DNA of 64,000 nucleotides from an uncultured delta proteobacterium (GCA_963815115.1 CAWFFN010000012.1:512001-576000), one strand, 5' to 3'; positions 1-64,000 are shown, counted from the first letter of the stretch. A program made the numbers and translations. The notes: generated by a model not told the origin, from the letters alone.

Positions 1-2159
1 GTGACGGTTGTCGTCGTGGCCGCGGCGGTGGTCGTTGTGAGCGGGCCCTCGGTCGTGGTGGTCGTGGTGCCCGGAAGTGTGGTCGTCGTCGTGGTGGTCA
101 AGACTGTGGTGACGTCCGTTGCCGTGTTGTTCGCGGTATCGACATCGCCGCCGCCGGAAATGGTCGCCGTGTTGGCTACCGACGCGGGCGCGTTGGCTGC
201 AACATTCACCGTGATCGTCACCGGCTCGTAACTCGCGCCGGGCGCCAGAGGGTCGCTGCGATTGCAATTGACCATTGCGCCGCTGACGCCGCAGGTCCAG
301 CCAGCACCAGTGGCCGCCGTCGGCGTGAGGCCCGGTGGAACATCGTCGGTCAGGGTGACGACCCCAATGGTCGAGGGGGTGCCGCTGTTCGTCACCGTGA
401 CGGTGAACTGCGCTCCGATCTGTCCCTGCGTGAAATTGCCCACGTGACTCTTGGAGATCGTCAGGTCCGGCGCGGGAATGGCGGGCGGCTCGAATCCCGT
501 CGCGTAGGCGGCCAGCGGGGTGGTCGGTGCCGACTGGTCCGCGACGGCGTAGAACAGGTCGTCGAAGAAGAAGCCCTGGGCGGCCGTGTCGGCGAATGCG
601 CCAAAGGCACTCGGGGCTGCGCCCGAGCGGAAGTACAGGCGGTTGCTCAGGACATACAGGGAGCCAAGAAAGTCGCGGAAGCCCTCGAAGGTGCCGAAGG
701 TCATGCCGCCGAGGGGATTGGCGAGTGGGACTCCATCCAGGGCGTATCCGACGGTGTCGTTCGCCGGCCCGTCGGTGAAGGTGGCGACGATGTCGAGGCG
801 GTGGTAGACGCCGCGTGAGATTCCCGTGGCGATGATTTGGGTGGGACGGAAGCTGCCGGTCGCTCCGTCAGGCTCACTTGCCCGAAGCTGCAGACCGCCG
901 TCAGCGCCGTCGGCTCGGTTCGTCACCGCCAGGAAGTTGTTGCGGTCATCGCCGGCGGCGCTCCCGAGATCGATCTCCATGTTGGAGCCATCGGCTGACG
1001 CACTCGCGGAGCGGAACCACAGCGTCGCGGTGAACTGATCGGCGCCGGCCCCGGATGACGGCTGGCCGGCGGACACCGGAAGGCCCGGACTGAACACCCA
1101 CCCGGCGAAGTTCCCGTTGTAATTGCCCAACGACGTGTTGTTCGAGATCCGCCAGGCTCCCGTCCCGGTGCGTTGGTTGAGACCGGTCAGGTCAACGGCC
1201 TGGTCGACGCTCGCGGCGATCGGGATCGTTCCGCCGGACCAGCCTTCCTGGCCCTGGATCGAACCGGCGGAGTAGCCCGGCTCGAACCCCGTCGCGTAGG
1301 CGGCCAGCCGGAGGGCCGGTGCCGACTGGTCCGCGACGGCGTAGAACAGGTCGTCGAAGAAGAAGCCCTGGGCGGCCGTGTCGGCGAATGCGCCAAAGGC
1401 ACTCGGGGCTGCGCCCGAGCGGAAGTACAGGCGGTTGCTCAGGACATACGGGGAGCCAAGAAAGTCGCGGAAGCCCTCGAAGGTGCCGAAGGTCATGCCG
1501 CCGAGGGGATTGGCGAGTGGGACTCCATCCAGGGCGTATCCGACGGTATCGTTCGCCGGCCCGTCGGTGAAGGTGGCAACGATGTCGAGGCGGTGGTAGA
1601 CGCCGCGTGAGATTCCCGTGGCGATGATTTGGGTGGGACGGAAGTTACCGGTCGCTCCGTCGGGCTCACTTGCCCGAAGCTGCAGACCGCCGTCAGCGTC
1701 GGCCCGGTTCGTCACCGCCAGGAAGTTGTTGCGGTCATCGCCGGCAACGCTCCCGAGATCGATCTCCATGTTGGAGCCATCGGCTGCCGCACTCGCGGAG
1801 CGGAACCACAGCGTCGCGGTGAACTGATCGGCGACGGCCCCGGATGACGGCTGGCCAGCGGACACCGGGAGGCCCGGGCCGAACACCCACCCGGCGAAGT
1901 TCCCGTTGTAGTTGCCCAACGAAGTGTTGTTCGAGATCCGCCAGGCTCCCGTCCCGGTGCGTTGGTTGACACCGGATTGGTCGACGACCTGGTCGATGCT
2001 CGGGGAGACCGGGAGCGTTCCGCCGGACCAGCCATCCTGGCCCTCGATCGAACGGGCGGACATGGACATGGCCTCGATGACGGTTCCGATCGTAGCCGGG
2101 AGCAGACCGGCGATCAGGACGATCGCCACCAGAAGGCGGACTTGACGGCGTTGAGTCAT
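1..2159 (-). CDS. Large secreted protein (partial, runs off the left edge): signal peptide, two ~260-aa near-identical beta-rich domains, DUF11-like Ig domain, Thr-rich linker
   Basis: Not in the ORF track because there is no stop in the window. Read by hand from ATG 2159 (GAGGGAG upstream): MTQRRQVRLLVAIVLIAGLL..., two copies of SIxGQxGWSGGT...YATGFEP, then PDLTISKSHVGNFTQGQ...FTVTVTNSG...NNTATD (DUF11-like) and TTTTTTTLPGTTTT. Confidence 0.85.
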   Translation of the reverse strand, partial: MTQRRQVRLLVAIVLIAGLLPATIGTVIEAMSMSARSIEGQDGWSGGTLPVSPSIDQVVDQSGVNQRTGTGAWRISNNTSLGNYNGNFAGWVFGPGLPVSAGQPSSGAVADQFTATLWFRSASAAADGSNMEIDLGSVAGDDRNNFLAVTNRADADGGLQLRASEPDGATGNFRPTQIIATGISRGVYHRLDIVATFTDGPANDTVGYALDGVPLANPLGGMTFGTFEGFRDFLGSPYVLSNRLYFRSGAAPSAFGAFADTAAQGFFFDDLFYAVADQSAPALRLAAYATGFEPGYSAGSIQGQEGWSGGTIPIAASVDQAVDLTGLNQRTGTGAWRISNNTSLGNYNGNFAGWVFSPGLPVSAGQPSSGAGADQFTATLWFRSASASADGSNMEIDLGSAAGDDRNNFLAVTNRADGADGGLQLRASEPDGATGSFRPTQIIATGISRGVYHRLDIVATFTDGPANDTVGYALDGVPLANPLGGMTFGTFEGFRDFLGSLYVLSNRLYFRSGAAPSAFGAFADTAAQGFFFDDLFYAVADQSAPTTPLAAYATGFEPPAIPAPDLTISKSHVGNFTQGQIGAQFTVTVTNSGTPSTIGVVTLTDDVPPGLTPTAATGAGWTCGVSGAMVNCNRSDPLAPGASYEPVTITVNVAANAPASVANTATISGGGDVDTANNTATDVTTVLTTTTTTTLPGTTTTTTEGPLTTTTAAATTTTV
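487..2053. repeat. Tandem in-frame duplication, copies at ~487-1264 and ~1279-2053 (offset 792 then 789 bp)
   Basis: Near-identical shadow ORFs at 527/1319, 586/1378 and 826/1618; one 3-bp indel between the copies. Confidence 0.95.
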
Positions 2160-2545
2160 CGCGCTCCCTCCAGCTCGACGTTCGCCGTTGCCCCGATCGT
2201 GACGATGTCGAGGTTGGGGGTCAGCGGCAGCGGCGGCGGCGGCGCCTGAATCGTGGTGGTCGCCGCGTCCGCGCCAACCAGCTTGAGCTCCGTATCGATC
2301 GTGACCTGCTCGGTATAGGTCCCCGCAGCGACGTTGACTGTGTCGCCGGAACACATGGCCCCAGCGTCTGCGTCCACGGCATGCTGTATCGTCAAGCAGG
2401 GGCTGCTTGAGGTGCGACAATCGTTCGATCCGTCAGTGCCCGTCGCTGCGTCGACGAAGCGTGGCTCGCATTGGGCGTACGCCGAGGCCGCCACGAGCAT
2501 CAGAAGACCCGGAAGCACTGCCAGCCGACGTGGGAAAGAAGACAT
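2156..2545 (-). CDS. Short secreted protein resembling only the N-terminus of a right-handed beta-helix (pectin-lyase-like) protein; possibly truncated
   Basis: Signal peptide ending ASAYA, then FVDAATGTDGSNDC...PCLTIQHAVD...GDTVNVAAGTYTEQVTID. It stops after 129 aa, and its TGA overlaps the next ATG (ATGA). Confidence 0.65.
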   Translation of the reverse strand: MSSFPRRLAVLPGLLMLVAASAYAQCEPRFVDAATGTDGSNDCRTSSSPCLTIQHAVDADAGAMCSGDTVNVAAGTYTEQVTIDTELKLVGADAATTTIQAPPPPLPLTPNLDIVTIGATANVELEGAR

Positions 2546-2822
2546 CGAGGATCCCTCCCGGGCGGCTGCCCAGACCGCCCTAGCTCCGAGCCAGTCACCT
2601 CGGGCCTCGCACCGTGCCGGTCGATTGTCAATCCCCCTCCTTGGATGATTCATTCCCAAGACTGCTGACGATCTACCTGGCAGAAATCAGCCAAACCGCA
2701 GCCGCATGTCATCGATGAAGGGCTAGTCGAAGGTTCGTGCGCCGCTTCCCTCCTCGAGGACCGGCGGTCGAACGATCGCTTGAGTTGACGCGGTAGCGCG
2801 CGCCGCGTCACAACCCGGTCAC

Positions 2823-4529
2823 ATGGCGACGACGCTGTACGTCGGTGGTCGTATACGACCCTGCGACGGCACGACCGAGTCGGCCGAAGCGCTGGTCGAG
2901 CGCGACGGTCGCATCGTCGGCGTCGGCGCGCGGCACGACATGGAGCGGATCGCCGGCGCGAACGCCGAGCGGATCGACGTCCGCGGTGCGACCATCCTGC
3001 CCGGGCTCGTCGACACGCACCCGCATGTTCTCCACTTCGGCGTCTTCTCGTATCCCCTGGTCGACCTGGCGGACGCCCGATCGCACGACGACATCGTCGA
3101 GCGCGTGCGGGCACGCGCCGCGACCACACCGCCGGGGGAGTGGATCATGGCCACGCCCGTCGGCGAGCCGCACTACTTCGTGCGCCGCTCCTGGAAGGAC
3201 CTCGCCGAGGGCAGCCTGCCCGATCGCGGCGTCCTCGATCGCGCCACCACCGACCACCCCGTCTTCGTCCAGGCGTGGGCGCCCGTGCTCCCGAACGTCT
3301 GTGCGCTGAACTCGCGCGGCCTCGAGCGGCTGCGCATCGGACGGGAGACGGCCGATCGGGTCGAGCACGTCTGGATCGAGAAGGATGCGGCGGGCGAGCC
3401 AACCGGCATCCTGCGCGGCTCGGTCAACAACTACTACACCAACGATCCGTACATGAACGCCCTGCTCCGCGAGGTGCCGCTCCTGCAGCCGGAAGCCGTG
3501 CTCCCTGCGACGCGGCAGGCGATGGCGGCCTACAACCGGCTCGGCGTGACGACGGTGTACGAGGGGCACGCCATGGGCAACGCCGAGATCGGCGCGTATC
3601 GCGCACTGCGCGCCGACGGGGAGCTGACCCTGCGGGTGCTGACGACCCTGGAAGCCGAGTCGTACGGGCTGCCGTGGACGCAGCCGCTCTCCATGGCCGA
3701 GTTCCGCGAGAACCTGGAGGCCGCGCTGGCGATGACGGACACCGTCGACGACCTCCTGCGCCACCGGGGCGTCACGTTGTCGCGCGGCGGCCCCTGCTGG
3801 CCGGGGTTCCTGCGCATGTACGAAGCGTATCGCGGGCCCTACGGCGAGCCGACGACCGGCGTCACCTTCGTCGGGGAGGACAAGGAGCAAGCCGCGCTCG
3901 ACTTCTGCGCCGAGCGCGGCCTGCGCCTCAACTTCATCGGCGCCGGCTACCGCGACCACGACGAGTTCCTCGACCGTGCGGAGGGCGTCGCGCGCCGCAT
4001 GCCCGGCGCCAGCCGCGGCTGGATACTGCAGCACGTCTTCTTCCTCACCGAGCGCGCGGCGCGGCGCTACGCCTCCCTCGGCTTCGACGTCACGACCAGC
4101 CTCTCGTTCACCTGGGGCAAGGGCGACATGTTCGTCGAGCGCATCGGCGAGCACGTGCTGCCCGACCTGATCCCGCTGCGACGCATGCTCGACGCGGGCC
4201 TGGTGGTCGCGTGCGGAAGCGACTGGGGCCCGAAGAACGTCTTCGAGCACCTCGCCCTCGCCGAGACACATCGTTTCTGCGGCAGCGGGCGGCGGAACGA
4301 CGGTCCCGCGCAGCGCGTGACTCGCGAGGAAGCGCTCCGCATGTGGACGACCGACGCCGCGCGCGTGCTCGGCTGGGACGGTGTGGGGACGCTCCGATCA
4401 GGGAGCCACGCCGACCTGATCGTCGTCGATCGCGACCCGCTCACCTGCCCGTCGGAGCAGCTCGCGGACGCGCGGGTGCTCCGCACGGTGCTGGGCGGGC
4501 GCGCGGTCTGGGACTCGGGCGCGCTCTGA
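2823..4529 (+). CDS. Amidohydrolase, YtcJ-like (Amidohydro_3)
   Basis: AEALVERDGRIVGVG, ILPGLVDTHPH, GSDWGP and C-terminal GSHADLIVVDRDPL...VLRTVLGGRAVW; 568 aa. Confidence 0.9.
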   Translation: MATTLYVGGRIRPCDGTTESAEALVERDGRIVGVGARHDMERIAGANAERIDVRGATILPGLVDTHPHVLHFGVFSYPLVDLADARSHDDIVERVRARAATTPPGEWIMATPVGEPHYFVRRSWKDLAEGSLPDRGVLDRATTDHPVFVQAWAPVLPNVCALNSRGLERLRIGRETADRVEHVWIEKDAAGEPTGILRGSVNNYYTNDPYMNALLREVPLLQPEAVLPATRQAMAAYNRLGVTTVYEGHAMGNAEIGAYRALRADGELTLRVLTTLEAESYGLPWTQPLSMAEFRENLEAALAMTDTVDDLLRHRGVTLSRGGPCWPGFLRMYEAYRGPYGEPTTGVTFVGEDKEQAALDFCAERGLRLNFIGAGYRDHDEFLDRAEGVARRMPGASRGWILQHVFFLTERAARRYASLGFDVTTSLSFTWGKGDMFVERIGEHVLPDLIPLRRMLDAGLVVACGSDWGPKNVFEHLALAETHRFCGSGRRNDGPAQRVTREEALRMWTTDAARVLGWDGVGTLRSGSHADLIVVDRDPLTCPSEQLADARVLRTVLGGRAVWDSGAL

Positions 4530-4547
4530 CGAGGCCGGCGGAAGCGC

Positions 4548-5463
4548 TCAGGCGGCCGCCCGCGTGACGCCCGGCGGCGGCGACGATCCCGGGAACAGCT
4601 CGGGATGCACGAGGGGCGCGAGCAGCTCGAGGCTGTCGACCAGGCGCGGGCCCGGCCGGCTGAAGTACGCCGAGCCGTCGACCACCCAGACCTCGCGGCT
4701 CTGCACGGCGGGCAGCTCCGGAAACCCGGAATATCGCCGGAGGATGGGCAGATCGCGCAGCGTGCGTGCGACGTCGAAGCCGCAGCACGCGATCACCAGC
4801 ACCTCGGGTGCGGCGGCGCGTACCGCCTCCCACTCGATCTCGGCGGCGTCCTCGCCGCCGCGGCCGACGGGGTCGATGCCCCCCGCGATCGTGCACCAGC
4901 TCGGGTCCCCAGTGGCCGCTGCGAAACGGCGGCGCGATCCACTCCAGCAGCACGCAGCGCCGCCGCGGGGCCGGCCCGCAGCGGGCCCGCACGCGCTCGA
5001 CGCGGGCCTGCAGCTCTGCGACCAGGGTCGCCGCGCGCTCCGGCACCCCGAGCGCAGTCCCCACCCGCCGGACGTCCTCGAACACGTCGGCGAGCGTCTG
5101 CGGCTCGAGGTTCACGACTGCGGGAGGCCCCGGCAGGGTGGCGGCGAACGCCGTGACGCTGTCGTAGCCGACGGCGCACACGTCGCACAGCCGCTGCGTG
5201 ATGATGACCTCCGGGGCCAGGCGGCGCATCAGCTCCTCGTCCATGGTGTAGAGGGTGCCGGTCCGCGCCAGCTCGGTCTTCACCCAGCGGTCGATGTCCG
5301 CGCTGTCGAGCGCGTTGCCGTGGATGGCGCAGCGAGTGACGCGGGGCTTCCGGTTCACCTCGACCGGATGGTCGCACTCGTGGCTGACGCCGACCAGATC
5401 ATCGAGCATTCCGAGCGCTGCGACGATCTCGGTCGCGGCCGGCAGAAGCGAGACGATCCGCAC
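4548..5463 (-). pseudogene. BtuF-like cobalamin/iron-chelate binding protein, frameshifted near 4890
   Basis: MRIVSLLPAATEIVAALG...GVSHECDHP...ITQRLCDVCAV...LEWIAPPFRSGHWGPELV in one frame; PEVLVIACCGFD...VDGSAYFSRPGPRLVDSLELLA in another. May be a sequencing indel. Confidence 0.85.
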
Positions 5464-5549
5464 GAGGCCGTCGTAGCAGGGCAGCACGCCGCAGCCAATG
5501 CCGAGCTTTCGCCGTCGCGACGCCTGCGCGATCGCGATAAGGAGGGGCG

Positions 5550-8500
5550 ATGGCCGCTGGACCGCGCGTGCTGGTCACCGCCGATGCGGCCAGCCGCCTC
5601 GCCGCCGCCGCGGCCTGGCTCGACGCGCTCGGACCGGACTCCGAGGCGCTCGTCATCGCGGCGAGCTGGGAGGCCTGCGACGACCTGGTGCGGGGCACGC
5701 TCGGGGCGTCCGGCGCGCGTTTCGGGGTCGTGCGCACCACGCTGGGGCGGCTCGCCACGCAGCTGGCGGCGCCCAGGCTGGCCGCTGACGGCAGGGCCCC
5801 GGTCACGGACCTCGGCCTCCTCGCCGTCGCGGCCAGGGCGGTGCACCGGCTCAATGCCGAGTCGGCCCTCGGCTACTTCGGTCCCGTCGCCGACCGGCCC
5901 GGCTTCACGCCCGCGCTCGCGCGCACGCTCGAGGAGCTGGCGATGAACCGGGTCACTGCGGAGAGGCTCCGCAGGCTGTCGCACGGCGGACCCGACCTGG
6001 CGCAGCTCGCCGAGGCGGTTGCTGCGGAGCTGGCGCGTGACGGCCTCGCCGATCGGGCCACGGTCTTTGCCGCGGCCGTCACCGCGGTGAACGAGGCGCG
6101 CGCGCCGCACCCGGTCGGCCTGCCGGTCGTTCTCCTCGACGTCCCGCTCGCGTGCGAGGCCGAGGAGGCGCTGGTCGCCGCGCTGGCGCACCGCGTTCCG
6201 GTCGTTCTCGCGACTGCCGCGGAGGGGGACGAGACCAGCATCTCGCGACTCCGGCGCGCCCTCGGCTGCGCCCCCGAGCGGCGGGCCGGCGGCGGAAGCG
6301 GATCGCTCGGCGCACTCCAGCGTCATCTCTTCGCCACCGACACGCCGATGGTGGAGCCTCTGGACGACGGGGTCCGGCTCACGGCGTGGCCCGGCGAGGC
6401 ACGCGAGTGCGTCGAGATCGCCCGCCAGATCCAGGAGGAGGCGGCACACGGCACGCCCTTCGATCGCCTGGCGGTGTTGCTGCGCGCGCCGGGCGACTAC
6501 ATCGCGCATCTCGAGGAGGCCTTCGGGCGTGCCGCCATCCCCTTCTTTCTCGCTCGCGCCGCGAAGCGGCCCCATCCGGCCGGCCGGGCACTGCTGGCGC
6601 TGCTCGCCTGTGCGGCCGAAGGATTGTCTGCGCGCCGGTTCGCCGAGTACCTGTCGCTGGCGCAGGTCCCCGATCCTGATGCACCCCTCGATCCGGAGTC
6701 GTCGTGGACTCCGCCGGAGAACGACGTGGTCCCGCCGCCCGAGGAAGCCGAGGGGCCCGAGCTGGAGGAGCTGGTCGCGGATCCGGAAGCGGCGCCGGTC
6801 GTGGCGGGCGCCCTGCGGACGCCGGCGCGCTGGGAGCGGCTGCTCGTGGAGGCCGCCGTCATCGGAGGGCGGGAGCGCTGGGCGCGACGCCTTGCCGGTC
6901 TCGGGGCGGATCTCGGGCGCCGGAGGGCAGAGGTGGGCGACGAGGACGAGGCGCGCGCCAAGCGTCTCGACCAGGACATGCTGACCCTCGGTCACCTGCG
7001 TGCCTTCGCCCTCCCGCTGATCGACCGCCTCGCCGGCCTTCCCCAGTCCGGAAACTGGAGCGAGTGGCTGGAGCACTTGCGCGCGCTCGCCACCGCGGCG
7101 CTCCGCGAATCCCAGCCCGTCCTGCGCGCGCTGGCGGAGCTCGAGCCCATGGCGCCCGTCGGCCCCGTCGAGCTGGACGAGGTGCAGATCGTTCTCGGTC
7201 CCCGCCTCCGTGATCTGACCGAGCCGCCGCCGCGTCGGCGCTACGGTCGCGTGTTCATCGGCACGACGCGAGCGGCACGCGGCATGGCGTTCGACGTCGT
7301 CTTCGTTCCCGGCCTGGCCGAGAACGTCTTCCCCGGGAAGATACTGGAGGACCCGCTGCTGCTCGACGAGCAGCGGCGGGCGCTCGCATCACCGGCCCTG
7401 CTGATCGAGCCCGGACGCGCCGAAGCCGAGCGGCTCGAGCTCCGGCTGGCTGTGGGTGCGGCGCGCCGCCGGGTGTGGCTGTCGTACCCTCGTGTCGACG
7501 TCGAGAAAGCGCGTCCGCGCGTGCCCTCCTTCTATGCCCTCGAGGTGTTGAAGGCAGCCGAGGGCCGGCTGCCCGGACTCGACGCGCTCACACGCGGAGC
7601 CGAGCAGGCGGCAGGCGCCAGGCTCGGCTGGCCCGCGCCGGCAGATCCGCGCATCGCCATCGACGAGGCCGAGTACGATCTCGCGCTCCTGGCCCCGCTC
7701 CTGGAGGCCGACCCGGAGACGACCGCCGGCACCGCGTTCTACCTCCTCGGGGCGAACCCTCACCTGGCCCGCGCCCTTCGCGCACGAGGACGGCGCTGGC
7801 TGCGGAGCTGGAAGGCGGCCGATGGTCTCGTCGATCCCGACGAGCTCGCGCGCGCCGCGCTTGCGCGTCATCAGATGACCGAGCGAGCCTACTCGCCGAC
7901 GGCGCTCCAGCTCTTCGCAGCCTGCCCGTACCGCTTCTTCCTCCAGGCGATCCAGAGGCTGGCGCCGCGCGAGGAGCCCGAGGCCATCGACGTGCTCGAT
8001 CCGCTGACTCGCGGTGCGCTCTTCCACGACGTGCAGTTCGGGGTGCTGGGCAGGCTGCGCGACGCCGGGCTGCTGCCGGTGCGTCCCGCCGGCCTCGAGC
8101 AAGCGTTCGAGGTGCTCGACGCGGTGCTCGACGCCGAGGAGACACGGGCAAGCGAGCAGCTCGCGCCGGCCATCCCGCGAGTCTGGAAGAACGAGATCGA
8201 CGGCCTGCGCGCCGATCTGCGCGAGTGGCTGCGGCGTTCGGCATCGGACGAGAGCGGCTGGGTCCCGGAGCGCTTCGAGCTCTCGTTCGGGCTGCCTCCT
8301 GGCGACCGCGAGCACCGCGACCCGTCGAGCGTGAGCGACGCCGTGCCGGTGAGCGGGCCGCTGGTGCTGCGCGGATCCATCGACCTGGTGGAGCGACGGG
8401 CGGACGGTTCCCTGCGGGTCACCGACCACAAGACCGGGAAGGTGCGCGCCAAAGAAGGGGTGATCGTGGGCGGTGGACAGGTCCTCCAGCCCTTGCTGTA

Positions 8501-8807
8501 CGCGCTCGCCTGCCATCGCATCCTCGGTGAGCCGGTGGTCGCCGGGCGGCTCTACTACTGCACGGCCACGGGCGACTACGCCGAGCGTTCCGTGCCGCTC
8601 GATGCTGCGGCCCGCAAGGCCATCGAGGCGGTCGTCTGGACGGTGGACGACGCGCTGCACCAGGGCTTCCTGCCCGCGATGCCGGAGAGCGGAGGCTGCG
8701 AGTACTGCGACTACCGCCGGGTGTGCGGACCGTACGAGGAGATCCGCACGCAGCGGAAGGCCCGAACCAGGGTGGAGGCGCTGTTGAAGTTACGCGAAAT
8801 GCCATAG
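5550..8807 (+). CDS. addB: AddB/RexB-like helicase-nuclease subunit (inactive helicase, PD-(D/E)XK nuclease, 4Fe-4S Cys motif)
   Basis: YSPTALQLFAACPYRFF, LRGSIDLVE...VTDHKTGK, QPLLY, CEYCDYRRVC. Confidence 0.85.
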   Translation: MAAGPRVLVTADAASRLAAAAAWLDALGPDSEALVIAASWEACDDLVRGTLGASGARFGVVRTTLGRLATQLAAPRLAADGRAPVTDLGLLAVAARAVHRLNAESALGYFGPVADRPGFTPALARTLEELAMNRVTAERLRRLSHGGPDLAQLAEAVAAELARDGLADRATVFAAAVTAVNEARAPHPVGLPVVLLDVPLACEAEEALVAALAHRVPVVLATAAEGDETSISRLRRALGCAPERRAGGGSGSLGALQRHLFATDTPMVEPLDDGVRLTAWPGEARECVEIARQIQEEAAHGTPFDRLAVLLRAPGDYIAHLEEAFGRAAIPFFLARAAKRPHPAGRALLALLACAAEGLSARRFAEYLSLAQVPDPDAPLDPESSWTPPENDVVPPPEEAEGPELEELVADPEAAPVVAGALRTPARWERLLVEAAVIGGRERWARRLAGLGADLGRRRAEVGDEDEARAKRLDQDMLTLGHLRAFALPLIDRLAGLPQSGNWSEWLEHLRALATAALRESQPVLRALAELEPMAPVGPVELDEVQIVLGPRLRDLTEPPPRRRYGRVFIGTTRAARGMAFDVVFVPGLAENVFPGKILEDPLLLDEQRRALASPALLIEPGRAEAERLELRLAVGAARRRVWLSYPRVDVEKARPRVPSFYALEVLKAAEGRLPGLDALTRGAEQAAGARLGWPAPADPRIAIDEAEYDLALLAPLLEADPETTAGTAFYLLGANPHLARALRARGRRWLRSWKAADGLVDPDELARAALARHQMTERAYSPTALQLFAACPYRFFLQAIQRLAPREEPEAIDVLDPLTRGALFHDVQFGVLGRLRDAGLLPVRPAGLEQAFEVLDAVLDAEETRASEQLAPAIPRVWKNEIDGLRADLREWLRRSASDESGWVPERFELSFGLPPGDREHRDPSSVSDAVPVSGPLVLRGSIDLVERRADGSLRVTDHKTGKVRAKEGVIVGGGQVLQPLLYALACHRILGEPVVAGRLYYCTATGDYAERSVPLDAAARKAIEAVVWTVDDALHQGFLPAMPESGGCEYCDYRRVCGPYEEIRTQRKARTRVEALLKLREMP

Positions 8808-8862
8808 ATGCCGCCGCACTGCGGACCGTAACCCTCGACGAACAGCGCTGTTGGACCTGGGC

Positions 8863-9153
8863 ATGAAGAAGACGATCCTGGCGACTGCGATCCTGGCACT
8901 GGTTGCCCTGGCCGCTCCTCGGCCCGCTGCTGCCGAGGTGTCCTTCTTCTTCGGACTCCCGGGCGTCTCGGTATACGGTGGGCCCCCGGTCGTCTACGCG
9001 CCGCCCGCGTACGCACCGCCGATCTACGCACCGCCGGTCTACTATGGTTACGGCCGCCCCTACTATGCCCCGGCGTACTACGGCCGCTACTACAGGGGCT
9101 GGGGACCGGGACGTGGATGGCACCGCGGCTGGTACAAGCACGGCTGGCACTGA
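8863..9153 (+). CDS. Small secreted Pro/Tyr/Gly-rich protein
   Basis: MKKTILATAILALVALAAPRPAAA signal, YAPP repeats, GWHRGWYKHGWH tail. Confidence 0.75.
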   Translation: MKKTILATAILALVALAAPRPAAAEVSFFFGLPGVSVYGGPPVVYAPPAYAPPIYAPPVYYGYGRPYYAPAYYGRYYRGWGPGRGWHRGWYKHGWH

Positions 9154-9248
9154 GGTAGGGGAGTACCTCGCCAGCCAACCGCTCGGCCGTCCGCGGGGGC
9201 CGGGCACCAGGCTGGACAGCGAGGCCGGATCGCTCTAGCGTCCGGCCC

Positions 9249-9791
9249 GTGCCGCGTCGGAGCCGGAGTGGTTGGGCGCGCATGCTATGCGCGCTGTCGG
9301 CGCTCGGCCTTCTCGGAGGAACCGCGATGGGCTTCGAGCTGAAGAGCGCCGCATTCGCGGCGGGCGGAGACATCCCGAAGAAGCACACCTGTGACGGACC
9401 GGATGTTTCGCCAGCGCTCGAGTGGACGACACCGCCAGCCGGCACGAAGGCGCTGGCTCTCGTGTGCGAGGATCCCGACGCGCCCGCCGGGCTCTGGGTA
9501 CACTGGGTGGTGTGGGGCATCCCGCCGGCGACGACGGCCTTGCCCGAGGGGATGAAGCGAGACGGCACGCTTTCCGACGGGAGCCGTCAGGGGCGGAACG
9601 ACTTCGGAAAGCTCGGCCACAACGGGCCGTGCCCGCCGCCCGGAAAGGCGCACCGCTACTACTTCAAGCTCTACGCGCTCGACGGCGTCCCGCAGCTCGA
9701 CCCCGGTGCGACGCGCGCGCAGCTGCTCGACGCGATGCGCGGCCACATCATCGGCGAGGCCGAGCTGATGGGCCGCTACGGCCGTTCCTGA
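9249..9791 (+). CDS. YbhB/YbcL family PEBP (Raf kinase inhibitor-like) protein
   Basis: TCDGPDVSPALEW, DPDAP...WVHWVVW, GPCPPPGKAHRYYFKLYALD. Confidence 0.93.
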   Translation: MPRRSRSGWARMLCALSALGLLGGTAMGFELKSAAFAAGGDIPKKHTCDGPDVSPALEWTTPPAGTKALALVCEDPDAPAGLWVHWVVWGIPPATTALPEGMKRDGTLSDGSRQGRNDFGKLGHNGPCPPPGKAHRYYFKLYALDGVPQLDPGATRAQLLDAMRGHIIGEAELMGRYGRS

Positions 9792-9800
9792 CGCCCGCAC

Positions 9801-12800
9801 ATGGGCGTCCAGCTGGCCGACCAGGCGAATCGCGACCGTATCCGCTACGACCTGACGACCACTCTCGTGGTCGAGGCGGCAGCCGGAACCGGGAAGACCA
9901 CGGCGCTGGTGAACCGCATGGTCGAGGCGCTGGCGAGCGGGAGAGCGCGTCTCGACGAGATGGTCGCGGTCACGTTCACCGAGGCGGCGGCCGGAGAGCT
10001 GAAGCTCCGGCTGCGCGCCGCGATCGAGCACGACCGCCACGACGACAAGCGGTCGGTCGAGGAGCGCGGGCGGCTGAGCAGCGCGCTGCCCCAGCTCGAG
10101 GTCGCCCGGATCGGCACCATCCACGCGTTCTGTGCCGAGCTGCTCCGCGAGCGGCCGGTGGAGGCGCGGGTCGACCCCCAGTTCCAGGTCGCGCCCGAGG
10201 ACGTCGCGCGGCGCCTGTTCGCGCGCGTCTTCGATCGCTGGTTCGAGCGCCAGCTCGCAGACCCCGGGCCTGGCGTGCGACGAGCACTGCGCCAGCAGGT
10301 GCGCGGGCGGCGATCGGAAGACGGGCCCCGGGCGCGCCTTCGCCGCGCCGGCTGGGAGCTGGTGCAATGGCGCGATTTCCCGGCGCGATGGCGCCGGGAC
10401 CCGTTCGACCGCGACGCGGCCATCGACGCGCTGATGGAGACGCTCGCGGGGATCGGTCCGGCGCCGGCGATGGCCGACTACATCGACTACAGCGACCGCT
10501 CCGTACACGACATCGATCGTTTTCTCGCCGACGTCGCTCGCCGCGAGCAGCTCGCGGGCCGGGATCACGACGGCCTCGAGGCGGAGCTCCGCGACCTGGC
10601 CCGGGAACGGCACTGGCGATGGACGGGCTCCAGGTACGACCGCGATCCCGACCGTGCGGCACGGCGTGCGCGCCGCGCAGCCGCCAAGCAGCAGCTCGAC
10701 GACTTCGTGCGGCGCTCGGGGGCCGACCTGGCTCCTCTCCTGCGCGACGATCTGTGGCCGCTGGTGGACGACTACGAGCGTCTGAAGGCCCGGGCCGGCT
10801 GCCTCGATTTCGTCGATCTGCTGTTGCGCGCACGTGACCTGGTGCGCGACGACGCGGGCGTGCGCCAGGGCCTGCAGGCGCGCTGGACGCACATCTTCAT
10901 CGACGAGTTCCAGGACACCGATCCGCTGCAGGCGGAGCTGCTCCTGCTTCTCGCGGCCGCCGATCCCGCCGAGCGCGACTGGCGGTGCGTGCGTCCCGTG
11001 TCCGGGAAGCTCTTCCTGGTGGGCGACCCCAAGCAGTCGATCTATCGGTTCCGGCGCGCCGACGTCGCGCTGTACGAGGGCGTGAAGCGCCAGCTGGCCG
11101 GCGGCGGCGCCGCGGTCGTGCATCTGACGGCGAGCTTCCGCTCGGTGCCGGCCATCCAGGAGGCGGTGAACGCCGCGTTCGCTCCCGCCATGGCGGCCAG
11201 CACGTCGGGCACGCAGGCGGCCTACGTGCCCCTCGCGCCGTTCCGGGAGGCGCTGCCCGACCAGCCCGCGGTGATCGCGCTGCCCGTGCCGCAGCCCTTC
11301 GCGCCCTATGGCCGGATCACCGACTACCAGATCGAGCGCTCGCTGCCTGACGCCGTCGCCGGCTTCGTGGAGTGGCTGGTCACCAGCAGTGGATGGCGGG
11401 TGACCGAGTACGGCCGCGCGGACACGCGGGTCGCGCTCGAGAGCCGCCACGTGTGTCTGCTCTTCCGCCGGATGCGGTCGTGGAACCAGGACGTCACCAG
11501 GCGGTACGTGCGTGCCCTCGAGGCCCGCAATTTGCGGCACGTGCTGATCGGCGGCAGCTCGTTCCACGCTCGCGAGGAGGTGGAGGCCCTGCGCAACGCG
11601 CTCCTCGCCATCGAGCGGCCCGAGGACGAGCTGTCGCTGTTCGCGACGCTGCGCGGCCCGTTCCTCGCCTTCGACGACGGAACGCTGCTGGCCTGGCGCG
11701 AGCGCTATCGCTCCCTGCATCCGTTTCGTGCCCTTCCCGAGGAGCCTCCGCCACAGCTTGCGCCGGTCGCCGATGCGCTCGCCGTGCTCCGCGACCTGCA
11801 CCGAAACCGCAATCACCGGCCCTTCGCGGACACCATCGCGCGATTCCTCGCCACGGCGCGCGCGCACGCGGGCCTCGCCATCTGGCCGACGGGCGAGCAG
11901 GCACTCGCCAACGTCGGTCGCCTGCTCGATCTCGCGCGCCGCGCCGAGCGTCAGGGCATCACGTCGTTCCGGGGGTTCGTCGAGCAGCTCGAGGCGGATG
12001 CCGACCGCGCCGAGGAGGGTGAAGCGCCGATCCTCGAGGACGGCACCGACGGCGTACGCATCATGACCGTCCATCGCGCGAAGGGGCTCGAGTTCCCGGT
12101 GGTGATCCTGGCCGATCCCACCGCCAACATCGCGCGCGCCGAGGCCGACCGTCACGTCGATCCCGACCGCCGGCTGTGCGCGCAGCGGCTGGTCGGCTCG
12201 GCGCCGCCGGAGCTGCTCGAGCACGAAGCGGAGCAGGTGGCCCGTGACGAGGAGGAGGGCGTGCGCACGCTCTACGTCGCGGCGACCCGGGCGCGTGACC
12301 TGCTGGTCGTGCCGGTGATGGCCGATGGACCCATCGAGGGCTGGGTCGCACCGCTCGCGCGCGCCGTCACTCCGCCGCGCGAGCGCGCACGCGCGCCCGT
12401 GTCGATCCGGCCGCCAGGTTGTCCCGAGCTGCGCGGCGAATGCGTCGCCGGGGTTCCGGCGGGCGCACGCCGCGACCCCAATCCGGTGCGCCCGGGCCTC
12501 CATCGCCCCGAGCTGGGCGCGCACGAGGTCGTCTGGTGGAGCCCGGACGAGCTGCGCCTGCAGGTCGACGAGGACGTCGGCCTGCGGCAGCTGAAGCTCC
12601 TCGCCGCCGACGAGCGCGGCGAGCGCTCGGAAACGGGCGTCCGGGCCCATGCCGCATGGCAGGAGGAGCGGGAGCGGGTGCGGGTGATCGCCGCGGAGCC
12701 GATGGTGCGCGTCGCCACGGCGACCGAGCACGCCGCGGCCTCGACCGGCGATGTCGACGTGCCGATCGAGGATGCGATGCTGCCCGGCATGCGCCCGCAC

Positions 12801-13229
12801 GGGCGCCGCTTCGGCATCCTGGTGCACGGCGTGCTGGCCGAGGTCGATCTGGGCGCCGATCGAGGCGCCGTGGGGGCGGTCACGGCGCTCGTGGGACGGC
12901 TGCTCGGGGCGACATCGGACGAGGTCGTGGCCGCCACCGACGCGGTGGTGCACGCGCTCGCCCATCCCCTGCTCCGGCGCGCCGCCGCCGCGACGTCATG
13001 CCGGCGCGAGGCGGCCGTGCTCTTGAGGCTCGCCGACGGCACGCTCGTCGAGGGAGTCGCGGACGCCGCCTTCCTCGAGGCCGACGGCTCCTGGACGGTG
13101 ATCGACTTCAAGACGGATCGTGAGCTCGGAGCGCGCCTGGCCGACTACCGGCGTCAGGTTGCGCTCTATGCCGAGGCCGTCGCGCGTGCGACCGGCCTGC
13201 CGGCCCGTGCGGTGCTCCTGCGCGTCTGA
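9801..13229 (+). CDS. addA: AddA/UvrD-like helicase-nuclease subunit
   Basis: VEAAAGTGKTT, VTFTEAAAGEL, IDEFQDT, VGDPKQSIYRFR, MTVHRAKGLEF, LYVAATRARD, C-terminal VIDFKTD...QVALY. Confidence 0.9.
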   Translation: MGVQLADQANRDRIRYDLTTTLVVEAAAGTGKTTALVNRMVEALASGRARLDEMVAVTFTEAAAGELKLRLRAAIEHDRHDDKRSVEERGRLSSALPQLEVARIGTIHAFCAELLRERPVEARVDPQFQVAPEDVARRLFARVFDRWFERQLADPGPGVRRALRQQVRGRRSEDGPRARLRRAGWELVQWRDFPARWRRDPFDRDAAIDALMETLAGIGPAPAMADYIDYSDRSVHDIDRFLADVARREQLAGRDHDGLEAELRDLARERHWRWTGSRYDRDPDRAARRARRAAAKQQLDDFVRRSGADLAPLLRDDLWPLVDDYERLKARAGCLDFVDLLLRARDLVRDDAGVRQGLQARWTHIFIDEFQDTDPLQAELLLLLAAADPAERDWRCVRPVSGKLFLVGDPKQSIYRFRRADVALYEGVKRQLAGGGAAVVHLTASFRSVPAIQEAVNAAFAPAMAASTSGTQAAYVPLAPFREALPDQPAVIALPVPQPFAPYGRITDYQIERSLPDAVAGFVEWLVTSSGWRVTEYGRADTRVALESRHVCLLFRRMRSWNQDVTRRYVRALEARNLRHVLIGGSSFHAREEVEALRNALLAIERPEDELSLFATLRGPFLAFDDGTLLAWRERYRSLHPFRALPEEPPPQLAPVADALAVLRDLHRNRNHRPFADTIARFLATARAHAGLAIWPTGEQALANVGRLLDLARRAERQGITSFRGFVEQLEADADRAEEGEAPILEDGTDGVRIMTVHRAKGLEFPVVILADPTANIARAEADRHVDPDRRLCAQRLVGSAPPELLEHEAEQVARDEEEGVRTLYVAATRARDLLVVPVMADGPIEGWVAPLARAVTPPRERARAPVSIRPPGCPELRGECVAGVPAGARRDPNPVRPGLHRPELGAHEVVWWSPDELRLQVDEDVGLRQLKLLAADERGERSETGVRAHAAWQEERERVRVIAAEPMVRVATATEHAAASTGDVDVPIEDAMLPGMRPHGRRFGILVHGVLAEVDLGADRGAVGAVTALVGRLLGATSDEVVAATDAVVHALAHPLLRRAAAATSCRREAAVLLRLADGTLVEGVADAAFLEADGSWTVIDFKTDRELGARLADYRRQVALYAEAVARATGLPARAVLLRV

Positions 13230-13292
13230 GCGCTCGGTTCCTTGACCCAGCCGCGAGCGCCTGGCAGCAGGACCGACGAGGGAGGACTCGTC

Positions 13293-13895
13293 ATGCTGAA
13301 GCTGTACGGAGTGCCCGGCTCGCGCGCGATGCGCTCGCTCTGGATGCTGGAGGAGCTCGGAGTCCCCTACGAGAACGTGAAGGTGGACTTCATCACCGGC
13401 ACGAAAACGCCGGAGTTCAAGAAGATCAACCCGAACGCACACATCCCCGCGCTGCAGGACGGCGACCTGGTGCTGTGGGAGTCACTCGCCATCAACCTCT
13501 ACCTCGCCCGCAAGCACGACAAGGGCCTGTGGCCGAAGACCGTCGAGGACGAGGGACGTGCATACCAGTGGAGCATCTGGGCGATGACCGAGCTCGAGGA
13601 GCCGGTGCTGACGGCGCTGCTCAACCGGGTCTTCTTTCCTGCCGAGCAGCGCGACGCGAAGAAGGCCGACGACGCGGCCGCACGTTTCACCAAGCCGCTG
13701 GGTGTCCTCGACGCCGCGCTGCACGGTCGGGACTACCTTCTCGGCTCGCAGTTCACGGTGGCGGACCTGAATGTCGCGAGCGTCATGGGGTGGGCACCGA
13801 TGGCCAAGCTCGACCTCTCTGCCGCGTCCAACGCGGCAGCGTGGCTCGCACGGTGCAGCAGCCGTCCGGCCCTCGCCCGAGCGCAGGGTCGCTGA
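13293..13895 (+). CDS. Glutathione S-transferase family protein
   Basis: SRAMRSLWMLEELG, INPNAHIPALQDGDLVLWESLAI, FTVADL; GGAGG RBS before ATG 13293. Confidence 0.93.
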   Translation: MLKLYGVPGSRAMRSLWMLEELGVPYENVKVDFITGTKTPEFKKINPNAHIPALQDGDLVLWESLAINLYLARKHDKGLWPKTVEDEGRAYQWSIWAMTELEEPVLTALLNRVFFPAEQRDAKKADDAAARFTKPLGVLDAALHGRDYLLGSQFTVADLNVASVMGWAPMAKLDLSAASNAAAWLARCSSRPALARAQGR

Positions 13896-13970
13896 CCGGT
13901 AGGCCTGGGTCCGGGGGGCGACTTGCCAGGAAGCCCCTCCTCGGCGAAGCTCGCCGGAGCGGAGGGTCCG

Positions 13971-14255
13971 ATGGCGAAGGCAATCTGGAACGGTGCCGTG
14001 CTCGCGGAGAGCCCGCGCACCGAGGTGGTCGAGGGCAACCACTACTTTCCTCCGGACGCGGTGCGACGGGAGCATCTGCGCGACAGCGCGACGCACACGA
14101 CGTGTCCCTGGAAGGGAGTGGCCAGCTACTACGACGTGGTGGTCGACGGGCAGACGAATCGGGACGCGGCCTGGTACTATCCGGCCCCGAAGGAAGCGGC
14201 GAGCCAGATCAAGGACCACGTCGCGTTCTGGCACGGCGTACGCGTCGAGCCGTAA
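13971..14255 (+). CDS. DUF427 family protein
   Basis: KAIWNGAVLAES...VEGNHYFP...TTCPWKGVASYY...AAWYYP. Confidence 0.92.
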   Translation: MAKAIWNGAVLAESPRTEVVEGNHYFPPDAVRREHLRDSATHTTCPWKGVASYYDVVVDGQTNRDAAWYYPAPKEAASQIKDHVAFWHGVRVEP

Positions 14256-14273
14256 CGGAGGGAGACACCGGCC

Positions 14274-14783
14274 ATGGGCTTGCTGGACAGCTTGTTCGGA
14301 GGCGGGACGGGCGGCGTGGGCGTGGGCGATCAGGCGCCCGACTTCTCGCTGCCCGATCGTACGGGGAAGACGGTGCGGCTGAGCGAGTTCCACGGCCGCA
14401 AGGCGGTCGTTCTCTACTTCTATCCCAAGGACGACACGCCGGGCTGCACGAAAGAATCATGCGCGTTTCGCGACAGTTACGAGGCTTTCCAGGAAGCAGG
14501 GGCGGAGGTCATCGGTGTCAGCTCGGACACCGCCGAGTCGCACGGGCGCTTCGCGGCCAAGCATCGCCTGCCTTTCACCCTGCTGTCGGATCGGGGTGGG
14601 GAAGTCCGCCGGCGCTATGGCGTTCCGGCGACGCTCGGGTTGCTGGCCGGCCGGGTGACTTACGTCATCGACCGCGAGGGGACGGTACGCCACGTCTTCA
14701 ACTCGCAGTTCCAGCCCTCCCAGCACATCGCCGAGGCGCTGGAGGCGTTGCGCCGCCTCGAACGCCCCGCCGCCGCGCAGTAG
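14274..14783 (+). CDS. bcp: Peroxiredoxin, BCP/PrxQ family
   Basis: [22 protein letters not shown]. Confidence 0.92.
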
Positions 14784-14811
14784 CCTCGAGGCCCGACGGC
14801 GCGACCGCCGG

Positions 14812-15216
14812 TCAGCCCACCGCCGCGCGGCGCGGGAGCTCGAGAGGCTCGTCGAGAGAGGCGACCTGCGGTCGCGGAAGCCGAGGGATGCGCTCGTTCC
14901 GACGATCGCGCAGGGTCTGCCTGACGGCAGTGGGCTCCAGGCCGAGCATCTCGCAGATTCGCAGGAACGAGAACGTCCAGCTCCGGTCGTTGCTGCGCAG
15001 CCAGCGTTCCGTCTCTCGCAGGATCTGCCGAGCCTTTGATGCCTGCGGTGGAGGTTTCGAATAGATGGCCACGGCATCTTCGAGGATCGCGGCCATCAGG
15101 CGCTGCTCCCCACCCCAGTCCCTCTCCCGACGCGAGAAGAACTGGACTGGCAGGACCGTGTGTGGTTCGAGCCGGTGGCCGAAGCGGTCCTCCGTCTGGC
15201 CTGAGAGTCCCTGCAT
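14812..15216 (-). CDS. Conserved hypothetical protein (LPVQF / RLMAAILEDA / FSFLRICEMLGL type)
   Basis: 134-aa ORF with GGGAGG RBS; the motif pattern recalls an uncharacterised family from related genomes. Confidence 0.7.
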   Translation of the reverse strand: MQGLSGQTEDRFGHRLEPHTVLPVQFFSRRERDWGGEQRLMAAILEDAVAIYSKPPPQASKARQILRETERWLRSNDRSWTFSFLRICEMLGLEPTAVRQTLRDRRNERIPRLPRPQVASLDEPLELPRRAAVG

Positions 15217-15420
15217 ACGTACCTCCCCTGCGCGTGCCTGCAGCCCCCATGCCAGCCGGTGACTGACCAGAAGCGACATCCGGCGAGGACTTTTCCGACC
15301 GGTTCCCGGACCGTTCGGCACCCGATTCTACAACCGGGAGCTCCCTCGCTCATCCCACTCCCTATCTGACAATCAAGGCTCCCCGGAACCTCGCGCAGCC
15401 GGGAGCGTCGGCGCGCACCG

Positions 15421-15597
15421 TCAGGGAAGCGATCGCGGACCGCCCAGCCCCCGGCTGAGAAGCCCGATGGCAAGGACGACGACGCCCAGCACCGCCAGGA
15501 TCCAGCCGATGTGTGCCGACATCCCGGCGACGCCGCCGAACCCGAGGAGTGCGGCGACGAGCGCGATGATGAAGAATGTGATGGCCCAGCTCAGCAT
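15421..15597 (-). CDS. DUF1328 (UPF0391) small membrane protein
   Basis: Below the ORF-track cutoff. Read by hand: MLSWAITFFIIALVAALLGFGGVAGMSAHIGWILAVLGVVVLAIGLLSRGLGGPRSLP (58 aa), GGAG RBS. Confidence 0.9.
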   Translation of the reverse strand: MLSWAITFFIIALVAALLGFGGVAGMSAHIGWILAVLGVVVLAIGLLSRGLGGPRSLP

Positions 15598-15685
15598 GTT
15601 CGTTTTCTCCCCGGTTGGTGGATTGCGACCTTTGGGCAGGATCGAGCAACGCGCGTGCCACGGACGCGACGTGTGGCCGCGCGCG

Positions 15686-17953
15686 CTAGACGGCGGGAGA
15701 CAGGCCGAGGAGCGTACCCAGGCGGGCGATCAGCAACCCAGGCTCGAAGGGCTTCGCGATGAAGTCGTCGAACCCGAGATGCATGCAACGATCGCGGCTC
15801 TCGGGATCCGCGAAGCCAGTCATTGCCACCGCGGTCAGACGGCTGCCAGGCCGCGCCCGCACGATGCTGATGAGTTCGTAGCCGTCCGCGTGCGGCATGC
15901 CGATGTCGCTGACGAGCACCTGAGGACGCACCGAGTCGAGCAGCGGGAGGGCATCTGCCACCGAGCCCGCGGTGGTCACCCGCGCGCCGGCCTGCCCCAG
16001 CCGGAGCGCGACCGCCTCTCGCCAGTCGGCGTCGTCCTCCACCAGGAGGACCGAGACACCACGCAGATCGACCGCCGGCTCGTGGCCGGATGGTGGCGCA
16101 GTGCGCGGAACCTCCAGGCCGTCCCCTAGCGGGATGCGAATCGTGAAGGTTGCGCCCCTGCCGGGCCCTTTGCTGTCGGCCGCGACCGAACCCCGGTGGG
16201 CCTCGACGAGATGCCGCACGATGGCGAGGCCGAGCCCGAGGCCTCCGTGCTGGCGCGTCCGTGGATTCCGGGACTGCTGGAAGCGATCGAAGATCGCCGT
16301 CCGTAGCTCCGGGGGGAAGCCCTCCCCCGTGTCGGCCACCGTCAGCCGGGCCTCGCCATCCGTTGGCTCGAGCAGCACCCTGACGTGGCCGCCGGACGGC
16401 GTGAACTTGATCGCGTTGTCGACCAGGTTGCGAACCACCTGCTCGAGGCGGGCCTCGTCGCCGAGCACGACCAGGGGCCGGCCGGAGAGCTGGACGTCGA
16501 GGGTGACGCCCTTGGCGTCGGCGGCGGGCCGCAGCGCCTCGAGCGTTTCGCGAAGCTCGGCGGCGAGATCGACCGGAGCGACCTCGAGAGCGAGCTTCCC
16601 GGAGACGATGCGCGAGACGTCGAGGAGGTCGTTGATGAGCTGGGTCTGTGTACGGACGCTGCGCTCGAGGACGCCGATCGCCCGTGCGCGTGTCGGTGCG
16701 TCGTCGCCCCGGCGCTGCAGGATACCGACCCACGCGAGCATCGCCGAGAGCGGCGAGCGCAGCTCGTGCGACAGGGTGGCGAGGAAAGCGTCCTTGGCCT
16801 CGTTGGCCCGCGCCGCCTCGGCGCGCGCCTCCTCGAGCCCTTTCGACGTGCGCTCGGCCGCGAGGCGTGCGGCGTCGGCCCACGCGACCCGCCGTCTGTT
16901 CGCCTCGATCGCCTCGCGCTCGGTCACGTCGCGGAACACCAGCACGACCCCCATCAGCTCGCCGCCCGCGTCCCGGATCGGTGCGCCGCTGTCGTCGATC
17001 GGGACCTCGCGACCGTCCCGGGCGAGCAGCACCGTGTGGTTGGCCAGGCCGACCACGACGCCCTCGCGCAGCACGCGCGCGGCCGGGCTCTCGACCGTAC
17101 GTCGGGTCTCCGCGTTGACGATCCGGAAGACCTCCGGAAGCTCCCGTCCCTGCGCATCCTGCCCGCGCCAGCCGGTCAGCGCCTCGGCGATCGGATTCAT
17201 GAACACGATCAGTCCCCGCGGATCGGTGGCGATGACGGCATCGCCGATGCTCCGCAGCGTCACGCGGAGGCGCTGCTCGCTGGTGCGGCGCCGGAACTCG
17301 GCCGCGCGCGCGCGGCGCAGCAGAACGGCGAGCACGGATGCGGCGACCGCCATCAGGAGCAGGGCGGTGAGGCTTTCGAGCAGGATCAGGCGGGTGGCTC
17401 GCGCCGCCAGGTCGTCGCGACGGTCGATCCGCTCGCGCAGCAGACCACGCTCCTCGCCGGCGGCCTCGTTGAGAGATTTGCGGATCTGGTCCATCACGTC
17501 CTTCCCCATGCCCCCCCGGATGGTGGCAAGAGCCCCGGCGGCATCGCCCGACTGGCGCTGCGTCACCACCAGCCGCATCTCCTCGAGCTTGGCGGCGAGG
17601 AGCGGAGCCAGGGCATCGAGACGCGCCTGCTGCGACGGGTTGTCGGCGGTCGATCGACGCAGGTCGTCGACGGCACGCGGCAGATCGGCGGTCCCCCGCT
17701 CGTAGGGCTGCAGGTAGGCCGAATCGCCGGTGAGGACATAGCCACGCTGTCCGCTCTCGGCCTCGGTGACTCGTTGCAGCACGGTGGCGATCTGCTCGAG
17801 AACCCGGACCGTGTGACGAGCCAGATCGCCAGCCTCGAACGTCCGACGCTGCTCCCGGAGAGACGCCAGCCCGATGGCGAGCAGCAACGCAACGGCTGCC
17901 CCGAGGGCGGCAGCGACTCTGGGATCGAGCCCCCAGCGGCTCTCGGATTTCAC
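15686..17953 (-). CDS. Hybrid sensor histidine kinase (CHASE3-PAS-HisKA-HATPase-REC)
   Basis: AESGQRGYVLTGD (CHASE3), SIGDAVIATD (PAS), FLATLSHELRSPL, NLVDNAIKFT, GLGLGL, VLLVEDD...SDIGMP...KP. Confidence 0.95.
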   Translation of the reverse strand: MKSESRWGLDPRVAAALGAAVALLLAIGLASLREQRRTFEAGDLARHTVRVLEQIATVLQRVTEAESGQRGYVLTGDSAYLQPYERGTADLPRAVDDLRRSTADNPSQQARLDALAPLLAAKLEEMRLVVTQRQSGDAAGALATIRGGMGKDVMDQIRKSLNEAAGEERGLLRERIDRRDDLAARATRLILLESLTALLLMAVAASVLAVLLRRARAAEFRRRTSEQRLRVTLRSIGDAVIATDPRGLIVFMNPIAEALTGWRGQDAQGRELPEVFRIVNAETRRTVESPAARVLREGVVVGLANHTVLLARDGREVPIDDSGAPIRDAGGELMGVVLVFRDVTEREAIEANRRRVAWADAARLAAERTSKGLEEARAEAARANEAKDAFLATLSHELRSPLSAMLAWVGILQRRGDDAPTRARAIGVLERSVRTQTQLINDLLDVSRIVSGKLALEVAPVDLAAELRETLEALRPAADAKGVTLDVQLSGRPLVVLGDEARLEQVVRNLVDNAIKFTPSGGHVRVLLEPTDGEARLTVADTGEGFPPELRTAIFDRFQQSRNPRTRQHGGLGLGLAIVRHLVEAHRGSVAADSKGPGRGATFTIRIPLGDGLEVPRTAPPSGHEPAVDLRGVSVLLVEDDADWREAVALRLGQAGARVTTAGSVADALPLLDSVRPQVLVSDIGMPHADGYELISIVRARPGSRLTAVAMTGFADPESRDRCMHLGFDDFIAKPFEPGLLIARLGTLLGLSPAV

Positions 17954-18182
17954 GGGCGCCTGTGCGGGAGGTGGATGGGAAGTGCGATGGCGGCGACCGT
18001 GCCTCGCTGCCGGACGGGTGTCAACCTCCGAAGCGCGGTTTTGCTACCAGCCCTGGCAGTGCCATATGCGAGACGCTACACTCGCTGGAAACAGGCCGTC
18101 GGGTGAGGCAGCAGGGGGTGGGGTGAGCGCAGGCCGCATGAAGCGCGGTGATCCGGGGTCGCGAGGCGTCGAGGACCGTCGC

Positions 18183-19142
18183 ATGATGCGTTGGCTGCGA
18201 ACCGGGATCGTGCTGCTCGCGGTCTGCTCGCTCTTTGCCTGCGCCGCCCGCCCCCGGCCGCGCCCGCGGGCGCGGGTCGCGGCGCCCTCACGGTCCCTTC
18301 CCCCGAGCGGCGCGTTCGAGCCTGGCGATCGTGGCTGGGAGTACCTGAAGGCGAGGCTCGTCGCGGACGGCGTGCCCCGCGACCGGGTCGAGCGCGCCTT
18401 CGGCGATCCACGCATGAGGCCGTTCGACGGCCTTCCCATCTCCCCCTCGCGCAGCGGCGAGTCCCACTTCATGTACCGCAACTTTCTTCGCGAGGAAGGA
18501 ACGCAGCTCGCGCGGGAGTGCCGCACCGAGCACGCGGTGGCCTTCGAGAGCGCCGAGCGCCGCTTCGGCGTCCCGGCCAGCGTGTGCGCCGCGATCATCT
18601 CGGTCGAGACCCACTGCGGACGCAACACGGGCCGCAGCGTGATCCTCTACCGGCTCGCGCGGCTCGCCATGGCCAACGAACCCCAGAACCTCGAGCGCAG
18701 CCTGCGGAGTTGTGACGGTGACCCGGGCGACGAGCAGCGGGTACGGGCGCGGGCGCGCTACCTCGAGGACACGTTCTACCCGGAGGTCCGGGCGACGTTC
18801 GAGATCGCGCGACGCATGGACATCGATCCGCTCTCCATCAAGGGCTCGGGCTCGGGTGCCTTCGGCTATCCGCAGTTCTTGCCCACCAGCTACCTGCGGC
18901 ACGGCGTCGACGGGAATGGTGACGGGCGCGTGAGCCTCTACGATCCGGCGGACGCCGCCGCTTCGTGTGCCAACTACCTGGTCGGTCACGGCTGGCATCG
19001 CGGGATCACCTTCCAGGAGCAGCGCTCGGTGATCTGGACCTACAACCACTCCGATGCCTACATCGACACGGTGCTGACGCTCGCTCGTCGCATCGAGGAA
19101 CCGGACGCCGCCTCGCTCGACTCACCCGATACCGCGCGCTGA
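18183..19142 (+). CDS. Lytic murein transglycosylase (MltB/SLT_2), probable lipoprotein
   Basis: LFAC lipobox, FGVPASVCAAIISVET, GSGSGAFGYPQFLPTSY, VDGNGDGRVSL, YNHSDAY. Confidence 0.9.
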   Translation: MMRWLRTGIVLLAVCSLFACAARPRPRPRARVAAPSRSLPPSGAFEPGDRGWEYLKARLVADGVPRDRVERAFGDPRMRPFDGLPISPSRSGESHFMYRNFLREEGTQLARECRTEHAVAFESAERRFGVPASVCAAIISVETHCGRNTGRSVILYRLARLAMANEPQNLERSLRSCDGDPGDEQRVRARARYLEDTFYPEVRATFEIARRMDIDPLSIKGSGSGAFGYPQFLPTSYLRHGVDGNGDGRVSLYDPADAAASCANYLVGHGWHRGITFQEQRSVIWTYNHSDAYIDTVLTLARRIEEPDAASLDSPDTAR

Positions 19143-19220
19143 TCGCCGGGGATCTCCCCGGCGAAGATTCGAAGGGCCCGCGCGTGCCGCCCGCAGCTCC
19201 CGGTGTGCTACGTAGAAGAG

Positions 19221-21524
19221 GTGCCGCGCGGCCTCACCGCCTGCCTGCTCTCGATCGCTCTCGCCACGCCCGCCGCGGCGCGCTGCCCCGACTACTCGAA
19301 GCTCAAGAACGCCTACTTCGGCGACCTGCATTCCCACACCTCGTACTCGCTCGACGCCTTCAACTTCGGCACCCGGGCCGACCCTGCCCAGGCGTACGCG
19401 TTCGCCACGGGCGCTGCGGTGGACCTGACCCAGGGCTACGACGCGCGCGCCGGCGAGGTTCCTGGCCCGTTCGGGGTCACGATCAACTTCAGCGGGGGAC
19501 GGCTCGACTTCGGCGCCGTCACCGACCACAGCGAGTGGCTCGCGACCGACTACGGCTGCACGGTCGACGCCTCGAGCCCGTCCTGGGGGTCGCCCTACTG
19601 CGCGACGCTCCGCGCCCTCGAGGTGCCCGCGACCGGCCAGGAGCCCTGCCTCGGCTTCGCCGACCACCGTGGTAGCGGCTGCATGGCCGAGCAGACGACG
19701 GCCTGGGGGGCGGAGAGGCGGGCGACCGAGGCGGCCAACGACCCGTGCCGGTTCACGTCCTTCCACGCCTACGAGTGGACGTTCGGCCAGGGAGTGTTCA
19801 GGCGGCTCCTTCCAGCCACCCTGCACAAGAACGTCATCTTCAGGAACGCCAACGTGCCGTCCGTGCCGCTGGACTCGGTCAACTATCCGACCAGCCCGGC
19901 GCTCTGGGCAGCCCTCGCCGAGCAGTGCAACGACCGCAATGGCTGCGAGGCGCTCACCATACCGCACAACATGAACCAGAGCGCGGGGCTCGCCTTCGAC
20001 GTCAACGGATACACGGCGACCGATTTGAACCACATGATGAAGTTCCAGCGGCTGGCCGAGATCCACCAGCAGAAGGGGAACAGCGAGTGCAGCACCGATG
20101 CGCTCGACGGCGGTGCCGCCGTGGCATGCGACTTCGAGATGGCTCCGCTCCTCGACCCGGCCGACGCCCGCGGATTTGCGCGATCCGGGCTCGAGGAGGG
20201 CATCGCAAGCTTCGCCGCGCGGGGCTACGACCCCCAGCAATTCGGCTTCGTCGGCAGCACCGACACCCACGACGCCACCATGGGCAACGTCGGTTCGCGC
20301 ACCTGGCCGGGCAGTCTGGGCGCGATCGACAACACGCCGGTGCGGCGACTCCAGTGGAGTCCGCTCACGGTCAACCCGGGCGGCATGACCGGCATCTGGG
20401 CCGAGGAGAACACGCGCGACGCCCTGTGGGCGGCGCTCGAGCGTCGCGAGACCTTCGCGACCAGCGGCCCGAAGATCCGGGTCCGCTTCTACGAGTACAC
20501 CGGACCGGAGAACCCCTGTGCCGATCCGCGCTTCCCGCTGCGGATCGTGAAGCGCGGTGGGGTGCCGATGGGCGGCACGATGGCGTACCGTGGCAGGGCG
20601 CCGAGCTTCGTCGTCTACGCGTTGCAGGACGAGACGCCGCTCGAGTCGGTGGACCTCGTGAAGGCCAGCGTGGCGCACGGACACGCCGAGGAGAGGGTGT
20701 TCCCGCTTCCCTTGGGTGACGCGCCCTACTGCGTGACCTGGGCCGATCCCGCCTTCGGTCCGGCCGAGCCCGCCTTCTACTACGCGCGTGTGAAGGAGCG
20801 GCCCACCTGGCGCTGGTCGCACTACGACTGCGAGCGCCTGCGAGCGAGCGACCCGGACGGCTGGCGGAGGGTCGCGCCGGGCTGTGCCTCGGACGACCCG
20901 TCGAAGGGCGGGCTCGACTCGATGGTGCAGCAGCGAGCCTGGACGTCGTCGATCTGGTACCTCCCCGGTGGTCCGGTGACCGTGCAGGCGACGGCGCTCA
21001 CGCTGCGTGACGACACGGCGGCAGGGCAGCCGTCGAAGCGGCACTTCGTCTTCAGGTCGCGAACCCGCCGCGACGCCAGCGACCACCGGATCGCGGTCCC
21101 GAGGCCCGGCAGCATCGGAGATCCGACCGTGAGCGGCATCGGGGGCGGCGGCACGCTCACCGTGTTCAATCCCGAGAGCGGCGAGACCTTCACCGCCGCC
21201 CTCCCGGCCGCCGGATGGAAGCTCCGCGGGAGGGGGCGCTACGTCTTCGACGATCCGGGCGGTGCGGTCCGCAAGGTCGTCGTCTCCCGCGATCGCCTGT
21301 CGGTGACGGGCGGCGGCAGCGCCTTCGGATACAGTCTCGACGAGCCACGGCAGGGCGCCCTCGCCCTGCGGCTGCAGCTCGGCACTGCTCAGCCATGGTG
21401 CAGCGAGGCGCCGCCGACGACCGCCCGGAACGACTCGGTCGACCGGTTCATGGGCCGGCCCCGGACTCCGCCACCGGATCAATGTCCCGTCGTCGACCCG
21501 GTGCCGTCGGCGAGCCGCCGCTAG
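19221..21524 (+). CDS. DUF3604 (PHP-like metallohydrolase) secreted protein with an extra C-terminal domain
   Basis: YFGDLHSHTSYSLDA, VTDHSE, IPHNMNQS, GSTDTH, WAEENTRDALW, FATSGPKI, RAWTSSIWY. Confidence 0.9.
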   Translation: MPRGLTACLLSIALATPAAARCPDYSKLKNAYFGDLHSHTSYSLDAFNFGTRADPAQAYAFATGAAVDLTQGYDARAGEVPGPFGVTINFSGGRLDFGAVTDHSEWLATDYGCTVDASSPSWGSPYCATLRALEVPATGQEPCLGFADHRGSGCMAEQTTAWGAERRATEAANDPCRFTSFHAYEWTFGQGVFRRLLPATLHKNVIFRNANVPSVPLDSVNYPTSPALWAALAEQCNDRNGCEALTIPHNMNQSAGLAFDVNGYTATDLNHMMKFQRLAEIHQQKGNSECSTDALDGGAAVACDFEMAPLLDPADARGFARSGLEEGIASFAARGYDPQQFGFVGSTDTHDATMGNVGSRTWPGSLGAIDNTPVRRLQWSPLTVNPGGMTGIWAEENTRDALWAALERRETFATSGPKIRVRFYEYTGPENPCADPRFPLRIVKRGGVPMGGTMAYRGRAPSFVVYALQDETPLESVDLVKASVAHGHAEERVFPLPLGDAPYCVTWADPAFGPAEPAFYYARVKERPTWRWSHYDCERLRASDPDGWRRVAPGCASDDPSKGGLDSMVQQRAWTSSIWYLPGGPVTVQATALTLRDDTAAGQPSKRHFVFRSRTRRDASDHRIAVPRPGSIGDPTVSGIGGGGTLTVFNPESGETFTAALPAAGWKLRGRGRYVFDDPGGAVRKVVVSRDRLSVTGGGSAFGYSLDEPRQGALALRLQLGTAQPWCSEAPPTTARNDSVDRFMGRPRTPPPDQCPVVDPVPSASRR

Positions 21525-21660
21525 AGGTCATTCACGACATGGCGGCACGCGACCCTGCAAAACCTACACTCTGCATGTCCCGCGGAGCGACCGCACAAGC
21601 CACGCGGCCCACTCGCCGGGCCCACTTCTTGCACACCTGCAGTATCGGGAGGAACGAAGG

Positions 21661-22275
21661 ATGACCGCAGCGCGTGCGACCTATCAGCCCAGGAAGTTCG
21701 GCCTGAGCGGCCTGAAGGGGATCTCGGACAAGACGCTCGAGATGCACTTCAAGCTCTACGAGGGCTACGTGCAGCAGACCAACGTCCTCAACGAGCAGAT
21801 CGCGGAGATCCTGAAGGACGGCAAGATCGACCAGGACGAGATGCCGGCCTACTCGGAGATCACGCGGCGCCTCGGCTTCGAGTACAACGGCATGGTCCTG
21901 CACGAGTACTACTTCGAGAACCTCAAGCGGGGAGCGGATCCCGAGCCCGACACGATCTCGGACTTCCGGCGCGTGTGCGCCGAGAGCTTCGGAAGCTGGG
22001 AGACGTGGAAGACGGACTTCGTCGGCGTCGGCAAGATGCGAGGCGTCGGCTGGGCCATCTGCTACCAGGATCCGCACACCGGGCGGGTGTCGAATCACTG
22101 GATCACGCTGCACGAGGTCGGCAACGTGAGCGGCTTCCACCCGCTCCTCGTGATGGACGTCTGGGAGCACGCCTTCCTGCTCGACTACCCCCCGGCGCAG
22201 CGCCCGAAGTACATCGAGGCGTTCCTCGCGAACGTCGACTGGGAGGCGGTGGAGCAGCGACTCACCGCCGCCTGA
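21661..22275 (+). CDS. Fe/Mn superoxide dismutase family protein
   Basis: MHFKLYEGYV, NGMVLHEYYF, MDVWEHAF...YIEAFLANVDW. Confidence 0.9.
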   Translation: MTAARATYQPRKFGLSGLKGISDKTLEMHFKLYEGYVQQTNVLNEQIAEILKDGKIDQDEMPAYSEITRRLGFEYNGMVLHEYYFENLKRGADPEPDTISDFRRVCAESFGSWETWKTDFVGVGKMRGVGWAICYQDPHTGRVSNHWITLHEVGNVSGFHPLLVMDVWEHAFLLDYPPAQRPKYIEAFLANVDWEAVEQRLTAA

Positions 22276-22279
22276 GACG

Positions 22280-23917
22280 TCACGAGCCCCGAGCGCGCAA
22301 TCCGCGGTAGCGCTGGATGAGGGCGCGCGTCGATCCGTCGTGATGCGACAGGTCGGGCGCGCCGCTCGCCTGCAGCTCGGGAATGATGCGCTTCGCGAGC
22401 ACCTTGCCCAGCTCGACGCCCCACTGATCGAAGGAGTCGATGCCCCAGACCGTCCCCTGCGTGAAGACGCTGTGCTCGTAGAGCGCGACCAGCGTTCCCA
22501 GGATCGCCGGCGTGAGGGTCTCGGCGAGAATGACGCTCGAGGGCCGGTTGCCGTCGAACACGCGGTGCGGGACCAGCCAGTCGGGCGTGCCCTCGGCGCG
22601 CACCTCCTCCGCGGTCTTCCCGAAGGCGAGCGCCTCGGCCTGCGCGAACACGTTGGAGACCAGCAGGTCGTGATGGGTTCCGAGCGGATTCAGCGACCGG
22701 CAGAAGCCGATGAAGTCGCACGGGATGAGCTTCGTCCCCTGATGGATCAGCTGGTAGAACGAGTGCTGCCCGTTCGTGCCCGGCTCGCCCCAGAAGATCG
22801 GCCCGGTCTCGCACCCGACCGGCGTGCCGTCGAGCCGCACGTGCTTGCCGTTCGACTCCATGGTGAGCTGCTGGAGATACGCCGGGAAGCGTTTCAGGTA
22901 CTGGTCGTAGGGTAGGACGGCGACGGTCTGCGACCCGAAGAAGTTGTTGTACCAGACGGCGAGCAGCCCCATCAGCACGGGGAGGTTGCGATCGAAGGGC
23001 GCCGTGCGGAAGTGCTCGTCCATGGCGTGGAAGCCGGCCAGCATCTCGCGGAAGTGCTCGGGCCCGACGGCGAGCATGGTGGAGAGCCCGATGGCCGAGT
23101 CCATGGAGTAGCGGCCGCCGACCCAGTCCCAGAAGCCGAACATGTTCGCGGTGTCGATGCCGAACTTCGTCACCTCCTCGGCGTTCGTCGACACGGCGAC
23201 GAAGTGCTTCGCCACCGCCCGCTCGTCGCGCAGGGCCGCCAGGCTCCATTCGCGCGCGCTCCGCGCGTTGGTCATCGTCTCGAGCGTGGTGAAGGTCTTG
23301 GAGGAGACGACGAACAGCGTCTCCGCCGGATCGAGGTCGCGCGTCGCCTCGGCGAAGTCGGTGCCGTCCACGTTGGAGACGAAGCGAAAGGTCGTCTCCC
23401 GGGCGGAGTAGTGACGCAGGGCCTCGTAGGCCATGACCGGGCCGAGGTCCGATCCGCCGATGCCGATGTTGATCACGTTGCGGATGCGCTTGCCGGTGTG
23501 CCCGGTCCACGCGCCTCCGCGAACGCGGGTGGCGAAGTCCGTCATCCGATCGAGCACGGCGTGGACCTCGGGCACCACGTCCTTGCCGTCGACCTCGATC
23601 CGCTCGCCCCGGGGCGCCCGCAGGGCCACGTGCAGGACGGCGCGCTCCTCGGTGACGTTGATCTTCTCGCCGCGGAACATGGCGTCGATCCGGGCTCTCA
23701 GCTCCGACTCCTCGGCGAGACGGACGAGCAACCGGACGGTCTCTTCGCTCACCCGGTGCTTCGAGTAGTCGAGATAGAGCCCGCACGCCTCGACCGCGAA
23801 GCGTTCCCCGCGGCGCGCATCGTCGGCGAAGAGCTTTCGCAGGTGCACGTCACGGAGGGCAGCGTGGTGCGCTTCGAGCGCCTTCCAGGCCGGGCGCTCG
23901 GTGACAGGAGTGGCCAT
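22280..23917 (-). CDS. pgi: Glucose-6-phosphate isomerase
   Basis: [49 protein letters not shown]. Confidence 0.97.
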
Positions 23918-23938
23918 CGGGACCTCCGCCGCCGTGCC

Positions 23939-25024
23939 TCAGCCGGCCTTCTTGAGCGCTTCGCCCTTCGTCGCGATCACGCCGAGGAGCTCCTTCCACG
24001 ACTTGACGAACGCCTCGGCGCCCTCCTTCTGGAGCTGCGCGGCGAGCGCCTCGTGGTCGATGCCGGCCGCGGCGAACCGCTCGAGCACCTGCTCGGCATC
24101 ACCGCCGTCGCGCGCGAGGATGTGCTTCACCTCACCGTGCTCCGCGAAGGCGCGCAGGGTCTCCTCGGGCATGGTGTTCACGGTGTGGGGCGCGGCGAGG
24201 GTCTCGACGTAGAGGACGTCGGAGGCCTCGGGATCCTTCGTCCCCGTGCTCGCCCAGAGCAGCCGCTGGGGGCGGGCGCCGGCGTTCGCCAGGCGCTCCC
24301 AGCGCGGCGAGTCGAGGAGCTCGCGGTACGAACGATAGGTACGGCGGGCGATCGCGATGCCCAACTGGTCGCGCAGCTCGGGCGGCGTCTTGCCCATCAC
24401 CGCCTTGTCCCAGCGGCTGATGAAGACCGAGGCGACCGAGCCCACGTCGAGCGGAAGGCCGGCGTCGAGGCGGCGTTCGAGGCCGCGGATGTAGGCCTCG
24501 GCGGCGGGGACGTAGTGCTCGCGCGAGAACAGCAGGGTCACGTTGATCGGGACGCCGGCGAAGATCGCCTCCTCGATGGCGGGCAGCCCTTCGGGTGTAC
24601 CGGGGATCTTGATGAACAGGTTCGGCTTGCCGGCCTGACCGTGGAGCGTCTTGGCGGCGGTGATGGTGCTCGCGGTGTCGTACGCGAGCAGGGGAGAGAC
24701 CTCGAGCGACACCCAGCCGTCGACGCCGTCGGTGCGCTCGTGAACCGGCCGGAAGAGATCCGCGGCCTGCGACAGATCCTGCAGCGCGAGCTCGAAGAAC
24801 AGGCTCTCGCCCGATTTGCCCGCGCTCATCATCTGCCGGAGGGCGTCGTCGTAGTCGGCGCTGCCCTTGATCGCCTGATCGAAGATGGTGGGATTCGAGG
24901 TGAGCCCCGTCACCGAGAGCTCGTCGCGGTAGTGGCGGAGCGTCCCGCTGGTGAGGAGCTTGCGCGTGATGTTGTCGAGCCACAGGCTCTGACCGAGCTC
25001 GTGCAGTCGCTGCGTCGGTTTCAT
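23939..25024 (-). CDS. tal: Transaldolase
   Basis: GQSLWLDNI, GLTSNPTIF, VSLEVSP, IKIPGT, NVTLLFS, RLLWASTGTK. Confidence 0.96.
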   Translation of the reverse strand: MKPTQRLHELGQSLWLDNITRKLLTSGTLRHYRDELSVTGLTSNPTIFDQAIKGSADYDDALRQMMSAGKSGESLFFELALQDLSQAADLFRPVHERTDGVDGWVSLEVSPLLAYDTASTITAAKTLHGQAGKPNLFIKIPGTPEGLPAIEEAIFAGVPINVTLLFSREHYVPAAEAYIRGLERRLDAGLPLDVGSVASVFISRWDKAVMGKTPPELRDQLGIAIARRTYRSYRELLDSPRWERLANAGARPQRLLWASTGTKDPEASDVLYVETLAAPHTVNTMPEETLRAFAEHGEVKHILARDGGDAEQVLERFAAAGIDHEALAAQLQKEGAEAFVKSWKELLGVIATKGEALKKAG

Positions 25025-25037
25025 GGTTCCTCCCTGA

Positions 25038-26417
25038 TCACACCGCGGTCGGCGACGGGTCGTCCCAGCGGCCGATGCCCGCGATGAGGTGTTCGGCTTC
25101 GGGCGGTCCCCACGTGCCGGGCGCGTACTCCCGGACCGGGGTGACCTTGCCCAGGATCGGGTCCACGATGCGCCACGACTCCTCGACCGCGTCCTCGCGG
25201 GAGAAGAGGGTGGCGTCACCGCGCGCGGCGTCGCCCAGCAGCCGCTCGTACGGCTCCATGTCGTCCGCCGTCTGCTTGTGGTTGGCGATCAGCTCGACGT
25301 ACTCGGTGCGATCGCTCCGGCCCGGCGCCTTGACGCGCGTGCCGAGCCCGATGACCACCTCGGGGCTGAGCCGGAAGCGGTAGTGATTGCCGTGGTCGGG
25401 ATCGACGTCGAAGAAGGCCGGTGGCCCCTTCAGCTCGACCATGACCTCGGTGGCCGTCACCGGGAGCGACTTCCCCGCCCGGACGAAGACCGGGATACCG
25501 CCCCAGCGCCAGTTCTCGATGTTGAAGCGCACCGCCGCGAAGGTCTCGACCTCGGAGTCCTTGGCCACCCCCGGTTCGTCACGATAGCCGCGGAACTGTC
25601 CCCGCACGATGTCCTCGGGACGAAGCGTGCGCACCGATTTGAGGAGCTTCGCTCGCTCGTCGCGGATGCACTCGGTGGTCAGGGCGGCGGGCGGCTCGCA
25701 GGTGAGGAGCGCGACGACCTGGAGCAGGTGGTTCTGGATCACGTCACGGATGGCGCCCGCCTCCTCGTAGAACTTCCCGCGTCCGGCGACGCCGAAGTTC
25801 TCGGCCATGGTGACCTCGATGTTCTGTACGTAGCGCCGGTTCCAGATCGGCTCGAGGAAGGAGTTCGCGAAGCGGAAGGTGACGATGTTGTTGACGGCTT
25901 CCTTGCCGAGGTAGTGATCGATGCGAAAGATCGCGCTCTCGGGGAAGCCGGAATGCAGGACCCGGTTGAGGTCCTGCGCGGACGCGAGGTCGTGCCCGAA
26001 CGGCTTCTCGATGACCACGCGCGCCCCCTGGCCGCTGCCCGACTTGGAGAGCTGCTCGACCACGGTCTCGAACATGCTCGGGGGAATGGCCAGGTAGTGC
26101 AAGGGATGCTTGGCGTCGCCCAGCGCCTGGCGCAGCGTCGTGAAGGTGGAGGGGTCGCCGTAGTCCCCGTCGATGTAGCGCAGGAGCCCGGTGAGCTTGC
26201 GGAAGGCGTCCGCATCGACGCCGCCGCCGAACTTCTCGAGGCTGTCGCGCGCGCGCGCCTTCAGCTTCTCCAGGTCCCACCCGGCCTTGGCCACGCCGAT
26301 GACCGGCATGTCCAGCGTACCGCGCCGGATCATCGCCTGCAGCGCCGGGAAGATCTTCTTGTGGGCCAGGTCGCCGGTGGCGCCGAAGAAGACGAGCGCG
26401 TCGGAGTCGTCCGCCAT
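25038..26417 (-). CDS. zwf: Glucose-6-phosphate 1-dehydrogenase
   Basis: FGATGDLA, IEKPFG, RIDHYLGKE, RDVIQNHLLQ, PYERLL. Confidence 0.97.
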   Translation of the reverse strand: MADDSDALVFFGATGDLAHKKIFPALQAMIRRGTLDMPVIGVAKAGWDLEKLKARARDSLEKFGGGVDADAFRKLTGLLRYIDGDYGDPSTFTTLRQALGDAKHPLHYLAIPPSMFETVVEQLSKSGSGQGARVVIEKPFGHDLASAQDLNRVLHSGFPESAIFRIDHYLGKEAVNNIVTFRFANSFLEPIWNRRYVQNIEVTMAENFGVAGRGKFYEEAGAIRDVIQNHLLQVVALLTCEPPAALTTECIRDERAKLLKSVRTLRPEDIVRGQFRGYRDEPGVAKDSEVETFAAVRFNIENWRWGGIPVFVRAGKSLPVTATEVMVELKGPPAFFDVDPDHGNHYRFRLSPEVVIGLGTRVKAPGRSDRTEYVELIANHKQTADDMEPYERLLGDAARGDATLFSREDAVEESWRIVDPILGKVTPVREYAPGTWGPPEAEHLIAGIGRWDDPSPTAV

Positions 26418-26421
26418 CGGT

Positions 26422-27435
26422 CTAGCCCGCCTTCTTCTCGAGGTGACCGCCGAACCCCAGCCGCATCGCCGACTGGATCTTCTCCGCGAAGTCGGCTTCG
26501 CCGCGCGAAGCGAAGCGGCCGTAGAGCGCCGCGCTCAGCACCGGCGCGGGCACCGACTCGTCGATCGCCGCCATGATGGTCCAGCGGCCCTCGCCGGAGT
26601 CGGAGACGCGGCCCGAGAACTCCGCGAGGTGCGGGCTCTTCGCCAGCGCGCCGGCCGACAGGTCGAGGAGCCACGAGGCGATCACGCTCCCGCGCCGCCA
26701 CACCTCGGCGATCTCGGCCAGGTCGAGATCATACTGGTAGTGCTCGGGGTTGCGCAGCGGGGTGGTCTCGGCGTCGACGTCGCGGCGCTGCTTCCCGGCG
26801 TTGGCTTGATGCAGGATGTTCAGACCCTCGGCATATGCCGCCATGAGCCCGTACTCGATTCCATTGTGCACCATCTTGACGAAGTGCCCAGCCCCCGACG
26901 GCCCGCAGTGCAGGTAGCCCTGGTCGGCGGTTCCCTTGCTCGTCCGGCCGGGCGTGGCGGGCGCCGCGTCCTTGCCGGGCGCGAGCGCCGCCAGGATGGG
27001 GTCGAGACGCTTCACTGCCGCCGGGTCGCCGCCGATCATCTGGCAGTAGCCGCGCTCCAGGCCCCACACGCCGCCGCTCGTCCCCACGTCGACGTAGTGG
27101 AGCCCCTTCGGGGCCAGCTCCTTCGCGCGCCGGATGTCGTCGTGGTAGTAGGAGTTGCCGCCGTCGACGACGCAGTCGTCACGCTCGAGCAGCGGCACGA
27201 GCTGCGCCAGCGTCTGGTCGACGATCGCCGCCGGGACCATCAGCCAGACGGCGCGCGGCTTGTCGAGCTTGCCGACGAGGTCCTCGAGCGACGTCGCGCC
27301 GACCGCTCCCTCCTTCACGAGGGCCTGGATGGCCTCGGGATGCACGTCGTAGACGACGCACTTGTGCCCGGCGCGCATCACGCGCAGGACCATGTTCGCG
27401 CCCATTCGCCCCAGTCCGATCATGCCGAGCTGCAT
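26422..27435 (-). CDS. gnd: 6-phosphogluconate dehydrogenase, short-chain decarboxylating type
   Basis: [52 protein letters not shown]. Confidence 0.96.
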
Positions 27436-27461
27436 CGACGAATCTCCTTCTCGACTCCGGC

Positions 27462-27860
27462 TCACCACCAGTAGGGACCCCAGAGTCCCCAGTCCATGGC
27501 GGCGTCCGCGTTCATCTGCGCGGTCACCATCTGCTCCTGCGCGACCTTCTGCTGCACTTGGAGCTGGCGGAAGCGCTGGTAGGCCCCCTCGTCGCCGACG
27601 TAGAGGCACTGGCACCCCTTCGGGTCCGCGAAAACGTACAGCAACTTGCCGTCGGAGGCCCGGGTGTGCGGCACGAGCTTGAGCGGGGTCAGCGTCTGCA
27701 AGTGCGCCACCCTGCTGGCGGTGTCGGCCGGCTTCATCTGGAAGCCCGCGGCGGCCAGGAGATTCTCCTTTTGCTTCGCCTGCTCCTCCCTCATGGCGGC
27801 GCAGCCGCCGAACGCGACGATCAGGGCGATGGCCACGACGTACCTCGTCATCTCCCGCAT
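27462..27860 (-). CDS. Hypothetical lipoprotein
   Basis: FGGC lipobox, [37 protein letters not shown] tail. Confidence 0.8.
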
Positions 27861-28036
27861 GCAGGAACCCTCCAGTGGTGAGATGCTCAGCCAGCGCGAG
27901 CGATAGCCCGTGGCGACGCTCGTGACAAGGTCGGGGTCCACCAGCGAGATGGGGCCGCCGGCCGCGCCCCGGGCCGCCCCTTGCTACCATCGGACGCCTT
28001 GTGCGCGCCCGGCGAGCGCCGTAACTGGAGGCTGGA

Positions 28037-29203
28037 ATGCGCGTTGCCCTGCTCGCGGCGTGGCTCGCGATGGCTCGACTGGTCTCCGCCGCCTGTCTCG
28101 ACGACTGCCTGCGGCTCTACGGCGGCGCGGGCGAGGACTACGCCGCATGCGTGGAGGATTGCGGCGTGTGCGGCAACGGCGACGTGGAGGGTGACGAGGA
28201 GTGCGACGACGGCAACGTGGCGGGCGGCGACTGCTGCGATGCGACCTGTCGCCTCGAGCCCGCGGGAAGCCCGTGCGACGATGACGACGACGACCTCTGC
28301 ACCGGCGGCACGTGTGACGGCGACGGCGAGTGCGATTCCGGCGAGGAGCCGGCCACCGGCTGCCACGAGCCCGTCCGTGCGGGACGAGCGTCGCTGGTGA
28401 TGCGCGACCTCGACGACGACTCGAAGGACCTGCTCGACTGGAAGTGGCGGGGCGGCACCGGCACGGCCGACTTCGGCGATCCGTTCGCCACGACGACCTA
28501 CGCGCTCTGCCTGTACGACGACACCGGTCTGCTGGCGAGCGTGACGGTACCCGGGGGCGACGCGTGCCACGGCCACCCGTGCTGGACGGAGAAGCCGGAT
28601 GACTTCCACTTCCGCGACCGCGCGCGCGCGCCGGACGGAGCCGCGCAGGTGACCCTGCGGCAGTCCAGGCGCGCCGGCCGGGCGAGGATCCGCTTCGAGG
28701 CGGAGGGCGAGAATCTCGAGCTGCCCGATCTGAGCGCGCTCGAGTCGCCCCTGACGGTGCAGCTCCGACGCAGCGACAGCCCGGTGTGCTGGAGCGCGCA
28801 GTATACCTTCCCGCCGCGGAATCCGGCGGACACGACGCACTTCAAGGATCGTTCCGATCCCGGCGCGCGGACCACGTCCACCAGCACCAGCACGACCACC
28901 ACCACCAGCGCTGCGGGCGCCGGATCATCGACCACCTCGAGCACGCTCCCGGGGGCCACCGTCGAGGTCACCGTGCTCGACGCCTTCTCGTCGCCGGTCG
29001 AGGACGCCGAGGTCACGCTGACCTACGCGGACCAGAGCTCGCTGTCCGACCTCACCGATGCGGCCGGCGTCACGCGGTTCACCGGCCAGCCGATCGGCGT
29101 CCCGGCAACGGTGTCGGTCGAGGACGACGACGGCCGGGAAGGGGATGTGACCTCGCCTGGCTTCCAGGCCGGGACCAACCAGGTCACGGTGACCGTGCGC
29201 TAG
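28037..29203 (+). CDS. Secreted Cys-rich protein (DUF4215-like CGNG..EECDDGN repeat, uncharacterised beta domain, Thr linker, Ig-like tail)
   Basis: [27 protein letters not shown]; [11 protein letters not shown]...FGDP...LCLYD; [12 protein letters not shown]. Confidence 0.8.
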
Positions 29204-29208
29204 CCCGC

Positions 29209-30651
29209 TCAGGGGGCCGGGTGGGGCGCGCCCGGGTCGCCGGCGAGGTGCTCGAGGGACTTCTGCTCGGCGTCCTCGGCGAGGACGGCCGCGGTCAGCC
29301 CGGCGACGATCATCATCGCCGCCGCGACGTTGGTGCCAGTGAACAGCGCGGGCCGGCTTCCGCTCTCGACGATCGCTCCGAAGATCACCGGAGCGGCGAT
29401 GCTCGCACCGGCGGCGACCGAGAAGAAGAGCGCGATGGCGATGCCCCGGATCTCGACGGGGAAGAGCTCGCTCACGGTCAGGTACGCCGAGCTGGCGGCG
29501 GACGATGCGACGAAGAACACCGCGCACCAGGCGAGCGTCTGGGTCGTCGCCGTGAGCCACCCGTTGACGAACGCCCAGCCGGTGAGCGTCAGCAGGACGC
29601 CGGAGAGGACGTAGGTGGTCGAGATCATCACGCGGCGCCCCACCGTGTCGAAGAGCCGGCCCAGGAGCGCAGGGCCGAGGAAGTTCCCGATGGCGAACGG
29701 GATCAGGTAGAGCCCGATCCGATCGGGGGGCACGCCGTAGAATCGGTGGAGCACCAGGCCGTAGCTGAAGAAGATCGCGTTGTAGAAGAACGCCTGGGCC
29801 ACCATGAGGACCAGCCCGAGCGCGGCCCGGCGGCGATGGCGCGAGAGGACCATGTGCGCGACGTAGCGGAAGCCGACCGCGCCGCTGACGCGGACCCGCA
29901 CCGGGGGCGGCTCGGGCTCCGGCGTCTCCGGACCTCGCACGACCTCCTCGATCTGCGTGGCCAGGGCGTCGGCCTCCGCGACCCGGCCGTGCATCACGAG
30001 CCAGCGCGGGCTCTCCGTGACGTCCCGGCGGACGCGCAGGATCGCCAGGCCGAGGATGGCGCCGAGCCCGAAGATGAGTCGCCAGCCGATGGCATGCGGC
30101 AGCAGCGCTTCGTTCAGTAGCACCACGGTGAGCGCGGCGCCCATCGCGACGCCGAGCCAGTAGCTGCCGTTCACCACCAGGTCCACGTGGCCGCGCACGC
30201 GGGCGGGCACCAACTCGTCGATGGCGGAGTTGATGGCGGCGTACTCCCCGCCGATGCCGGCGCCGGCGAAGAAGCGACAGACGGCGAAGAAGAGAAGGTC
30301 GGGTGAGGCGCCGGTCAGGGCCGTCGCGACCAGGTAGAGTCCGATCGTGACCAGGAAGAGGCGCTTGCGCCCGTAGCGGTCGGTGAGGTGACCGAAGATC
30401 AGCGCGCCCGCGACCTCGCCGGCCAGGTAGCAGCCGTTCGCGATCCCCACCTGACCCTCGGTGAGCCCGAGGGTGTCCGGCTTGGTCAGCACGGGTCCGG
30501 CGGCGCTGATCAGCGTCGCCTCGAGCCCGTCGAGCGTCCAGGTGATGCCGAGCGCCAGGATGACCCGCCGATGCCACGCCGACCACGGCAGGCGGTCGAG
30601 GCGTGGCGGAACCGTGGTGCTGACGATGGTGCCGACGGGCAGTTCTTCCAT
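29209..30651 (-). CDS. MFS transporter (sugar-porter-like)
   Basis: RLDRLPWS, LTDRYGRK, GIGGEYAAINSAIDELVPARVRG, SELFPVEIRG; about 12 hydrophobic segments. Confidence 0.93.
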   Translation of the reverse strand: MEELPVGTIVSTTVPPRLDRLPWSAWHRRVILALGITWTLDGLEATLISAAGPVLTKPDTLGLTEGQVGIANGCYLAGEVAGALIFGHLTDRYGRKRLFLVTIGLYLVATALTGASPDLLFFAVCRFFAGAGIGGEYAAINSAIDELVPARVRGHVDLVVNGSYWLGVAMGAALTVVLLNEALLPHAIGWRLIFGLGAILGLAILRVRRDVTESPRWLVMHGRVAEADALATQIEEVVRGPETPEPEPPPVRVRVSGAVGFRYVAHMVLSRHRRRAALGLVLMVAQAFFYNAIFFSYGLVLHRFYGVPPDRIGLYLIPFAIGNFLGPALLGRLFDTVGRRVMISTTYVLSGVLLTLTGWAFVNGWLTATTQTLAWCAVFFVASSAASSAYLTVSELFPVEIRGIAIALFFSVAAGASIAAPVIFGAIVESGSRPALFTGTNVAAAMMIVAGLTAAVLAEDAEQKSLEHLAGDPGAPHPAP

Positions 30652-30874
30652 CCGGGCTCGGCAGCCTTAGCCGAAGACGGGCGGGACTACCACGCGCAGA
30701 GTCACGCATCCGGCGTCGGGAGCCGTGCGCGCCGATCCAGAACAACCTGCAGTGCTGCGCGCCGTCGTCGCGGTGATGCGGGAACCGTATCTGCTGCGCC
30801 TCGGCGATTCCGGGCTCGCTGCGGAGCTGCGTCCCGGGCTTCCTGTGCATCCACTGATGGGGTCAGGGAAGCCG

Positions 30875-31166
30875 TCAGCTTCCGAGCAGGTGGACCAGCT
30901 TCCGCCGCCGTACCTTGCGCGCGGCCCGGGCGTCGGCGGTCAACCAGACGCCGTCACCCATCGCCGCCGCGGCGAGGTAGATGGCGTCATATCCGGTGAC
31001 CCCCCAGTCGCAGGCGAAGCGGCCGCTGTAGCGAGCACGTCGTGACCGTTCCCGATGCGGACCAGGCCGAGAGATCGATCAGCGCCAGCGCCACGCTCAC
31101 CTGATCGCCTGTGGCTCCCGGCAGGCGGGCGAGCACGAGGGATACGGACGCGTCGAGGACGATCAC
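30875..31166 (-). pseudogene. Degraded VapC-like PIN toxin
   Basis: GTG overlaps the antitoxin stop. MIVLDASV, LGLVRIGNGHDVLATAA and GVTGYDAIYLAAAAMGDGVWLTADARAARKV lie in three different frames within only 292 nt. Confidence 0.8.
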
Positions 31167-31435
31167 GCGCGACCGGTGCGTAGATCACGGAGCAGATCGA
31201 GCGTGGTCCGCCTCTTCGGCGCCGTGAACTCAGCGGCCTTGATCCGAGCGACGATGGCAAGGCGGCGCTCGTCGGTGTCGCGCTCCGCAAAGCGCTCCCG
31301 GTAGTCGTGCAGGGAGATCAGGACAGCCGCGGGCTGCCGGCCGCGCTGGACCAGGATCGGCGCACCGCCACGTTCCAGTCGCCGTAGCACCCGACCGAGC
31401 GACTGGCGCAGCTCGAGGGCGTTCACGGACTTCAT
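31163..31435 (-). CDS. Phd/YefM family antitoxin
   Basis: MKSVNALELRQSLGRVLRRLERGGAPILVQRGRQPAAVLISLHDY. Confidence 0.88.
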   Translation of the reverse strand: MKSVNALELRQSLGRVLRRLERGGAPILVQRGRQPAAVLISLHDYRERFAERDTDERRLAIVARIKAAEFTAPKRRTTLDLLRDLRTGRA

Positions 31436-31479
31436 AAGCCTGACATAGGGCTTGCACACAGCCGGGTGTCAACGTGCTG

Positions 31480-32337
31480 TCAGCCAGGCGGCGGCCCCGG
31501 AAACTGCGGCAGGTCATCGTCGATGTCGAACCACGACGCCTTCGAGTCGACGAAGATGTGTCGTTCGGGCCGGACGCCGGGATCGTCGTCGAGCGCGCCC
31601 ATCGGGACGACCGCGATGTTCCGCTCGCGATCGAAGCGCGGCAGCTTCGAGCCGCAGCGACGGCAGAAGACGCTCGAGAAGAACCGAGCCTCCGGGACCT
31701 TGTACGACTCGAGCAGCTCCTCGCCGGCGGTGATGCGCACGCCGTCGAAGCTGGTGAAGAGGTTCGACCCGTGGGCGGCGCCGCGCGCCTTGCGGCAGCG
31801 CTGGCAGTGACAGTTCTGGACGCGCAGCGGCTCGCCCTCGATGACGAAGGTGACCCCGCCGCAGAGGCAGCTCCCGCGCGGCTTGCCGGTGGCGCCGGCG
31901 CGGGGAGGGATGTCGGGCAGCACTGCGGTGTCGACGCCCGGGGGGTAGGCCTCCCAGGTCGGCAGCCCCGGCGGGATGTCGTACCAGGGCGCCTTCGAGC
32001 CGACGAAGATGTGTCCCATCGGCCGGATGCCGGGATCGTCGTCGAGCGCGCCCGCAGGCAGGAAGAGCTTGCCCTCCCACGGCTTCGTGTCGTCCGGAAC
32101 GGGAGAGCCGCACCGCCCGCAGAAGGCGCGCGAGAGGCTCGGCGACGACTCGTAGCGCGCGATCCGGTCGCGACCCCGGGTGAAGCGGAAGTCGGCGGCG
32201 TCGCACATGACCTCGGTCGAGAACGCCGACCCGTGCGCCTTGCGGCAGCGGGAGCAATGGCAATGGGACATGAACTCGAGCGGCCCGGCGTTCTCCCACG
32301 CCACGTCGCCGCAGAGACAGCTGCCGTGAACCGTCAC
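31480..32337 (-). CDS. GFA/CENP-V family protein with two tandem domains
   Basis: Two copies of GSCLCG...CHCxRCRKAxG...FCxRCGS...HIFVxSKAxW; GTG start overlaps the rpiA stop. Confidence 0.92.
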   Translation of the reverse strand: MTVHGSCLCGDVAWENAGPLEFMSHCHCSRCRKAHGSAFSTEVMCDAADFRFTRGRDRIARYESSPSLSRAFCGRCGSPVPDDTKPWEGKLFLPAGALDDDPGIRPMGHIFVGSKAPWYDIPPGLPTWEAYPPGVDTAVLPDIPPRAGATGKPRGSCLCGGVTFVIEGEPLRVQNCHCQRCRKARGAAHGSNLFTSFDGVRITAGEELLESYKVPEARFFSSVFCRRCGSKLPRFDRERNIAVVPMGALDDDPGVRPERHIFVDSKASWFDIDDDLPQFPGPPPG

Positions 32338-33056
32338 GATGCCCCTCCTTCCCGTGTGCGAACCTCGACGCGGCCGTCCGGATGGCCGACCAGCACGCGT
32401 TCGGCCGTGCCGAGGAAGAGTCCCGTGTCGACCACGCCGGGGATGGCGAGGATCGCGGTCTCGAGCTTCCGCGCCGCCGCGCCGTCGGCGAGCGCCTCGC
32501 GTGGCGCGCAGTCGAGGGTGAAGTTGCCGTTGTCGGTGCAGAACGGGGCGCCGTCGGCTCCGGGGCGAACGGTCGGCGTGAGCCCGAGCGCCCGCAGCTC
32601 GCGGGACACCAGACCGCGCGCCAGCGGAATCACCTCGACGGGGATGCGGCCGCGCTGTCCGAGTCGCTCGACGAGCTTCTCGGGACCCACCAGGATGACC
32701 TGCCGTCGCGACGCCGCCGCGACGATGCGCTCGCGCACCAGCGCGCCGCCCCATCCCTTCACCAGGTCGAGGTTGGGCGCCACCTCGTCGGCGCCGTCGA
32801 CGGTGAGGTCGAGAATCACGTTCTCGTCGAGATCGATCATCGCGATGCCGAGGGCCTCGGCCTGCCTCGCCGTGGCCTCCGAGGTCGCTGCACCGACGAC
32901 GCGCAGGCCCTGACGCACGCGGGCGCCCAGCTCGTCCACGAACGCCGCGGCGGCCCGGCCCGTGCCGAGACCCACCTTGGCGCCGTCGGTCACCATCGCG
33001 GCGGCCTGGCGAGCGACGGCGAGCACGGCGGGGTCCGGCGTCGCGGCTGGCGGCAT
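32334..33056 (-). CDS. rpiA: Ribose-5-phosphate isomerase A
   Basis: VGLGTGRAA, DLTVDGADEV, KGWGGALVRERIV, TDNGNF, IPGVVDTGLF. Confidence 0.95.
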   Translation of the reverse strand: MPPAATPDPAVLAVARQAAAMVTDGAKVGLGTGRAAAAFVDELGARVRQGLRVVGAATSEATARQAEALGIAMIDLDENVILDLTVDGADEVAPNLDLVKGWGGALVRERIVAAASRRQVILVGPEKLVERLGQRGRIPVEVIPLARGLVSRELRALGLTPTVRPGADGAPFCTDNGNFTLDCAPREALADGAAARKLETAILAIPGVVDTGLFLGTAERVLVGHPDGRVEVRTREGGAS

Positions 33057-33311
33057 GCGGTTCTCTTTAGCCTGCCTGCAGAGCCAGTACAGCCTCTCGA
33101 AACACCCGGCCGCCCGGCTCGGCGGGCTGGGCTGCTCCTCCAGAGCGGCGCCGGTGGTGGGGTTGCACGCTTCGAACGCTGCGCCACGCCGGCCACCACC
33201 GCGAGTTCCGTTGCTCCCGCGTACGCGCGCTTCTGCGCTTGCCAGTGAGGGCCGTATCGACGCAAGGAGGTCCGCGCGGGTCGAGTCTCTGCCGAAGAGG
33301 TGCCGCGGCCG

Positions 33312-35846
33312 CTACCGCGCCCACAGGATCTGCGCCGCCTCCAGCGGCACAATCGCCCCGGGGTGGTCCGGAATCACCCGCGGCGTCCAGTCGCTCGCCG
33401 GTCGCGTCGCGGCGATGCGAGCGGTGAACACGTAGCCGTTTGCGTTTCCCTCGATACGACCCGCCCGCGTCATCGCGACCAGCTCGGGCGGCCCGCCGTT
33501 GCGGCCGTCGGCGTACAGCTCGACGCGTACGGCGTCCGGGGGCAGCGTCCCGAGCTGCACGCCGACGCGATAGACGTGCGAGTCGCCGTCGCGCTCGACG
33601 TGCGTCTCGCCGTAGCGGACGCCGTGCCAGCCCTCGGCGAGCGCGTGTTGCCAGGCGACCAGCGCGGAGCCGGCCGCGCCGCGGTCCGCCGCCCGGGCGC
33701 GGTAGCGCGCCGCTGCCGGCAGGTAGTAGCCCTCGGTGTACTCGCGCACCGCGCGGCTGGCGGAGAAGCGCGGCGTGAGCTCGGCCATGCTCCGGCGCAT
33801 GCGGGCGATCCAGGCGGTCGGCACGCCATCGGCGCCACGCTGGTAGAAGTCGGGTACGACCTGCCGCTCCAGGATCTCGTAGAGGGCCTGCGCCTCGCTC
33901 GCGTCCCACGCGGGATCGTCGCCGTGCTCGCGACCGTCGCCGAGCGCCCAGCCGACCTCCGCCGAGTACGCCTCCGCCCACCAGCCGTCCAGCTCGGAGA
34001 GGTTGAGGCCACCGTTCACCAGCACCTTCATGCCGCTCGTGCCGCACGCCTCCCAGGGGCGGCGCGGCGTGTTGATCCAGACGTCCACCCCCTGCACGAG
34101 CTGCTCGGCGAGCAGCATGTCGTAGTCGGCGAGGAACACGACCGAGCGCGCGACCTCGGGCCGGCGCGTGAACTCGATCCACTGCTTCACCATGAGCTGC
34201 CCCGCCGTGTCCGCCGGGTGCGCCTTGCCCGCCACCGCGAGCTGCACCGGGCGGTCGGGGTCGGTGAGGAGCCGCACGAGGCGGTCGGGATCGTGCAGCA
34301 GGAGATTGGGCCTCTTGTAGGTCGCGAAGCGTCGCGCGAAGCCGAGCGTCAGCGCGTCGGACCGGAAGACCTGCGCCACCTCCTGCACCTCGGCCGCCGT
34401 CGCCCCGGTGGCGGCGCGCTGGCGCGACAATCGGTAGCGCACGTCTGCGACCAGCGCAGCGCGATTCGCGTTCCGCAGCCCCCACAGATCGGCGTCGCGG
34501 ACCGACTTGAGGGAGTCCGCCGGTGCGCCCTCGGGCGCGTCGACCCAGCGATTCTTGCCGCACGCGCGCGTCCAGAGGTCGTCGGCGGCCGCCGAATCCC
34601 AGCTCGGGGCGTGAACGCCGTTGGTGACGTAGCCGATCGGGATCTCGTCTCGGGGCCAGCGCGGGAACAGCGACTGGAAGATGCTGCGGCTCACCTGGCC
34701 GTGCAGACGGCTGACACCGTTGACCGCGGTGCTGCACCGCATCGCGAGGAGCGCCATGTTGAAGGCCTCGGAGGCATCGTCGGGACGCTCGCGGCCGAGC
34801 GCCAGGAGCTGCTCCACGGGGATGCCGAGTCCCTTGCGCGCGTAGCCGTCGAGCGCCCGCGCCACGAGGTCGGGCGCGAAGCGGTCGAACCCGGCGGCGA
34901 CGGGCGTGTGCGTGGTGAACACGTTGCCGCCGCGGGTGACGGCGAGCGCCACGTCGAATGGCTGGCCGGTCGTCTCCATGAAGTCGCGCGCCCGCTCCAG
35001 GACCGCGAACGCCGCGTGTCCTTCGTTCAGATGGCACACGTCGGGGTGCAGGCCGAGCCGGCGCAGCAGATGCCAGCCGCCGATGCCGAGCGCGATCTCC
35101 TGGATCAGCCGGAGCGCCGGGCCGCCGCCGTACAGCTCGCTGGTGATGCCGCGGTCGGCGGGGGTGTTGGCCGGGTCGTTCGAGTCGAGGAGATAGAGCG
35201 TCGTCCTGCCCACGCGCGCCTGCCAGGCACGCAGCCAGACTCGGCGCCCCCGCGTGGTCACCTGGAGGCGGAGCCATTCGCCGTCGGGCTCCCGCACCGG
35301 CGTGATGGGAAGGAAGGTCGGCTGGTTCGGCGGGTAGAGCGCGCGCTGCGAGCCGTCGGGTTCGATGACCTGCCGGAAGTAGCCCTCCTGGTAGAGGAGC
35401 CCGACGCCGACCACCGGCACGCCGAGATCGTGCGCCGCCTTCAGCTGATCGCCGGCGACGTTGCCGAGGCCGCCCGAGTAGATCGGGAGCGCCTCGCTCA
35501 GTCCGAACTCCATGCTGAAGTAGGCGACGCACCCGAGCGGCGCCTCCGGCTGCGTGCGCTGGAACCAGGCTGGAGCGGTGAGGTAGCTGCGGCGTCCCGC
35601 GACCAGCGCTTCGAGTCGGCTCCGGAAGGCCGGGTCGCGCAGGGCGTCTTCCAGCCGGGTCCGGGCGACGGTCTGCAGCACGAGCCACGGATTGTGGGTG
35701 AGCGCCCACAGCTCGGCGTCGAGCTGGCCCCACAGCTCGTCGGCGGAGTGCTCCCAGGTGGAGCGCAGGTCGAGCGCCAGCTCGACGAGCTGCTCGATGC
35801 CTGGCACGTCGGCGTGAGGCCAGTAGGGGGCGAGCGGGCGGTCCAT
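33312..35846 (-). CDS. glgP: Alpha-glucan (glycogen/starch) phosphorylase
   Basis: AYFSMEFG, YSGGLG, HLNEGHAAF, FARRFATYKR, EACGTSGMK. True start MDRPL at 35846; the ORF-track extension runs into frameshifted pgm. Confidence 0.95.
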   Translation of the reverse strand: MDRPLAPYWPHADVPGIEQLVELALDLRSTWEHSADELWGQLDAELWALTHNPWLVLQTVARTRLEDALRDPAFRSRLEALVAGRRSYLTAPAWFQRTQPEAPLGCVAYFSMEFGLSEALPIYSGGLGNVAGDQLKAAHDLGVPVVGVGLLYQEGYFRQVIEPDGSQRALYPPNQPTFLPITPVREPDGEWLRLQVTTRGRRVWLRAWQARVGRTTLYLLDSNDPANTPADRGITSELYGGGPALRLIQEIALGIGGWHLLRRLGLHPDVCHLNEGHAAFAVLERARDFMETTGQPFDVALAVTRGGNVFTTHTPVAAGFDRFAPDLVARALDGYARKGLGIPVEQLLALGRERPDDASEAFNMALLAMRCSTAVNGVSRLHGQVSRSIFQSLFPRWPRDEIPIGYVTNGVHAPSWDSAAADDLWTRACGKNRWVDAPEGAPADSLKSVRDADLWGLRNANRAALVADVRYRLSRQRAATGATAAEVQEVAQVFRSDALTLGFARRFATYKRPNLLLHDPDRLVRLLTDPDRPVQLAVAGKAHPADTAGQLMVKQWIEFTRRPEVARSVVFLADYDMLLAEQLVQGVDVWINTPRRPWEACGTSGMKVLVNGGLNLSELDGWWAEAYSAEVGWALGDGREHGDDPAWDASEAQALYEILERQVVPDFYQRGADGVPTAWIARMRRSMAELTPRFSASRAVREYTEGYYLPAAARYRARAADRGAAGSALVAWQHALAEGWHGVRYGETHVERDGDSHVYRVGVQLGTLPPDAVRVELYADGRNGGPPELVAMTRAGRIEGNANGYVFTARIAATRPASDWTPRVIPDHPGAIVPLEAAQILWAR

Positions 35847-35854
35847 ACGCGAAG

Positions 35855-37509
35855 TCAGCCCTCCACCACGGCGAAGGCCTCCCGGAGGATCGCGTCCGCG
35901 TCCTCCTGGATGCGGCGGAGGTGATCGGGACCGCGGAAGCTCTCGGCGTAGACCTTGTTCACGTCCTCGGTCCCCGACGGGCGGGCGGCGAACCAGCCGT
36001 GCTCGGCGATCACCTTGACGCCGCCGATCGGCGCGCCGTTGCCCGGTGCGGTGGAGAGGACCCGCTGGATGGGCTCGCCGCCGAGCTGCCGCGCGCGCAC
36101 GTGCTCCGGCGCCAGCGTGCCGAGCGCGGCCTTCTGCTCGGGCGTCGCGGGCGAGTCGGTGCGCTCGTACGCAGGCTCGCCGAACTCCCGCGTGAGCTCG
36201 CGCCAGTGCTCGCCGGGATCGCGACCCGTCCTGGCGGTGATCTCGGCGGCGAGCAGGCACGGGATGATGCCATCCTTGTCCGTCGTCCAGACCGTGCCGT
36301 CGCGCCGCAGGAACGACGCGCCCGCGCTCTCCTCGCCGGCGAAGCCGAACCCGCCGTCGAGCAGGCCCTCGACGAACCACTTGAACCCCACCGGCACCTC
36401 GACCAGCCGGCGGCCGAGCTTCGCGGCGACGCGGTCGATCATGCCGCTCGACACCACGGTCTTGCCGACGGCGGCCTTCGCCGGCCAGCCGGGCCGGTTC
36501 GCGAACAGGTACGCGATGGCAACGCTCAGGTAGTGGTTCGGATTCAGCAGCCCCTCGCTCCGGCTGACGATGCCGTGGCGATCGGCATCGGTGTCGCACG
36601 CGAAAGCGACGTCGAAGCGGTCCTTCAGCTCGACCAGGCGCGCCATGGCCCAGGGTGACGACGGATCCATGCGGATCTTGCCGTCCCAGTCGACGGTCAT
36701 GAAGCGGAAGGTCGGATCGACCGCGCGGTTCACCACCTCGAGCCGCAGCCCGTAGCGCTCGGCGATCGCGTCCCAGTAAGCCACGCTGGCGCCGCCGAGC
36801 GGATCCACGCCCAGGCGGACGCTCGCGCCGCGGACGGCGTCGAGGTCCACCACGGTGCCGAGGGAGCCGACGTAGGTCTCGAGATAGTCGTGCGGGTGCG
36901 TGGTCGCCGCCTTGCGCGCGCGCTGCGTACGGGATGCGCCGCACGCCGCGCAGGCCCTCCGCCAGCAAGCGCGTTCGCCTGCTCCTGGATCCACCCGGTC
37001 ACGCTCGTGTCGGCCGGGCCGGCCTCCGGCGGGTTGTACTTGAAGCCGCCGTCGGTGGGCGGGTTGTGCGACGGCGTGATCACGATGCCGTCGGCGCGAC
37101 CGGTGGTGCGACCGCGGTTGTAGGTGAGGATGGCGTGCGAGATCACCGGGGTCGGCGTGTAGCCGGCGGTCCGGTCGACCATGACCTCGACCTCGTGTGC
37201 GGCCAGGACCTCGAGGGCGCTCGCGAACGCGGGCTCGGAGAGGGCGTGCGTGTCGATGCCGATGAAGAGCGGGCCGTCGGTGCCCTCCTTGGCGCGATGG
37301 CGGCAGATGGCCTCGGTGGTGGCGAGGATGTGGGCCTCGTTGAAGGCGACGTCGAAGGACGAGCCGCGGTGGCCCGAGGTGCCGAACGAGACGCGCTGCG
37401 CGGGCACCGCGGGATCGGGCTGGCCCGTGTAGTACGCGGTCACCAGCCGCGGCACGTTGACCAGCAGCGCGGGGTCGGCCGGCTTGCCGGCCAGCGGGCT
37501 CGTCGCCAT
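35855..37509 (-). pseudogene. pgm: Phosphoglucomutase (alpha-D-glucose-phosphate specific), two frameshifts at ~36920-36970
   Basis: MATSPLAGK...FGTSGHRGS...ITPSHNPP; after the shifts [32 protein letters not shown]. Probably sequencing indels. Confidence 0.9.
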
Positions 37510-37513
37510 GACC

Positions 37514-37642
37514 TCAGTCCGCCCACACCGGGTCGCGCAGCGGGTTGTCCTGCAGGTGGATCTGCCCGACCACCAGGTAGTTGGCGGCGTCCCAGTACGC
37601 CTGCATGCGGGCGAGCTGCACCTCGGAAAGCGGACCTGCCAT
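37514..37642 (-). pseudogene. 42-aa remnant of phosphoketolase (Xfp/XpkA)
   Basis: GAGGAG RBS, then [35 protein letters not shown], matching the phosphoketolase N-terminal motif YWRAANYLSVGQIYLxDNPL. Confidence 0.8.
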
Positions 37643-37670
37643 CGTTCTCCTCGGGGGTTCTCCGGGCGGG

Positions 37671-39749
37671 CTACTTCGTGGCGCGCGCGCGGGCGAGCTG
37701 CTCTCGTGCCGCCTCGAGCACGCGGTCGGGAGTGAAGCCGAACTTCTTGAGGAGCTGCTTGAGCGGCGCCGAGGCACCGAAGGTGTGCATGCCGATGCTC
37801 TCCCCGTGGGTTCCCACGTAGCGGCTCCAGCCGAGCGTCGACGCCTGCTCGACCGAGACGCGCGCGGTGACCTCCGGCGGCAGGACCGAGTCGCGGTACT
37901 CCTGCGGCTGGCGGTCGAACAGCTCGAGGCACGGCATGCTGACCACGCGCGCCCGCACGCCCTCCTTGACGAGCTGCTCGTAGGCGCCGACGCACAGGCT
38001 CACCTCGCTCCCGGTGGCGAGCAGCAGGACCTCCGGCTGGCCGCCCGGGGCGTCCGCGAGCACGTAGGCTCCCCGCGCGACCCCCGACGCGGCCGCGTAG
38101 CGCGTGCGATCGAGCGTGGGCAGCGCCTGGCGGCTGAGGATCATCGCGACCGGCTCGTGCCGCAGCTGCATGACGGTGCGCCAGGCCTCGACCACCTCGT
38201 TGGCATCCGCGGGCCGGATGGTGAGCAGCCCCGGGATGGCGCGCAGGGACGCCAGGTGCTCGACCGGCTGGTGCGTAGGACCGTCCTCGCCCACACCGAT
38301 CGAATCGTGGGTGAAGATGAAGATGACCGGGATCTCCATGAGCGCCGCCAGCCGGATGGTGGGCCGGCAGTAGTCGCTGAAGATCAGGAATCCCGACCCG
38401 AACGGACGGACCTTGGTGAGCGCCATGCCGTTCACGATCGCACCCATGGCGTTCTCGCGGATGCCGAAGTGGAAATTCCGGCCGCCGGGGTCCGCGGCGG
38501 AGAGATCGCCGGCCCCTTCGAAGGTGAGGCGGGTCTTCGTCGACGGCGACAGGTCGGCGGCGCCGCCGAGCAGCCACGGCACGTGCTGCGCGAGCGTGTT
38601 GAGCACCTTGCCCGAGGACTCGCGGCTGCCGAGCCCCTTGGCATCGGTCGGGAACGGCGCCAGGCCCGCGTCCCAGCCCGCGGGCAGCTCGCGGCGCTGC
38701 ATGCGTTGCATCTGATCGGCCAGGTCCGGGAACTGCGCCCGGTACGCCTCGACCTTGTCGGCCCAGGCTTCGCGGAGCCCGCGCCCGCGCCTGCCCACGC
38801 CGGCGGCGAAGTGCTCGCGCACGCCGTCGGGGACGAGGAACTGCGCGTCCTCGGGCCAGCCGTAGGATCGCTTGGCCAGCCGCACTTCCTCCTCACCCAG
38901 CGGCTCGCCGTGAGCGGCGCTGGTGTCCTGCTTGTGGGGCGCGCCGTAGCCGATGTGGCTGTCCACGATGAGCAGCGTCGGCCGGTCGGTCGTGCGCTTG
39001 AAAGTGGCAAAGGCGCGCTCGAGCATGTCGAGGTCGTTGGCGTCGCCCACGCGTACCACGTTCCACCCGTATGCCAGGAAGCGGCAGGCGACGTCGTCGC
39101 TGAATGTGAGATCCGTGTGACCTTCTATGGTCACGTGGTTGTTGTCGTAGATCCAGCACAGGTTCGGGATGCGCAGGTGGCCGGCGAACGACGCGGCCTC
39201 GTTCGAGATGCCCTCCATCATGCAGCCGTCGCCGCACAGCGCGTAGACGTCGAAGTCGAAGAGGTCGAAGCCGGGCCGGTTGAAGTGCCGCGCCATCCAG
39301 CGCCCGGCGACGGCCATGCCGACGCTGTTGGAGACGCCCTGGCCGAGCGGCCCGGTGGTGCACTCGACCCCGGAGACGATGTGGTACTCCGGGTGACCCG
39401 GGCAGCGGCTGCCGAGCTGGCGGAAGCTCTTGATGTCGTCGAGCGACACGGAGGGTTGGCCGAGCACCTCGTAGTCGGGATCGACGGCCTGCACCCCGGT
39501 CAGGTGAAGCAGGGAGTAGAGGAGCATGGACGCGTGACCCGCGGAGAGCACGAACCGGTCTCGGTTGGGCCAGATCGGATCGCTCGGGTCGAAGCGCAGG
39601 AAGCGCTGCCAGAGACAGTACGCCACGGGCGCCATGCCCATGGGCGTGCCGGGGTGACCGGACTCGGCCTTCTGGACGGCGTCGATGCAGAGGGTGCGAA
39701 TCGTGTTGACGCACAGCCGGTCGAGGTCGTGCGGATCGCTCTGGGGCAC
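37671..39749 (-). CDS. tkt: Transketolase
   Basis: [54 protein letters not shown]. Confidence 0.97.
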
Positions 39750-40017
39750 GTCGAGCCCTCCCGGGCCGGTTACTTGGGAGTCGACCGGCGGTCGCGCGCG
39801 ACGCTCGAGCCGGCGACGAACTCGGGAGCGAACCGGACGCTCCCCAGTCGGCGTGCCCCGGGGACTCGGGGCAAACCATGGCGTCTCAGCACTGGAACGA
39901 CCATGGCGAGATGCTCGCTGCTCGCGCGAGGCACCTTCTCCGCAACCGGCACCCGTCCACGTCCATCCATGGTGGTGAACGCACCTGCTATACCAGATTC
40001 CCGAGGCGCGCCACCGG

Positions 40018-40713
40018 TCAGGACTTGGCGGGTGCGGGGCGGGTCGCCGCGCGTAGCGCCTCCAGCTCCCAGCCTACGAGCTCGCCGATGCGCTCGAGGG
40101 TGACGTCGGGCGACGGCTGGCCGGCGAGCGCCGCCGCGTCGTGTGCGTAGTGTCCCTGACGCGGGAACACCGTGGTGACCCGCTCGCTCCAGTGGGCCTT
40201 GATGGCGGTGCAGAGCCGCGGCTTGTCGTCCACGAAGACGTAGTGCTCCGCCGGAAAGCGCGCCTCGACGTCGGCCAGCTCGAGCTCCTTGTGGACGTAG
40301 ATCAGGACGTTGCCCTCGACCGCCTCGAACAGCCCCGAGTGCTGCACCTTGAGAGGCTGGAACACGACGTCGCCGTCGGAGAGGATGGCCACCGGTCCCC
40401 AGGAGCGCGCGTGCTCGATCGCGTCGAGCGACCCCGGAAACAGCCGATTGGCGAACGCGTAGCCCAGCAGGAAGGTCGAGACCGCGAGCAGGTGGGGGCG
40501 GTGCGGATCCTCGATCCGGAAGCGCTGCAGGGCGCCGAGGTAGTCGGCGTAGCCGAGCTCCTGGCGGAGCTGCTCGAAGAGCTCCCAGTAGCGCTTCTGC
40601 TGGTCCTCGCCGACGGTTCGCCCGAGGTGGCGGCGCATGTCGGCGACGATGTGGTCGTTGTCGAGCAGCGTGTTGTCGACGTCGAAGAGCGTCACCACCG
40701 CGGAACGCGACAT
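40018..40713 (-). CDS. HAD-superfamily hydrolase
   Basis: LFDVDNTLLDND, ILSDGD, FVDDKPR. Confidence 0.9.
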   Translation of the reverse strand: MSRSAVVTLFDVDNTLLDNDHIVADMRRHLGRTVGEDQQKRYWELFEQLRQELGYADYLGALQRFRIEDPHRPHLLAVSTFLLGYAFANRLFPGSLDAIEHARSWGPVAILSDGDVVFQPLKVQHSGLFEAVEGNVLIYVHKELELADVEARFPAEHYVFVDDKPRLCTAIKAHWSERVTTVFPRQGHYAHDAAALAGQPSPDVTLERIGELVGWELEALRAATRPAPAKS

Positions 40714-40772
40714 CGAGCGCTCTACAGCACAGCCCGCGCCCTCGCGCTACCCCCCGACCCGCGCGCCGGCGG

Positions 40773-41891
40773 TCAGGTCGTCAGGCCCCAGAAGCGCGCG
40801 GCATTGCTGCACACGATCTTGCGGCGCTCGTCCTCCGGCAGATCGCCGAACAGCGAGTCGATCACGCGCCGCGAGTACGGCCAGTCGTTGCCGTGGTGCG
40901 GGAAGTCGGTCGACCACGCCATGTTGTCGACGCCCACCTGGTGGCGAACGCTGACCCCGCTGCGATCGACGATGAAGGTGGCGAGCCAGTGATCGCGGAA
41001 GTAGTCGCTCGGCACCTTCTTGATCTTCGTCCCCGCCCACAGGCGGTTCCGCCACCAGCGGTCGTCGGTCATCTCGAGGAAGTGCGGGATCCAGCCCACG
41101 CCCGTCTCGACCGCCGCCATGCGCAGTCGCGGGAAGCGATCGAAGATTCCCTGGAAGATCGTCTCGGTGATCAGCGGCATGGTGAGCGCGAACGCGGTGG
41201 CGCCGATCGCGACGGCCGCCTGCTTCGATGCCGCCGTCTTCGTCTGCTGCGCGGCGAGCAGCAGGTGGATGCTGACGGGCATGTCGAGCTGGGCGGCGGC
41301 ATCCCAGAACGGATCGTCCTCGGCGCGCAGGTTGTCGCCTCCCGACGGCCAGGCCGAGATGGCGACGCCGCGGAAGCCCTCCTTCTTCGCCCGCTCGAGC
41401 TCCGCGACCGACGTCTCGATGCCGACGTTCGGAATCTGGAAGATGCCGATCAGGCGCTCGGGATCCGCCGCGCAGAAGCCGTCCTTCAGCCAGCGGTCGT
41501 AGGCGCGGATGCCGGCGAGGTGGGCGTCGACGTCCTTGTTCTTCATGAACGTGAGCATCGCGCGCTGCGGCGGGTAGAGCATCTCGGCGTCGACGCCGTC
41601 CTGGTCCATGATCTTCAAGCGCTCGGCGCCGTCGTAGCACGACGGGTGGATGTTCACGCCGTAGCGCTTGCCGGTCCACTTGAGCTCCTCGGGATGCGTG
41701 CCGACGCAGGTGACCAGGCCGAGCGGCTCGGGCGTGGTCGAGCCCATGTAGAGCCAGGCGTGGCCACCGTCGCCGTCGTCGACCAGCTTCGGGGCCGTGT
41801 CGAGATACTTCCGCTCGAGCCACCGCTCCCACAGGTCGGGCGGCTCGACGGTGTGGGAGTCTGCCGAGATGACGCGATAGCTACGGGCCAT
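40773..41891 (-). CDS. Amidohydrolase family protein (Amidohydro_2)
   Basis: ISADSHTVEPPDLW, MDQDGVDAEMLYP, PVSIH, ETGVGWIP, WSTDFPH. Confidence 0.92.
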   Translation of the reverse strand: MARSYRVISADSHTVEPPDLWERWLERKYLDTAPKLVDDGDGGHAWLYMGSTTPEPLGLVTCVGTHPEELKWTGKRYGVNIHPSCYDGAERLKIMDQDGVDAEMLYPPQRAMLTFMKNKDVDAHLAGIRAYDRWLKDGFCAADPERLIGIFQIPNVGIETSVAELERAKKEGFRGVAISAWPSGGDNLRAEDDPFWDAAAQLDMPVSIHLLLAAQQTKTAASKQAAVAIGATAFALTMPLITETIFQGIFDRFPRLRMAAVETGVGWIPHFLEMTDDRWWRNRLWAGTKIKKVPSDYFRDHWLATFIVDRSGVSVRHQVGVDNMAWSTDFPHHGNDWPYSRRVIDSLFGDLPEDERRKIVCSNAARFWGLTT

Positions 41892-41935
41892 CCGAGAGCA
41901 CTAGCAGGCCCGGCGGCTCGCAGGGAAGAGCGGAC

Positions 41936-41977
41936 GAAAAAGTCGGGCCGGGACAGGCAATCGCCCGTCCCGGCCCG
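41936..41977 (-). terminator. Rho-independent terminator
   Basis: CGGGCCGGGACGGGC-loop-GCCTGTCCCGGCCCG stem followed by ACTTTTT on the minus strand, just downstream of the 42014 stop. Confidence 0.8.
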
Positions 41978-42013
41978 GTTGATGGACCGCGCGGCGCGCG
42001 GCGAGGGTTGCGG

Positions 42014-42839
42014 TTAGTTGTCGAGGAACGCGCCGCTGGGCGACGCCGCAGAAGCTGTCCGGCGAGGTGTTGGCGAGGATGCCAGTGATGAGGCCGGTGA
42101 GCTGGGTTCCGGTAGTCAGTGCGTAGCACGGAGGCGTGGCTCCCGGGACGTCGGCGCAGACCTTGTCGATCGAGTCGGCGGTCTTCCCCGCCGCCTTGTC
42201 GATGGCCGCCTGCGTGGCGGGGTCGGGCACCGTCGGCGGCATGCCGGCGAACACGCACTGATTCGCGCCGATCTTCCCGTTGAACGCGTTGGTCACGCAC
42301 TTGGAGACGGCCTTGCCGAAGCTGCCGACGTACTTCACGAGGGCCTTGGCGACGCCGTCCTCACACTTGGCCTGATCCTTGGTGGGCGTCATGTTGGTGT
42401 TCTCGAGGCAGAACACCGCAGGGCCGACGGTATCGACGTTGGTCTCGGCCGAGGCCACGAAGCCAGTGCCACCCGGACAGTCACTCGGAGTGTTGTCCGC
42501 GTAGCAGTCGGGACAGTCCTTCGTGCAGCCCTTCGTGATCCCCGCCACGGCCTTCTGCTCGGCGCCCTTGCCGGTGATGGCGTCGCTGATGCAGGTGGCC
42601 GTCGTGCCGCCATAGGGGGGCGTGCAATCGGTGTAGGGGCCATTGGTCTTGCGCGCCGTCGAGAGGCACTTCATGGCGCACTTGGCCTTCGAGCTGACGA
42701 ACTTCGCGCTCGTCTTCGACTGGCCGGTCTCGCACTTGAGCTCGTCCTTGTTTCCGGGTGCCACCTGGGCAAAGACCGGGGACGTGACGAAGCAGAGCGC
42801 TCCTGCCGCCAGGGCGATTCCCCGGAGACGTCCTTTCAT
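42014..42839 (-). CDS. Secreted Cys-paired helical protein; a probable single-base insertion near the end hides the true C-terminus ASPSGAFLDN
   Basis: Signal peptide, two KCE...K...K...KC units. The shifted frame gives TCG CCC AGC GGC GCG TTC CTC GAC AAC TAA, directly followed by the terminator. Confidence 0.75.
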
Positions 42840-43179
42840 AGTGTGTCCCTCCCTCTCTCGACGTTGTGTGTGGTGTCGCGGCGCGCGCACCACGCGCACG
42901 CCAAACATCAGTCACGTGACGAAATACGCTTAGGGTGGGACCGGAACCCTGTCAACGGAAAAAGTGCACGGTCTAGGAGAAATCTGGCGCCATGCGACGG
43001 ATGATGCGCACGCGTATCGCGTCACGCAGAGCACATGCGCACACGCGGCATTTCATTCGATTCTTGGCTGATCATCATCGCGCAATGCGAAGATGCGTCA
43101 CGCTCCTGCACCCCTGCAGTCCTGACGTCGCAGTACCGTCCGGGATGAAGACGCCGATGCCATCGCGTAGACTGCTGCG

Positions 43180-43773
43180 ATGGACGCGGATCTTCTAGGC
43201 GAACTCGGTGTGGCCTCCGGGGCGGCTGCGGCGTCCGGTCTTCGTCTCTACGGGACGGTCGCCGCGCTCGGCTTGCTGGACCACCTCGGCGTCTTGCACC
43301 TGCCAGGCAGTCTCGCGGTGCTCGGGCACCCCGCCATCATCGGACTGGCCGCGACGCTCTATCTGGCCGAGTTCGTCGCCGACAAGATTCCGGTGTTCGA
43401 CTCGGTCTGGGACGCGATCCACACCTTCGTTCGCATCCCCGCGGGCGCTGTCCTCGCGTTCGCGCTCCTGCACGACGTGCAGGAGCCCTGGCGCACGGCG
43501 GCGGCGCTCCTCGGCGGCGCAGTGGCGCTGTCGGCTCACGGCCTGAAGGCGAGCGCACGACTCGCGGCGAACGCAAGCCCCGAGCCCTTCTCCAACTGGG
43601 GTCTGTCGTTCTCGGAGGAGCTGGCCGTCGTCGGCGTGCTGTGGCTCGCGGTGGCCCATCCGCTGGCCGCCGTCGCGATCGGTCTCGCCCTGCTGGTGTG
43701 TGCCGGCCTCGCCGCCGGGTGGATACTGCGGGCCCTCCGGCGTCTCTTCCGCCGCCGGCCAGCGCCGGCATGA
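43180..43773 (+). CDS. DUF4126 family membrane protein
   Basis: ASGLRLYG, EFVADKIPVFDSVWDAIHTFVRIPAGA, SPEPFSNW; TAGACT 6 nt before the ATG suggests a leaderless transcript. Confidence 0.9.
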   Translation: MDADLLGELGVASGAAAASGLRLYGTVAALGLLDHLGVLHLPGSLAVLGHPAIIGLAATLYLAEFVADKIPVFDSVWDAIHTFVRIPAGAVLAFALLHDVQEPWRTAAALLGGAVALSAHGLKASARLAANASPEPFSNWGLSFSEELAVVGVLWLAVAHPLAAVAIGLALLVCAGLAAGWILRALRRLFRRRPAPA

Positions 43774-43894
43774 GAACGTTGCGGTCTGCCGTGGCGTGGT
43801 CGAGGTGCGCGAAGCTACGCGCCAGGCGTGTGACGGCGTGCGGGGCGGTGTCGCTTGACGCCCGCATTGCCGGCGGCGTACTTGAAGGCCGCCC

Positions 43895-44749
43895 GTGGCA
43901 ACGCAGACGAGAGTCATCGCCGGCGCTCAGGGCGCGGAGCTTTTCCGCGACCCGCGACGCACGCTGAAGCCGCGCAAGACCGGCCTCACGCAGGTGCTCG
44001 ACAAGGGTCTCTCGATCGCCGAGGCCGAAGGCATGCTCGAGGTGGCCGAAGGGTACGTCGACTTCGTGAAGTTCGGCTGGGCCACCTCGGTGGTGGTGGA
44101 GAACTTCGAGGCCAAGCTCGAGACATTTCGCCGCCACGGCATCGACGTGTGCTGCGGCGGCAGTCTCTTCGAGCTCGCCGTGCACCGCAAGCAGCTGAAG
44201 GAGTACATCGCCTTCCTGCTCGATCACGGGTTCAAGTTCGTCGAGGTCTCCGACGGCACCATCGTGATCCCGCTTGCCGAGAAGCTCCGCTACATCGAGC
44301 GTATGGCGAAACACTTCACGGTGTTCTCCGAGGTCGGGCGCAAGGATCGTACCCACGTCGTCGCGCCGCGGCGCTGGGTCGATCAGATCAAGAGCGAGCT
44401 GGGGGCAGGGGCGTGGAAGGTGATCGTCGAGGGGCGCGAATCGGGGACCGTCGGAATCTACTACTCGTCGGGAGAGATCAAGGCAGGCCTGATCGACGAG
44501 ATCCAGATGCAGATCGAGACGAGCCGCATCATATTCGAGGCGCCTCGAAAGCCCCAGCAGGTATGGTTCATCAAGCACTTCGGTCCAAACGTGAATCTCG
44601 GCAACATCCCGCCCGAGGACGTGATCTCGGTCGAGACCATCCGTCAGGGGCTGCGCGCCGACACCTTGCTGTTCGATCATGATGGTCATCCGTCGCCACC
44701 GACTGCTCAGCGGCGCACGGGAAGCCCGCGGCGTCGCGGTCGTCATTGA
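43895..44749 (+). CDS. comA: Phosphosulfolactate synthase
   Basis: KPRKTGLTQVLDKG, VDFVKFGWATS, GGSLFE, EVSDG, SEVGRK, EGRESG, IIFEAP...QQVWFI...GPNVNLGNI...ETIRQGLRADT. Confidence 0.93.
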   Translation: MATQTRVIAGAQGAELFRDPRRTLKPRKTGLTQVLDKGLSIAEAEGMLEVAEGYVDFVKFGWATSVVVENFEAKLETFRRHGIDVCCGGSLFELAVHRKQLKEYIAFLLDHGFKFVEVSDGTIVIPLAEKLRYIERMAKHFTVFSEVGRKDRTHVVAPRRWVDQIKSELGAGAWKVIVEGRESGTVGIYYSSGEIKAGLIDEIQMQIETSRIIFEAPRKPQQVWFIKHFGPNVNLGNIPPEDVISVETIRQGLRADTLLFDHDGHPSPPTAQRRTGSPRRRGRH

Positions 44750-45371
44750 CGTCTTCCGGGCTTTCAGCACCGCCGCCTATGCCTTCGAGCGGGGCGCGAC
44801 CGAGGTGGTGCTGGTCGGGCCCGTCGAGGATGCCTTCGCGCTCCGCCGGCGATGGCCGGATGCGCTCATCATGGGCGAGGTGGACGGCCGGCGCGTCGAG
44901 GGATTCGACTTCGGCAACTCGACGAGCGTCATCGCGCACGCCGAGCTGCGCGGCCGGCGGCTGATCCAGCGCACCAGCGCCGGCACCCAGGGCGTGCTCG
45001 CGGCACGGGGGGCCGACGAGATCGTGCTCGGGAGCTTCGTGTGCGCCGGCGCGATCGTGCGCCACGTCCGGCGGCGCGACCCGGCGGAGCTCTCCCTGGT
45101 CGCCATGGGGGTCCGGGGCGAGCGCCCGGCCGCCGAGGACGAGGCCTGCGCCGATCTGCTCGAGGCGCGCCTCGACGGGACGCCGCTCGACGAGGCCGCG
45201 CTGCTCCACCGCCTCGAATGCGGCGGCGCGGGCGAGCGCTTCGAGGAGGACTCGGACGACTTCCCACGCGCCGACGTGCCGCACTGTCTCAGGCTGGATG
45301 CGTTCGACTTCGTGCTCACGGTGGCGCGTCGGGACGGGCTTCTGGTCGCCACGCCGCAGGCGGTTCCGTGA
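44679..45371 (+). CDS. comB: 2-phosphosulfolactate phosphatase
   Basis: VVIDVFRAFST, GEVDG..VEGFDFGNS, RTSAGTQG, EDEACA; overlaps the comA end. Confidence 0.9.
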   Translation: MMVIRRHRLLSGAREARGVAVVIDVFRAFSTAAYAFERGATEVVLVGPVEDAFALRRRWPDALIMGEVDGRRVEGFDFGNSTSVIAHAELRGRRLIQRTSAGTQGVLAARGADEIVLGSFVCAGAIVRHVRRRDPAELSLVAMGVRGERPAAEDEACADLLEARLDGTPLDEAALLHRLECGGAGERFEEDSDDFPRADVPHCLRLDAFDFVLTVARRDGLLVATPQAVP

Positions 45372-45428
45372 TCGATTGCCCGATTGGTTGACCACCGACG
45401 GCAGGCAGACGTACATTCCGCCGCCGCG

Positions 45429-46661
45429 ATGCAGCGAGGACCGGAGGGAAGTGGCGCACAGCTCGTTGCGCCGGCGGGCGATGCCGCTTCCCGGCGCGTC
45501 CTCTTCCTGGAGAGCAGCGTCGGCGGGGGCGTGATCGGCGGCTCCCTGACCGGCATCCTCGAGCTGCTGCCGCACCTCGATCGCGCCCGCTGGAATCCGG
45601 CGCTCGTGCTGGCGGAGCCGAAGCCCGCCCTCGACCCCGCAGGCGTTCCGGTGCACGTCCTGACCCCGCGGCGCGGCTCGGGAGGGGTGGACCGTGGCGC
45701 GCTGCCGGTGCGCGTGCTGCGCCGGGCATCGGAGGTGCTGGGGATCGTGGCGCCGCGCGCCCGCGAGCTGCTGCCGCTCTTCCGTCGCGAGCGGCCCGCG
45801 CTGGTCTATCTGGCGAGCGGTCTCACCTCGAATCTGGCCGGGGTACTGGCCGCCGCTCGTTGCGGTGTCCCGGTGGTGTGCCATTTCAAGGGCTTCCGGC
45901 GCGTGGGACCCGTCGATCGATTCTGCTCGCGCTGGATCGACACCGCCGTCTGCATGACCGACGAGATCTCCGAGCACTATCGCAGCCGGCGCATTCATGC
46001 GCGCCGCTTCGTCACCATCTACGACGGCATCGACGTCGCCCGCTTCGCGAGTGGGGGTGGCGCGACCGTCCGGCGCGAGCTCGACATCCCGGCGGCGGCG
46101 CCGCTGGTCGCCATCGTGGGCCACGTGCAGGAGTGGAAGGGCCAGCTCCTGGTGGCTGAGGCGGTCGCGCGGGCGCGCCGGCGCATCCCCGAGCTGCGCT
46201 GTCTGATCGTCGGCGGCATTCATCGGCTCGGCGCGGAGTACGGCGAGCGCCTGAAAGAACGCGTGGCGGCTCCCGACCTGGCCGGTCACGTGCTGCTCAC
46301 CGGCGCCCGGCGCGACGTCGCCGCCTGCATGGACGCAGCCGACCTCGTGATCCACGCCTCCAATCGTGAGCCCTTCGGGCGCGTCCTCCTCGAGGCCATG
46401 GCGGCGAGCCGTCCGGTGATCGCGCCCCGCGAAGGCGGACCGCGCGAGATCGTCGTCGACGGCAAGACGGGCGTGCTGGTGCCGCCGCGCGACCCCGAGG
46501 CGCTCGCCTCGGCGATGGTCGCGCTGCTCGAGGACCCGGCGCGGCGTGCCGCCATCGCACGCGCCGCCCGCACGCGCGTGGCGGAGGTCTTCGACATCAG
46601 CCGGCATGCGCGCGCAATCGAGGCCCTGTTCGACGACGTCGCGTCCCGGGTGCCGGCATGA
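45429..46661 (+). CDS. Glycosyltransferase family 4
   Basis: VGHVQEWKGQ, SNREPFGRVLLEAMAASRPVI, GGPREIVVDGKTG. Confidence 0.92.
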   Translation: MQRGPEGSGAQLVAPAGDAASRRVLFLESSVGGGVIGGSLTGILELLPHLDRARWNPALVLAEPKPALDPAGVPVHVLTPRRGSGGVDRGALPVRVLRRASEVLGIVAPRARELLPLFRRERPALVYLASGLTSNLAGVLAAARCGVPVVCHFKGFRRVGPVDRFCSRWIDTAVCMTDEISEHYRSRRIHARRFVTIYDGIDVARFASGGGATVRRELDIPAAAPLVAIVGHVQEWKGQLLVAEAVARARRRIPELRCLIVGGIHRLGAEYGERLKERVAAPDLAGHVLLTGARRDVAACMDAADLVIHASNREPFGRVLLEAMAASRPVIAPREGGPREIVVDGKTGVLVPPRDPEALASAMVALLEDPARRAAIARAARTRVAEVFDISRHARAIEALFDDVASRVPA

Positions 46662-47878
46662 GCAGCCGGCGCAAGGTCCTCGTGCTCGGCAAGAGCGACT
46701 CGAGCTTCCTGACCGTCATCCGGTCGCTCGGCCGCCAGGGCATCGAGGTCCACATCGCCTGGTGCCCGTCCATCGAGGTCGCCCGTCGGTCGCGCTACGT
46801 GCACACGGTTCACGAGCTGCCGCCGTTTCGCCCCGGCGACGACGCATGGAAGTGGGCGTTCCTCGATCTCTGCGAGCGTGAGCGCTTCGATCTCGTGATC
46901 CCGACCAACGATCCGACCATCATCCCGTTGCAGGAGCACCGCTCCGATCTCGAGCCGCACGCGCGCATCTACCTGCTGAACGAGCGCGCCTACCGCGTGG
47001 GCTACGACAAGCAGCGCAGCTACGAGGTCTGTCGCGAGATCGGCGTCCGGGTCCCGAATCACCTCATCCTGCCCGTGCCGGCCGAGCCGGCGGATGTGCT
47101 GCGCGAGTTCTCGCTACCCGTGGTGGTGAAGGCGCGCTCGTCGTTCCGCTCGGAGGATCTCGGCGATCGGCGCCGCACGCGCGTGGCGCGCGATCCGGAC
47201 GCGCTTCGCCAGTGGCTGCACGTCCTGATCGGTCGCGCCGACGAGGTGCTCATCGAGGAGTACTTCGAGGGAGAGGGCGGCGGCATCGACCTGCTGTGCG
47301 CCGACGGCCAGGTGCTGCACGCCTTCCAGCACCTCCGGCTGCACGAGGGTCGCGGCTACTCGTCGGCGCCGTACCGGCTGAGCGAGCCGGTGCACCAGGG
47401 GATGCTGGCCGACGCGCGCAAGTTCGTGCGCGCGCTCGACTACACGGGCGTCCTGATGATGGAGTTCCGCATCAATCGCGCGACCGACCAGTGGCTGTTC
47501 CACGACTTCAACGCGCGCTTCTGGGCGGCGCTGCCGCTCACCGTCGCGTCGGGCGCGGACTATCCGTACTGGCTCTACCAGGTGCTGGTCGAGGGAAAGC
47601 GCGACTTCCCCGCGGAGTATCGGTCCGGAATCTCCTGCCGCAACTGGCGCCTCGACCTGCTCTGGGTGAAGGAGAACTTGTCGCTGCCGCGCCACGAACG
47701 CACGCCCGTGCGCGAGCTGGCGAAGGAGGCCTGGCGCTTCGTCACCCTGCGCGAGTGGAGCGACACGCTGGTGCGCGACGATCCCGTGCCGGGCCTCGTC
47801 GACCTGTCGCGCATCGCCGGCCGGCTCGGCCGCACCATCGGCCGCGGCGGGCGGCTGTTCCCCTCGTCGGCGAGATAG
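46658..47878 (+). CDS. ATP-grasp (carboxylate-amine ligase) family protein
   Basis: IRSLGRQG, SRYV, VIPTND, DKQRSY, PVVVKAR, LIEEYFEG, YTGVLMMEFR, FNARFW; ATGA-coupled to GT4. Confidence 0.85.
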   Translation: MSSRRKVLVLGKSDSSFLTVIRSLGRQGIEVHIAWCPSIEVARRSRYVHTVHELPPFRPGDDAWKWAFLDLCERERFDLVIPTNDPTIIPLQEHRSDLEPHARIYLLNERAYRVGYDKQRSYEVCREIGVRVPNHLILPVPAEPADVLREFSLPVVVKARSSFRSEDLGDRRRTRVARDPDALRQWLHVLIGRADEVLIEEYFEGEGGGIDLLCADGQVLHAFQHLRLHEGRGYSSAPYRLSEPVHQGMLADARKFVRALDYTGVLMMEFRINRATDQWLFHDFNARFWAALPLTVASGADYPYWLYQVLVEGKRDFPAEYRSGISCRNWRLDLLWVKENLSLPRHERTPVRELAKEAWRFVTLREWSDTLVRDDPVPGLVDLSRIAGRLGRTIGRGGRLFPSSAR

Positions 47879-47954
47879 CCCGGCAGCGAGCTCCCGTTCC
47901 CGCACCCGCTCTGCCTCCTTGACGCCGGGGCGGAGTGCCTCGTACGCCGGCGGC

Positions 47955-48749
47955 ATGAGCACGCTCGATGAGAGCCCGGTTCCGGACTATCCCGCGCTCG
48001 TTCGCCTCGACGGCCGCGGCTTCATCGTCGCCGGCGCGGGCCAGGGCATCGGCAGGCAGACGGCCCACGCCCTTGCGGCGGCCGGGGCACGGATCGTGTG
48101 CGCCGACGCCGACCGCGAGCGTGCAGAGGCCGTCGCGGCCGAGGTGCGAGGCGCGGCGTGGGTGGGCGACGTGCGAGACCGGGCCGCGGTCGAGGGGCTC
48201 GTCGCCGGTGCCGGGCGCACGCTCGGGCCCCTCGACGGCCTGATCGACATCGTCGGCGAAGCCCGCTTCGGTCCGTTCCTCGATTGCACCGACGAGGACT
48301 GGGACTGGAGCTTCGGGATGGTACTGCGTCACGCGTACCTGGCGGCGCAGATCGCGGGTCGCGCCATGGCCGATCGTGGCGGGGTGATGGTCTTCGTGGC
48401 GTCGGTGAGCGGGCTCACCAGTGCGCCGCGCCATGCCGCGTACGGAGCCGCCAAGGCGGCCCTCATGTCCCTCGTGCGCACGGTTGCGGTGGAGCTCGGA
48501 CCGCGCGGGGTTCGCGTCAACGCCGTGGCGCCGGGTGCGGTGTGGACGCCGCGTGTCGCCGCGCTTCTCGGCGAGGAGGGCAGGGCGCGCAACCTCGCCA
48601 ACGCCCCGTTGCGCCGGATCGGAACTCCCGCTGACGTGGCGAGCACCATCCTGTTTCTCGCCTCGGACCTGTCGTCCTATCTGACCGGCCAGACGCTCGT
48701 GCTCGACGGCGGCGTCGGTGCCAAGTTTCCCTATCCCTCCGGGGCGTGA
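47955..48749 (+). CDS. SDR family oxidoreductase
   Basis: GAGQGIG, YGAAKAA, RVNAVAPG, LTGQTLVLDGG. Confidence 0.92.
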   Translation: MSTLDESPVPDYPALVRLDGRGFIVAGAGQGIGRQTAHALAAAGARIVCADADRERAEAVAAEVRGAAWVGDVRDRAAVEGLVAGAGRTLGPLDGLIDIVGEARFGPFLDCTDEDWDWSFGMVLRHAYLAAQIAGRAMADRGGVMVFVASVSGLTSAPRHAAYGAAKAALMSLVRTVAVELGPRGVRVNAVAPGAVWTPRVAALLGEEGRARNLANAPLRRIGTPADVASTILFLASDLSSYLTGQTLVLDGGVGAKFPYPSGA

Positions 48750-48859
48750 GGCGAAGGCGCCGGTCGACGACGCGGGCACGTGCTGGGCGGCGACGTTCTC
48801 CACCGCCAGATCGAACGACGGGACGGCGTTCGAGGCGAAGACGAGCTGAGACTCGGCCG

Positions 48860-50200
48860 CTACGCGGCCTTCCCACCCTGCAGGCGCGCGGCCATGCGGC
48901 GCGCCGCGCGCGCCATCTCGCCGATCTCCGCCGGCCGGACGAGCAGCGTCTCCAGGACGGAGTGCCCCGAGTCGCGCACGAAGGCGACGAGCAGCACGAG
49001 CGCGGCGGTGCCGTAGGACAGGCCGTTGGCGAGCGCGGCGCCGGAGATGCCGTAGCGCGGGATGAGGAAGATGTTCAACGTCACGTTGAGCGTGAGGGCG
49101 AGGCAAGCGGCCAGGATGTTGATCTCCTGCTTGCCCCGGCTGGTGAAGTTCCGGGTGAGCAGCTGGTAGAGCGCCATCATGAGCAGGCCGGGCAGGAGGA
49201 TGAGCAGCGGCTTGATGGCGCCGTCGTAGCGGTGACCGTAGAGGATGGGGATCAGGAGGGGGCCGCCGACGGCGAATCCCAGGACGCCGAGGGCGAGGAT
49301 GAAGAGCGTGGAGCGGGTGACGCGCGTGGTGGCGGCGTGGGCGTCGCGATCGGCGGAGCCGGCCAGGCGCGGGAACATCACGGTGCCGGTCGCCTCCGGA
49401 ATCTTGAGGAGCAGGCTGCCGAAGTTGACCGCGATCGCGTAGAGGCCGACCTGGGCGGGGGGCAGGAAGAAGGCGCAGATGTACTGGTCGATGCGCAGGT
49501 GGAGCGTCGCCGCCAGCGTCTGCACGTAGGACTTGCTGCCGAACGACAGCATCCCGCGGGCGAGCGGCCGGTTCCAGTGCAGGTGCAGCGGCGCTTCACG
49601 GTGCACCCGCCAGGTCATCCACAGCGTCATGAAGACCTGGATCACGACCTGCACGATGACCGCGCCGACGAGCCCCATGTGGAGCAGCACCAGCGTGATC
49701 AGGAGGCCGACCAGGCTGAGCACGTTCGGCACGATCTGGCGGACGTTGTATTCGCGGAAACGCTCCTGCGCCTGCGCGACGCCCAGCAGATAGAACTGGA
49801 GCGTGACGAACGGGATCAGCGCCAGCGAGGGCGGGATGAGCGACGGGGGCGTGTCCTTCAGGAACTTCGCGATCAGCCAGTCGCGGCCGAGGTAGCACAC
49901 CAGCGCGGCAACGGTGCCGCTGACGAAGGCGAACCAGATCGAGTTCGATGCGACGTCCGACGCGGACGCCCCGCGCCGCCGCATGTAGTACACGCTTGCC
50001 TGCGGGATGCCGAGCTTGACGAAGTTCGACAGCATGATCGGCAGCAGCACGAGGAGCTGGAAGCGGCCGCGATCGGCCGGCCCGAGCCAGCGCGCCGTGA
50101 TGATGCCGTTCACGATGCCGATGGCCATCATGGCCACCTGACCGCCGAGGACCTGGAGTGAGTCTGCGGCGAAGTGCCGGCGGGCCTTGTGCTCAGCCAT
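48860..50200 (-). CDS. Wzx-like flippase / polysaccharide biosynthesis protein
   Basis: ARWLGPADRG, LHLRIDQ, VGLYAIAV, LIPRYGISGAALA; many TM segments. Confidence 0.9.
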   Translation of the reverse strand: MAEHKARRHFAADSLQVLGGQVAMMAIGIVNGIITARWLGPADRGRFQLLVLLPIMLSNFVKLGIPQASVYYMRRRGASASDVASNSIWFAFVSGTVAALVCYLGRDWLIAKFLKDTPPSLIPPSLALIPFVTLQFYLLGVAQAQERFREYNVRQIVPNVLSLVGLLITLVLLHMGLVGAVIVQVVIQVFMTLWMTWRVHREAPLHLHWNRPLARGMLSFGSKSYVQTLAATLHLRIDQYICAFFLPPAQVGLYAIAVNFGSLLLKIPEATGTVMFPRLAGSADRDAHAATTRVTRSTLFILALGVLGFAVGGPLLIPILYGHRYDGAIKPLLILLPGLLMMALYQLLTRNFTSRGKQEINILAACLALTLNVTLNIFLIPRYGISGAALANGLSYGTAALVLLVAFVRDSGHSVLETLLVRPAEIGEMARAARRMAARLQGGKAA

Positions 50201-52073
50201 GCGAGCTCTCCGCGGCGCCAGGCGGGAGTGCGTAGAGGGCGGACCCGCCGGCACGCACCACGGGAGCGCCTGCCCGGTCGAGGAACGCCCGCCACAGCCC
50301 GGTGACCTGGGCCTCGTAGGGATCGCCGGCCGCCTTCAGGTCGTTCTCATCCACGGCGACGTGCGTCGCGCCGAGCCGGCGGGCTGCGTCGCCGAGAGCA
50401 TCGACCGTGTTCACGTGCCGGTAGTCGACGAGACCCTGCTCGAGGTAGCTCATCAGCACGAAGGGCCGCTCGATGAAGTAGGGGTGGGGGATCTTCTCGA
50501 ACACGAGCACGCGTCCGGTCGCGGGGATGGCCTGGTTGGCCTGGTGCCAGAAGACATAGCGGTCCGAGTAGCGGGAAAGGAAGACCTCGGGGGCGAGGCG
50601 CCCGAAGGCGACGCGCACCTGGTCCGGCCACATGGGGCGGAGCATGCGGCTCACGAGGAGCAGGTTGCCGCCGACGGTGACCGCCACCACCAGACAGAAC
50701 AGGCGCCGCCCGCACAGCGCCCGCGCCGCCGGCGTCGCGGCCGCGATCAGGAGCGCGAGCCCGGGAAGCACGTAGCGCGGGTGCGCCCACGCCCCGACTG
50801 CGATGATCGCGACGTAGCCGGCTCCGATCGCGGCCACCGCCAGCGCGGCGCCCCGTCGCTCCCGGAGCAGGACCAGCGCCGGGAGGAAGGCCAGGCTCCA
50901 CGGGCTCGTGTCCTGTCCCTGTCGCTTGCCCTTCTCGAACGACTCCGGATGCATGGTGAGATCCCACGGGAAGCGCGCCACCTCGGTGCCCCGGTAGGGC
51001 TTGCCGCCGCGCTGCGAGGCCTCCGTGGTGCGGTACTGGTCGTAGTACAGGTCGAGATACGCGGCCGCCTCGGTACTCCAGTTGCGCCCCGCGAACACCC
51101 TCTGGCCGAAGGGGTAGAGAGGATTTCCGGTCTCGACCAGGTTGCGTACGTACCAGGGCGAGAGCAGCACGAGCGCGAGCACGCCGAAGCTCAGCGCGGC
51201 GCCGCCGGCGCGTCCGAGCGCGAGGCGGCGGCGGGCGAGGACGGCGAGGACGCCGATGCCCACCAGCGTCGGCACGAGCAGCGCCATGATCTTGGAGCCG
51301 CCCGCGAGACCGGCCATGATGCCCGCGCGTCGCAGGTCGCCCGCCCGCTCGCTGCTTGCCCAGTCGAGCAACGCCGAGACGGCGAGCGCGGCGTAGAGCA
51401 CCACGCTCGTGTCGGTTCCTGCGCGGGTCATCTGCGACCAGCACATCCCGGTGGTGAAGAACACGGCGCCGGCGACGGCTCCCAGCCGATCACCGAGATG
51501 GCGGCGAGTGAGCGTCGCCAGGGCGAGCGCAGCCATCACGCCGGCGACGGCGTTCAGCAGCCGCGCCAGGACGTCGCCGCGCAGCGCGAAGGCGATCGTG
51601 AAGAGAAAGTTCTCGAGCCACTGCTGCTGTCCCCAGAAGGTCCAGGGTGTGGGCACGAGGCCGCCGGCGAGCGCGTAGAGCCGCGGGTAGACGAGATGGT
51701 ACTTCTCCTGGTCGCCGCCCACCGGCGGCGCGAACCACGTCGGCGCCTCGATGAGCAGCAGCAGGGCACAAGCGGCCACGAGAACCCACGTCATGAGCCC
51801 GCGCGGCGCGCGCACCGCGCGCAGGGCAGCGATGAGAGGCGAGCCGCCCGCGACGAGCGCGATCGCGCCCGCGATCGCGAGGGGCAGGGGGCGGAGCACT
51901 CCGGCGGCGGCGAGCCCGAGCCCGACCAAGCTGGCCAGCCCGAGGCCGGTGGCGAGGCCCGCCAGCAGATGCTCGTGGGGCTGGTTCGGCAGCGCGCTCG
52001 CGGCGCGCAGCGCGAGCAACCCGGCCGCGGCGCTGGCTGCGAGCACCGCGAGCAGCAGGAGCAGATCGATCAC
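50193..52073 (-). CDS. GT-C fold (ArnT/PMT-like) membrane glycosyltransferase
   Basis: PPVGGDQEKYHL, AGLAGGSK, LSPWYVRNLVETGNPLYPF, RYVLP; polytopic. GTG start at 52073. Confidence 0.8.
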   Translation of the reverse strand: MIDLLLLLAVLAASAAAGLLALRAASALPNQPHEHLLAGLATGLGLASLVGLGLAAAGVLRPLPLAIAGAIALVAGGSPLIAALRAVRAPRGLMTWVLVAACALLLLIEAPTWFAPPVGGDQEKYHLVYPRLYALAGGLVPTPWTFWGQQQWLENFLFTIAFALRGDVLARLLNAVAGVMAALALATLTRRHLGDRLGAVAGAVFFTTGMCWSQMTRAGTDTSVVLYAALAVSALLDWASSERAGDLRRAGIMAGLAGGSKIMALLVPTLVGIGVLAVLARRRLALGRAGGAALSFGVLALVLLSPWYVRNLVETGNPLYPFGQRVFAGRNWSTEAAAYLDLYYDQYRTTEASQRGGKPYRGTEVARFPWDLTMHPESFEKGKRQGQDTSPWSLAFLPALVLLRERRGAALAVAAIGAGYVAIIAVGAWAHPRYVLPGLALLIAAATPAARALCGRRLFCLVVAVTVGGNLLLVSRMLRPMWPDQVRVAFGRLAPEVFLSRYSDRYVFWHQANQAIPATGRVLVFEKIPHPYFIERPFVLMSYLEQGLVDYRHVNTVDALGDAARRLGATHVAVDENDLKAAGDPYEAQVTGLWRAFLDRAGAPVVRAGGSALYALPPGAAESSHG

Positions 52074-52153
52074 GACGACCCCCGGAGGTAGCCGAGCCAG
52101 TAGATCGCGTAGATCGCCGCGGCCCAGACGGCGAGCACCAGCCGGAGGATCAC
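52070..52153 (-). CDS. Putative 27-aa single-TM peptide coupled to the GT-C gene
   Basis: MILRLVLAVWAAAIYAIYWLGYLRGSS; its TGA overlaps the GTG of the next gene (GTGA). Confidence 0.45.
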   Translation of the reverse strand: MILRLVLAVWAAAIYAIYWLGYLRGSS

Positions 52154-52314
52154 GGCGGCGCTCCGGCGAGGGGCTCCTGGGGGCACATGGGCGCGGGAGA
52201 ATAGCGGGAAGCCTCCCGGATGACGAGAGCAACGAAGCCCGCTTACGTTGTGGCACCTGCGGGGGTCCAGCGACGCTGTTCCCAATCCCGACGGTGCCCG
52301 CGTATACTGCGCCG

Positions 52315-52722
52315 GTGACCGCCATTGACGACATCCGCGGCGTACTGGATCAGCGCGACGATGTCCGCCTCGCGTACGTCTTCGGTTCCGTCGCCCGCGG
52401 GCACGCCCGGCCCCGCAGTGACGTCGACGTGGCGGTGCTCTTCGAGGGGGAGGCCACGCCGGGGGTGCTGGACCATTTCACCGAGGACCTCGAAGACGCT
52501 GCGGGCCGACGGGTCGATCTCATCGATCTCGCGACGGCTCCTCCCCTTCTGGCGCATCAGGTCGTGTCCACGGGCACCTGCATCGTGTGTCGCAACCCGA
52601 GGGAGCGTGCGTCCTTCGAGACCAGGACCGTCATCCGCTATCTCGACACTGCGCATCTCCGAAAGCTCCAGCACAGGTATCTCGCCAAACGCGTACAGGC
52701 GCGTCATGACGATCGAGCCTGA
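52315..52722 (+). CDS. mntA: MNT nucleotidyltransferase antitoxin (MntA-like)
   Basis: AYVFGSVARG..RPRSDVDVAV (GSX10DXD); TATACT 6 nt before the GTG suggests a leaderless transcript. Confidence 0.9.
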   Translation: MTAIDDIRGVLDQRDDVRLAYVFGSVARGHARPRSDVDVAVLFEGEATPGVLDHFTEDLEDAAGRRVDLIDLATAPPLLAHQVVSTGTCIVCRNPRERASFETRTVIRYLDTAHLRKLQHRYLAKRVQARHDDRA

Positions 52723-53134
52723 CGTCGTCAGGCGCAAGCTTCTCGAGATCAACGAGGCCACGGGGCACCTGCGTTCGTGGATCCCGGTTACAATCGAGCG
52801 GCTCGAGACGGACCAGCAACTCCGCTGGGCCGTCGAGCGGGGCCTGCAGGTCGCCGCCGAGGCGCTTTTCGACGTCGGGGCGCACATTCTTACAGCCGAA
52901 TTCCAGGAGGCTGTGGACGAATACCGGCACATTCCGAAGCGACTCCTAGCCCGAGGCGTCCTGTCGTCGGAGACCGCTGCAAAGCTGAAAGGCCTCGCCG
53001 GCTTTCGCAATGTCCTTGTGCACGAGTACGCCGAGATCGACCTGAAGCGCGTTCACGCTGGGCTCGAGCGACTCGGCGACTTCGACGCGTTCGTCTCGGA
53101 CGTGGAGCGCTGGCTGCAAGAGAGGACGGGGTGA
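52706..53134 (+). CDS. hepT: HEPN (DUF86) RNase toxin (HepT-like)
   Basis: AVERGLQVAAE, GFRNVLVHEY (RX4HXY). Confidence 0.9.
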   Translation: MTIEPDVVRRKLLEINEATGHLRSWIPVTIERLETDQQLRWAVERGLQVAAEALFDVGAHILTAEFQEAVDEYRHIPKRLLARGVLSSETAAKLKGLAGFRNVLVHEYAEIDLKRVHAGLERLGDFDAFVSDVERWLQERTG

Positions 53135-53410
53135 GGAGGTGATGACGGGGCTGCTCGAGCGACACGGCCCCGGGTGGCTCGGGGCAGGACACCCTATTTC
53201 TTGATCATGACGTGCTCTCCTTGAGGTATGAATTGAGGTACGAACGTCGGCGACGGCCTGCGCAGGCGCCGGAGGTTCGATCGGCCATCGATCACGCGGA
53301 CCGCGCGCAACGGTGTCATGCTCGTGAGCCGTACAGTTTCGTGCGAGACACCTGCCGATCTGCGCGCGCTGCGCAGCCCGCTCCCGCTGTGTGTGGGCCC
53401 GCGATATTCA

Positions 53411-54277
53411 CTATAGGGAGATATGGAAGCAAGAACACGGGAAATTGTCAGCACCCACACAGGATGATCCAATAGGACAATGGCCGCCGCATTGGGGAAA
53501 CGTACCCCCGCAGACGGGGGGTGGGGCACAGCCGCACGTTCCACCGAAGTTGACGCCCACACATCTCATCCCGTTAGGGCAAGTGCCGTTGCAGGCCGGC
53601 CTAGATCCCCTACACGTGAAGATCATCGTGGTCGTTGTGGTCGTGGTCGTTGTGGTCGTGGTCGGGGTCATCGGCGGTGAGCAGGTGCCCTCGGTCACCG
53701 GCTTTGCAACCTTGAACTGCTTCGTGCCGTCGTTGGTGACCTGCCCGTCCGCGAAGCGAACGTCGTAGGTGTCGCCGCCCTCCCCGACCTCGAGCCGCAT
53801 GCAGCCGTCCGTGCCGGGGTTGGGTGGCAACACGGCAATCGCCCCGAGCTGGCCGATGGCGACGGCCTTGATCCGGAAGACCCCGCCACCCGATCTCTTC
53901 AGCTGCGCGACTTTGACCGGGCCATTCTCGCCCTTCGAGTCCTTGTACTTGAAGCCCCTGACGGCATCGCCGCTCCAGAACGGCTGCCCGGTCAGTGCGC
54001 TCGTGCCTCCGGGCAAGGTGAACGTCTGCTCGCTCGACGTACCGCCGTTGGCCGTGAGCGTGAGGGTCGCACCCGAGCCGGCGGGGTCACCCACGATGGT
54101 ATCGGGGCTCCCCACCTCCCTCGCTTTGACCACGACCTGCCGCCTGGCGGGCGTGCTCGGATTCTTCACTACGAGCTGGTCGCCGAGGATGGTCTGGTCG
54201 GCGGCGCCGGCGGGCCGTGCCGCCGTCACCGTCAGGGCAAGCAGCAGGGCGATGTGGGTCGTCGGACGATGAAACAT
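53411..54277 (-). CDS. Secreted protein: uncharacterised beta domain, Thr linker, Cys-rich tail
   Basis: GGAGG RBS, signal ending PAGA, GDPAGSGATL...FKYKD..GENGPVK, TTTTTTTTTTT, CNGTCPNGMRC...CGGHCPIGSSC. Confidence 0.8.
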   Translation of the reverse strand: MFHRPTTHIALLLALTVTAARPAGAADQTILGDQLVVKNPSTPARRQVVVKAREVGSPDTIVGDPAGSGATLTLTANGGTSSEQTFTLPGGTSALTGQPFWSGDAVRGFKYKDSKGENGPVKVAQLKRSGGGVFRIKAVAIGQLGAIAVLPPNPGTDGCMRLEVGEGGDTYDVRFADGQVTNDGTKQFKVAKPVTEGTCSPPMTPTTTTTTTTTTTTMIFTCRGSRPACNGTCPNGMRCVGVNFGGTCGCAPPPVCGGTFPQCGGHCPIGSSCVGADNFPCSCFHISL

Positions 54278-54420
54278 GGCCGGAGTCCTCCTCGCGGTTG
54301 GTCGTCGGTGGTGTTCGGATGCCCGAAGCAGACTGCGGCGTCTCACCCTGGGGGCGTCGAAGGCCGCCGTTTCTGGGCCTCGTCAAGGACCGGTCGGATC
54401 AATGAACCTCCTCCGAAAGG

Positions 54421-54482
54421 GGAACGTGACAACGGTGGGAACATGGGTGTGACGCGGCTGGGAACATCACCGGAACATCACC
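54421..54482 (-). promoter_or_regulatory. Tandem direct-repeat motif, copy A: (ATGTTCCC-N5-YGTCAC)x2 plus an extra GGTGATGTTCC
   Basis: Minus strand: ggtgATGTTCCCagccgCGTCACacccATGTTCCCaccgtTGTCACgttcc, ~145 bp upstream of 54277. Confidence 0.7.
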
Positions 54483-54923
54483 GGGGGCTGAGGATGGCGC
54501 TTGTCCGGTCCCGGCCCTGCCGGTCCCCGCCCGGCGCAACCGTGCCCCACGGACTGCGCTGTCCTACAGCGCGGCCCCGAAGCGGCCGGAGGCGGTCGAG
54601 GCGGTGCAGGTCTTGCCGAGGCGCCCCGTCACGTGCTGCCGCAGGTCGCTTGCGCGGGGAAGATAGAGCTTTCAAGGGCCGATTCGGCCCTCGCGCCTTC
54701 TACCAGCCCCCGTCGCTCTGTAACGACGTGTGGGGTGTCCCGTGTTCCTCGGAGCGCTCCGCCGAGACGACACCCAAGGGACGCCCTAGTGTCGCGTCGA
54801 GGACAAGTCCGCTACGAAATGGGCTACGGAACGGTTCATCGCCGCGCGATAGCTTGCGGGTGCCTCCGCCGCACACCCGGGAGGGGTCTCGCGATCGCCG
54901 GGCCGAGTGTCCGTGGCCTGGGC

Positions 54924-54975
54924 GGTGATGTTCCCTTCCGTGTCACATGCATGTTCCCTGCGCTGTCACGGTTCC
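54924..54975 (+). promoter_or_regulatory. Tandem direct-repeat motif, copy B
   Basis: ggtgATGTTCCCttccgTGTCACatgcATGTTCCCtgcgcTGTCACggttcc, just upstream of ATG 54994. Confidence 0.7.
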
Positions 54976-54993
54976 ATGGCGAAGGGAGAAACC

Positions 54994-56334
54994 ATGAACT
55001 CAGTGCACGCACGTTTTTCCGCAGTGCTCGTAGGCGTCGTCGGGCTCGCGGCCGTCGTCGTGACGACGAGCCGCGATGCCGGGGCGGTGCTGCCGCCCGG
55101 CAACACGGTGCAGCAGTGGAACAAGATCGCAGAGGACACGGTCGTTGGCTCGGGCGCGTTCCAGGTCGAAGGCCTGATCTACATGGCCTACGTGTCCGCT
55201 GCCGTGTATGACGCGGTGACCTCGATCGAGGGTGGCTACGAACCGTACGCGACCGATATCCCGGCGCCGCCAGGGGCATCGACGGAGGCGGCGGTGGTCG
55301 AGGCCGCCTACCGAACGCTTCTCAACTACTTCCCGACGCAGGGAGCGACACTCATGCCGCTCTATGACGGAAGCCCTGGCGCTCATCGCCGACGGGAAGG
55401 CGAAGGATGATGGCAAGGCGATCGGGCTCACGGCTGAGGACGGCATCATCGCTCTCCGTACGGGCGACGGGCGCCTGACGCCGATCGGCACGACATCGCC
55501 GTTCCCGACGCTGCCGCAGGGCCCGGGCGTCTGGCGGTTGACGCCCCCTGGGTTCCTCGTGCCGCAGGTACCCTGGGCGGGATCGGTCACGCCCTTCGTG
55601 CTCGAGCGAGGAGACCAGTTCCTGCCCGGTCCTCCGCCCTCGCTCGGGAGCAAGCGGTGGGTGAGGGACTTCAACGAGATCAAGACCTACGGTGCGGCGA
55701 GCGGTAGCGCTCGGACCGACGAGCAAACTGCGGCCGCGCGGTTCTGGACGGCGAACGTCATCAGGCAGTACAGCCGCCTGCTCCGTGACGTCGCCGATGC
55801 CCACGCACTTGATCTGCTCCAGACGGCGCGGCTCGCGGCGATGGTCGAGCTCGTCGGCGCCGATGCGGGAATCTCGGTGATCAACGCCAAGTACCACTAC
55901 CTCTTCTGGCGGCCGGTGACGGCGATCAACCAGACCGCGGTCACGGCCTGACGGCTTCGGGCCGGTGCCCGGGTTCGACGACGGGAATCCGGCGACGATC
56001 GAAGACACCACGTGGCAGCCGCTCCTCACGACGCCGAACCATCCCGAGTACCCCAGCGCCCACGGCGTGTTGACCTCGGCGATGGCGGAGGTGTTCCGCA
56101 AGTTCCTGGGGACGAGCAAGGTCGATCTCGACATCCACGGCTTCGACGCGGCGGGGCTCGCCAGGGAACCTGGACGCCGTGCGCCACTTCCACAAGATAG
56201 GCGCGCTCCCCAGGGAGATCATCGAGGTGAGGATCTGGGGAGGCCTCCACTACCGCAACTCGGATGAAGTGGGCGTCGCGGTCGGCCAGAAGGTTGCCCG
56301 CTACGACTTGGGGCACGCTTTCAAGGCGCGTTGA
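54994..56334 (+). pseudogene. Secreted vanadium-dependent haloperoxidase / PAP2 family protein, about three frameshifts
   Basis: NTVQQWN...AAVYDAVTSI, RDFNEIKTYG...RTDEQT..ARFW, AKYHYLFWRPVTAI, TPNHPEYPSAHG, RIWGGLHYR, spread over successive frames. Confidence 0.85.
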
Positions 56335-56353
56335 ACAGACGCAGTCGAGATGA

Positions 56354-56390
56354 AGGGAGCCGGGCCCGCGGTGGGGCCCGGCTCGCCCTC
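56354..56390. terminator. GC-rich hairpin after the haloperoxidase gene
   Basis: GAGCCGGGCCC-gcggtg-GGGCCCGGCTC. Confidence 0.5.
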
Positions 56391-56589
56391 CGTTGACAGG
56401 CCACGTCAGCGATGCAGTGACGGGAGGCTCCGGTGAGCACGTCAGCCCGTGTAGAGAGGCGTGATCGCGGGTTCAACCTGCTCGTCGCGGCAGGAGCGAG
56501 CGGGACCACACGCGACTCGATCTCCGGCTGCCGGCGCTCGTCGAGCACCCGGCGCAGTGGCGTGCGCCGCGCGACGACCTGAGCTTGCT

Positions 56590-57060
56590 GCTCCGCGCCG
56601 TGACGAAGATCTTCGCAGTCCTCCTGATCAGGTCGGCCACACTCCTCAGATCGTTGTTCTCCATGAACGAGCGGCCGAGCATCAGCACGCGCCTGGTGCG
56701 CGCGCGGACGACGAAGAAGCCGCTCTCGGGCACCAGGCCGTTCTAGCCGCGAGACAGCAGCAGGTACTTGCCGCCCAGGCCGCGATCGGGGCCGGGCAGC
56801 CGAAATCGATGACCCAGCGCCATCAGAAATCGTCGATCGTGCCGAGCGTATCGGGCGGCGTTTCGAGCATCATCGGCCCCTTGCTCAGGTCGATGACGCC
56901 GACGAAATAGCGTGTCCGCGTTCGCCGTCAGGAACAGCGACTTGGCATGGATCAGCTCGGAGAAGATGAGGATATCGCTATCCTTCACGCCGGCGTCGCC
57001 GAAACCTTTGTGAACGGCTGCCGCGTTGACGCCCTGCATAGCTGCTCGGCGCTGGGCGCG
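56590..57060 (-). pseudogene. Decayed DUF1254/DUF1214 family gene
   Basis: ILIFSELIHAKSLFLTANADT, LPGPDRGLGGKYLL and VPESGFFV.RART..V..LGRSFMENND, broken by frameshifts and a stop; both ends missing. Confidence 0.75.
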
Positions 57061-57249
57061 ACTGCCCTCGGTGACGTGCTACAGCGCGGCGACGGCGGCA
57101 ACGACTATCGCGGAGGTGGGGTGCGGTGCTGCCGAGCTGTACACCGAGCGCCTGGTCACCACTCAGGGTGACCGACCGATAGCGGCCGTGCTGTTCGGTT
57201 CGGCGACCCGACGACCGGTACTCCTCCTTCCTTCTGGGCCCGCGCGACG

Positions 57250-57291
57250 ATGTTCCCTGTCGCGTTCCATGCATGTTCCCTTGGTTGTCAC
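57250..57291 (+). promoter_or_regulatory. Tandem direct-repeat motif, copy C
   Basis: ATGTTCCCtgtcgCGTTCCatgcATGTTCCCttggtTGTCAC, ~130 bp upstream of AAGGAAGG-ATG 57419. Confidence 0.65.
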
Positions 57292-57418
57292 ACCTCCATC
57301 TCGGGGCCGGCGGGCCCGTCCAGGATGCACCGACGGCACCCTCGTCCAGAAGTTCGCATGCCCAATAGAGGCCGTCGGCCGGCTGTTACGGGAGATCCCC
57401 CCAAAAGGAAGGTGCCAC

Positions 57419-58510
57419 ATGAATCGGACGCTTTGCAGCCGCCATCCTGCTTCGCTCAGAATATCCGCATATCCGCCCGCCGGATTTCGGCGGCCATGGT
57501 GCCCGGCTCTCTCCGCCGCCTCGCCTGGCTCGTTCCCCTCTGCGCCCTGATCGGCTCCGCTGGAGCGGCGGGCGCAGGCACCCCCGCGCAGACGTGTGCC
57601 GCCGCGAAGCTGAAGGCGGCGGGCACGGAAATCGGGGGCGAGATGGGCTGCTACGGGAAGGCGAAGCAGGCGGGCGTTGCCGTCGATGGGGGCTGTCTCT
57701 CGAGGCAACGGATGAAGGCGGACAGGCGGATCAACTCGCTTGACGGCGCCTGCTCCGGCACGGCGGCGGCCATCGACGCGGCCGTCGATAATTGCGTGGC
57801 CGCGTTCCTCAGCGACGACCCCGGCAACGGGGTGTGCCCGGCGGCGAGCGCGCAGAAGATCGGCAAGGGCGGGAAGGCGGAACTCGCGTGTCAGGCGAAG
57901 GAAGTCTTGAGGCCGGGCATGTTCGCGGCGTGTGATGAGAAAGCCGACGGCAAGACGGGCGCGGGCCTAGAGAACGCGGGCGGCTGCGTGAATCCGACGG
58001 CCGTCCTCACGGACATCGACAACTGCAACACCGCCATTGACGCCATCATCGAGCAGACGACGACCACCACCACCGAGCGACGACCACCAGCGAGCAGACG
58101 ACCACCACCGAGCAGACGACCACCACCACCATCCCGTCCCCCTGCACTAGTAGTTCCGGTGGTAGTCCCTGCGATGCTTCTTGCCCTGGCTCTGTTTGCG
58201 CCCCGGAGTCGCCGCCTCCCACGGGGCATGGGCATCGCTGTCCATCGCCCCCCCAGCACCTTAGCCCCGGGGATGCCTGCGTAGATGCAGACATCTGCGA
58301 TTATGTTGAGTGCCAGCTCGGACGGTGACTGTGGCTCGGGCAAGGTCTGCTTGAGGCCCTTTCCCGTCCCCTTCGGCAGCTGCAATGGTCCAGTTACAAC
58401 GTGCTGCTCCTCATGCGCATCCTATTCTTGCTTGATTTCCCAGGCGCCCGCGTGCGGCGGCACGTGCCCGAGCGGACAGGTCTGCGCGGTGACTCCGGTG
58501 ACTCATGCGT
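57419..58510 (+). pseudogene. Secreted Cys-paired helical domain, Thr/Ser linker and Cys-rich region; frameshifted, possibly continuous with the NHL repeats
   Basis: Signal LAWLVPLCALIGSAGA, CAAAKLKAAG...CYGKA...CPAASAQKIGK...CQAK, 18-bp linker repeats at ~58050-58130, then CGGTCPSGQVC motifs in other frames. Confidence 0.65.
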
Positions 58511-58519
58511 CCTGGCGTC

Positions 58520-59541
58520 CGACCAACACGTGGACTTCCTCACCACGTGGGGCAGCCCGGGCAGCGTGTGACGGACAGTTCAGCGGGCAGTTCTGCGGCA
58601 GCCCATGGCGTCGCCGCGGATGCGAGCGGGCAGGTCTTCGTGGCAGACTCCGGGAACATCCGCATCCAGAAGTGCACTGCATCGTGCCCGTTCGTCACCA
58701 AGTGGGGCAGCTGCGGGCAGCGGGGACGGGCAGTTCAACCACCCGGTGGGGGTCGCCGTGGATGGGAGCGGGAACGTCTTCGTCGCCGACAATTCGGCAA
58801 CCACCGCATCCAGAAGTTCGACAACACCGGGACGTTCGTGACCACGTGGGGGAGCGCGGGCAGCGGGGACGGGCAGTTCATTAACCCGGTGGGGGTCGCC
58901 GTGGATGGGAGCGGGAACGTCTTCGTCGCCGACTCGCGCAACAACCGCATCCAGAAGTTCACGAACACCGGCACCTTCCTCACCACGTGGGGCAGCCTGG
59001 GCAGCGGGGACGGGCAGTTCCATACCCCGCAGCGGGGTTGCCGTGGATGGGAGCGGGAACGTCTTCGTCGCCGACGTCGCCAACAACCGCATCCAGAAGT
59101 TCACGAACACCGGCACGTTCTTGACCAAGTGGGGCAGAATGGGCAGCGGGGACGGGCAGTTCAATGAGCCCCATTGGCCTCGCCGTGGATGGGAACGGGA
59201 ACGTCTTCGTCGCCGACACGCAACAACCGCATCCAGAAGTTCACGAACACCGGCACGTTCTTGACCAAGTGGGGCAGCGCGGGCAGCGGGGACGGGCAGT
59301 TCGACCAGTCCCGTCGACGTCGCCGTGGATGGGAGCGGGAACGTCTTCGTCGCCGACTCCGCCAACAACCGCATCCAGGAGTTCGACGAACACCGGTACC
59401 TTCCTCGCCACGCGAGGCTGCCCGGGCAGCGGGGAGGGGCAGTTCAATTTCCCGCACGGCGTCGCCGTCGGATGCTCCAGCGGAAATGTGTTCGTCGCCG
59501 ACGAGTTCAACAACCGCATCCAGAAGTTCGCGTGTCCATAG
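58520..59541 (+). repeat. About seven ~141-bp NHL repeats (6-bladed beta-propeller type), disrupted by indels
   Basis: GQFNxPxGVAVDGSGNVFVADxxNNRIQKFTNTGTFLTKWGSxGSGD units, with GTCGCCGTGGAT-like anchors near 58610, 58752, 58895, 59037, 59179, 59319 and 59461; ends QKFACP*. Confidence 0.9.
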
Positions 59542-59718
59542 TGATAGGCATTGGGCTACGTCGCCCAGCGCGAGCAGCTCCTCGCCCCTTCCCGGACCGC
59601 TCCGGGTTCGCGGCGTGGGGCTGCAACAGTGCGAGGTGCCTGCGACGTCCCGGGGTGAGAGGCGACATTCCCGCCCGCCTCGCCGCCGCCGCGGGTGGCT
59701 CGCCGCGCGCGGTCGGCC

Positions 59719-61271
59719 TCAGTCCCCGCCGCGCTGCGAGTACGCGAACGGGCCGGCGACCTCGACGTGGAGGGTGCCATCGGGGTCGGTCGTCATGCCG
59801 CGCGCGCTGGTGAGCTGACGGAGTCCCGTGGCGTCCGGCCGCATCGCGAAGAGCTGATCCCCGAACGGGTTGGCGCCGACGGGATCGCAGCTCGACTCGA
59901 ACAGCACCGTCCCGGTGACCTGATCGACCGCGGGGCTGAGTTCAAAGATTCCGCACCCCGGGGCGTTAAACACGCAGCCCTGCTCGGTCCGCCGGCCGTC
60001 CCACGGGAGGTGGGTGAGCTGGCGCAGGTGGTCACCGCGGGTGCTGATGGTGAAGAGCTGGCAGATCTCGCCTGGGTTCTCGCCGAAGGGGTTCGCCGAC
60101 GCTGCGATGAGCACCTGGCCGCGAACCATCGGGGAGACGCCTTGCGCGCCGCCGGTGAAGGTGTCGGAGCGGTTGAATGCGGTCAGCTGCACGATGCTCT
60201 TGCCGTCGATCAGGAAGATCTCGCGCGCGAAAGCATCAGGATCGTCAGGGCGATTCACCGCAGGCCTGTCGGGAAAGAGAACCAGGACGGTATGCGGGTG
60301 CGCACCTGTGACGCCGAACTGCGACACGAGCTGCGCGCCGGGGGCCACGGTGATTGGCGGGACCTCCGTCTCCCTTCCACCATGGATCCCGACCTGGAAA
60401 GCCCTCCAGGAGTCATCACTGGTGGAACCGGAGTAGAAGCCGATGGTCCGGCGGTTGAGGAAGCTTGGAACCGAGATACCGGGATCATCGAACTCCAAAT
60501 TCGCGACCCGCGGTTGATGCGTGAGCTGGCGTCGCCGGCCGGAGCGCGAGTCGAGGAGAAAGACTTGCGGCGCTTCGTACCCGGCCGTGGCTGGGCCGAG
60601 GTCGACGAATACGATCGTCCGGCCGTTGGGACTGACTCCCCACCGGACTCCCCCAAATATTGTGTAAATGCGGCTGGCTGGCCCGAGCCGCCGGAGCCCC
60701 GTTCCGTTTGCCTTGACGAAGAAGATGCCCTCCTCGGGCGGCTCGGGCGTGGCGGCCGGCAGCTCTGAGAACTCCTTCGTCACGTCGAAGACCACCCCGG
60801 AGCCATCCGGTAGCACCGCCATGTTCTGGAAGACGCCCATACGGATGAACCAAGCGCCCAAGCGGCTTCCGCCCAATTCGAGGCACAGCCCGGTCGGATC
60901 GGGCGCCGGCATCGAGGGTCCGACCGCCATGACCGGGACCGGGTCGCAGTTCCCGCGCCGGATGAGGAGCATCTGTTGCAGCGAGGTCCGACCCTGCGGG
61001 TCGGTGGTGCACTCGTTCACCACGTAGGCCAGCGTCCGGATGCGCGCGCCCGGCGCGGTGCAGGTGCTCCGCTCGCCGCAGGTCGCTCGGCAGTCTCGCC
61101 GCTCCTGACCGCCCCCGGGACACGTCTGCTTGCACGCGGCCAGCTGCTCCGTGCAGGTGCTGGGGCACGCCGCCGCCGCCGCAGGTCTTCGCGTGGCTCC
61201 GAGCGATAGCTCGACGATCACCGCGAGGACAACTGCGAGACGACGGGACAGGCTTGACAGGTTACTGCCAT
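59719..61271 (-). CDS. Secreted protein with a Cys-rich N-terminus and TolB/PD40-like repeats
   Basis: CPSTCTEQLAACKQTC...; GIFFVKANGTGLRRL, VSPNGRTIVF, RRRQLT, LFAMRPDATGLRQLT. The likely ATG at 61271 is out of frame with the 59719-61221 ORF. Confidence 0.75.
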
Positions 61272-61467
61272 ACTCCGCGGCGCGTCAACTAGGCGGCTCC
61301 CGATCAATCCTCGCCCGGTCGATCGCGATACCGAACCCCGCACCAGCCTCGCCAACCGCCGGCGCTCACCGCGAGGACGCGAAAAGCCAGCGACTAGCGA
61401 CGCGACGCAGGGATGAGAAGCTCTTCGACGGCACCTGAGAAGCCTTGACGCCCAGAGCCGATCGCTG

Positions 61468-61487
61468 TATCGAGTTTAAACCTGATA
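61468..61487. promoter_or_regulatory. Palindromic operator upstream of the TA operon
   Basis: TATC-ga-GTTTAAAC-ct-GATA, with TTGACG at 61445 and GATAAT overlapping its right arm. Confidence 0.55.
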
Positions 61488-61506
61488 ATTCCCTGCTGAG
61501 GTGCAC

Positions 61507-61800
61507 ATGGTACAGCTCTCCGACATCTTCTCCGTCACTGACTTTCAACGAAACACCAAGGATCACCTCAAGCGCTTGGAGCGGTCAAAGCGTCCCCTCG
61601 TCCTCACGCTCAACGGCCGGGCAAAGGCCGTCGTCATGGACGCTGACAGCTATGAGCGGATCATGGCCATAGTTGATCAGGCCGAGACCCTCTCCGCCGT
61701 CGCCGAGGGTCTTGAGGATGCGAAGCATGGCCGCACGAAGCCTGCTCGGGCTTTTCTGGAGCAGATGCGCCGAAAGCACAAGCTGCCCAGGAGCGCATGA
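61507..61800 (+). CDS. Phd/YefM family antitoxin
   Basis: SVTDFQRNTK..L..L..SKRPLVLTLNGRAKAVVMDADSYE. Confidence 0.92.
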   Translation: MVQLSDIFSVTDFQRNTKDHLKRLERSKRPLVLTLNGRAKAVVMDADSYERIMAIVDQAETLSAVAEGLEDAKHGRTKPARAFLEQMRRKHKLPRSA

Positions 61801-62102
61801 GGTTCGGCGTCGAGGTCACACGACGGGCCGAGCGAGACATTGACCGAGCGTATGCGTGGTACAAGAAGCGCTCGCCGCAGGGGGCAGATGCCTGGCACAC
61901 AGACATCCTTGCGGCGATCGAGAGATTGGAGACTCTCCCCCGTCGCTGTCCGGTAGCCGAGGCCGAATCTGAAGCGTTCGGGGTCGAGGTCCGACAGCTC
62001 CTCTGCCGTGAGGACCGCGTTCTGTTCAGCGTGGAGAAAGAGACCGTCTTCCTCCTGACGGTGCGCCACACGAAGCGGAAACCGCTGGGACCTGCTTCCT
62101 GA
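61797..62102 (+). CDS. RelE/ParE family toxin
   Basis: VEVTRRAERDID...LETLPRRCPVA..E...EVRQL...RVLF...V..LTVRH; ATGA overlap with the antitoxin. Confidence 0.9.
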   Translation: MRFGVEVTRRAERDIDRAYAWYKKRSPQGADAWHTDILAAIERLETLPRRCPVAEAESEAFGVEVRQLLCREDRVLFSVEKETVFLLTVRHTKRKPLGPAS

Positions 62103-62174
62103 TGACCGAAGCCCGACTCTACGGATGCCGCCGTGCCTCCGATCAGCCTGGTCCCGGTCCGCGAACAATGACCC

Positions 62175-63686
62175 TCACCGTGCCGACGCGAACAGCCACC
62201 GCCCGTTCACCTGCCGCAGCGTCTTCGTCAGCCGCACCGACACGTGCCCGGGGCGCCCGGTCTGCACGTCGACGAAGTCGTCCGTGCGGGTGTAGCTCAC
62301 CACGGCCTCCTCGCCGACGACGGCGGCCTCCACGTGATCGATAGCGATCCGGAGGTCGCGCACGCCGGCGAAGTAGCGTTCGAGGGCGGCGTGCTGCGCG
62401 GGGGAGAACGAGGTGTACATGGTGGCGAGCGCGTCGACGTCGTGCGCCTCGGTGGCGCGTCGGTACTGATCCAGGAACACGGTGATCTCGCGCACCGTGT
62501 CATCGGCGCGGGCCTCGCCAGGCTCGAGAAGGTCGCGGAGCCAGGAGTGCCCATCGTCGGTTCCCCCGGTCGGCGCCACGGGTGGTGACGGCGGCTCCGA
62601 TTCCCCCTCGACGTCGAGGAGGCGCTTGAGCGCTTCGAGGTCACTTGCCCGGCGGGCGGCGAGCCGGCGCTCCTCGTCCGCCGAGAGGCTGATGGGCAGG
62701 GAGGCGATCACGCCGAGGACGAGGTCGTTCTCGAGCCTCAGGAAGTCTTGCGTCCGGCCGCTCTCGACGTGGGCCCCGTCGAGGATCCCCGTGACCACGT
62801 CCACGACCCGGGCTTCGACCCGCACCGTGTCGCCCACCATCACCACCGAACCACTCACCATCTTCCCGATACCGAGGCGCTGCGCGACCTCGATCGCGCT
62901 CAGGTTCTCCCGGGTCATCACGAAATCCATGAACTCGTCCGAGAACACGCGCACGCCCGAGAGCTCCGTCAGCTGCGTGTTGAGCCCGTCTCGCAGGGCA
63001 GGTCCGATCCAGGCGCTCCCCTGATCTGCCCCCGACGACCGGAACGGACCTACGCCGATCGTCAGGTTGCGCCCCTCGGGACCCCGCGGCGCGCGATGCG
63101 TTACGATCCAAGCGATGGCGCCTGTCCCGCCGACGGCCGCGGCGCCCGCCAGGAGCGCCACCATCCGGCGCCGGGCAAGCACCGGTGGCGACCACTGCGG
63201 GACGACCAGGTGCACGCCTTGTTGAATTCCCGCCAGCTCGATGGTGTCGAGATGCTCGAAGATCGCGTCGCGAAGGTGACCGATGACGGGAAGCGCGTCC
63301 CCGGTGACGGCGGTGGTCCCCGGGCGGGCGACCCGCGCCAGTGCCGTGGCTCGATCGATCGCCGCCAGGGTGGCCGTACCTTCCGCGGTCATCTCGAGGT
63401 CGGCGACGTCCACCCCGGCCCGCCACCGAACCGCCGCCTTCACGCTCATGACGTGCAGGTGGAGCCCGGTCGCAGCGGTCACCGCCTGCGTCGGCTCATC
63501 GAATACCGCCACCACCGCGTTCGCTGCGAGGGCCTCGGCATCTCCGCCGGCGATGCGAAGGAACTGCACCGCATCGGCCACGACGTTCGGCGCCTCCGCA
63601 GCGGCCGGTGGCGCCGCCGCCTCGTGCTCGGCGACCAGGACGGCGCCCACGCGCCGCACGAACCGCCGGTCGTCGGCCTCGGCCAT
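62175..63686 (-). CDS. Membrane protein: degenerate class III cyclase-like domain, TM helix, TolB-N/CsgG-like domain, NTF2/SnoaL-like C-terminus
   Basis: NAVVAVFDEPTQAVTAA..LH...WRAGVDVAD...AIDRATALA.VARPG (cyclase-like, catalytic Asp not evident); IGVGPF...LTELSGVRV...SGSV...VRVEARVVDV.TG; YRRATEAHDVDAL...LRQVNGRWLF. Confidence 0.7.
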   Translation of the reverse strand: MAEADDRRFVRRVGAVLVAEHEAAAPPAAAEAPNVVADAVQFLRIAGGDAEALAANAVVAVFDEPTQAVTAATGLHLHVMSVKAAVRWRAGVDVADLEMTAEGTATLAAIDRATALARVARPGTTAVTGDALPVIGHLRDAIFEHLDTIELAGIQQGVHLVVPQWSPPVLARRRMVALLAGAAAVGGTGAIAWIVTHRAPRGPEGRNLTIGVGPFRSSGADQGSAWIGPALRDGLNTQLTELSGVRVFSDEFMDFVMTRENLSAIEVAQRLGIGKMVSGSVVMVGDTVRVEARVVDVVTGILDGAHVESGRTQDFLRLENDLVLGVIASLPISLSADEERRLAARRASDLEALKRLLDVEGESEPPSPPVAPTGGTDDGHSWLRDLLEPGEARADDTVREITVFLDQYRRATEAHDVDALATMYTSFSPAQHAALERYFAGVRDLRIAIDHVEAAVVGEEAVVSYTRTDDFVDVQTGRPGHVSVRLTKTLRQVNGRWLFASAR

Positions 63687-63687
63687 T

Positions 63688-64000
63688 CTACCGGGCCGGG
63701 TGGCTGGGCTCCGGTGCGGGATTCGCGGCGCCGTCAGGACGGTAGGTGCAGTAGTAGCCCGTGGTCACGGTGGCCGCGAGGTGCTCGCCGAGCGACGGGT
63801 GGTGCTTGGCAATCTGTGTCATTGCCGACCGGATGCGGCGCGTGATCGCGACTCGCTCGCGCTCGACGTCGGCCGAGACCCGCCGCACGCGACCAGCGGG
63901 TCCCACGGCCGCCTGCAGCTCGTCGACGAGCAGGTCGAGCTCGGAGCGGAGGGTCTCGGCGCGGCCGAGGTCGTTGCGCTGCTCCGCGTCCTCCAGCTCC
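63688..64000 (-). CDS. C-terminal part of a putative transcriptional regulator (partial, runs off the right edge)
   Basis: ELEDAEQRNDLGRAETLRSELDLLVDEL..AVG..GRVRR...VERERVAITRRIRSA...I...HPSLGEHL..TVTTGYYCTYRP, the C-terminal domain seen on AAA/TPR-type regulators. Confidence 0.75.
   Translation of the reverse strand, partial: ELEDAEQRNDLGRAETLRSELDLLVDELQAAVGPAGRVRRVSADVERERVAITRRIRSAMTQIAKHHPSLGEHLAATVTTGYYCTYRPDGAANPAPEPSHPAR

What the first reader, a model, noticed from the sequence alone, without database searches (positions are those of the whole stretch)
43895..52153. comA-comB coupled to GT4 and an ATP-grasp ligase, facing a flippase and a GT-C: candidate sulfolactate-decorated glycan pathway
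Seen: comA overlaps comB, GT4 follows closely, the ATP-grasp gene is ATGA-coupled to GT4, an SDR follows, and a Wzx flippase plus a GT-C glycosyltransferase converge from the other strand. No comC/comD/comE or other coenzyme M genes are in the window. Known: ComA adds sulfite to PEP and ComB dephosphorylates the product to 3-sulfolactate (first steps of methanogen coenzyme M synthesis; Bacillus spore sulfolactate), and ATP-grasp enzymes activate carboxylates for ligation. Inference: sulfolactate may be ligated onto an amino sugar, giving a sulfonated surface polysaccharide, glycolipid or protein glycan. I do not know of a described pathway of this kind.
Basis: partly seen in the sequence, partly recalled or inferred. 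Interest (0 to 1): 0.75.

Follow-up and report, generated by a model that had tools for sequence, protein, structure and literature searches.

The report
Sulfolactate-tailoring surface glycan gene block
An uncultured soil bacterium carries a compact, mobile block of six genes that most likely makes the sulfur-containing acid sulfolactate and attaches it to an exported surface sugar chain, a kind of sugar decoration that has not been described.

Summary
In detail: comA, comB, a GT4 glycosyltransferase, an ATP-grasp ligase (ATGA-coupled to GT4) and an SDR lie on the + strand, facing a Wzx flippase and a GT-C on the - strand.

- **Not coenzyme M.** The complete genome has no ComC. Its only ComDE-like gene follows a PEP mutase, so it is a phosphonate gene.
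- **The unit.** Six genes, without the SDR, recur together in two genera with different flanks.
- **Origin of the ligase.** It is an offshoot of a large family usually fused to a low-molecular-weight phosphatase and found in exopolysaccharide loci.
- **Recurrence.** Of 20 other ComA loci in the same class, 19 hold a related ATP-grasp. In 5 of 5 genomes tested, the best match to this Wzx lies in the ComA locus.
- **Variable second step.** Those loci replace ComB with an XcbC-like lyase or a HAD phosphatase.

Best reading (about 0.55): PEP plus sulfite gives sulfolactate, the ligase couples its carboxylate to a sugar of a lipid-linked glycan, Wzx flips it and GT-C transfers it.

No chemistry exists, the acceptor is unknown, and no gene in the block makes a free sugar amine. 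I found no paper describing such a glycan. This scan noted similar cassettes before on other DNA.

The parts
43895..44749 (+). comA, phosphosulfolactate synthase (PEP + sulfite gives 2-phospho-3-sulfolactate)
   Evidence: PF02679 E 5.2e-85, profile 2-243 of 243. TIGR03849 scores 262 bits, just under its cut-off of 280. PDB 1u83 (phosphosulfolactate synthase) E 8e-57 and 1qwg E 1.7e-46. It is the only ComA in the genome.
44679..45371 (+). comB, 2-phosphosulfolactate phosphatase family; overlaps the comA 3' end by 71 nt
   Evidence: PF04029 E 6.2e-39, profile 11-171 of 226. All NCBIfam equivalogs score far below their cut-offs (best 99 against 235). PDB 2yyv E 1.6e-15. Only copy in the genome. 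Junction read.
45384..46661 (+). GT4 (GT-B, retaining) glycosyltransferase; donor and acceptor unknown
   Evidence: PF00534 E 5.5e-37 and PF13439 E 1.6e-11. 58-65% identical GT4 genes sit directly before the phosphatase-fused ATP-grasp relatives. The best genome-wide match lies near ComA in 2 of 5 other-family genomes.
46658..47878 (+). ATP-grasp carboxylate ligase, ATGA-coupled to GT4; proposed sulfolactate ligase
   Evidence: Weak Pfam ATP-grasp matches (PF15632 25.5 bits, PF02222, PF02786). AlphaFold2 model pLDDT 92.2. Foldseek finds biotin carboxylase, PylC, L-amino-acid ligases and PurK, all at probability 1.0. Family tree. Junction read.
47919..48749 (+). SDR oxidoreductase; accessory, not part of the conserved block
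   Evidence: PF13561 E 5.3e-61. Absent from L002, L003, L004 and L055. A 36% identical SDR precedes GT4 in the sister locus L072.
48860..50254 (-). Wzx-type MOP flippase
   Evidence: PF13440 E 2.2e-21, PF01943 and MurJ. 11 hydrophobic segments. In 5 of 5 other-family genomes its best match (36-38%, E 1e-78 to 1e-86) lies in the ComA locus, and the next hits are 24-26%.
50193..52334 (-). GT-C fold membrane glycosyltransferase (PMT_2 / DUF8201 type), upstream of wzx in the same - strand unit
   Evidence: PF13231 E 1.9e-7, 31.8 bits against a cut-off of 26.1. 10 hydrophobic segments. The nearest Atlas clusters carry PMT_2 and DUF8201. Kept in L002-L004 and L055. No orthologue in 5 other ComA-bearing genomes.

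Best explanation
The six genes comA, comB, GT4, ATP-grasp, wzx and GT-C form one accessory, horizontally mobile block that builds a sulfonated surface glycoconjugate.

Proposed steps:
1. ComA adds sulfite to PEP. This is the established chemistry of the family.
2. ComB removes the 2-phosphate to give (R)-3-sulfolactate. This too is family chemistry.
3. The GT4 adds a sugar to a carrier-linked precursor on the cytoplasmic face of the membrane. This is inferred.
4. The ATP-grasp activates the carboxylate of sulfolactate as an acyl phosphate and joins it to that sugar. An amide to a sugar amine is the most likely link, and an ester is possible. This is inferred.
5. Wzx flips the decorated lipid-linked unit. 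This is inferred from the family and from conserved co-location.
6. The GT-C transfers it to its final acceptor outside the membrane. This is inferred, and the acceptor is unknown.

The ligase descends from a family that normally carries its own phosphatase domain and sits beside a deacetylase-like gene in exopolysaccharide loci. This suggests that the family N-acylates sugars with small, initially phosphorylated acids. In this reading the ComA/ComB pair supplies a new acid.
For: **The block behaves as a unit.**
- All six genes keep their order in 3 of 3 genus-level loci.
- They also do so in G491, another genus, at 64-77% identity and with wholly different flanks.
- In the class sample, 5 of 5 genomes with an ATP-grasp at least 75% identical have ComA about 2.7 kb away on the same contig.

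**Not coenzyme M.**
- Ldh_2/ComC has 0 matches in a genome that is 100% complete.
- The one ComDE-like hit is below its cut-off and follows a PEP mutase.

**ComA and an ATP-grasp go together.**
- 19 of 20 other ComA loci of the class hold an ATP-grasp homologue (hhalign probability 98.9).
- A distant locus, L052, reads exosortase, FemAB-like, DegT, GT2, epimerase, ComA, radical SAM, ComB, ATP-grasp (hhalign probability 98.4 over columns 15-403).

**Export.**
- The best genome-wide match to this Wzx lies in the ComA locus in 5 of 5 genomes.
- One such Wzx is fused to a FemAB-like domain.

**Glycan context of the ligase family.**
- 60 of 86 tree rows are fused to LMWPc.
- Neighbours in 33 long loci include GT4 (21 of 33), GT2, sugar epimerases, UDP-glucose dehydrogenase, AsnB, a DUF3473 deacetylase, Wzx and Wzt.
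- 33 of 102 loci hold a roughly 340-aa gene, mostly just upstream of the ligase gene. Its model matches polysaccharide deacetylases and ArnD.
- Fusions with GT4 and with FemAB-like domains exist.

**The carboxylate is the likely handle.**
- The other ComA loci replace ComB with an XcbC-like lyase (15 of 20) or with a HAD plus a 2-hydroxyacid dehydrogenase (6 of 20). Their predicted products share only the carboxylate and the sulfonate.
- ComA is fused to adenylation and carrier domains in Legionella records.

**Precedent.** In C. jejuni HS:2 an ATP-grasp amidates a capsule sugar, and a phosphatase then removes a phosphate (PMC11800379, passages).
Against: - No chemistry, no expression data and no cultured host exist.
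- The block has no initiating phosphoglycosyl transferase, no polymerase, and no deacetylase or aminotransferase to give a free sugar amine. The deacetylase-like gene of relatives is absent here, and the genome has only a weak partial hit to it (E 2.9e-7).
- The nearest sister locus, L072, lacks both the phosphatase domain and comAB, so ComB did not simply replace the lost phosphatase domain.
- The closest phosphatase-fused relatives in the same family form two-gene modules without obvious glycan genes around them.
- The GT-C has no orthologue in 5 other ComA-bearing genomes. The GT4 orthologue lies away from ComA in 3 of 5.
- In the phylum sample, 12 of the 13 annotated ComA loci serve other ends, either a ComDE-type operon or apparent breakdown.
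- Foldseek places the ligase only in the general ATP-grasp fold and says nothing about its substrate.
Confidence: 0.55

Rival explanations
1. Same exported glycan, opposite polarity. The ATP-grasp activates a carboxylate on the glycan (for instance a uronic acid), and sulfolactate attacks through its 2-hydroxyl to form an ester, as D-lactate does in VanA-type ligases.
For: In the C. jejuni precedent the ATP-grasp activates the sugar's carboxylate, not that of the small molecule (PMC11800379 passages). UDP-glucose dehydrogenase genes lie near the fused relatives in 4 of 33 loci. The block needs no free sugar amine under this reading. That VanA uses a 2-hydroxy acid as nucleophile is recalled knowledge, not tested here.
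Against: The other ComA loci replace ComB with an XcbC-like lyase (15 of 20). By analogy with PMC9457059, its product, sulfoacrylate, has no hydroxyl to attack with. The ComA fusions to adenylation and carrier domains activate the acid's own carboxylate. No uronic-acid gene lies in the block.
Confidence: 0.12
2. A soluble small molecule and not a surface glycan. The GT4 glycosylates the 2-hydroxyl of free sulfolactate, as BshA does with malate or as glucosylglycerate synthases do with phosphoglycerate. The ATP-grasp then amidates the product, giving a sulfonated compatible solute or cofactor-like compound.
For: GT4 enzymes that take small acceptors (MshA, BshA, TreT, sucrose-phosphate synthase) are among the nearest NCBIfam and PDB matches. 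The 58-65% identical GT4 plus ATP-grasp-phosphatase pairs stand alone among unrelated genes in 7 or more loci of the same family; glycosyltransferase, phosphatase and ligase together would make a self-contained solute pathway. Sulfolactate resembles malate and 3-phosphoglycerate (chemistry, recalled).
Against: Wzx and GT-C travel with the block across genera. A Wzx orthologue sits in the ComA locus in 5 of 5 other genomes. The wider ligase family lies in exopolysaccharide loci. Matches to MshA and BshA are far below their cut-offs and cover mainly the donor-binding half. The lyase variants lack the hydroxyl this model needs.
Confidence: 0.12
3. Neighbours without a shared product. comAB makes free sulfolactate (an osmolyte or store, as in Bacillus spores) or works in reverse to break it down, and the glycan genes beside it are unrelated.
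For: In the phylum sample several ComA loci look catabolic (Tct transporters, GntR, a LarA-like gene, sulfite reductase) or ComDE-linked, with no glycan genes. A SAR11 paper reads ComA as catabolic (PMC11796062 passage).
Against: comA-comB-GT4-ATP-grasp are packed with overlaps of 71 nt and 4 nt and a 12-nt gap. The six genes moved together between genomic contexts. ComA goes with an ATP-grasp in 19 of 20 class loci. No transporter, regulator or desulfonating enzyme lies in the block.
Confidence: 0.08
4. First steps of coenzyme M biosynthesis.
For: ComA and ComB are the first two enzymes of the PEP-dependent pathway of methanogens (PMC9457059 passages).
Against: No Ldh_2/ComC is found in a genome that is 100% complete. 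The only ComDE-like genes score below their cut-offs and follow a PEP mutase-nucleotidyltransferase gene, so they belong to a phosphonate pathway. No XcbC-like lyase lies beside comA here. Bacterial Xcb-type genes elsewhere in the genome could not be excluded by a family search.
Confidence: 0.02

Closest known systems
Glucuronamide tailoring of the Campylobacter jejuni HS:2 capsule (Cj1438 C-terminal ATP-grasp amidoligase plus Cj1435 phosphatase)
   Same: An ATP-grasp ligase inside a glycan locus decorates a sugar of the growing chain with a small, initially phosphorylated molecule, and a phosphatase completes the step. The next glycosyltransferase depends on the decoration (PMC11800379, passages read). 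The relatives of the ligase studied here carry their own phosphatase domain.
   Different: Cj1438C is described as a TupA-like ATP-grasp; no such Pfam match was found here. There the sugar's carboxylate is activated and the small molecule is an amine. Here the small molecule is an acid with no amine. The phosphatase families differ (HAD there, LMWPc or ComB here). No sulfonate is involved there.
PEP-dependent coenzyme M pathway of methanogens (ComA, ComB, ComC, ComDE), and YitD/YitC of Bacillus subtilis (spore sulfolactate)
   Same: ComA and ComB family membership and the predicted product, (R)-sulfolactate (pathway from PMC9457059 passages). The Bacillus spore role is recalled; only the PDB entry 1u83, named phosphosulfolactate synthase, was seen.
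   Different: No ComC or ComDE. The genes are embedded with GT4, an ATP-grasp, Wzx and a GT-C. Sulfolactate is proposed as a building block, not as a pathway intermediate or a free solute.
Bacterial coenzyme M pathway XcbB/XcbC (Xanthobacter autotrophicus)
   Same: A ComA homologue is followed by a second enzyme that removes the phosphate. In 15 of 20 other ComA loci of this class an argininosuccinate-lyase-like gene sits beside ComA, as XcbC does (PMC9457059 passages).
   Different: The window itself uses ComB and not the lyase. In the related loci the lyase-ComA pair is joined to an ATP-grasp, Wzx and glycosyltransferases and not to XcbD, XcbE or XcbA. Whether those lyases make sulfoacrylate was not tested.
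Lipid-linked sugar amine pathways (ArnD deformylase and ArnT GT-C of the lipid A aminoarabinose pathway)
   Same: A sugar on a polyprenyl carrier is unmasked to a free amine at the inner face, flipped, and transferred by a PMT/ArnT-type GT-C. The roughly 340-aa gene beside the ligase relatives has ArnD among its best structural matches (8t0j, E 1.2e-9). The window's GT-C matches PMT_2.
   Different: No ArnD-like gene lies in this block. The flippase is Wzx-type and not ArnE/F. The Arn pathway details are recalled knowledge.

Membership tests
Phosphosulfolactate synthase (ComA, PF02679 / TIGR03849) | Full-length match to the family profile above the curated cut-off | tested here: met
   PF02679 scores 285.2 bits against a cut-off of 25.2, profile 2-243 of 243. 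PDB 1u83 E 8.2e-57 and 1qwg E 1.7e-46.
Phosphosulfolactate synthase (ComA, PF02679 / TIGR03849) | Reaches the equivalog cut-off of the archaeal ComA model | tested here: not met
   TIGR03849 scores 262 bits against a cut-off of 280. This is a narrow miss, so it is a bacterial branch of the family.
Phosphosulfolactate synthase (ComA, PF02679 / TIGR03849) | Adds sulfite to PEP | not testable with these tools
   Needs an enzyme assay.
2-Phosphosulfolactate phosphatase (ComB, PF04029) | Match to the family profile above the curated cut-off | tested here: met
   133.9 bits against a cut-off of 26.4, but only profile positions 11-171 of 226. PDB 2yyv E 1.6e-15.
2-Phosphosulfolactate phosphatase (ComB, PF04029) | Reaches an NCBIfam equivalog cut-off | tested here: not met
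   The best model, NF002057, scores 99 bits against a cut-off of 235.
Coenzyme M biosynthesis pathway (methanogen type) | ComC sulfolactate dehydrogenase (Ldh_2) present in the genome | tested here: not met
   0 matches in G000, which is 100% complete.
Coenzyme M biosynthesis pathway (methanogen type) | ComDE sulfopyruvate decarboxylase present | tested here: not met
   TIGR03845 scores 108.7 against 147.95 and TIGR03846 scores 160 against 221.5. The genes follow a PEP mutase-nucleotidyltransferase gene, which marks a phosphonopyruvate decarboxylase.
ATP-grasp carboxylate ligases | ATP-grasp fold | tested here: met
   AlphaFold2 model pLDDT 92.2. Foldseek hits at probability 1.0 to biotin carboxylase, PylC, L-amino-acid ligases, PurK and 2pn1 (TM on target 0.78).
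ATP-grasp carboxylate ligases | Pfam ATP-grasp family above its gathering score | tested here: inconclusive
   PF15632 scores 25.5 against 29.1 and PF02222 scores 23.8 against 27, both below cut-off. PF02786 scores 20.4 against 19.8, just above.
ATP-grasp carboxylate ligases | Uses sulfolactate as the acyl substrate | not testable with these tools
   Inferred from gene linkage only.
GT4 glycosyltransferases | Both GT-B halves match the GT4 Pfam families | tested here: met
   PF00534 scores 127 bits and PF13439 scores 45 bits, both above their cut-offs.
BshA / MshA (thiol-cofactor GT4 enzymes with small acceptors) | Reaches the equivalog cut-off | tested here: not met
   BshA scores 83 against 273.7 and MshA scores 104 against 462.5. 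The matches cover mainly residues 192-419.
Wzx / MOP flippases | Family profile match and about 12 membrane spans | tested here: met
   PF13440 scores 76.8 bits against a cut-off of 23. 11 hydrophobic segments by a simple hydropathy scan.
GT-C glycosyltransferases (PMT_2 type) | Family profile match and a multi-span N-terminal part | tested here: met
   PF13231 scores 31.8 against 26.1. 10 hydrophobic segments. Atlas neighbours carry PMT_2 and DUF8201.
TupA-like ATP-grasp amidoligase (Cj1438C type) | Membership of the TupA-like ATP-grasp family | tested here: not met
   No TupA-like family appears among the Pfam matches at E up to 0.01. The resemblance is in pathway logic only.

The most novel reading that the evidence does not exclude
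Binatia, and by earlier notes of this scan several other phyla, decorate exported glycans with carbon-bonded C3 sulfonates made from PEP and sulfite.

The cassette is modular. ComA and an ATP-grasp ligase are constant. The second enzyme is exchangeable: ComB here, a HAD phosphatase with a 2-hydroxyacid dehydrogenase elsewhere, or an XcbC-like lyase with a fumarate-reductase-like flavoprotein. The variants would give sulfolactyl, sulfopyruvate-derived, sulfoacryloyl or sulfopropionyl groups.

This would be a new class of permanently anionic glycan modification and an unrecognised sink for sulfite in soils. The window's block would be a hybrid that recruited its ligase and GT4 from a phosphatase-fused lineage that N-acylates de-acetylated sugars.
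Probability: 0.4. Interest if true: 0.85.

Novelty: new variant of a known kind. Interest (0 to 1): 0.7.

Why it matters
- **Chemistry.** Sulfonated glycans are known as sulfate esters or as sulfoquinovose. A sulfolactyl or related C3-sulfonate acyl decoration has not been described in the papers I could search.
- **Physiology.** Such a group would give a cell surface a strong acid charge at any pH that sulfatases cannot remove. That bears on metal binding, desiccation and phage or predator recognition in soil bacteria.
- **Enzymology.** It would give ComA a third role besides coenzyme M synthesis and spore sulfolactate.
- **Ready to test.** The work yields a clear three-enzyme assay (ComA, ComB, ATP-grasp).
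- **A further lead.** It points to a large unstudied family of ATP-grasp-phosphatase fusion enzymes in exopolysaccharide loci.

Tried and rejected
- **Phylum sample.** ATP-grasp matches (52 of 401 genomes) and ComA matches (47 of 401) overlap in 6 genomes, never close together. None of 20 ComA loci gave a tblastn hit to the window's GT4, ATP-grasp, Wzx or GT-C. This first looked like a refutation, but the query was too distant. L052 does hold a family member, found only by profile comparison.
- **Membrane proteins of no family.** Several large multi-span ORFs lie near the fused modules (L057, L062, L072), but none gave a Pfam match even at E up to 1. I could not show that they are GT-C-like.
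- **The roughly 340-aa upstream gene.** I first took it for a second ATP-grasp because of single-linkage clustering. hhalign rejects that (probability 1%). Its fold is deacetylase-like.
- **Structure search of the ligase.** It returned only generic ATP-grasp enzymes, so it gives no hint of the substrate.
- **Expression.** No RNA holder was listed among 21 runs. All DNA holders share under 0.2 of the words, and no reads were laid.
- **Literature.** Four searches found no paper on sulfolactate in glycans or with ATP-grasp ligases. One search was too broad to be useful.
- **Not run.** Complex prediction (I make no claim that the proteins bind), the HMMER search of the 50%-identity representative library, and a search for exosortase in the own genome.
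- **Gene calls.** Calls in related loci come from my own codon-usage or longest-ORF scripts and contain errors. Only ORFs confirmed by Pfam or tblastn are cited.

Full report
**What is in the window.** The window is G000:C12:512001-576000. The metagenome-assembled genome is 6.9 Mb in 12 contigs, 100% complete and 2.98% contaminated. Its relatives are labelled Binatia, delta proteobacterium or Thermodesulfobacteriota in public records. G+C is about 70%, so many spurious ORFs exist. I accepted only frames with Pfam support and coding-type codon bias.
- The + strand carries ComA (43895-44749), ComB (44679-45371), a GT4 glycosyltransferase (45384-46661), an ATP-grasp protein (46658-47878) and an SDR (47919-48749).
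- The - strand carries a GT-C of the PMT_2 type (50193-52334), followed by a Wzx/MOP flippase (48860-50254).
- The comA tail overlaps comB by 71 nt. The GT4 stop and the ATP-grasp start share ATGA.
- Upstream lie pentose-phosphate genes, a HAD hydrolase, an Amidohydro_2 protein, an ORF of no family and a DUF4126 protein. Downstream lies an MNT/HepT pair.
- The window holds no initiating sugar-phosphate transferase, polymerase, chain-length regulator or sugar aminotransferase.

**Not coenzyme M.**
- The genome has one ComA and one ComB and no Ldh_2/ComC.
- The only match to the sulfopyruvate decarboxylase models is below their cut-offs and is ambiguous with phosphonopyruvate decarboxylase.
- That match lies on another contig, directly after a PEP mutase-nucleotidyltransferase gene. 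It is therefore a phosphonate gene.

**The unit is six genes and it moves.**
- Three genus-level loci (L002-L004) keep comA, comB, GT4, ATP-grasp, wzx and GT-C at 71-88% protein identity. All three lack the SDR.
- In a sample of 401 genomes of the class, 22 have an ATP-grasp match at E up to 1e-30 and 5 have one at 75% identity or more. All 5 have ComA about 2.7 kb away on the same contig.
- One of these, G491, belongs to another genus. It keeps the six genes (64-77% identity) but has different genes on both sides: a sigma-54 regulator, a histidine kinase and a radical SAM protein on one side, and a Y-family polymerase and a thiolase on the other.
- One genome of the window's own genus (G507, 94% complete) and most genomes of the family have neither ComA nor this ligase. 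The block is therefore accessory.
- Three metagenome contigs repeat the arrangement (L074, L075, L078).

**Where the ligase comes from.**
- Beyond these close relatives, the next homologues (42-54% identity) are about 570 residues long. They carry a C-terminal low-molecular-weight phosphatase domain (PF01451) with an intact C-x5-R-S loop.
- In 8 loci of the same family these or unfused relatives follow a GT4 that is 54-65% identical to the window's, without comA or comB. The genomes concerned have no ComA at all.
- A quick IQ-TREE tree had 86 rows with SH-aLRT support. One duplicate and one row shorter than 380 residues were dropped from 88. It puts the comAB-linked ligases in one clade (8 rows, support 100).
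- That clade is sister to an unfused, comAB-less ligase (L072, support 99). Both are nested in phosphatase-fused enzymes of the same bacterial family (support 97). In all, 60 of 86 rows are fused.
- The careful tree search did not finish, and the root is a midpoint only.

**The ligase family belongs to glycan loci.**
- I clustered the neighbours in 33 long metagenome loci. GT4 genes occur in 21, sugar epimerases or dehydratases in 7, GT2 in 6, AsnB-type amidotransferases in 5, Wzx-like genes in 4 and UDP-glucose dehydrogenase in 4.
- DUF3473 deacetylases occur in 3 and FemAB-like acyltransferases in 3. Wzt and PIG-L genes also appear.
- A gene of about 340 residues with no Pfam family is found in 33 of 102 loci, mostly ending at the ligase start. 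It is absent from the window and its closest relatives.
- Its AlphaFold2 model (pLDDT 87.7) best matches polysaccharide deacetylases and ArnD, with moderate TM-scores of 0.47-0.64. Only 3 of 15 members touch the Pfam deacetylase model.
- Longer proteins join the ligase and phosphatase to a GT4 (1 cluster) or to a FemAB-like domain (5 clusters).
- The ligase model itself (pLDDT 92.2) matches generic carboxylate ligases only.

**ComA and an ATP-grasp recur together.**
- A first survey in the phylum seemed negative. None of 20 ComA loci hit the window's GT4, ligase, Wzx or GT-C by tblastn.
- Pfam annotation of 13 of those loci showed other uses. Four carry a QueH-ComA-ComB-decarboxylase-radical SAM operon, and several look catabolic.
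- One locus, L052, reads exosortase, EpsI-like, two FemAB-like genes, DegT aminotransferase, the 340-residue deacetylase-like gene, GT2, UDP-GlcNAc 2-epimerase, ComA, B12-radical SAM, ComB, then a 411-residue protein, followed by further glycan genes. That protein aligns to the ligase family over columns 15-403 at probability 98.4.
- In the class sample, ComA occurs in 73 of 401 genomes. That tally includes three unpublished genomes, G570, G758 and G779, from which I took nothing else.
- I fetched the 20 best-scoring ComA loci outside the window's clade. An ATP-grasp homologue lies in 19 of them (all but L177), a homologue of the window's Wzx (23-41%) in 9, and a GT4 in 9. ComB and the window's GT-C lie in none.
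- Instead of ComB, 15 of the 20 have an argininosuccinate-lyase-like gene beside ComA. Six have a HAD hydrolase with a D-2-hydroxyacid dehydrogenase, and 5 have a fumarate-reductase-like flavoprotein.
- The lyase-ComA pair mirrors XcbC-XcbB, which make sulfoacrylic acid (PMC9457059, passages read).
- In 5 of 5 such genomes the best match anywhere to the window's Wzx (36-38%, E 1e-78 to 1e-86) is the Wzx in the ComA locus, while other Wzx-like genes reach only 24-26%.
- The same test finds the GT4 near ComA in 2 of 5 genomes and no GT-C orthologue in 5.

**Reading.**
- Shown: family membership of the seven proteins, the tight packing, the block's mobility as a unit, the lack of a coenzyme M pathway, the descent of the ligase from a phosphatase-fused family found in glycan loci, and the repeated pairing of ComA with an ATP-grasp and a specific Wzx.
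- Inferred: sulfolactate is the ligase's substrate, its carboxylate is the group activated, the acceptor is a sugar on a lipid carrier, and the GT-C delivers the product outside.
- The case for the carboxylate has two parts. The predicted products of the ComB, HAD and lyase variants share only a carboxylate and a sulfonate. ComA is also fused to adenylation and carrier domains in Legionella records, as well as to ComB, TauE and a LPG_synthase_TM membrane domain.
- The Campylobacter capsule gives a precedent for an ATP-grasp plus phosphatase acting on a glycan (PMC11800379, passages).

**Weak points.**
- No gene in the block gives a free sugar amine.
- The sister locus L072 lacks both the phosphatase domain and comAB.
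- The nearest fused modules stand among unrelated genes, which keeps a soluble-glycoside reading alive.
- The GT-C is confined to this clade.

**Novelty and earlier notes.**
- Four literature searches found nothing on sulfolactate in glycans or with ATP-grasp enzymes. Supplements were not consulted.
- Earlier notes of this scan report ComA-ComB(-ATP-grasp) cassettes in glycan loci of other phyla. I did not see their sequences. My class and phylum surveys are independent of them and agree with them.
- New in this report: the origin of the ligase in the phosphatase-fused family, the exchangeable second enzyme, and the conserved Wzx partner.

Noticed in passing
L158-L177 (class Binatia, other families), e.g. 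L175:273-13287: Variant cassettes without ComB. An argininosuccinate-lyase-like (XcbC-like) gene lies beside ComA in 15 of 20 loci, often with a fumarate-reductase-like flavoprotein. A HAD hydrolase plus a D-2-hydroxyacid dehydrogenase occurs in 6 of 20. All but one locus has an ATP-grasp, and many have Wzx and GT4. These may attach sulfoacrylate- or sulfopropionate-type acids.
   Followed up: partly
L175:4393-6804 (- strand): A single 803-residue ORF joins a Wzx-type flippase to a FemAB-like (Acetyltransf_6) domain, right after the ATP-grasp and ComA.
   Followed up: no
L127:7137-8150 and 32 other loci; also L052:4412-5368: A conserved family of about 340 residues with no Pfam family lies mostly directly upstream of the ATP-grasp-phosphatase fusion genes. 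Its predicted fold is closest to polysaccharide deacetylases and the lipid-linked sugar deformylase ArnD.
   Followed up: partly
proteins P0152-P0156 and P0151: Multi-domain proteins join the ATP-grasp and phosphatase to a FemAB-like acyltransferase (940-1100 residues) or to a GT4 (942 residues).
   Followed up: no
proteins P0121-P0148: ComA is fused in other organisms to ComB (many), to the sulfite exporter family TauE, to a LPG_synthase_TM membrane domain (56% identical ComA), to FAD_binding_2, and in Legionella records to adenylation plus carrier-protein domains.
   Followed up: no
G000:C9:173000-177500 (L157:3062-7433): A phosphonate-type cluster on another contig: a B12-radical SAM gene, a PEP mutase fused to a nucleotidyltransferase, and a two-subunit phosphonopyruvate-decarboxylase-like enzyme.
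   Followed up: partly
window 52243-53134: An MNT (Polbeta nucleotidyltransferase) and HepT toxin-antitoxin pair lies directly beside the GT-C gene, at the border of the block.
   Followed up: no
L035, L037, L038, L054 (other families of the phylum): A conserved QueH-ComA-ComB-two-subunit TPP decarboxylase-radical SAM operon. It looks like a coenzyme-M-type or sulfoacetaldehyde pathway without ComC in the stretch seen.
   Followed up: no
L061:5134-6384: A LarA-like (Lar_N) gene lies directly before the GT4 and ATP-grasp-phosphatase pair in one locus of the same family. This hints that the acid used there is a 2-hydroxy acid. The Pfam match is weak (E 7e-10, partial).
   Followed up: no
window 22280-39749: A run of pentose-phosphate and sugar-phosphate genes (pgi, transaldolase, glucose-6-phosphate dehydrogenase, a sugar MFS transporter, rpiA, a phosphoglucomutase-like gene, transketolase) lies upstream of the block.
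   Followed up: no
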